Source of the DNA: a bacterium
Lineage (GTDB): Bacteria; Verrucomicrobiota; Kiritimatiellia; CAIKKV01; CAIYGI01
Assembly: GCA_037137675.1 (NCBI GenBank)
Contig: JBAXJV010000001.1
Location: 1 to 30,475, forward strand
Direction of reading: 5' to 3'
DNA: 30,475 nt
The notes below the pieces were generated by a model that saw only the letters and a program-made list of their open reading frames with translations, was not told the origin of the DNA and did no database searches. Shown here piece by piece: positions 1 through 30,475 of this stretch. The translations under genes were made by a program, and so were the position numbers. The stretch's first letter is position 1; each line of letters starts with the position of its first letter.

Positions 1-339
1 GTCGTATCCGAAGATCATGGAGACGTTTTTGGCGAAAGCCCAGAATAACCCGAAGCTGATTCCGCTATTCAGGTTGCCGCCGCCCGTGTAATCAACTGCG
101 ACCCGCAGCTTATCGGAAGTTTCACTTATCGTGCGGTCCCATGAAGCCATGATTCCGTCACTGGCGGCTTCACCATCCGCGCCCAGCAGCACAGCCTTGT
201 TCCCCGAATAGTAACCGAACGAAAACCGCCCCGGAGCTGGTATGGCAGCGCAGGCGGGGATCGTTTGCCCGAGCATGCCGTACACAATATTCTGATCGGT
301 TCTGGTCGCGCTGCTCTGCCATGTCCGATTATTGCGTAT
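1..339 (-). pseudogene. Probable 5'-truncated remnant or partial gene of an outer-membrane beta-barrel-like hypothetical protein; continues off the left edge
   Basis: Hand translation gives an open minus frame from 339 to 1 (...DQNIVYGMLGQTIP...GRFSFGYYSGNKAVLL...SWDRTISETSDKLRVAVDYTGGGNLNSGISFGLFWAFAKNVSMIFGYD). Alternating aromatic/Gly residues look like beta-strands. There is an upstream in-frame TGA at 342-340, the only ATG near the 5' end is at 276, and there is no signal peptide. Confidence 0.4.
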
Positions 340-341
340 TC

Positions 342-369
342 ATTCTGGATTTTGAATCCTGACTCCTGA
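342..369. repeat. Four degenerate tandem heptamers (attctgg attttga atcctga ctcctga)
   Basis: A 7-bp period is directly visible in the intergenic DNA upstream of gltB. Confidence 0.55.
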
Positions 370-470
370 GTTGTTACGACAGTTTTTAACGGGAGCCTTC
401 GGGGGATAATCCGGGGATTGCAAAAATGTTGTTATCGGCAAATAAAATTACAAAAACGAAGCCTCCGGAC

Positions 471-499
471 TTGAATTCCAAGCTTTCTTGCGGTACAAT
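471..499 (+). promoter_or_regulatory. sigma70-type promoter of gltBD, predicted to give a leaderless mRNA
   Basis: TTGAAT (471-476), 17-bp spacer, TACAAT (494-499). The ATG at 506 lies 6 nt past the -10 box and there is no Shine-Dalgarno. The upstream DNA (420-460) is AT-rich. Confidence 0.7.
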
Positions 500-505
500 T
501 TCTGA

Positions 506-3500
506 ATGAAGCCAGCCGTTTTCACGGGTCAATATCCGAAGCCGCAAGGGTTGTACGATCCGTCTTTTGAAAAGGACGCGTGCGGTGTTGGTATGGTGTG
601 CAGTCTGAAGGGAGAGAAGTCCCACGACATAGTGGCCAAGGCTTTGCAGGTGCTGGCGAATCTTGAGCATCGCGGTGCGACGGGGTCTGATCCTGAAACT
701 GGCGACGGGGCTGGCATATTGATTCAGGTGCCGCATGCCTTTTTCAAGTCCGTTGTGAAGGACTTGCCGGATGCGGGCTTGTATGGCGTGGGAATGGTGT
801 TTCTTCCGCAGAACGCCGGGAGTCGCGCGATGTGTGAGCAGGTGCTGGAAAAGCAGCTGAAGGCGGAGGGGCTGTCGGTTCTCGCATGGCGTGATGTGCC
901 GGTGCAGGCTGAGGCAATTGGCGAGCTGGGCCGCAGCAGCATGCCTTTCATCCGTCAGGTGTTTGCAGCTTGCTGCAATACTCCGCGCGAACATCTTGAT
1001 CGTCAGCTCTTCATTGCGCGTAAACTGGCTGAGAACGAGGTTCGCCAGGGGACGCTCGAAGGGCGCGAGCAGTTCTATCTGTCGAGCCTGTCGTCGAAGC
1101 TGATCGTGTACAAGGGGCTGATGCGTTCCTTCCGCGTGGCGGAGTTTTATGCGGAGTTGCGCAGCCCGCTGGTTGTTTCCGCGTTGGCGCTGGTGCATCA
1201 GCGCTACAGCACCAATACCTTCCCGGCCTGGTCTTTAGCCCAGCCCTTCCGCTTCATCAGCCATAATGGCGAAATCAACACCCTGCGCGGTAACACGAAC
1301 TGGTTCAAGGCGCGGCAGGGGCTGTTTGCCTCCGAACTGCTCGGCACGGGCTTGGAACGTCTCTTCCCGGTCTTGACTGAAGGCGCCAGCGATTCTGCAA
1401 TCCTCGACAACGCGATTGAACTGCTTTACCACGCTGGCCGCAGCTTGCCGCATGCGGTGATGATGCTGATTCCCGAAGCGTGGCATCACCACACAGAGAT
1501 GAGCAGTGAAAAGAAGTCTTTCTACGAATATCACGCCTGCCTGATGGAGCCGTGGGACGGCCCGGCCTCGATTCCATTCACGGACGGTCAAGTCATTGGC
1601 GCGGTGCTGGACCGTAACGGGTTGAGGCCGTCGCGTTACACGGTGACCAGAGACGGATTGGTGATTCTGGGCTCTGAAACAGGCGTGCTGGAAATTGATC
1701 CGTCGAATGTGGTGCGCAAGGGCCGTCTTCAGCCGGGCCGTATGTTTCTGGTGGACATGCAGCAGGGCCGCATCATTGACGATGATGAGATCAAGGCGCA
1801 GCTCAGTAATCGCAAGCCCTACGGCGAATGGCTCAAGGCCAATCTGATGAGCCTCGATGCGCTGCCGGCGGCGGATGGCGATGCGCGGTTGTCGCTGACG
1901 GATCACGCGCTCGCGGCACGGCAGCGGCTGTTCGGTTACAGCGTGGAGGACCTGAAGATCACCCTGGCGCCGATGGGCCGTTCGGGCATTGAGCCCACGG
2001 GTTCGATGGGCAACGACGCGCCGCTTGCGGTACTCTCCAACCGTCCGCGTCTGCTGTTCGATTATTTCCACCAGCTGTTCGCGCAAGTCACCAATCCGCC
2101 GCTCGACGCAATTCGCGAAGAACTGGTCACGTCGTTGCTTTCGTATATCGGCAAACAGGGCAACCTGCTGCACGAGACCCCGGGGCTTTGTCATCTGCTG
2201 CGGGTAAATCAACCGCTCATCACTGAGGCGGAACTGCTGACGATTCAAACGACGGAAGGCAGCTTGATCCGCTCGCTAACCCTGCCGATACTGTTTGCGG
2301 CCAATGGAAAAAATCAGTCGTTGAAGGCGGCGCTGGATACCTTGTGCGCCGGGGCCGAGGCCGCAGTGGCGCGGGATAAAACCTTTCTGATCCTTACAGA
2401 CCGTGGCGCGTCTCCGGAACAGGCGGCGATTCCCTCGCTGCTGGCGGTTTCAGCGGTTCATCAGCACTTGCTCAGGCGGCATTTGCGCGCGCACGTGGCG
2501 TTGATTGTTGATACTGGCGAGCCGCGCGAAGTCCATCACTTCGCGACCTTGCTTGGCTTTGGCGTGGACGTGATATGTCCGTACATGGCCTATGCTTCGC
2601 TGCGTAATTTGTGCGTGAGAAAACTCTACATTGAGGATCCGCCTGAAGTGGCCTGCGCCAATTACATCAAGGCCGTGAACAAGGGCATTCTCAAGGTGAT
2701 GTCGAAGCTGGGGATTTCCACTCTGCAGAGTTACCGCGGGGCGCAGAATTTCGAGATTGTGGGGCTCAACAGTGACGTGACAGGGCAATACTTCACCGGC
2801 ACGGTTTCGCGAATAGAGGGTATCGGTCTGGAGCAGATCGCGGAGGGCGCCTTGCGGAGTCACGCGGCATGTTTCAAGGCGACGGTGGCGGGCACCCCCG
2901 AGCTGCCGGCCGGCGGACTTTACCAATGGCGGCGCGACGGTGAGGCGCACCTCTACAACCCGGCCACGATCGCGCTGCTTCAGCAGGCGGTTCAGAAGGA
3001 CGATTCTGCGCTGTTTAAGCAGTATTGCGAACGCATCAGCGGCGAACAGGCGGAAATGTTTACGCTGCGCGGGCTTTTCAAGCTCAAACAGGCCGCCCAG
3101 CCAGTGCCGTTGGAAGAGGTCGAACCGTGGACCTCGATCGTGAAGCGATTCAAGACCGGCGCAATGTCCTACGGCTCCATCAGCCGGCAGGCGCACGAGA
3201 CGCTGGCAATTGCGATGAACCGGATCGGCGGCAGCAGCAACAGCGGCGAAGGCGGTGAGGCGGCGGAGCGCTTCCGCCCCGACCCGCAGGGCAACTGGCG
3301 CATCAGTATGATCAAGCAGGTGGCCTCGGGCCGTTTTGGCGTGACGAGCCACTATCTGGTAAATGCCCGCGAACTGCAGATCAAAATGGCGCAGGGCGCG
3401 AAGCCCGGCGAGGGCGGCCAGTTGCCGGCCGAGAAGGTCTATCCGTGGATCGCGGAAACCCGCATGTCCACACCCTACGTGCAGCTGATTTCGCCGCCAC

Positions 3501-5056
3501 CGCACCACGACATTTATTCGATCGAGGACCTGGCGCAATTAATTCACGACCTGAAGAACGCCAACCCCGATGCGCGCATCAGCGTCAAGCTTGTCTCCGA
3601 AGCGGGCGTCGGCACGGTGGCGGCCGGCGTGGCCAAAGGCAAGGCCGACCTGATTTTGATCAGCGGATGGGATGGCGGCACAGGCGCATCGCCGATGACG
3701 GCGGTGAAACACGCGGGATTGCCGTGGGAGCTGGGTCTGGCAGAGGCGCACCAGACGTTGCTGATCAACAAGTTGCGCAGCCGGGTGCGGCTGGAGTGTG
3801 ACGGCAAGCTCATGTGCGGCCGCGACGTGGCGGTTGCCTGTCTGCTGGGCGCGGAGGAATTTGGTTTTGCAACAGCGCCGCTCGTGGCGCTGGGCTGCGT
3901 TATGATGCGCGTCTGCCACCTTAATACCTGTCCACAGGGCATTGCCACCCAAAACCCGCGCCTTAGCAGGAAGTTCAATGGCAAGCCCGAGTACGTGGTG
4001 AATTTCATGCGTTTCATCGCCGAGGATTTCCGCCGCGTAATGGCGGAGATGGGATTCCGGACGGTTGACGAGATGGTGGGCCGCACGGATCTTATTGAAA
4101 TGCAGGACGCCTTGACGCACTGGAAGTCCAGAGGGCTGAATTACTCCTCCATTCTGTGCAACGTGCCGTCCAAACCGTCGGAGCGCCGCTGCACGCAGCA
4201 GCAGGACCACGGGATCAGCGATACGCTGGACCGGACGCTGATCAAGCTGTCCGAGCCGGCGCTGGAGGGTGGGCAGCCGGTGAAGCTGACGGTGGACATC
4301 CGTAACGTCAACCGGACAATCGGCACGATGTTGAGCAGTGTCATCTCCAAAAAATACGGGGCGGAGGGGCTGCCGGAGGACACGATTCAGATTACCTGCA
4401 AAGGCTCGTGCGGGCAGAGCTTCGGAGCATTTTGCGCGCGCGGCTTGACGCTCGCGGTTGAGGGGGATGCGAACGATTATTTTGGAAAGGGCCTGTCCGG
4501 CGGCAAGCTGATTCTTTATCCGCCGCCGAATGCGTCTTATGCGGCAGGGGAGAACATAATTGCCGGCAATGTGGCGCTGTATGGAGCGACGCAGGGCGAG
4601 GCGTATATCAGTGGCCTGGCAGGCGAACGGTTCTGCGTGCGCAATAGCGGGGTGACAGCGGTGGTTGAAGGGGTGGGGGACCACGGGTGTGAATATATGA
4701 CCGGCGGGCGCGTGGTGGTGTTGGGCGCCACGGGCCGCAATTTCGCGGCGGGCATGAGTGGCGGCATCGCCTATGTGCTCGACGAGAGTGGTGTGTTTGC
4801 CGAAAAGCGGTGCAACCGCGAACTGGTTGACCTCGAGCATCTGATCGAGCATGACGAGATTGAAGCGCTGTTGAACCTGATCACCAGGCACCACGCCTAT
4901 ACTGGCAGCTTGGTGGCCAGGCGCGTGATCGGACAGTGGCATCAGCTGCGTTTGAAATTCGTCAAGGTCATGCCGCGCGACTATAAGCGCGCGTTGGCGC
5001 GTCTGCAACGCGAAGAGCTGGAGCCGGTTGCAGAGACGGGAGGATTGCATGGGTAA
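506..5056 (+). CDS. gltB: Glutamate synthase large subunit
   Basis: 1516 aa with the propeptide then CGVG N-terminal nucleophile, HQRYSTNTFP, HNGEINT, MEPWDGPA, the FMN-domain motifs GEGGE and QIKMAQGAKPGEGGQLP, the 3Fe-4S motif CVMMRVCHLNTCPQG, and C-terminal GXGXG repeats. Confidence 0.98.
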   Translation: MKPAVFTGQYPKPQGLYDPSFEKDACGVGMVCSLKGEKSHDIVAKALQVLANLEHRGATGSDPETGDGAGILIQVPHAFFKSVVKDLPDAGLYGVGMVFLPQNAGSRAMCEQVLEKQLKAEGLSVLAWRDVPVQAEAIGELGRSSMPFIRQVFAACCNTPREHLDRQLFIARKLAENEVRQGTLEGREQFYLSSLSSKLIVYKGLMRSFRVAEFYAELRSPLVVSALALVHQRYSTNTFPAWSLAQPFRFISHNGEINTLRGNTNWFKARQGLFASELLGTGLERLFPVLTEGASDSAILDNAIELLYHAGRSLPHAVMMLIPEAWHHHTEMSSEKKSFYEYHACLMEPWDGPASIPFTDGQVIGAVLDRNGLRPSRYTVTRDGLVILGSETGVLEIDPSNVVRKGRLQPGRMFLVDMQQGRIIDDDEIKAQLSNRKPYGEWLKANLMSLDALPAADGDARLSLTDHALAARQRLFGYSVEDLKITLAPMGRSGIEPTGSMGNDAPLAVLSNRPRLLFDYFHQLFAQVTNPPLDAIREELVTSLLSYIGKQGNLLHETPGLCHLLRVNQPLITEAELLTIQTTEGSLIRSLTLPILFAANGKNQSLKAALDTLCAGAEAAVARDKTFLILTDRGASPEQAAIPSLLAVSAVHQHLLRRHLRAHVALIVDTGEPREVHHFATLLGFGVDVICPYMAYASLRNLCVRKLYIEDPPEVACANYIKAVNKGILKVMSKLGISTLQSYRGAQNFEIVGLNSDVTGQYFTGTVSRIEGIGLEQIAEGALRSHAACFKATVAGTPELPAGGLYQWRRDGEAHLYNPATIALLQQAVQKDDSALFKQYCERISGEQAEMFTLRGLFKLKQAAQPVPLEEVEPWTSIVKRFKTGAMSYGSISRQAHETLAIAMNRIGGSSNSGEGGEAAERFRPDPQGNWRISMIKQVASGRFGVTSHYLVNARELQIKMAQGAKPGEGGQLPAEKVYPWIAETRMSTPYVQLISPPPHHDIYSIEDLAQLIHDLKNANPDARISVKLVSEAGVGTVAAGVAKGKADLILISGWDGGTGASPMTAVKHAGLPWELGLAEAHQTLLINKLRSRVRLECDGKLMCGRDVAVACLLGAEEFGFATAPLVALGCVMMRVCHLNTCPQGIATQNPRLSRKFNGKPEYVVNFMRFIAEDFRRVMAEMGFRTVDEMVGRTDLIEMQDALTHWKSRGLNYSSILCNVPSKPSERRCTQQQDHGISDTLDRTLIKLSEPALEGGQPVKLTVDIRNVNRTIGTMLSSVISKKYGAEGLPEDTIQITCKGSCGQSFGAFCARGLTLAVEGDANDYFGKGLSGGKLILYPPPNASYAAGENIIAGNVALYGATQGEAYISGLAGERFCVRNSGVTAVVEGVGDHGCEYMTGGRVVVLGATGRNFAAGMSGGIAYVLDESGVFAEKRCNRELVDLEHLIEHDEIEALLNLITRHHAYTGSLVARRVIGQWHQLRLKFVKVMPRDYKRALARLQREELEPVAETGGLHG

Positions 5057-6518
5057 AATCACAGGCTTCATGGAGTATCAGCGCGAAACTGCTGAGCAGC
5101 GCCCGGTTGAGGAGCGGCTCCACGACTTCAAGGAAGTCTACCGCCCGGTGGATGAGCAGAAGCTTACGCATCAGGCCTCACGCTGTATGGATTGCGGTGT
5201 GCCGTTCTGCCACAGCGCATGCCCGTTGGGCAATCTTTGTCCCGAGTGGAACGATCTGGTCTATCAAGGGCAGTGGCAGAAGGCCTGGGAGCGTCTTTCA
5301 GGAACCAACAATTTCCCTGAATTCACCGGCAGGCTTTGTCCGGCGCTGTGCGAAGAGTCGTGCGTGCTGGGCATTCATGAGGGGCCGATGGCCGTCCAGT
5401 TTGTAGAAAAAACGATCATCGAATACGCGTTCGCGCACGGTCTCGTCAAGCCGGAGCCGCCGGCGCAGCGCACAGGCAAGCGCGTGGCGGTGGTCGGGTC
5501 GGGTCCCGCCGGGCTGGCCGTGGCGCAGCAGCTCAATCGCGCGGGGCATACGGTAACCGTCTTTGAAAAGAACGAGAAGGCCGGCGGCCTTTTGCGGTAT
5601 GGCATTCCGGATTTCAAGCTGGAGAAGTGGGTGATTGACCGCCGCCTGGAGATTATGGCGGACGAAGGCGTGAAGTTTGTCACGAACACTGATCCCACGC
5701 TCGAGATGCTGAAGGAGTTTGATGCGGTGGTGCTGACGAACGGCGCCGGACGTCCGCGCGATCTGCCGATTCCGGGCCGGGAATTGGGCGGCATTCACTT
5801 CGCATTGGAGTATCTCACACAGCAGAACCGCCTGCTGGTTGCGAACCCGGACGGCACTCAAGAGTGGGGCAAGATTAACGCCAGGGGCAAGAGCGTGATT
5901 GTGATTGGCGGCGGCGACACCGGGAGCGACTGTTTGGGTACGGCGCTGCGCCAGGGCGCGGCGGCAGTTCACAGTTTTGAGCTGATGCCAATGCCGCCCG
6001 AGCTGCGCACCGAAGATCAGCCCTGGCCGTTCTGGCCTATGAAGCTGCGCACCAGTTCCTCGCACAAAGAGGGCGGCGACCGCTTCTGGAGCATCCTTAC
6101 AAAAGAGTTTAAGGGTTACAACGGGCGTGTGCGGTCGCTGGTCACGGTCAACGTGGAGTGGACCAGGCCGGCGAAGAAGTCCGAGCGTCCGCAGTTGATT
6201 GAAAACCCGAATACGCAACAGGAGTGGCATGCCGATCTCGTGATGTTGGCGCTGGGCTTTTTGGGGCCGGAAACGGACGGCGTGCTCGCGCGTCTGGGCG
6301 TGGCTGTTGATGAGCGCAGTAACATCAAGACGGGCAAGGATTATCAGACCAATATTTCCGGCGTATTCGCGGCGGGCGATTCACGACGCGGTCAGTCGCT
6401 GATCGTATGGGCGATTTCCGAAGGACGGGAGTGTGCGGCCGCTGTGGACACGTGGCTGATGGGGTCGAGCACCCTGCCCAAATGGGCGGGAATGGATTTG
6501 TCGGCGATCAAAAAGTGA
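5049..6518 (+). CDS. gltD: Glutamate synthase small subunit
   Basis: Start ATG 5049 (MGKITGF) follows GGAGGA (5039-5044) and overlaps gltB by 8 nt. Motifs: CMDCGVPFCHSACP, CPALCEESC, GSGPAG, GGGDTGSDC, AAGDSRRGQSLIVWAI. Confidence 0.97.
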   Translation: MGKITGFMEYQRETAEQRPVEERLHDFKEVYRPVDEQKLTHQASRCMDCGVPFCHSACPLGNLCPEWNDLVYQGQWQKAWERLSGTNNFPEFTGRLCPALCEESCVLGIHEGPMAVQFVEKTIIEYAFAHGLVKPEPPAQRTGKRVAVVGSGPAGLAVAQQLNRAGHTVTVFEKNEKAGGLLRYGIPDFKLEKWVIDRRLEIMADEGVKFVTNTDPTLEMLKEFDAVVLTNGAGRPRDLPIPGRELGGIHFALEYLTQQNRLLVANPDGTQEWGKINARGKSVIVIGGGDTGSDCLGTALRQGAAAVHSFELMPMPPELRTEDQPWPFWPMKLRTSSSHKEGGDRFWSILTKEFKGYNGRVRSLVTVNVEWTRPAKKSERPQLIENPNTQQEWHADLVMLALGFLGPETDGVLARLGVAVDERSNIKTGKDYQTNISGVFAAGDSRRGQSLIVWAISEGRECAAAVDTWLMGSSTLPKWAGMDLSAIKK

Positions 6519-6557
6519 TGCTAGGCTTCCGGCGCCTGACCGCCAGGCCACGCTGGC

Positions 6558-7400
6558 CTACCGGCGGAGCGAACAACCCGCGGGCGTCAGGGCCAGCTGA
6601 CGGTAGGCGGCGGGGTTGACGCCCGAAAACTTGCGGAAGCACCGGCAGAAGACGCGGTAGCAGCCGAATCCGGATTGACTGGCCACGCAGGCTATGGTCA
6701 AGCAGGGCGCTTCCATGAGTAGCCGCCGCGCTTCCGCGACCCGCCGCTGTAGAATGTACTGCTTGATGCTCATGCCGGTGATGCGCTTGAAAAGATGGGC
6801 CAGATAGTAAGCCGAGTAGCCCGCTTGCGTTGCGAGTGCCGGCAGCGACATTTCGCGGCGAAAGTTTTTTTCAATATGTTCAATCAGCCAGTTCACTATG
6901 GGGTTGTGCCGGGGCTCCGGCCGTTTGTTGCGGGCAGCGCGCTTGATTAATGCGATCAGGCATGACAGCGTTGCGGCAATACACTCCCTGCGATAGTGGT
7001 TCTGATGATCGTGCTCGGTGAGCAGCAGGCGCAGAGCCATTTCGATTTCCGCAGCCGTGGCTTCGTCCAGTTCCAGAAAGTGCGGCAGGCCCGGGGGCAG
7101 CTTGAAGGTCTGCTTGCCCTGGCGCACCATGGACGCACGGAACATCAGCAGCCACTTTTCGAGCGGTTTTGTCGGGTCCGGCTCAAAACGATGCGGCGTG
7201 TTGGGTGGAACAACCAGCATGGCGTTGCTCCTGAATGCATGCCGGTGCCCGCCAATCAGGTAGTGACCCTGCCCCCTTTTAATCAGCTGAATCTCAATAT
7301 GAGGGTGGACGGCGAGGCTGGTGTCGCAAGGCTTGCTGGCGCGCGTCCAGCGCACGCTGAACGGCAAGTTGATGGTTTCGGTCTCGTGTTTGGCTGGCAT
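6558..7400 (-). CDS. AraC/XylS family transcriptional regulator (cupin sensor plus double HTH)
   Basis: N-terminal cupin (HPHIEIQLIKRGQG...PPNTPHRF) and C-terminal SLPALATQAGYSAYYLAHLFKRITG...IACVASQSGF...FCRCFRKFSGVNPAAYR. Confidence 0.93.
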   Translation of the reverse strand: MPAKHETETINLPFSVRWTRASKPCDTSLAVHPHIEIQLIKRGQGHYLIGGHRHAFRSNAMLVVPPNTPHRFEPDPTKPLEKWLLMFRASMVRQGKQTFKLPPGLPHFLELDEATAAEIEMALRLLLTEHDHQNHYRRECIAATLSCLIALIKRAARNKRPEPRHNPIVNWLIEHIEKNFRREMSLPALATQAGYSAYYLAHLFKRITGMSIKQYILQRRVAEARRLLMEAPCLTIACVASQSGFGCYRVFCRCFRKFSGVNPAAYRQLALTPAGCSLRR

Positions 7401-7426
7401 GGAGCGGCTTTGCTATGCGTCTTCCC

Positions 7427-7456
7427 AGTCTAGCGCGCAAGCCGCCTGCAGCGCAA
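7427..7456 (-). promoter_or_regulatory. Candidate sigma70 promoter of the AraC gene
   Basis: Minus strand: TTGCGC (7456-7451), 18-bp spacer, TAGACT (7432-7427). Confidence 0.45.
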
Positions 7457-7516
7457 GATGTGTCACATGTATGACAAGAATTCGGGCTGCGCCGATTACA
7501 TGCGAAATGATATAAA
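7454..7516 (+). promoter_or_regulatory. Candidate regulated promoter of the enzyme cluster: operator-like repeats plus extended -10
   Basis: CAAGA direct repeats at 7454-7458 and 7475-7479 (21-bp period), a TGTCA-N6-TGACA inverted repeat at 7461-7476, and TG-a-TATAAA at 7508-7516 with no good -35. Confidence 0.5.
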
Positions 7517-7523
7517 ACGCCCT

Positions 7524-8888
7524 GTGACAACACAACACTCCCTGATGTTCGGCAGCGCCACGCGCGACATCACCCCGGCGTACCCGGTTTGGCTGCACGG
7601 TTATAGCGCGCGCGATCGCATGTCCGATGGCGTGCGGGAGCCGGTTACACTCAGCTGTCTGGCGGTCAGCAACGGGGATTTGCGAGTTTTGGTCGTGGCC
7701 TGCGATCTGATCGGCATCGAGTCGTGGATGTGCGACGATTTGGCCGGACTTCTCGAACGGGAGGTCGGGATCGGCTATCCGCAGGTTATCTTTGCGTGTT
7801 CGCACACGCACTTTGCTCCAGCCTTGCACTGGGAGCCGCTGGATTCGCCGTGCGTGAACGGCGCGGAGCCCGATCCGCGCTTTATCGCCGCCTTCAAGAT
7901 TGCGCTCGTGGAAGCGGCGCGCGCCAGCCTGCAATCGCTGCAGGCCGGGCGGCTGCAAACTTTGCGTTTACCCGCTCCGCAAGTTCTGTTCAATCGCCGC
8001 ACGGTTTGCACCGCCGACGGGCTGGTGACCACGAACTTCCTCTATCCGGAAGAGCCTGCAGCCTGGACTTTCTCGCCTGTCGACGATCAGTTGACGGTTT
8101 TGCGCGTGGTCGGTGAAGCCGGTGTTCTGGCGATGCTCGTCAATTTCGGGTGCCACCCCGTGACCGGCGGGCCGGATCGCGAGCGCGATACTTACCGCAT
8201 CTCCTCCGAATACCCGCACTACCTGCGCCAGACGATCGCAGAAAAGTTTGCCTGTCCGGTTTTGTTCACCCTGGGCGCCGCAGGCGACGCGGTGCCACTT
8301 AAGCGTAACGAGGAATGCCGCCAGCGGATTGGCAGCATTCTTGGCAACACCGCGATTCTCGGGGAACGGGCTTATCAGACGGACGTCAGCCCGGACCTGC
8401 AAGTGGCGTCGGTGACAATTGAAGGCGAACTGGCGCTCCGGACGGACCGCGCTGCGGCAGAACGGAACTACGCTGCTGCGCGCGATACGGCGCGCCGGAT
8501 TGCGGAGGCCCCTGCGGCAGATCACGGCAGCCCGGATTACCGCGCCGCCATGGAGCGTTTCCAGCATGCGGCCATGACCCTGCATCGGGCGCGTATTTAT
8601 CCGGATGGCAAGCAAGCCATCCGCCTGCAATTCTTGCGGATTGGCACGACGACGATTGTGGCCTGGCCGTTTGAAGTGTTGGCCGGGATCGGGCTGCGCA
8701 TCAAGCAGCGCTTCCCGGATGTCGTAATGATCTCCTGTGCCGGGGGCTATCAGGGTTACATCCCGCTTGCGGCGGACCACCCGCGCGGCGGGTATGAAGC
8801 CAGCGGGGCGGCGGTCCATTTCGTGCCGGGCACCGGTGACCGCCTGCTGGAGGCCACGCTGCGCTGGCTGGAGCAGAACGCCGTTTGA
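7524..8888 (+). CDS. Neutral/alkaline-ceramidase-like putative metal-dependent amidohydrolase of unknown substrate
   Basis: Family motifs recognised by eye: GSATRDITP, VACDLIG, CSHTHFAP, NFGCHP, SSEYP, GAAGD, GYIP, GGYE. No signal peptide. The start is uncertain: GTG 7524 is preferred, ATG 7500 and 7545 are in frame, and the ORF track begins at 7458. Confidence 0.7.
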   Translation: MTTQHSLMFGSATRDITPAYPVWLHGYSARDRMSDGVREPVTLSCLAVSNGDLRVLVVACDLIGIESWMCDDLAGLLEREVGIGYPQVIFACSHTHFAPALHWEPLDSPCVNGAEPDPRFIAAFKIALVEAARASLQSLQAGRLQTLRLPAPQVLFNRRTVCTADGLVTTNFLYPEEPAAWTFSPVDDQLTVLRVVGEAGVLAMLVNFGCHPVTGGPDRERDTYRISSEYPHYLRQTIAEKFACPVLFTLGAAGDAVPLKRNEECRQRIGSILGNTAILGERAYQTDVSPDLQVASVTIEGELALRTDRAAAERNYAAARDTARRIAEAPAADHGSPDYRAAMERFQHAAMTLHRARIYPDGKQAIRLQFLRIGTTTIVAWPFEVLAGIGLRIKQRFPDVVMISCAGGYQGYIPLAADHPRGGYEASGAAVHFVPGTGDRLLEATLRWLEQNAV

Positions 8889-8939
8889 GATTTTGAACAA
8901 AGACACAACCTAAACCTGCAGAAAAGGCGAGCATTAATC

Positions 8940-10307
8940 ATGCAAACAAATCAGGGAACGCTGGCGATTCTAAACGGGACGAAAGCGGTGCAGACCGATG
9001 TTGGAGATATGTTCGACTGGCCGATCATCACCCGTGAGGATGAAGAGGCTGTGCTGGATGTCCTGCACCGTCGCGCCATGTCCGGCTCTGATGTGACGCA
9101 AAAGTTCGAGCAGGAGTTCGCCGCCTGGCAAGGCACCCGCTACGCGCTGGGCTTCAACAACGGGACGGCGGCGCTGCATGCCGCAATGTATGGCTGCGGG
9201 GTCGGCGTGGGCGACGAAATCATCGCTCCGAGCCTGACCTACTGGGCCACCTGTCTCTCAGTTTTCTCGCTAGGCGGCAGCGTGGTTTTTGCGGATGTCG
9301 AACCGGACACGCTGTGCATTGATCCGCGGGATATCGAGCGCCGCATCAGCGCACGCACCAAGGCGATCGTGGTGGTGCATTATCTCGGGCATCCTGCAGA
9401 CATGGATCCGATCATGGAGATTGCCCGCAAACACAAAGTGAAGGTCATCGAAGACCTCTCACACGCCCATGGCGGACTGTACAAGGGGCGTAAGCTGGGC
9501 ACGATCGGCGATCTGACGGCCATGTCCATGATGACCGGCAAGGCCCTTGTGAGCGGCGAAGGCGGCGTGCTGGCCACGGACAACCGGGAGCTTTACGAAA
9601 AAGCGCTGACGTTTGGCCACTACGAGCGCTATGACGGAAGCCTTCAGACGCAAGCCCTGCTGCCATACGCGCACCTGCCAGCCGGTGGCTACAAGTACAG
9701 AATGCACCAGATGAGCTCCGCCGTCGCGCGGGTGCAGCTGAAGCACTACGACCAGCGCTGCGCCGAAATCCAGAAGTCCATGAACTACTTCTGGGACTTG
9801 CTGGAAGGCGTGCCGGGCCTTAAAGCGCACCGTCCGGCCAAGGGTAGCGGCAGCACCATGGGCGGCTGGTACGCAGCCCACGGAATCTACCGTCCGGAGC
9901 AATTGGGAGGCTTGTCCGTGACCCGCTTCTGCCAGGCCGTAAGCGCCGAGGGCGTCGGCGCCGGCATCAGTCCCGGTTGTAATCTGCCGCTGCACCTGCA
10001 CGGGTTGTTAAACAGCTGCGATGTCTATGGCCACGGGAAGCCGACGCGCATTGCGAATTCTGATCGCGATCTCCGGCAGCCGGCCGGCAGTCTGCCGGTA
10101 ACCGAACACGCCGGCGCGCTGACTTACGGCGTGCCATGGTTCAAGCATTATCGTCCGGCGATCATCGAAGAATATGCCTCCGCATTTCGCAAGGTGGCGG
10201 AACAGCATGCCCTGCTGCTGAAAGACGGTCCGGGTAATGCTCCGAAGCTGGGCGGCTGGCATTTTTTCAGCCGGCGCTGGGCGCGAGGGAAGGGGATGAT
10301 GAGATGA
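8940..10307 (+). CDS. DegT/DnrJ/EryC1/StrS family PLP-dependent aminotransferase
   Basis: NNGTAALHAA, GVGDEIIAPSLTY, VVVHYLG, PLP-binding EDLSHAHG, catalytic-Lys region SMMTGKALVSGEGG, and GYKYRM. Confidence 0.92.
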   Translation: MQTNQGTLAILNGTKAVQTDVGDMFDWPIITREDEEAVLDVLHRRAMSGSDVTQKFEQEFAAWQGTRYALGFNNGTAALHAAMYGCGVGVGDEIIAPSLTYWATCLSVFSLGGSVVFADVEPDTLCIDPRDIERRISARTKAIVVVHYLGHPADMDPIMEIARKHKVKVIEDLSHAHGGLYKGRKLGTIGDLTAMSMMTGKALVSGEGGVLATDNRELYEKALTFGHYERYDGSLQTQALLPYAHLPAGGYKYRMHQMSSAVARVQLKHYDQRCAEIQKSMNYFWDLLEGVPGLKAHRPAKGSGSTMGGWYAAHGIYRPEQLGGLSVTRFCQAVSAEGVGAGISPGCNLPLHLHGLLNSCDVYGHGKPTRIANSDRDLRQPAGSLPVTEHAGALTYGVPWFKHYRPAIIEEYASAFRKVAEQHALLLKDGPGNAPKLGGWHFFSRRWARGKGMMR

Positions 10308-11464
10308 ATAGCGTGCGCATGGGAATCATCGGGCTGGGTAATATCGGCCTGCACCACGCCGGGTATCTGCGGCAGGGTCAGGTCGAGGGTGCCACTCTGG
10401 CGGCGATTTCGGATGTGCGGCCAGATCATGCCAGGCGTTGGGTTGAGGAGAGTGGCGCAACGGTGGAGGTCTTCGATACGGCTGAGGCGCTGATCAATTC
10501 CGGAACCTGTGACGCCGTGATCATCGCCACCCCGTCCCCGCTGCATCCACCACTGGCGATCCGCGCCTTTGCACAGGGGCTTCACGTCCTCGTGGAGAAG
10601 CCGGCCGGCACTTGCGCCGGGGATGTGCGCGCCATGAATGCCGCCGCCGTGCAAAGCGGAAAAGTTTTTGGAATCCAGTTTGCCCAGCGGATGATGCCAG
10701 CTTATCAGAAGGCCCGGGAGCTGATCGCAGCGGGCGCGTTAGGCGAGCTGCAGCGCACGCAATGGACCAGCACTAAATGGTACCGTACGCAGGACTATTA
10801 CGACTCCGGTGGCTGGCGCGGCACCTGGAGCGGCGAAGGCGGCGGAGTGCTCGTCAACCAGAGCCCTCACGATCTCGATATCTGGATCTGGCTCTGCGGC
10901 CTGCCGGTGCGGGTGCGGGCTTTCTGCCGCTTCGGCCAGTGGCACGCCATCGAGGTTGAGGATGATGTCACCGCTTACGTCGAGTATTCCAACGGCGCCT
11001 CCGGCGTCTTCATCTGTTCGACCGGCGAGTTTCCCGGCACGAACCGCCTTGAGATAGTCGGCGATCTGGGCACGCTTACCGTTCAGGATGGTTGTCAGCT
11101 TGAGTTCCGCCGCTTGAACGGATCGGCGCGGAAGCATTGCCGGGAGGCCAAGGGCTTTAGTTTTCCAGAGGCTTCAAACGTAGAGGTCGTTCTGGCAGAG
11201 CAAACGTCCGATAACATTGACAACACGCGTAACTTCGTGAATGCGGTTCTGCACGGGGCGGCCCTGGTCGCGCCGGGAGTGGAAGGGTTGAACAGCATCG
11301 AACTCTCGAACGCCATGCAGCTCTCAACCTGGCTCGGCGAGGCGATTGAACTGCCAACCGATGCGCTCCGCTACCGGGCTGCCCTGGAAGAGAAAATCCG
11401 CTCTTCGCAGGTGCGCAAGCCGGACGTGGTGAGAACCCTCGATGTCGCCGCCTCGTGGCGCTGA
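10304..11464 (+). CDS. Gfo/Idh/MocA family NAD(P)-dependent oxidoreductase
   Basis: Rossmann motif GIIGLGNIG, VEKP, and WYRTQDYY...WRGTWSGEGGGVLVNQSPHDLD. ATGA overlap with the aminotransferase stop codon. Confidence 0.93.
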   Translation: MNSVRMGIIGLGNIGLHHAGYLRQGQVEGATLAAISDVRPDHARRWVEESGATVEVFDTAEALINSGTCDAVIIATPSPLHPPLAIRAFAQGLHVLVEKPAGTCAGDVRAMNAAAVQSGKVFGIQFAQRMMPAYQKARELIAAGALGELQRTQWTSTKWYRTQDYYDSGGWRGTWSGEGGGVLVNQSPHDLDIWIWLCGLPVRVRAFCRFGQWHAIEVEDDVTAYVEYSNGASGVFICSTGEFPGTNRLEIVGDLGTLTVQDGCQLEFRRLNGSARKHCREAKGFSFPEASNVEVVLAEQTSDNIDNTRNFVNAVLHGAALVAPGVEGLNSIELSNAMQLSTWLGEAIELPTDALRYRAALEEKIRSSQVRKPDVVRTLDVAASWR

Positions 11465-11503
11465 CAGCAGCGCGGACTGAGCAGCGCCGGGCGATCTTCG
11501 TGT

Positions 11504-11532
11504 TTGCCATTTCGGTCCGGTTCTGGCACCGT
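11504..11532 (+). promoter_or_regulatory. Weak candidate promoter, potentially leaderless, for the isomerase gene
   Basis: TTGCCA (11504-11509), 17-bp spacer, CACCGT (11527-11532) preceded by TG. The ATG at 11540 is 7 nt downstream with no SD. The -10 match is only partial. Confidence 0.3.
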
Positions 11533-11539
11533 CTTGCGC

Positions 11540-12382
11540 ATGATCAAGGCAATCAGTTACTGGAGTATGCAGGGCGGGCTGGATGGCGCATGCCCGGTTG
11601 AAGCAGCCATGACCGCCGCCCGTGCCGCAGGCTTCGGCGGCATCGAGCTTTGCATTGCGGAAAAGGGCGTGCTGACGCCCTCCACCAATCAAGCGGAGTG
11701 CCGCGCCTACGCCGCGCTGGCGGCCAGGCATGGGCTGGCCATGGAAACGCTGGCCAGCGGCATGAGCTGGGGCTGTTCCCCCACTCACCCCGATGTCGCG
11801 GTGCGCCGCAAGTCCATCGCGTTGCACCGTGACGCGCTGCAACGCGCTGCGTGGCTGGGCTGCAGGGCCATGCTTTTTGTTCCGGGCGCCGTAATCATAC
11901 CCTGGGACTCCTCGTATGCGCCGGTCCGTTACGATCAGGCCGTGGCCTGGGCGCGCGAGGCGGTGGCTGAGCTTGGCGACACTGCGGCGCGCGTCGGTGT
12001 TGATCTGGCCGTCGAGAACGTCTGGAACGGGCTGTTCTATTCGCCGCTGGAGCTGGCCGGGTTCGTGGATTCGTTCGGTAATCCCCGCGTCGGAGTCTAC
12101 TTTGATGTCGGCAATATGCTGAATCACCAACAGTGGCCGCCGCACTGGATTGAAATTCTCGGAGCTCGCATCCGGGCAATCCATATCAAGGACTTCAAGC
12201 TGGCTAACGGCACGCTGTCGGGATTCTGCGATCTGCTGACCGGCGACATTCCCTTCAAGCCTGTCATGGCGGCGTTGCGGGCGCTGAATTATCAAAGCAC
12301 GCTGGTGGCGGAGATGATGCCTTATGATCCGGGCTTGCTGGAACGTACCAGCCGGGCCATGGACCAAATTCTGGCGATGTAA
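11540..12382 (+). CDS. Sugar phosphate isomerase/epimerase (xylose-isomerase-like TIM barrel)
   Basis: GFGGIEL plus metal-ligand motifs AVENVWN, YFDVGN, IHIKDF and AEM. ATG 11540 is preferred over TTG 11504. Confidence 0.88.
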   Translation: MIKAISYWSMQGGLDGACPVEAAMTAARAAGFGGIELCIAEKGVLTPSTNQAECRAYAALAARHGLAMETLASGMSWGCSPTHPDVAVRRKSIALHRDALQRAAWLGCRAMLFVPGAVIIPWDSSYAPVRYDQAVAWAREAVAELGDTAARVGVDLAVENVWNGLFYSPLELAGFVDSFGNPRVGVYFDVGNMLNHQQWPPHWIEILGARIRAIHIKDFKLANGTLSGFCDLLTGDIPFKPVMAALRALNYQSTLVAEMMPYDPGLLERTSRAMDQILAM

Positions 12383-12397
12383 CGGAAATGGCAGGGC

Positions 12398-12426
12398 TTG
12401 GCGGAAGTCATGGTTGAAGATAAGTT
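12398..12426 (+). promoter_or_regulatory. Candidate internal promoter for the second oxidoreductase
   Basis: TTGGCG (12398-12403), 17-bp spacer, TAAGTT (12421-12426), ending 10 nt before ATG 12437. Confidence 0.4.
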
Positions 12427-12436
12427 AAGGAAACAC

Positions 12437-13444
12437 ATGTTAAAAGTCGGCGTAATTGGAATTGGCATGATGGGGTCTACGCATTTGGACGCCTATGCCA
12501 AGGTTAAGGGAGTCAGGGTGGCAGCGGTGGCAGACCTTATCGAGGACCGCCGCGAGGGGCGGACGCTGACCGCTGGAAACGTTCAAGGCCAGTCGCAGGG
12601 CGGCGTGGATTTCTCACAGTTCCGCAAATATGACGAGGGCCTGCGCCTGATTGCGGACCCCGGTCTGGACGTGGTGGACATCTGCCTTCCGACACCGCTG
12701 CACGCACGCTACGCGATCGCCGCGCTCAAGGCAGGCAAGCACGTCCTGACCGAAAAGCCTTTTGCTTCCAACAGCCGTCAGGCCGCGCAGCTGGTCGCGG
12801 TGGCCAGTCATGCCAGGCCCATGCTGATGTGCGCGATGTGCATGCGCTTCTGGCCGGCCTGGGCGTGGCTGAAAAATACGGTGGACAGGAAAACCTACGG
12901 CAAGACGCTGTCGGCGCAGTTCCGGCGCGTGGCCAGTCATCCCGGCGGGCCGTTTTACAGCAATGGCCGGGCCTGCGGCGGCGCGGTTCTTGATCTGCAT
13001 ATTCACGACACGGATTTTATAAACTACTGTTTTGGAAAACCGGATGCGGTTTTTACACGCGGGTACATCAGGAATACCGGGCGGTTCGACCATCTGGTGA
13101 CAAACTACCTTTATAAAAATGTTCCGCTGGTAGTGGCCGAAGGCGGCTGGACGATGGCCCCGGGCTTCGGTTTTCAAATGCAGTATACCGTCAACTTCGA
13201 ACGGGCAACCGCGGTTTTCGATCTGGCGGCTCAGGATCAGCTGACGCTTTTCGCCGGCGGCCGGCGGAGCGTGGTGAAGGTGAAGCCGGGCATGGGCTAT
13301 CAGCACGAAATCGCCTATTTCGTGGATTGCATCCGCAAGCGAGTGCGTCCGCAAATGGTGGACCCGGCGAGCGCGGCGCTGTCGGTGACAATTGTGGAAG
13401 CCGAAGTTAAAAGCGCCCGCAGCGGAAAGCCGGTGCGGGTCTGA
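12437..13444 (+). CDS. Gfo/Idh/MocA family oxidoreductase
   Basis: GVIGIGMMG, DVVDICLPTPLH, TEKP, and GGAVLDLHIHDTD. AAGGA precedes ATG 12437. Confidence 0.92.
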   Translation: MLKVGVIGIGMMGSTHLDAYAKVKGVRVAAVADLIEDRREGRTLTAGNVQGQSQGGVDFSQFRKYDEGLRLIADPGLDVVDICLPTPLHARYAIAALKAGKHVLTEKPFASNSRQAAQLVAVASHARPMLMCAMCMRFWPAWAWLKNTVDRKTYGKTLSAQFRRVASHPGGPFYSNGRACGGAVLDLHIHDTDFINYCFGKPDAVFTRGYIRNTGRFDHLVTNYLYKNVPLVVAEGGWTMAPGFGFQMQYTVNFERATAVFDLAAQDQLTLFAGGRRSVVKVKPGMGYQHEIAYFVDCIRKRVRPQMVDPASAALSVTIVEAEVKSARSGKPVRV

Positions 13445-13573
13445 CGGATCGCTGAAGCAGTCCGTGGCGAACGGCAATTATAAATGCCGTTGCCGGCGAT
13501 GCGGTTGCGGTGGCGCCTGCCGCAGTCCTGCCCGGCGGAGTTTGCATGGCGGATAAAGCGCGGGAGAAAATTC

Positions 13574-14653
13574 ATGATTAGCGTTTCACGGGTGGAGCAG
13601 GTTATCGGGCTGTCGGTTTTGACCCTGATTGTGCTGGGCTGTCTGATTGTGATGCGGCCCTTTATATCAGCCGTGTTATGGGCTGGCATCATTTGCTACG
13701 CGACCTGGCCGCTGCACGAACGCGTGCTGAAGGCGATGCACGGCCGGCGCACGCTCGCGGCAGGGATTACGACGATGCTGGTTGTGGTCTGCATGCTGCT
13801 GCCATTTGTCATCGCAGGGCTTAGTTTCGCAGACGACTTCCGTCTGGTCGTACACTACGTGGCGGATTTGCATAAGAACGGCCTGCCGCCGGCGCCGGAT
13901 TGGGTGGCGCAGGTGCCGCTGGTGGGCGTGTCGGCGCATGTGGCGTGGGACGATTGGGTGCAACAGGCGCAAGGCTCGGTCCAGGCCCTTGTCCCGTTTT
14001 ACAGCAAGATGAGGGGCTGGGCGTTCCGCCGCAGTCTGGATATTGGCGAAGGCGTGTTTCAGCTCACCATGAGCGTTATTATCGTCTTTTTCTTGTACCG
14101 CGACGGAGTCCGTCTGGTGGACCGGTTACGCGCGGCCGTGCAGCGGATTGCCGGAGACCGTGCCCAGCATCTCGTGGGCGTTGCGGGCAATACGATCAAG
14201 GCGGTGGTCTACGGGCTGCTCGGCACGGCTTTGGCGCAGGGCGTGGTGGCAGCGATCGGGTTTACGGTGGCAGGCGTGCCGATGCCCTTTTTGCTGGGGC
14301 TGCTGACTTTCTTCCTCTCGCTGATTCCCATGGGCCCGCCGCTGGTATGGATCGGTGCCACTGTCTGGTTGCTCACCCAGGACCATCTTGGCATGGCCAT
14401 CTTTATGGGGATTTATGGCTTGATCGGAATCAGCGGGGTGGACAATCTGATCCGTCCGCTGCTGATCAGCCGCGGCACTAATATGCCGTTCGTGTTGACG
14501 CTGCTTGGCGTGATGGGTGGCATCTGGGCGTTTGGCTTCATCGGAGTTTTTATTGGCCCCACGCTGCTGGCCGTTGGCTATGCGCTGATCGCGGACTTTA
14601 TCAGCAGCGCGCGACCGGGTGTGCCGGAAGCAGTTGCTGCGCAGCCGACATGA
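13574..14653 (+). CDS. AI-2E family transporter (YdiK-like)
   Basis: Multiple hydrophobic helices, SLIPMGPPLVW, VDNLIRPLLI, and GFIGVFIGP. GGAG precedes ATG 13574. Confidence 0.9.
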   Translation: MISVSRVEQVIGLSVLTLIVLGCLIVMRPFISAVLWAGIICYATWPLHERVLKAMHGRRTLAAGITTMLVVVCMLLPFVIAGLSFADDFRLVVHYVADLHKNGLPPAPDWVAQVPLVGVSAHVAWDDWVQQAQGSVQALVPFYSKMRGWAFRRSLDIGEGVFQLTMSVIIVFFLYRDGVRLVDRLRAAVQRIAGDRAQHLVGVAGNTIKAVVYGLLGTALAQGVVAAIGFTVAGVPMPFLLGLLTFFLSLIPMGPPLVWIGATVWLLTQDHLGMAIFMGIYGLIGISGVDNLIRPLLISRGTNMPFVLTLLGVMGGIWAFGFIGVFIGPTLLAVGYALIADFISSARPGVPEAVAAQPT

Positions 14654-15975
14654 ATGCAGCGCTCGATGATACGCTGAGAAGGCTGTATGCGTTACGCCGT
14701 TTCGGATTACGGCCGGGGCTGGAATCCGTGCAGGCGCTGCTGGAACGGCTGGGCCACCCCGAGCGCGCTTGTGCTGTCATCCACATCGCCGGCACCAACG
14801 GCAAGGGCTCGGTGGCTGCGATGCTCGACGCGGTGCTGCGCGCGGCAGGGTTGCGCGTGGGGCTCTACACCTCGCCGCATCTGGTGCGCTTCAATGAGCG
14901 TATCCGTGTGAATGGCGTGGCGATTACGGACGACGCGCTGGCGTCGCTTTTCGCCGGCTTGGAGCCGCATCTGGCGGCGCTGGCGGGAACGCCGGGGCGC
15001 GAGGCGACTTTTTTTGAGGTCACAACAGCGCTGGCATTCCAACACTTTGCCGACGCCGGCGTGCGCCTGGTGGTAATGGAAACAGGGCTTGGCGGACGGC
15101 TTGACGCCACCAACGTGGCTGCTCCGCTGGCCTCTGTGATCACACGGATCGGTCTTGATCACATGCAATACCTGGGGGCGACGCTGGAAGAGATTGCAGG
15201 CGAGAAGGCCGGCATCATCAAGGCTGGCCGCCCGGTGGTGCTGGGCGCCATGCCGGCGGCAGCGCGGGCGGTCGTGGCGGCGGCGGCGCAGCGCGCCGGT
15301 GCGCGGCTGGTCGAGGCCTCCGCTGTTGTCACGGTGCGGCGCGTGTCCGAGACGTGGGCAGGGCAGAAGGTCTCGCTGGCGTCTCTGGAACAGGAATACG
15401 GAACTGTGACTGTGCCGCTGCTGGGGCGGCACCAGTTGGAGAACCTGGCGACGGTGCTGACGACGCTCGAAACGCTGGCGGTGGAGGGATTGCCGGCGGT
15501 GGCGCCAGCGGTGCTGCGCAAAGGGTTGGCTGCGGTACGCTGGCCGGGCCGCATGCAGGTGCTGGAGACCGCCCCGCCGACGATTCTGGACGGCGCGCAC
15601 AATCCCGATGCCGCGCATGCGCTGAGTGTGGCGCTGCACGATTTATTGAAAGGACGGCCGGTGGCGCTGCTGTTCGGTATGTGCGAGGACAAGGACGCCG
15701 CGGGGTTCCTGCGAGCGCTCGATCTGCCTGTGCGGAAGGTCTGGACAGTGCCGCTCTCGCACCCGCGCGGCCAGACCCCCGGAGCGCTGGCGGCGCTGGT
15801 CCGGGCGCGCGGCTGGCCGGTCGATGCGGCTCAGGCTCTGCCTGACGCGCTGGCGGCGGCGCGAGTTTGGGCGGCGGCAGAAGGCGCTGCGGTGGTGATC
15901 TGCGGATCGTTGTTTCTAGCGGGCGATGTCCTGGCTTTACGGGAAGGAAGCGGCCATGTCGAACAAACAAATTGA
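14650..15975 (+). CDS. folC: Bifunctional folylpolyglutamate synthase / dihydrofolate synthase
   Basis: HIAGTNGKGS, YTSPHL..FNERI, TFFEVTT, METGLGGRLDATN, EKAGIIK, WPGRMQ, and LDGAHNP. ATGA overlap with the transporter gene. Confidence 0.95.
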   Translation: MNAALDDTLRRLYALRRFGLRPGLESVQALLERLGHPERACAVIHIAGTNGKGSVAAMLDAVLRAAGLRVGLYTSPHLVRFNERIRVNGVAITDDALASLFAGLEPHLAALAGTPGREATFFEVTTALAFQHFADAGVRLVVMETGLGGRLDATNVAAPLASVITRIGLDHMQYLGATLEEIAGEKAGIIKAGRPVVLGAMPAAARAVVAAAAQRAGARLVEASAVVTVRRVSETWAGQKVSLASLEQEYGTVTVPLLGRHQLENLATVLTTLETLAVEGLPAVAPAVLRKGLAAVRWPGRMQVLETAPPTILDGAHNPDAAHALSVALHDLLKGRPVALLFGMCEDKDAAGFLRALDLPVRKVWTVPLSHPRGQTPGALAALVRARGWPVDAAQALPDALAAARVWAAAEGAAVVICGSLFLAGDVLALREGSGHVEQTN

Positions 15976-16414
15976 AGTCCTGGTCCGCGGCGTGCTGGTA
16001 CGGCGGGGGCGCATATTGGTGTGTCAGGGGCGGGGGGCGGATAATGTTTTTCTTCCCGGCGGGCATGTTGAGTTCGGCGAAGCCGCCGCGACGGCGCTGG
16101 CGCGGGAGTGGCGGGAAGAACTTGGCGTGAGCGCCAAAGTCGGGCGTTTTTTGGGAGCGGTGGAGCACACCTACCGGCAGAAAAGCCGGGCCCATTGCGA
16201 GGTTAATTTCGTTTTTGTGGTGACTTGTCCAGCCTTGTCGTCAGCCGCCGATCCCGAGTCCGAGGAGGATTGGATCAGGTTCCGCTGGATTTCACTCGCG
16301 GCGCTCTCAAGTTCGCATCTGGAGCCAGCGCCTCTTTGCCGGCAATTACCACGCTGGCTGGCAACGGCGCATAGCGGCTTGGATTGCTGGGCCAGCACGC
16401 TGCCAGCAACCTGA
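15956..16414 (+). CDS. NUDIX hydrolase
   Basis: Complete Nudix box GHVEFGE-AAATALA-REWREELGV. Start ATG 15956 overlaps the end of folC by 20 nt. Confidence 0.9.
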   Translation: MSNKQIEVLVRGVLVRRGRILVCQGRGADNVFLPGGHVEFGEAAATALAREWREELGVSAKVGRFLGAVEHTYRQKSRAHCEVNFVFVVTCPALSSAADPESEEDWIRFRWISLAALSSSHLEPAPLCRQLPRWLATAHSGLDCWASTLPAT

Positions 16415-16449
16415 AAGACTTTACTGCAGCAGCCTTTCTCAATATTCAC

Positions 16450-16479
16450 TTGTCGAGCACTGCGGATATGAACTAGGCT
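16450..16479 (+). promoter_or_regulatory. Candidate promoter for serC-purB
   Basis: TTGTCG (16450-16455), 18-bp spacer, TAGGCT (16474-16479), followed by an SD GGAGG at 16497-16501. Confidence 0.4.
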
Positions 16480-16507
16480 GCGGATGCCTAACAACGGGAG
16501 GTTCAGT

Positions 16508-17587
16508 ATGTCGAGAGTATTCAATTTTGGAGCTGGTCCAGCGGGGTTGCCGGTCGAGGTTTTGGAAGAGGCGCGCGATCAAATGCTGGACTTTCAAGGC
16601 AGCGGCATGTCCATCATGGAGCATAGCCACCGCGGCAAGGAATATGATGCGGTCCATCAGGAGGCCGTCGCTAACGTGAAGTCCCTGCTGCAGCTTGACG
16701 CTGATCACGAGGTGCTTTTTCTGCAAGGCGGTGCCAGCCTGCAATTTGCCATGCTGCCTATGAACCTGCTCGGAGCGGGTCAGACGGCCGACTACATCCA
16801 TACCGGAGCCTGGTCCGGAAAGGCCGTTAAGGAGGCCAAGCTCATCGGCAAGGTGCATCTGGCGGCCGATGTCAGCAAGGCCAGCCCTGCCCGCATCCCC
16901 ACGCCCGGCGAACTCGTACTGACCCCGGGCGCAGCGTATGTTCACATGACGACCAACGAGACCATTGACGGCACAGAGTGGTGGGACTTCCCCCGTACTG
17001 AGGCGCCGCTGGTGGCCGATATGTCTTCGGATATTCTCTCCCGCCCCTTCGATGCCAACCAGTTTGGATTAATCTACGCCGGAGCGCAGAAAAACCTTGG
17101 TCCGTCGGGCCTCTGCATGGTCGTAATCCGCAAGGACCTGGCCGCGCGGTCACCGGCAACGCTTTCCAGCATGCTGCGTTACGCAACGCACCTGGAGGAA
17201 AACTCCCTCTATAACACGCCGCCAACCTTCGGCATCTATATTCTCATGCTCGTCACCCGCTGGATCAAAGCCATGGGCGCCGCGAATCTGTACCGTCAAA
17301 ACCGCGAAAAGGCCGCAAAACTTTACGCTGCCATTGATGGCAGTGGCGGATTCTATCGCGGCACCGCCGCTCCGGAGTGCCGCAGCAATATGAACGTCAC
17401 CTTTCGGCTGCCGGGCGAAGCGCTGGAGGAGCAGTTCGTCAAGGAAGCTTCCAAACAGGCCATGAAGGGTCTCAAAGGCCATCGCGCAGTCGGTGGTATA
17501 AGGGCCTCGATTTACAACGCCTTCCCGCTGGCCGGAATAGATGCGCTGGCGGCATTCATGCGGGACTTTCAACGCAAGAACGGATGA
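16508..17587 (+). CDS. serC: Phosphoserine aminotransferase
   Basis: FNFGAGPA, IMEHSHR, FLQGGASLQF, DMSSDILS, PLP Lys in GAQKNLGP, NTPPTF, and GHRAVGGIRASIYNA. Confidence 0.96.
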   Translation: MSRVFNFGAGPAGLPVEVLEEARDQMLDFQGSGMSIMEHSHRGKEYDAVHQEAVANVKSLLQLDADHEVLFLQGGASLQFAMLPMNLLGAGQTADYIHTGAWSGKAVKEAKLIGKVHLAADVSKASPARIPTPGELVLTPGAAYVHMTTNETIDGTEWWDFPRTEAPLVADMSSDILSRPFDANQFGLIYAGAQKNLGPSGLCMVVIRKDLAARSPATLSSMLRYATHLEENSLYNTPPTFGIYILMLVTRWIKAMGAANLYRQNREKAAKLYAAIDGSGGFYRGTAAPECRSNMNVTFRLPGEALEEQFVKEASKQAMKGLKGHRAVGGIRASIYNAFPLAGIDALAAFMRDFQRKNG

Positions 17588-17588
17588 T

Positions 17589-18861
<1,273 letters not shown>

Positions 18862-18881
<20 letters not shown>

Positions 18882-20106
18882 GCGCCAGAAGATCGAACCC
18901 CAGCCGCGCCGCCAGCGCCTGGCGCTCGATGCCGTAGAATGCCGCCAGCTCCCGCACGCGCCGCGCTGCGCTGTGGATGTCGGGTGGCAGGCGTTTTTTG
19001 ACTGCCGCAATCATGAGGTTTTTGGCCGTATGCTCAGTTGCTACAAATTCGAACACCCGCGTTTCATATCCGGCCCACTCCAGTAATCCGGCACGTAGCG
19101 CGTCGGTGACAAACTCCGCCTGACGCTCGCGCATAATCCCGTGCTGCAACGCCGCTGCCAGCGCTGGCGGTGGACGTAGCGCGGGGCGCAGTTCCTTGTG
19201 ACAACAGGGAGCCACGAGAATCAGCGCGGCATTCGACTGCACCCCGCAGGCGATTGCGTCGTCGGTGGCCGTGTCGCAGGCGTGTAACGCCATCAGGATG
19301 TCGGAGCGGACGGGCGGCATGTCGGCGATAGCGCCCTGACGGAAGCGCAAGCCGTTCAGCCCGTGCTCTTCCGCCACGCGGTTGGTCAGCGTCACCAATT
19401 CCGCACGGGACTCCACGCCCAGCGCTTCCAGATGCGGCCAGCCATGCCCGCGCAACCAATCGTAAGCTGCGAATGTCAGATAGCCCTTGCCGCAACCCAT
19501 ATCCACAAGCCGCAGTGACGCAGGCGCGTCCGCACTCCCCGGCGGAGCAAGCTCCGGCTCCGGGGTCAGCGCTGCCGCCTCCAGCAGGCCACGCAAGATT
19601 TCCACGAATTTGTTGATCTGCCGGAACTTGGACTGCATCTCCTTGCGCACTGAGCCATTGCCATCGGTAATTCCCAGGCCGCACAGCCATCCCGCCAGTA
19701 GCGCGTTGACCGGGCGCTGTTTCTGGTGATCGTGCGCACAGGATGGCGGAGCTGCATGCGTGCCAGGTCGTATCATCAGCGAGTCGCGATGCCCCGCGTG
19801 CCGTTCCAGCGTCGCGCTTTGATCGGTCGCCAGCAGGTGCGCATTTTGAAAGCCGTCGCTCAGCAGGGCCTCCAGCAGACCGCCTGCTTGCTCCATTGTA
19901 AAGTTGCGCGTCACATCGCGCGTCGCATAGCGATAGACCATCTGCAGCCGCAGGCCTGCCTTGATTGACACGGGGCGTGCATGAACCTTGCGCAGCCCGG
20001 GGTCCGCCCCGCAATACCCGCTGAAGGAAGCCTTGATCAGGCGCCCTGTTGCAATCGCCTGGCGCAGGCACTCTACGAAACGCTCAATGGCCGGAAGGTT
20101 GTCCAT
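18862..20106 (-). CDS. Class I SAM-dependent methyltransferase of unknown substrate
   Basis: SAM motif LVDMGCGKGYLTF, K.RQINKF, ALHACDTATD, and PCCHKEL. Confidence 0.85.
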
Positions 20107-20113
20107 GGGCGCT

Positions 20114-20143
20114 AACCTACCTTACTCACCCGCTCCCGGACAA
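20114..20143 (-). promoter_or_regulatory. Candidate promoter, possibly leaderless, for the methyltransferase
   Basis: Minus strand: TTGTCC (20143-20138), 18-bp spacer, TAGGTT (20119-20114), then 7 nt to ATG 20106. Confidence 0.45.
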
Positions 20144-20300
20144 GTCGCTGCGGTATTTATGATTCATGCATTTTTTCAATTTTAATGCTTGCCTGACGCC
20201 GTGGATTCTGTCAAATATACCTGCTCTTGACGGTGGGCCCCCTGCGAAACCATCCACAAAAGGCTGGCGGGCGGGTAGGGTAGCCCGTGGAACCCAAATA

Positions 20301-22109
20301 ATGAGCAAACCAACAACTAAACCTATGACTGAAAAGAAAAAACTTACCAAGCGCGCCGCTGCCGCTGCCGCCGCTGCCGCCGCCATTCCCGTGGACCTGG
20401 AACGCGTGGCGATGGAAAAACTCTACGCGGATACCATGAAGAACCTTACGGAAGGTTCTGTGATTCCGGGAAAAATCCTGGAAATCTGCGGTGAAGATGT
20501 CGTGGTTGATATCGGATCGAAATCCGAAGGCATCATTCCTCTCGTTGAATTCAAGGAAATTGCAGATCTTAAGCCCGGCGACGTGCATGACGTGCTGATC
20601 GAAAGCATGGACGACGAGACCGGCACGATCAAGCTGAGCTATCAGCGGGCCAAGGAACAGCAGCGCTGGAACCGCGTGGTGGCCAACTGCAAAGAAGGTT
20701 CGGTTGTCAAGGGCATGGTTCAGGGCCGCGTGCGTGGCGGGTTGCTGGTGGATGTGGATGGCATCGAGGCCTTCCTTCCGGGCTCTCAGGTTGACATTGT
20801 GCCGGTGCAGAATCCGGACGATTACCTCAACCGCGAGTTCGAGTTCAAAATCATCAAGATCAACACCGACCGCAAAAACATTGTTATTTCACGCCGTGAA
20901 TTGCTTGAGGATCAGCGCCGCGGCCGTAAACGCGAATTGCTGACCGATTTGAAGGTTGGCCAGTTGCGTCCGGGCGTGGTCAAGAACATCACCGATTTCG
21001 GTGTGTTTGTGGATCTCGACGGCATGGATGGGCTGCTGCATATCACCGATATGAGCTGGGGCCGTCTCAACCATCCATCGGAACTCGTCAAGGTTGGCGA
21101 ACCGATCGATGTCATGGTGCTCGATGTGAACCTGGAAAAGGAACGGGTTTCGCTTGGCCTCAAGCAGAAGCAGCAGAACCCCTGGGACAATATCGAGAAC
21201 AAGTACCCCGTCGGCAGCCGGCTGCGCGGCAAGGTCGTCAGCCTGATGCCCTACGGCGCATTCATCGAGCTGGAATCGGGAGTCGAAGGCCTGGTGCATG
21301 TCTCGGAAATTTCATGGACCAAGCGTGTGGTGCGCGCCTCGGATGTGCTCAAGGTTGGCGAGAGCGTGGCGATTGTCGTGCTGACCGTGAACAAAACCGA
21401 CCAGAAAATCGGTTTGGGCATGCGCCAAATGGAGGAAAATCCCTGGGACGGTGTGCGCGGCAGCTATCCGATCGGCACCCGCGTCAGCGGCACGGTGCGT
21501 AACCTCACGAGCTACGGGGCCTTCATCGAGCTGGAGGATGGAATTGACGGCATGGTGCACGTCTCGGATATGTCGTGGACACGCAAGGTCAATCACCCCT
21601 CCGAAGTTCTCAAAAAGGGCGACAAGATCAACGCCGTTGTGCTGGAAGTGGATCCGGACAACCAGCGCATCAGCCTCGGCCTCAAGCAGGCTTTAGATGA
21701 TCCATGGTCCTCGATTGCCGCGCGCTACAAAATCGGCCAGATGGTCAAAGGCAAAGTCACCAAGCTCGCTTCCTTCGGCGCTTTCGTGGAGCTGGAAGAT
21801 GGAATTGACGGGCTGGTGCACATTTCCCAGATCAGCGAAGAGCGGGTTGAGAAGGTCAAGGATGTCATCAAGCTTGGTCAGGAAGTTCAGGCGCGTGTCG
21901 TGCGCATCGACGAGGTCGAGCGTAAGATCGGACTGAGCATTAAAGCGGCGGCGGTGTCCGACGCAGACTTCGTCGTCAAAGACGAGATGCTCCAAGGCCT
22001 TGGCCCTGGCGAAGATCTTGGCGATCTGGCTGGTGTGTTGGATGCAGCGTTCAGCACCAAGTCCAACGAGGACTGGCATCCGGGAGAAAAGGGCAGCAAA
22101 ACCGAGTAG
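20301..22109 (+). CDS. rpsA: 30S ribosomal protein S1 (six S1 domains) with a Lys/Ala-rich N-terminal extension
   Basis: DIGSKSEG, EAFLPGSQ, KNITDFGVFVDL.GMDGLLHITDMSW, and repeated YGAFIELE.G..G.VH.S units. The start is ATG 20301 or 20325. Confidence 0.97.
   Translation: MSKPTTKPMTEKKKLTKRAAAAAAAAAAIPVDLERVAMEKLYADTMKNLTEGSVIPGKILEICGEDVVVDIGSKSEGIIPLVEFKEIADLKPGDVHDVLIESMDDETGTIKLSYQRAKEQQRWNRVVANCKEGSVVKGMVQGRVRGGLLVDVDGIEAFLPGSQVDIVPVQNPDDYLNREFEFKIIKINTDRKNIVISRRELLEDQRRGRKRELLTDLKVGQLRPGVVKNITDFGVFVDLDGMDGLLHITDMSWGRLNHPSELVKVGEPIDVMVLDVNLEKERVSLGLKQKQQNPWDNIENKYPVGSRLRGKVVSLMPYGAFIELESGVEGLVHVSEISWTKRVVRASDVLKVGESVAIVVLTVNKTDQKIGLGMRQMEENPWDGVRGSYPIGTRVSGTVRNLTSYGAFIELEDGIDGMVHVSDMSWTRKVNHPSEVLKKGDKINAVVLEVDPDNQRISLGLKQALDDPWSSIAARYKIGQMVKGKVTKLASFGAFVELEDGIDGLVHISQISEERVEKVKDVIKLGQEVQARVVRIDEVERKIGLSIKAAAVSDADFVVKDEMLQGLGPGEDLGDLAGVLDAAFSTKSNEDWHPGEKGSKTE
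20355..20384 (+). repeat. In-frame (GCC/GCT)10 poly-alanine tract in rpsA
   Basis: gcc gct gcc gct gcc gcc gct gcc gcc gcc. Confidence 0.9.
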
Positions 22110-22131
22110 CCCCGGCGCAAGAACGGTACGC

Positions 22132-22170
22132 AAAGGCGCGGCGGACGAAAGTCCGGCGCGCCTTTTTATT
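22132..22170 (+). terminator. Rho-independent terminator after rpsA, between convergent genes
   Basis: AAAGGCGCGGCGGAC-GAAA-GTCCGGCGCGCCTTT stem with one mismatch and a GNRA loop, followed by TTTTTATT. The U-tract on the minus strand is only 3 nt. Confidence 0.88.
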
Positions 22171-22179
22171 TCTGCCGGA

Positions 22180-25100
22180 TTAAAGCTCTATCAGCAACAT
22201 ATCCGCTACATCGAGCGGCAGTGTCACTACGAGGTTGCCGTTTTCAGTTTTGTATTCCAGCTTGGCTTGTTCCACCGACCGCAACTTGGACGCTTTGGTC
22301 ACGCCGTGAATCGTCACTGTCAGCTGCGGAACCGGTTTCCCGCTGTAGTTGATCAGCGTCACTGCCAGGCGACGCACAGGCTTGAGCGTGTCAATACAAG
22401 TGCTTTCAACCAGAGCTTCGCTGCATGACACGGGTCTCACAAAGTCCGCCGGCAGGAAGTCGTCCACCAAAGCCCGGCGCAAGGCGGGGTCCATGGCGGT
22501 GGGAATGAAGTGCGTAAAACTGCTGTCACAGCTGCCGCGGTCTGTCGGTTGCAAGGGTAAAGCTTTACGCAGATACTCCTGGCCGGGCAGGAAGGCGAAC
22601 AAAACGGCCTTGCCCTTGCCGTGCGTTTTTTCAACCATAGCCGGCTTGCCGTCGCTGAATTTGCCCAGCAGCTTGCCGTCGCCGGTGGTCAGGTCCTGCT
22701 TCCAGGCAATCACGCCGATGTTCTCCAGTTTGCGCTCGCCTTCGCCCAGGGTCGCCGTGGCGAATGGTTTGTAGCGCGGCAGGTCCTGCTTGGATAGGAA
22801 CGGCTTGTTTTCGATCAGAATGTAATCGAGGAACTTCGGGTCGCGGTTCAACTGCTGGGCTTTGATTCCGTAAAGTGCGCCGGCTTCCGGATTGGGCTTG
22901 TTGAATTCGTCAAGGAATCCGCCGCCCGCCAGCGCCACCACTGTGCCGCCCGCCTCCGCCCATTTACGGAGCGCGGTGACGGCTTTGGAGTGCAGCCACT
23001 GCTGGGTGACATAAATGACCTTGTAGTTCTTCGCCAGCCCGTCAATCACGTCGTCCTCGCTCAGAAAATCCACCGGCACCTGGGCATGGCGCAGGGCGTA
23101 GTAGATGGCTTTACGTTCATTGTTGTGGAGGGCCAGCGTGGTGTTGTCGGCGCCGGTCATAATGTCGTCCACGCTGGAAAGCAGCAATCCAACCTGTGCC
23201 GGTCGCACCTGCCCGTCCATCACATAGTCCTCGAATTGGCCGGCCGCGTGGGAGCAGTCATAAATTGCCCGCCACATCGCGAGGTCGCTGGTTGCCACGT
23301 AATTTTCCGTGGCGGCCACGGCCAACGGGGAAGCGCAGAAATAATTGATCATTTTCGCGCCGTGGGCCACGCAGGTGTAGAACGACAGCCGGAAATCCTT
23401 CGGCGTATTTCCAGGGCTGTGCGGCATCACATACATGTGGATCGGCAGGTTGTTGTATTTCGCGCCGGCCCGGAAGGCTGAGGTCACATAGCCCATAACC
23501 TGTATGCTGAACTCCGGAACCTGCCAGACATAATCTTCGCTCCACGGCATCGACATGGCTTTCAGCTTGAACGTGCGGATGTAGTTGATTTCGCTGACCA
23601 GATAGTTCGAGTGCGGCGCGTAGTTGGCGCCTGTGAGAATGCCCTTGGCAGAGTAGGCCGCAGTTCCGGCGATATATTGCTGGGCCCCGTTTTCGATCGC
23701 GCACAGTTTGGAGTAGTAGAAAAGCGGACTGTTCCTGTCCGTGGTGTAGCTGGCCGCCTCCCGGCCCTTGACCCCGTGTGCGGCCAGCCCGGCCCGGAAC
23801 GTAGCGTCGTCCGGTTTAACCGCCGGCAAATGGGTCTCATCGCCATAGCTGACAATGTAGGTGTCATTCATTTTCCCCTTGGCCAGTTCGGCGTTGACCC
23901 AGGTTGGGTCGGGATTACTTAGATGACATACCAGCTTGCGCTTTTTGCCCTCCTGCCCGAGCATGGTGTTGTCGCCCAGCATGGTGGTCAATTCACGAGC
24001 TATCGGGTTTTCCAGGCCACCCCAGCCCATGATGTTGTAGATCAGGAAGCGCTTGGCTGCGGGCCCCTTATCCGGGAACCTGGCTACCTCGCCTTTGAGC
24101 CAGGTCAATGATTCCGGGACTGTCCGTATGACCGGCAGCCACCAGCGATTTTTCAGGGCTTGCTCTAAAGCCGGGTTCGGCGCAAGGTTGCCGGGCATTT
24201 CAAAAGTTGTGGTGCCGCTTACTTCCAGAGCCTTGACGGTCTTCAATCCGCCCTTGCCATCCGGTATGGCAAATTCAAGGCCCAGCTTTTGCGGGGTCTT
24301 AAAGGTCCAGGTCGAGTCGTGGAGTGCATCCAGTAATTGCCCCATGGGCACCCAGCCGGACACGGCGCCCGGCGGGAGCTTTTGATCCTCCGGCTGGGTC
24401 TTGAAGAAGTTGGTGCCCGAACACGCGGCCAGATGTTTTGCAGCGACTGCTGTTGAGCGTGGACCAGCCAGTTCATAGGTGGTTGCTGATTGCGCATAAC
24501 CGGACTTCAAGACCTTGAGCGCAGCCCAATCCCGCAGGTGGACGGTGTACGGCGAATGCTGGCCACCCGGGTCCGGGGCCAGCTCGGGCGCCACCGGCGC
24601 CTGACCAAGATTCTTGATGCGGATGTAAAGGCCGCCGTCCTGTACCAGCCACCCATCCAGCTCCAGATAAGTGCGGGCCTGCGTATTCTTGCGCTGCGCT
24701 GCGCGTCCGGCCTTGTCATCCGTTAAACAGATCACGTCCACATTCCGCCGCGCTGCCTGCAGGCGGGGTGTGTTCCCATCCATTTGCGGAGCGGCGGTCA
24801 TGCGGACGATCGCCGCACCAGCGGCGAGTTTCGCGGCCCCTTTTTCCTGCCAGACAATGTTGTCTGTCGCGCCCCAGAAGAACCTTTGCATTGGCGCGCG
24901 CCGGGCATTTTCATCGCCGGAACACCCCCATATTTTCGGATCGGTCAAGCGCCCGAATGTTTCCTTGTAAAGCACTTTGCCTTTTTGTTCGACTTCTACT
25001 GTGAACTCGACGGAAAAATCGTAGGGCTGTTCATAACGGGCCAGCACCTCGAATTCGCCATCGTGAGGAATGGTCACCAACTGCTCTGCCACGGCGTCCT

Positions 25101-25341
25101 TGCCCTGTGCCACCTGTCCGGGAGCGCCCAGGCAAGCCATGCGAGAGAGGAATGTAATGGCAAAAGTGGAGGCGAAATAGTTTTCCCGGAACGGCACCAC
25201 CGCCCATTCGCCCTTGACCACCTTGAAATCCTCGGCTTCGGCAAACAGCCGGATGGGCTTGTCCGGAGACTGCGCCAGTCCGACCATTGTTGCCAGCATG
25301 CCAATTCCGCAGAATACCGCCGCCCGTTTTGATCGCATCAT
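22180..25341 (-). CDS. Large secreted protein, putative glycoside hydrolase with a GH42-like trimerization (GATase-like) domain
   Basis: AGGAG SD precedes ATG 25341. Sec-type signal MMRSKRAAVFCGIGMLATMVGLA|QSP, an N-terminal AEAEDF CBM-like start, and C-terminal YYALRHAQVPVDFLSEDD...YKVIYV...LRKWAEAGGTVV. 1053 aa. Confidence 0.7.
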   Translation of the reverse strand: MMRSKRAAVFCGIGMLATMVGLAQSPDKPIRLFAEAEDFKVVKGEWAVVPFRENYFASTFAITFLSRMACLGAPGQVAQGKDAVAEQLVTIPHDGEFEVLARYEQPYDFSVEFTVEVEQKGKVLYKETFGRLTDPKIWGCSGDENARRAPMQRFFWGATDNIVWQEKGAAKLAAGAAIVRMTAAPQMDGNTPRLQAARRNVDVICLTDDKAGRAAQRKNTQARTYLELDGWLVQDGGLYIRIKNLGQAPVAPELAPDPGGQHSPYTVHLRDWAALKVLKSGYAQSATTYELAGPRSTAVAAKHLAACSGTNFFKTQPEDQKLPPGAVSGWVPMGQLLDALHDSTWTFKTPQKLGLEFAIPDGKGGLKTVKALEVSGTTTFEMPGNLAPNPALEQALKNRWWLPVIRTVPESLTWLKGEVARFPDKGPAAKRFLIYNIMGWGGLENPIARELTTMLGDNTMLGQEGKKRKLVCHLSNPDPTWVNAELAKGKMNDTYIVSYGDETHLPAVKPDDATFRAGLAAHGVKGREAASYTTDRNSPLFYYSKLCAIENGAQQYIAGTAAYSAKGILTGANYAPHSNYLVSEINYIRTFKLKAMSMPWSEDYVWQVPEFSIQVMGYVTSAFRAGAKYNNLPIHMYVMPHSPGNTPKDFRLSFYTCVAHGAKMINYFCASPLAVAATENYVATSDLAMWRAIYDCSHAAGQFEDYVMDGQVRPAQVGLLLSSVDDIMTGADNTTLALHNNERKAIYYALRHAQVPVDFLSEDDVIDGLAKNYKVIYVTQQWLHSKAVTALRKWAEAGGTVVALAGGGFLDEFNKPNPEAGALYGIKAQQLNRDPKFLDYILIENKPFLSKQDLPRYKPFATATLGEGERKLENIGVIAWKQDLTTGDGKLLGKFSDGKPAMVEKTHGKGKAVLFAFLPGQEYLRKALPLQPTDRGSCDSSFTHFIPTAMDPALRRALVDDFLPADFVRPVSCSEALVESTCIDTLKPVRRLAVTLINYSGKPVPQLTVTIHGVTKASKLRSVEQAKLEYKTENGNLVVTLPLDVADMLLIEL

Positions 25342-25373
25342 TATCTCTTCTCCTGATCCTGGTTGCTCATCAT

Positions 25374-26363
25374 CTACATCTGCCCGACAATTTCCCGTAA
25401 AATAGTCTCCGTGGTGACGATGCCCACCACTGCGCCGCTGTGACCGGTCACGAGGCACTGCCTGCGGCGCGAGCGGCGCAGGAGTGTGAACACCTCGGTC
25501 AGCGGTGCGGAGGCGGCGACAAACAGCGGCGGCTGGACGAAGGGCGCCAGCGGCGCGGTGTCGGGCGCATTTGCAGCGAAAACGTCAAAGATATTTACAA
25601 CGCCGGTATATGCTTGCTGTGCCTTGTTATAAACCGGGAAGCGGTTGAATTTGGCGCCGCGGCATTGGTCGAGGAACTGCTGGACCGTCGTATCCGTAGT
25701 GACACGCACAATTTGTGCGGCGGGAATCATAATGTCCACGACCTTTTTTTCGGTCAGCGCGAACACGCGCCGGATCATAATGCGCTGTTTGGGGCTGAGG
25801 GCGCCATGTTCCTCGCCCTCATGGGCCAGCAGCTCCAGTTCGTCTTTGGTGACAAACATCGGCCGCGGCGCCTGCTGTTTGAGGTTGCCCGGCAGTAAGG
25901 CCTGCGTGATCCAGGTCATGGCGTTGCCCAGCGGGCGCAGCAGATGTTCGCTGAACACCAGAAGTCGCGCAAAGCGTGAGCAGCGCGGCAGCGGATCGCT
26001 TTGGAACCAGGCCTTGGGCAGGTACTCGGCGAACACAAGCACGATCAGCATCATGGCTATGTTAGCCAGAGTTTCGCCCCAGTAGCCGTTGCTGCGCCCG
26101 GTCAGCGCCTGTTCCACTTCGGTGCCAAGGTGCCCTGCCAGAACCGCGACCATGACCATGGCGAGATTAACGCCAACGAGGGTCGTGGCAAGCAGGCGGT
26201 CGGGATGATCCAGAAACTCCTGCAGGCGGGCGGCGGCGCGGTCGCCATTGTCCACGCGGTGGCGTAGCTGCATGCGGTTAAGCGAAATCACGCCGGTTTC
26301 GATGCCGGCAAAAAACGCGTTAGCAGTCAGGCAAAACGCAATTACAATCAGTACTGAGAGCAT
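25374..26363 (-). CDS. CNNM/CorB-like (DUF21 + CBS pair) membrane protein, short paralog lacking the CorC_HlyC C-terminal domain
   Basis: AFFAGIETG, LATTLVGVNLA, AEYLPK, and FNRFPVY. It ends right after the second CBS domain. ATG 26363 is coupled by TGATG to the upstream paralog. Confidence 0.88.
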   Translation of the reverse strand: MLSVLIVIAFCLTANAFFAGIETGVISLNRMQLRHRVDNGDRAAARLQEFLDHPDRLLATTLVGVNLAMVMVAVLAGHLGTEVEQALTGRSNGYWGETLANIAMMLIVLVFAEYLPKAWFQSDPLPRCSRFARLLVFSEHLLRPLGNAMTWITQALLPGNLKQQAPRPMFVTKDELELLAHEGEEHGALSPKQRIMIRRVFALTEKKVVDIMIPAAQIVRVTTDTTVQQFLDQCRGAKFNRFPVYNKAQQAYTGVVNIFDVFAANAPDTAPLAPFVQPPLFVAASAPLTEVFTLLRRSRRRQCLVTGHSGAVVGIVTTETILREIVGQM

Positions 26364-27619
26364 CAGCCACCACCTTCTACGGCATCGCCGGGCGGTGGCG
26401 GCAGACGTTCCACCATCACGCTCGTAATGCGGTGGCGGCGCATTTTCATTACTGTCACCCGGCACTCCTGTGCTTCGACACGATCGCCAACCCTGGGCAG
26501 GCGTTTCATATGCACCGTGATCCAGCCGGCGATGCGGTCGGCGCCCCCGGCATCCAGATGCAGATCAAGCTCATAGTTCAAATCCTCGAGGCTGGTCGTG
26601 CCGTCTGTGATCCACTGATTGTCGCCCGCAGCCTCAATGGTGGCGGGTAGCCCGCCGTCGGCAACAGCGGCGAAATCCACGATTTCGTCCAGAATGTCGC
26701 CGCGCGTGATCAGGCCCGCCGTGCCGCCGTATTCATCAATTACGACCGCAATGCTCAGCTCCTGCTGCTGGAAGATGGTGAGGAGATTATCGAGCGGCGC
26801 GGTGTCGGGGACGAAAAAGTGCGGATGCAGGTGCGCTTGCAAATCGCCAGCGGGGTCCAGCAGGTAGGCCCGCACATCAAGGAAGCCTTCGATATGGTCG
26901 AGATTTTCGCGGTACACGGGCAGGTGGTGAAAGCGGCACCCGCGCGCTGTCGAGCGATGCTGCTCCGGGAGGTCGTTGATGGCCAGGCCCACGATGTCCA
27001 CCCTCGGCGTAAGCACGTCGCGGGCCTGCAGGTTCTCCAGCCGTATAATGCCATCCAGCATCATGCGCTCCTCGTGGTTGAGCAACCCCTCGGAATGTCC
27101 CACATCCACGGCGGTAAGTAATTCCCCGCCTGTGACCGCTGCCTTCTTGGGGCGGAACACTTGCTGCGAGGCGTCGGTAATACGTTCCAGCAGCCGGCGG
27201 ATCGGCGTAACGCCGGTGATCAGCCAGCCCAGCGGGCGGACATACAACACGGCCAGCTGTTCCGGACGGCGCATCGCAAAGCGCTTTGGGCCAACTTCGC
27301 CAAAAATAATCAGGAGCACCGTCATTACGGAAATGGCGATCGTTTCCGCATGTGTCTGTGTAAAGCTGCGCACGATAATGTAGCCAAGATTGGCGGCGGC
27401 GACATTGACGATGGTGTTGCCGATCAGCACGCTCGAAAGCAGCGCTGTCGGCGTCGCAAGCAGATGCTCGATGGCGGCGGCCTTGCGGGGGTGGCGGCGA
27501 CGGATGCGGTGGATTTGCAGCGGATTGAGCAAAAAAAGCGCAGTTTCAGCGCTTGAGAAAAACGCGGACATCATCAGCAGCACAAGCAAAACAGCCAGGG
27601 CTGCAATTATCAACAACAT
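26363..27619 (-). CDS. CNNM/CorB-like hemolysin-family protein (DUF21 + CBS pair + CorC_HlyC)
   Basis: SAFFSSAETA, SVLIGNTIVN, FGEVGPK, LTPRVDI, VIDEYGGTAGLIT, and C-terminal DG.TSLEDL...ADRIAGWI. GGAG SD present. Confidence 0.92.
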   Translation of the reverse strand: MLLIIAALAVLLVLLMMSAFFSSAETALFLLNPLQIHRIRRRHPRKAAAIEHLLATPTALLSSVLIGNTIVNVAAANLGYIIVRSFTQTHAETIAISVMTVLLIIFGEVGPKRFAMRRPEQLAVLYVRPLGWLITGVTPIRRLLERITDASQQVFRPKKAAVTGGELLTAVDVGHSEGLLNHEERMMLDGIIRLENLQARDVLTPRVDIVGLAINDLPEQHRSTARGCRFHHLPVYRENLDHIEGFLDVRAYLLDPAGDLQAHLHPHFFVPDTAPLDNLLTIFQQQELSIAVVIDEYGGTAGLITRGDILDEIVDFAAVADGGLPATIEAAGDNQWITDGTTSLEDLNYELDLHLDAGGADRIAGWITVHMKRLPRVGDRVEAQECRVTVMKMRRHRITSVMVERLPPPPGDAVEGGG

Positions 27620-27712
27620 GAATAACTCCGTGAAAAACCTGCCAAAACAACCTGCATGCTGCGCATTGATCCCGCCGGGGGATGCCGGGAGCGCCTTGCA
27701 ATTCCTGAGTGG

Positions 27713-28588
27713 TCAGGATACCAGATGGAAATGCCCGCGGGAACCAAGATATATGCCAAGCCAGCGTTCGACGGCCATCATCGCACGGTGTTTACGCTCG
27801 CGGGAAGTCAGGCGATGGTGGGGATTGGCCGCGAAAAGCCCGGTCTCAGGCCCCAGCCAGTCACGGATTACCGAGGGGTGGACGCCTGTGAAAGGGCGCA
27901 GCACTTGCGGATCCCTGTCGCGGTACTCCACCGACGGCGTGCGGTCGCTCCAATACTTTTCGATGCGCCCCTTGAGCGCCTGCATGCGCTCCTCGGGCCG
28001 CACCCAGCCGTAGTGGTAGATGGTTGCGCCTGCAAGCGCAGCGCGGGGGTAGCGGGCGCGCAGCGGGCGATCGAGCACCGCGAAAAACAGCCCTTCGGGC
28101 GCCCAGGCCGGGATCGTATTACGCAGTATGCGCACTTCACGCCGGTACCAGTTAGGCGACCAGGCCAGCGTGCTGCCATTGCCATAGAAGTGCAGGTAAT
28201 CAAAAGCCAGCGCCTCAACGCGCGGGTTGTTCAAATGCAGCTGCATGGCGCTGCGTATGCGGTCCAAATCCTGCTCGTGCACGATTTCGTCACCCTCCAG
28301 ATAGAAGGCCCAGTCGCCGGTGCAGTTGAATAGCGCAATGGACTTCTGCTGTGCGTAAACGAAGCCCTTATATCCGGGCGTGGGGTGGATGCCCTCATTC
28401 CATGTGGTGTGAATAATGCGCAGGCGCGGATCGCCAATCGCCCGCAGGCGCGCCTCGGTGTCGTCCTCGCAGGGGCCGAGGGCCACGACAAATTCGTCCA
28501 CGATCGGCAGCACGGAGCGAATCGAGGCCTCAAACGGGTACCCGTATTTCACGCCGTTGCGCAGGAAGTTGAAGGCGCTGACTTTCAT
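27713..28588 (-). CDS. Glycosyltransferase family 2-like protein
   Basis: SIRSVLPIVDEFVVALG, CTGDWAFYLEGDE (DxD-like), and IYHYGWVR. Confidence 0.8.
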   Translation of the reverse strand: MKVSAFNFLRNGVKYGYPFEASIRSVLPIVDEFVVALGPCEDDTEARLRAIGDPRLRIIHTTWNEGIHPTPGYKGFVYAQQKSIALFNCTGDWAFYLEGDEIVHEQDLDRIRSAMQLHLNNPRVEALAFDYLHFYGNGSTLAWSPNWYRREVRILRNTIPAWAPEGLFFAVLDRPLRARYPRAALAGATIYHYGWVRPEERMQALKGRIEKYWSDRTPSVEYRDRDPQVLRPFTGVHPSVIRDWLGPETGLFAANPHHRLTSRERKHRAMMAVERWLGIYLGSRGHFHLVS

Positions 28589-28598
28589 GGGGCGACGT

Positions 28599-30475
28599 TC
28601 AGTGTCCGGTATTCAGCAGGCCGCCGGCCAGGACAATGTTTTGCTGGCGCCCGGTGAGCGATATGTCGAGCGGAATTTCGATCTTGCGGGTGGCGTTGAG
28701 CAGCGTCAGGCGGCGCTTGCCGGTTTTAATCTCCGCGCGCACATCGGCGAGCAGCAGCTCGTCACCGGCGGCAATGCGGTCGTAATCGGCCGGGTTTGCA
28801 AAGGTCAGCGGCAGGATGCCGACGTTGATCAGATTGTCCGTATGGATGCGTTCCATGCTCTTGGCGATCACGGCGCGTACACCCAGAAACATCGGGCAGA
28901 GCGCGGCATGTTCGCGGCTGGATCCCTGGCCGTATGACTCGCCGGCAATGATGAAGTTGTGGCGGCCCGCATCGCGCGCGCCGGCCGCGCGCTGCGCAAA
29001 GCCCGGATCCACGCCTTCAAAGACAAACTGGGCGTAGGCCGGTATGTTCGAGCGGTATTTCAGCCGCGCGCCGGCTGGCATGATGTGATCGGTAGTAATG
29101 CGGTCGCCAAGCTTGATCGTGGCGGGGCCGGTAAGCGCATCGGGAAGCGGGGTGTTGCGCGGAGGATCGCCGATGTTCGGGCCGCGCACAACGACCACCG
29201 AGCTCCCGTCGGGGAGTGGGCGGATCAGCAGCGCGTCGTCGCACTCAAAGCGTTTAGGCATCGCCACGCGCGGATATTTAATATCCGTTATCAGCAGCGG
29301 ATCCACTATCCGTCCGTGAATGGCGGCCAGGGCGGCAACCGGCGGGCTGACCAGATAAACGCGGGCGGACTTGGTGCCCGAGCGGCCCTCGAAGTTGCGA
29401 TTGTTCGTGCGCAGGGAGACCGCGTCGGTTGCTGGCGAGAGGGAGTTGCCGATGCAGAAGCCGCAGGCGTTTTCCAGCAGCCGCGCGCCGGCGGCAAGCA
29501 GGTCGGTCACGCTGCCGTCGTCGGCAAGCATCCTGAGCACCTGACGCGAACCGGGGGCAATGCCCAGGCTCACATCGGGGTGCACCACTTGACCCTTGAG
29601 AAGTTTTGCAACCGTCTTGAGGTCCGTGAAGGACGAGTTCGTGCAGGAGCCGATCAGCACCTGATCCACCCGTTTGCCGGCGAGCGAGGCGACAGTGACG
29701 ATGTTGTCCGGTGCGTGCGGCGCAGCGGCCAGCGGCTCCAGCGTGTCCAGATCGAGTGTCACAGTGCGGGAGTATCCGGCGTCGGGATCGGCCAGTAATT
29801 CGCGCCAGACTTCACCGCGGCCCTGGGCCTCGAGAAAAACACGGGTGGCTTCGTCGCTCGGAAAGACCGAGCTGGTGACGCCGCACTCGGCGCCCATGTT
29901 TGCAATTGTGGCGCGTTCGGGGATGGTCAGGGTTTTTAAGGCTGGCCCGGCATATTCGAACACGCTGCCGACATTGCCCCTGGTTGAGAAAATTTTAAGC
30001 AGCTTGAGAATCACATCCTTGGCTGTGACCCATGGGCGCAATTTCCCGGTCAGCTCAATTCGCACCACCTTCGGGGCGGTCAGGTGAAACGGGCCGCCGC
30101 CCATGGCTACGGCGACGTCCAGCCCGCCTGCGCCGATGGCAAGCATTCCCAGCCCGCCGCCAGTGGGTGTGTGCGAATCGGAACCCAGCAGCGTCTTGCC
30201 TGGCACGCCAAAGCGTTCCAGATGCAGCTGGTGGCAGATGCCATTGCCGGCTTTGGAGAAGACTATGCCATAGCGGGCGGCGACGGACTGAAGGTAGGCG
30301 TGGTCGTCGGCGTTCTCAAAACCGACCTGAACCGTATTGTGATCCACGTAACTGACCGCCAGTTCGTTCTGGATGCGCGGCACGCCCAGCGACTCGAACT
30401 GCAGGTAAGCCATGGTGCCGGTGGCGTCCTGCGTCAGAGTTTGATCAATTTTGATCGCAATCTCGGATCCCGGCG
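28599..30475 (-). CDS. Aconitate hydratase family protein (short 'Aquifex-type' putative aconitase), 5' end outside the window
   Basis: The frame is open to the window edge (PGSEIAIKIDQTLTQDATGTMAYLQFE). Motifs: GICHQ, GSDSHT, 4Fe-4S ligands IGSCTNSS and ACGFCIG, RTNNRNFEGR, TTDHIMP, and YGQGSSREHAA. Confidence 0.9.
   Translation of the reverse strand, partial: PGSEIAIKIDQTLTQDATGTMAYLQFESLGVPRIQNELAVSYVDHNTVQVGFENADDHAYLQSVAARYGIVFSKAGNGICHQLHLERFGVPGKTLLGSDSHTPTGGGLGMLAIGAGGLDVAVAMGGGPFHLTAPKVVRIELTGKLRPWVTAKDVILKLLKIFSTRGNVGSVFEYAGPALKTLTIPERATIANMGAECGVTSSVFPSDEATRVFLEAQGRGEVWRELLADPDAGYSRTVTLDLDTLEPLAAAPHAPDNIVTVASLAGKRVDQVLIGSCTNSSFTDLKTVAKLLKGQVVHPDVSLGIAPGSRQVLRMLADDGSVTDLLAAGARLLENACGFCIGNSLSPATDAVSLRTNNRNFEGRSGTKSARVYLVSPPVAALAAIHGRIVDPLLITDIKYPRVAMPKRFECDDALLIRPLPDGSSVVVVRGPNIGDPPRNTPLPDALTGPATIKLGDRITTDHIMPAGARLKYRSNIPAYAQFVFEGVDPGFAQRAAGARDAGRHNFIIAGESYGQGSSREHAALCPMFLGVRAVIAKSMERIHTDNLINVGILPLTFANPADYDRIAAGDELLLADVRAEIKTGKRRLTLLNATRKIEIPLDISLTGRQQNIVLAGGLLNTGH

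Follow-up and report, generated by a model that had tools for sequence, protein, structure and literature searches.

Described pathways related to the locus

In canonical amino-sugar catabolism by the NagA deacetylase, the NagB deaminase, and the NagK/ROK kinase, the substrate is deacylated, its nitrogen is removed, and the product enters central sugar metabolism. This is the logic that we propose for a gene cluster in the window (the whole stretch of 30,475 nucleotides of DNA that was analyzed), but the enzyme families differ throughout. NagB carries out an isomerizing deamination of a sugar phosphate, whereas the reaction proposed for the window is a PLP-dependent transamination that would yield a keto sugar. 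Likewise, the canonical route includes the NagK/ROK kinase, whereas the window has no kinase; ROK, PIG-L, and amidohydrolase genes occur in related loci.

In the WbpB/WbpE/WbpD (WlbA/WlbC/WlbB) and GnnA/GnnB systems, a Gfo/Idh/MocA 3-dehydrogenase and a DegT aminotransferase act on the same carbon, and this pairing of families is also present in the window. The WbpB/WbpE/WbpD enzymes are biosynthetic, acting on UDP-sugars toward UDP-2,3-diacetamido-2,3-dideoxy-glucuronic acid, with an N-acetyltransferase following the dehydrogenase and aminotransferase. In the window, an amide hydrolase stands at the logical position of this N-acetyltransferase, and nucleotide-sugar genes are absent from the entire 30 kb. 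Such a replacement of acetyltransferase by hydrolase is the logic that might be expected of a pathway running in the reverse direction.

The BtrR/StsC-type aminocyclitol aminotransferases, which include the best solved relatives of the DegT protein encoded here, also serve biosynthetic pathways. An aminocyclitol aminotransferase is reportedly paired with an IolG-type dehydrogenase in the rhizopine MosB/IolG system. The TIM-barrel fold of the window is common to IolE, IolI, and IolO of the myo-inositol systems, but the matches of the two Gfo/Idh/MocA proteins to IolG are weak, and an inositol transporter and other iol genes are absent.

The P2B11 glucuronide cleavage cluster encodes two oxidoreductases along with TIM-barrel “isomerases” and supports a 3-keto catabolic pathway (Nasseri et al., bioRxiv 10.1101/2024.03.25.586180). 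The P2B11 and AL/BT 3-keto pathways resemble the window in having two Gfo/Idh/MocA enzymes and a xylose-isomerase-like TIM barrel, of cytoplasmic type and without DUF1080, and the P2B11 chemistry, like that proposed here, proceeds around a keto-sugar intermediate. As presented there, however, the P2B11 cluster has two TIM barrels and neither an aminotransferase nor an amide hydrolase, whereas the window has one TIM barrel and both of the other enzymes.

Organization of the gene cluster

The initial annotation described an AraC-type regulator gene divergent from five co-oriented enzyme genes, and open reading frames and Pfam matches place all six where it had them. The features are as follows.

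6558..7400, minus strand: AraC-family regulator, divergent from the five enzyme genes, with a ligand-binding cupin domain at its N-terminus
7401..7523, no strand: divergent control region, ~123 nt assuming a hydrolase start at GTG 7524
7458..8888, plus strand: short-form metallohydrolase with the neutral ceramidase fold, limited to the catalytic domain; proposed N-deacylase
8940..10307, plus strand: long-form DegT/DnrJ/EryC1/StrS PLP aminotransferase (PF01041)
10304..11464, plus strand: GFO1, Gfo/Idh/MocA oxidoreductase resembling glycoside/uronide 3-dehydrogenases, ATGA-coupled to DegT
11504..12382, plus strand: TIM, xylose-isomerase-like barrel (AP_endonuc_2) nearest to keto-sugar 3-epimerases
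12398..13444, plus strand: GFO2, second Gfo/Idh/MocA oxidoreductase (Pfam), proposed keto-sugar reductase
13484..14653, plus strand: AI-2E-family transporter (PF01594)

With confidence that is evenly balanced, we interpret these genes as a catabolic (salvage) operon under AraC control, whose cytoplasmic products would process an N-acylated amino sugar, amino-uronic acid, or aminocyclitol via a keto intermediate. Most likely, the five enzymes of this freshwater bacterium strip an unusual amino sugar of its acyl and amino groups along a so far uncharacterized route, and complex glycans are the probable source of the substrate.

The predicted translational coupling of the DegT and GFO1 genes is borne out by an ATGA overlap at 10304-10307, and the gaps across the five enzyme genes (51, −4, 39-78, and 15-54 nt) argue for a tight operon. 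The ranges reflect alternative starts, of which ATG 11543 for TIM and ATG 12437 for GFO2 are, judging by homologues, likely the true ones; for the hydrolase, the N-termini of homologues and a called protein of 454 aa point to GTG 7524 as the likely start. The co-oriented run does not end at 13444, as had been thought. The AI-2E-family transporter gene lies 39 nt downstream and is itself overlapped by 4 nt by a FolC gene, and no terminator-like site was found in the 13445-13483 gap. This transporter matches PF01594 at 144 bits and the YdiK model at 201 bits, below the 305 cut-off, and has no homologue in the related loci. No sugar importer or kinase gene is located within the cluster, which counts against the catabolic interpretation.

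An assembly artefact as the source of the gene order was ruled out. A second contig (L084) holds the hydrolase, DegT, and GFO1 genes at 100% identity, and in 4 runs, from 4 other studies, contigs span the gene junctions and account for 28-30 of 30 bins.

The hydrolase is a short form of the neutral ceramidase fold

The hydrolase matches PF04734 at 27.9 bits, below the 32.1 gathering cut-off, which is a point against the catabolic interpretation; its 454-aa form nevertheless carries this family in the precomputed table of the genome collection, and paralogues score 46-59 bits. A profile of 35 homologues matches human neutral ceramidase (4wgk) with an E value of 3.5e-10. The AF2 model (pLDDT 92) matches neutral ceramidases alone, wherein Foldseek returns 4wgk (TMq 0.72, E 5.8e-24) and 2zws (TMq 0.69) and the next fold has a TM below 0.2. 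An HTH motif aligns with THTH of 4wgk and HPV with IHPV. Residues H94, H96, H211, E384, Y409, and Y412 are invariant across the 35 homologues, and these correspond to the HxH, His, Glu, and Tyr residues that we take to form the ceramidase zinc site.

The catalytic-domain fold and the HxH/H motifs are thus common to this protein and the neutral/alkaline ceramidases (human ASAH2, 4wgk; Pseudomonas aeruginosa, 2zws), which are its sole relatives of known function by structure and sequence. This raises the alternative that the hydrolyzed substrate is a fatty-acyl amide, either a true ceramide or a different one, and that its amino-alcohol head group is handled by the other genes. A GH123-like gene, from a family that acts on glycosphingolipids, indeed adjoins one orthologue of the hydrolase (L011). 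Even so, we judge a role in lipid metabolism very improbable. The true enzymes, of 630-688 aa, carry a C-terminal immunoglobulin-like domain that the 454-aa protein lacks, identity is 14-16% with the match confined to the N-terminal domain, and the ceramidases are secreted, whereas inspection by eye revealed no signal peptide at the N-terminus of the hydrolase or of the other four enzymes, as expected for cytoplasmic proteins. Moreover, the partner genes encode sugar-type enzymes throughout, and an Atlas listing of putative fusions between ceramidase-like and sugar isomerase/epimerase domains provides a lead in the same direction.

Unlike ceramidase, the hydrolase is always found among sugar enzymes. 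Its orthologues adjoin genes for heparinase II/III, BNR_2, SGSH-type sulfatases, GH123, GH38, and fucosidases, as well as SASA esterase, PIG-L, ROK, and ABC and MFS transporters.

An aminotransferase and dehydrogenase pair with two possible directions

The DegT protein matches PF01041 at 251 bits (cut-off 19.8) and, at ~445 aa, has a C-terminal extension past the Pfam model. The PLP lysine is kept, with Lys201 aligning with Lys192 of BtrR (2c7t) and Asp172 with Asp163. Its subfamily comprises 4384 proteins at E ≤ 1e-60 that are ~70% identical across several phyla. The best solved relatives are BtrR-type/2-deoxy-scyllo-inosose aminotransferases at 172 bits (2c7t, 5w71) and 155 bits (7b0d); WbpE matches at 109 bits. 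Assignment to a named nucleotide-sugar equivalog (PseC, ArnB, WecE, DesI, or RfbH) was rejected, as the best score, for PseC, is 184.5 bits vs 423.5, and the ArnB, WecE, DesI, and RfbH models all score far below their cut-offs.

The nearest solved relative of GFO1 is the P2B11 glucuronide-3-dehydrogenase (8TDI; 264 bits, E 1.8e-77, residues 1-367), followed by WlbA (3q2i) at 113 bits. GFO1 keeps five of the six published Oxido1 pocket residues, namely Trp, Arg, Tyr, Asn, and His; the Asn that contacts NAD is replaced by Ala. Because GFO1 is closest to this dehydrogenase of the 3-keto glycoside-cleavage pathway, the two Gfo/Idh/MocA enzymes with TIM resemble a described catabolic architecture. 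Among 400 genomes, the closest full-length relative of GFO1 shares only 50% identity with it, which weighs against the catabolic interpretation. The likeness of GFO1 to the glycoside-cleavage enzyme had been missed in the initial annotation.

Pairs of DegT and Gfo/Idh/MocA enzymes are classically biosynthetic, and the same genes could be read in that direction. GFO1 would oxidize a hydroxyl, DegT would aminate the ketone in the manner of WbpB/WbpE, GnnA/GnnB, or IolG/MosB, and TIM and GFO2 would adjust stereochemistry, giving an amino sugar or aminocyclitol that would be destined for the envelope or serve as a solute or secondary metabolite. The rank of WlbA among GFO1 relatives and of the 2-deoxy-scyllo-inosose aminotransferases among DegT relatives is consistent with this alternative, and the coupling of the DegT and GFO1 genes recalls the cofactor cycle that WbpB and WbpE share. 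In addition, one DegT orthologue (L121) lies in a biosynthetic-looking locus, together with genes for a GFO, myo-inositol-1-phosphate synthase, and a fusion of an AAC(3)-like N-acetyltransferase with a TIM barrel. GT2, UDP-glucose dehydrogenase, or pyruvyl transferase genes occur in the vicinity of DegT in 3 of the 20 loci, and both observations count against catabolism.

Several features argue in the opposite direction and lead us to regard biosynthesis as quite unlikely. As the initial annotation had noted, nucleotidyltransferase and glycosyltransferase partners are absent, with none detected by Pfam in the 30-kb window, and the window also lacks an acetyltransferase or a typical exporter. 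The expected acyltransferase is replaced by an amide hydrolase, the regulator is a ligand-binding AraC protein divergent from the operon, and biosynthetic equivalogs of NCBIfam all score far below their cut-offs, such that no nucleotide-sugar pathway equivalog is reached by the window genes. The suggested catabolic direction also fits the surroundings of the relatives, which include glycoside hydrolases, SGSH-type sulfatases, heparinase II/III-like proteins, and PIG-L deacetylases, together with ROK kinases, sugar ABC transporters, and LacI/GntR/AraC regulators. Against catabolism, none of the five enzymes has a characterized close relative. No DegT-dependent catabolic route was found described in the literature searched.

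TIM and GFO2

TIM matches AP_endonuc_2 at 138 bits (Pfam). In a profile search of the PDB it scores 93.6 bits with MJ1311, 83.1 with UlaE, 61-71 with ketose 3-epimerases, 36.6 with AtHYD, and 23.2 with YcjR, and its AF2 model (pLDDT 97) matches UlaE with a Foldseek TM of 0.82-0.83. The metal-site columns E158, D188, H214, and E257 are invariant. Thus, TIM is nearer to UlaE and the ketose 3-epimerases than to AtHYD, a hydratase of solved structure, although it has the same fold and the same metal-site columns.

GFO2 scores 27 bits with the BT_2159 family (cut-off 650). Assignments to inositol enzymes were rejected: the IolG scores of the two Gfo/Idh/MocA proteins are 111.9 and 101.7 bits (cut-off 355), and the IolE score is 22.3 bits (cut-off 290). 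The UDP-GlcNAc 3-dehydrogenase model reaches 117 bits vs a cut-off of 450.

A proposed catabolic route

In the catabolic interpretation, the ceramidase-fold zinc hydrolase would first take off the N-acyl group. The long-form DegT enzyme would then pass the freed amine, located at either C2 or C3, to a 2-oxo acid and thereby produce a keto sugar. TIM may epimerize or isomerize this compound next to the carbonyl, or may act by elimination or hydration, and a Gfo/Idh/MocA enzyme would reduce the carbonyl to a hydroxyl. Alternatively, GFO1 could oxidize C3 of the same or a neighboring sugar. Gene identities, folds, and module recurrence are established here, as is the retention of catalytic residues in the hydrolase, DegT, and TIM and of the GFO1 pocket, which speaks for this interpretation. 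The direction, the substrate, the position of the amine, and the order of these steps are inferred.

The cluster is assembled from recurring modules

The initial annotation proposed a catabolic amino-sugar/aminocyclitol pathway and named the conservation of the five-gene neighborhood as a check. Gene context and the pairing of hydrolase and DegT favor the pathway, but the check was negative for the five-gene set at the orthologue level, an outcome that the annotation had listed among those refuting its proposal. No orthologue of the hydrolase was present among 40 relatives, and the 20 DegT-orthologue loci sampled in the phylum contain no orthologue of GFO1, TIM, or GFO2. About half of these 20 loci lack a hydrolase, TIM, or GFO neighbor, a further point against the catabolic interpretation.

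What recurs instead are family-level combinations and two sub-modules, such that the cluster consists of [ceramidase-like + DegT (+GFO1)] and [TIM + GFO2] under one regulator. The first sub-module recurs in three loci: L087, which has hydrolase (54%), DegT (63%), TIM, and GFO genes; L030, where DegT (50%), TIM, and hydrolase genes lie next to GH35; and L076, where the hydrolase and DegT genes overlap. The second is found as an orthologous pair in L131 (TIM 61% and GFO2 64% identical, with GFO2 directly after TIM) and in L139. Another locus (L120) has DegT-TIM with GFOs and GH116. In a complete genome (L137), a PocR/AraC-type regulator faces GFO, TIM, TIM, Amidohydro_1/3, DegT, and Amidohydro_2 genes, and therefore a different amidase occupies the hydrolase slot. 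Because L087, L030, and L137 were found via a partner gene, they are not an unbiased sample.

In the unbiased sample, a metal-hydrolase gene lies within three genes of DegT in 6 of the 20 loci, encoding PF04909 (L074, L075, L079, and L082), PF04734 (L076), or M55 (L071) proteins. An amide hydrolase repeatedly accompanies this DegT subfamily, with different, non-homologous hydrolases taking the slot. Most characterized members of PF04909 are lactonases or decarboxylases rather than amidases, which counts against the catabolic interpretation.

Similar arrangements exist in the same genome: AraC facing DegT-hydrolase near GH2 and a heparinase-like gene (C24), AraC facing DegT-TIM (C124), DegT-TIM-TIM (C133), and a class-III aminotransferase with hydrolase, GFO, and FGGY kinase genes (C53). 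The gene set is a collection of widespread interchangeable modules and not a fixed conserved pathway.

This modularity bears on a further alternative, wherein the neighborhood is a mosaic of independent members of large, shuffled sugar-enzyme families, as is typical of glycan-degrading PVC-type bacteria, that share one operon but no common substrate or linear pathway. The genome contains 9 ceramidase-like, 9 DegT, and >20 GFO open reading frames, orthologues of the five genes occupy differing contexts elsewhere, and the TIM protein of L087 is just 26% identical to that of the window, all of which would be expected of a mosaic. In contrast, translational coupling and very short gaps, recurrence of the family combination in at least five unrelated genomes and four paralogous loci, and the repeated presence of an AraC-type regulator beside it argue for a shared function. 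We therefore hold a mosaic to be unlikely, but with appreciable weight.

The regulator and its control region

The regulator matches HTH_18 (75.8 bits), HTH_AraC (48.7 bits), and the AraC_binding cupin (48.6 bits) in Pfam and thus has the two HTH units and the AraC-type cupin ligand domain that define AraC/XylS proteins; it reaches no named AraC equivalog in NCBIfam. Orthologue-level AraC genes (94-166 bits) adjoin DegT orthologues in 4 of the 20 phylum loci (L065, L067, L071, and L082). No sigma-70-like site was found in the divergent control region (7401..7523). A candidate inverted repeat, TGTCA-N6-TGACA, read directly from the sequence, is located in this region at 7461-7476.

An AraC gene faces five co-oriented enzyme genes

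The initial annotation described an AraC gene divergent from five co-oriented enzyme genes, and open reading frame and Pfam calls confirm this arrangement, with short gaps between the genes:

6558–7400, minus strand, AraC regulator gene
7458–8888, plus strand, ceramidase-like hydrolase, likely start GTG at 7524; PF04734 at 27.9 bits, below the 32.1 cut-off
8940–10307, plus strand, DegT aminotransferase; PF01041 at 251 bits
10304–11464, plus strand, GFO1 (Gfo/Idh/MocA), joined to the DegT gene by an ATGA overlap
11504–12382, plus strand, TIM barrel (AP_endonuc_2, 138 bits), likely start ATG at 11543
12398–13444, plus strand, GFO2 (Gfo/Idh/MocA), likely start ATG at 12437

The gene order is backed by another contig from this organism, which carries the ceramidase-like, DegT and GFO1 genes (locus L084), and in four other studies, fragmentary contigs of four freshwater or lake runs bridge the junctions (28–30 of 30 bins covered). 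None of the 23 runs listed as containing this stretch is an RNA run. Between 6400 and 16600, no sigma-70-like sites were found versus 2.2 expected, and terminator-like sites numbered 10 versus 10.0 expected. A TGTCA-N6-TGACA inverted repeat at 7461–7476, in the divergent region between the AraC and hydrolase genes, may be an operator.

Directly upstream of the AraC gene, the glutamate synthase large and small subunit genes gltB (1516 aa) and gltD (496 aa) occupy 506–6518 and overlap by 29 nt; their proximity to an aminotransferase cluster may be coincidental. Downstream of GFO2 and co-oriented with it, an AI-2E-family transporter gene and folC span 13484–15975. The transporter gene (YdiK-like, 201 bits, below the 305 cut-off) begins 39 nt past GFO2, and the terminator scan found no terminator-like site between the two. 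FolC is translationally coupled to the transporter through a 4-nt overlap, which is an odd pairing, and the two genes are a possible extension of the operon.

The enzymes and their closest relatives

The DegT protein retains the PLP lysine, as its Lys201 aligns with Lys192 of BtrR. Among solved structures, 2-deoxy-scyllo-inosose aminotransferases match it best, yet score only 172 bits, and it reaches no NCBIfam equivalog. It falls in a long-form subfamily of its own, with at least 4384 proteins (E ≤ 1e-60); the matches listed share about 70% identity across Anaerolineae, Armatimonadetes, Latescibacterota and Firmicutes. Membership in the kanosamine (NtdA) group was dropped, as NtdA scores only 106 bits and an NtdB-type phosphatase is lacking. 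PDB 8GYH was likewise set aside as a clue to a sugar substrate, being identified in PMC11726168 as Fic25, the ficellomycin aminotransferase. In one genome (L069, 8956–11609, G008), two long-form DegT orthologues about 60% identical to that of the window lie in tandem with a 4-nt overlap.

A profile built from 35 homologues of the ceramidase-like hydrolase matches human neutral ceramidase (E 3.5e-10) with the HxH and His motifs aligned, and residues H94, H96, H211, E384, Y409 and Y412 are invariant among these homologues. Neutral ceramidases are also the only fold matches (TMq 0.69–0.72) of the AF2 model (pLDDT 92). True ceramidases have a C-terminal domain, whereas the protein of the window does not. 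PF04734 was absent from all 14 control genomes. Among Spirochaetota, 9 of 201 genomes, including the centre genome G437, have a match at E ≤ 1e-15, and all of these frames are 440–500 aa long. Atlas clusters list putative fusions of the ceramidase-like protein to AP_endonuc_2 (227 members) or to GlcNAc 2-epimerase (116 members); among proteins of at least 796 aa, the range searched, such fused forms were not found.

By far the nearest solved relative of GFO1 is Oxido1 of P2B11, a glucuronide-3-dehydrogenase (PDB 8TDI, 264 bits), followed by WlbA at 113 bits. Of six pocket residues given in bioRxiv 10.1101/2024.03.25.586180, GFO1 keeps five, and the NAD-contacting Asn is replaced by Ala. Genes of the GFO1 family are common (167 of 400 genomes), with 50% identity for the best match over the full length. 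The closest relative found (L125, G330:C110, 2393–5616) is 69% identical over residues 1–192, where the fetched stretch ended; it comes after a Gfo/Idh/MocA gene and an enolase-superfamily (MR_MLE_C) gene, a context that hints at acid sugars.

The TIM-barrel protein yielded no PDB match at 1e-5 in a single-sequence search, and a profile search was used instead. By profile and by fold (model pLDDT 97), its nearest relatives are UlaE and ketose 3-epimerases, and its E/D/H/E columns are invariant. The solved relatives of GFO2 are weak.

Sub-modules recur, but the five-gene set does not

The expectation that the five genes form a set conserved across genomes was not borne out at the orthologue level. 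No ceramidase-like orthologue was detected at E ≤ 1e-30 in 40 relatives (two from its own genus and 38 from its order, 68–97% complete). Of 400 genomes from the phylum, 46 have DegT orthologues, and orthologues of GFO1, TIM or GFO2 were found at none of the 20 such loci fetched. One of these 20 unbiased loci (L076) has a ceramidase-like gene, which overlaps the DegT gene. A metal hydrolase lies within three genes of DegT in six of them (PF04909 in four, PF04734 in one, M55 in one), and AraC orthologues adjoin DegT in four. Among 27 loci from species-representative genomes that encode a relative of the ceramidase-like protein, only L030 places an orthologue-level DegT beside a ceramidase-like relative; there DegT (50% identical), TIM and ceramidase-like genes are adjoined by a GH35 gene.

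Two partial sets turn up repeatedly, one pairing a ceramidase-like gene with a long-form DegT gene and the other pairing TIM with GFO2. In L087, ceramidase-like (54%) and DegT (63%) genes are followed by TIM and Gfo/Idh/MocA genes, and on a Chloroflexota-type contig (L096–98) the first two families lie 3.7 kb apart. TIM orthologues at least 49% identical occur in eight of 400 genomes. At the nine TIM loci fetched, namely these eight plus a 41%-identical locus in genome G204 (L137), an orthologue-level GFO2 directly follows TIM in three (L131, L139 and L137). In L131, TIM (61%) and GFO2 (64%) face an AraC gene. The L137 locus, from a complete genome of the same phylum, brings both partial sets together, with a PocR/AraC gene facing Gfo/Idh/MocA, two TIM, Amidohydro_1/3, DegT (55%) and Amidohydro_2 genes, which is the functional make-up of the window with another amide-hydrolase family in the hydrolase slot.

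The window's own genome holds related arrangements: an AraC gene facing DegT and ceramidase-like genes, with GH2 and heparinase-like genes beside them (contig C24); an AraC gene facing DegT and TIM genes (C124); DegT followed by two TIM genes (C133); and an aminotransferase, a ceramidase-like gene, a Gfo/Idh/MocA gene and an FGGY kinase gene (C53). The cluster is a regulator-controlled mosaic, catabolic on the favoured reading, of recurring modules drawn from uncharacterised subfamilies, not a discrete conserved pathway.

As a separate observation, URO-D-like (PF01208) genes adjoin Gfo/Idh/MocA genes at L087 (12142–13332), L120 (1464–2468) and L006 on the genome's own contig C96 (3023–4153).

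Genomic neighbours point to catabolism

The neighbours of orthologues point to catabolism of amino-sugar-bearing glycans. Around the ceramidase-like, DegT and TIM orthologues, we found heparinase II/III-like, BNR_2 and SGSH-type (N-sulfoglucosamine sulfohydrolase-like) sulfatase genes; glycoside hydrolases (GH123, GH38, GH116, GH35 and fucosidases); a SASA esterase, PIG-L deacetylases and a ROK kinase; and ABC and MFS transporters with LacI or GntR regulators. Few neighbours are biosynthetic: GT2, UDP-glucose dehydrogenase or pyruvyl transferase genes lie near DegT in three of 20 loci. We regard a biosynthetic role as unlikely. The catabolic amino-sugar or aminocyclitol pathway originally proposed is partly supported: its direction is consistent with glycan-degrading contexts, and its existence as a discrete conserved pathway is not upheld.

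Two loci deserve separate description. On one strand of L134 (G192:C67, 3533–10422) lie genes for an MFS transporter, an SGSH-type sulfatase, a TIM orthologue (58%), a ROK kinase-like protein and a ceramidase-like protein; this looks like an N-sulfo/N-acyl glucosamine-type utilisation locus, with two families in common with the window. A Latescibacterota chromosome (L121, 9979–11547) encodes a fusion of an AAC(3)-like aminoglycoside N-acetyltransferase domain with a xylose-isomerase-like TIM barrel, adjoined by Gfo/Idh/MocA, long-form DegT orthologue and myo-inositol-1-phosphate synthase genes. This locus resembles a counterpart of the cluster for aminocyclitol biosynthesis.

A putative route and its relation to known pathways

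The most likely route, whose step order is inferred, would be deacylation, transamination, rearrangement and reduction. The ceramidase-fold hydrolase would remove an acyl group, DegT would transaminate the freed amine to a ketone, the TIM barrel would epimerise, isomerise, eliminate or hydrate beside the carbonyl, and one of the Gfo/Idh/MocA enzymes would reduce the product. Alternatively, GFO1 could be a C3 dehydrogenase, as in 3-keto glycoside cleavage. An amine at C3 is suggested because the relatives of GFO1 are P2B11 Oxido1 and WlbA, whereas the SGSH, PIG-L, ROK and heparinase contexts, together with the likeness of TIM to ketose 3-epimerases, suggest an amine at C2, of the glucosamine type.

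Among described systems, the P2B11 and AL/BT 3-keto glycoside pathway comes nearest; it uses two oxidoreductases and TIM "isomerases" for oxidation, elimination and hydration (bioRxiv 10.1101/2024.03.25.586180). That pathway has neither an aminotransferase nor an amidase. The WbpB/WbpE/WbpD pathway is a biosynthetic mirror image of the proposed route. Full-text searches of the literature within reach, largely outside subscription journals, turned up no pathway described with this make-up and no catabolic route that depends on DegT.

The authors of the 3-keto pathway (bioRxiv 10.1101/2024.03.25.586180) note that a 3-amino modification blocks it and propose that this modification evolved to shield glycosylated natural products and aminoglycosides against breakdown of this kind. 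Because of this block, we considered an "amine-entry" version of oxidise-eliminate-hydrate glycoside cleavage, with the DegT subfamily as a widespread, unrecognised catabolic sugar transaminase, an idea that we rate as improbable. Here, the ceramidase-fold enzyme would free the N-acylated amino group of a glycoside, and DegT would turn the amine directly into the keto group on which the 3-keto mechanism hinges. The TIM barrel and Gfo/Idh/MocA enzymes would then cleave the glycosidic bond and salvage the sugar. If so, bacteria could degrade 3-amino (or 2-amino) glycosides.

Implications of the catabolic reading

If the catabolic reading is true, amino-sugar nitrogen leaves via PLP transamination to a keto sugar, a route that differs from the textbook NagA/NagB route via sugar phosphates. 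Enzyme families that have so far been linked only to biosynthesis (DegT) or to lipid metabolism (the ceramidase fold) would act in catabolism, and amino-modified substrates would be added to the recently found logic of 3-keto glycoside cleavage. The long-form DegT subfamily, for all its size (at least 4384 proteins) and strong conservation across phyla, has no known characterised member. Its hosts are uncultured glycan degraders (PVC-type bacteria, Latescibacterota, Chloroflexota and Spirochaetota), and the reading therefore bears on amino-sugar carbon and nitrogen recycling from complex glycans in lakes and sediments. Should the mosaic reading be right instead, the value would be smaller, that of a catalogue of interchangeable modules.

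Other genes in the window

On the minus strand, a 1092-aa protein (22180–25458) resembles Glyco_hydro_42M only weakly, over one stretch (30 bits), and gave no NCBIfam match; a 291-aa protein (27713–28588) gave neither a Pfam nor an NCBIfam match. Two tandem CNNM/CBS (CorC/HlyC-type) genes at 25374–27619, also on the minus strand, overlap by about 100 nt as called.
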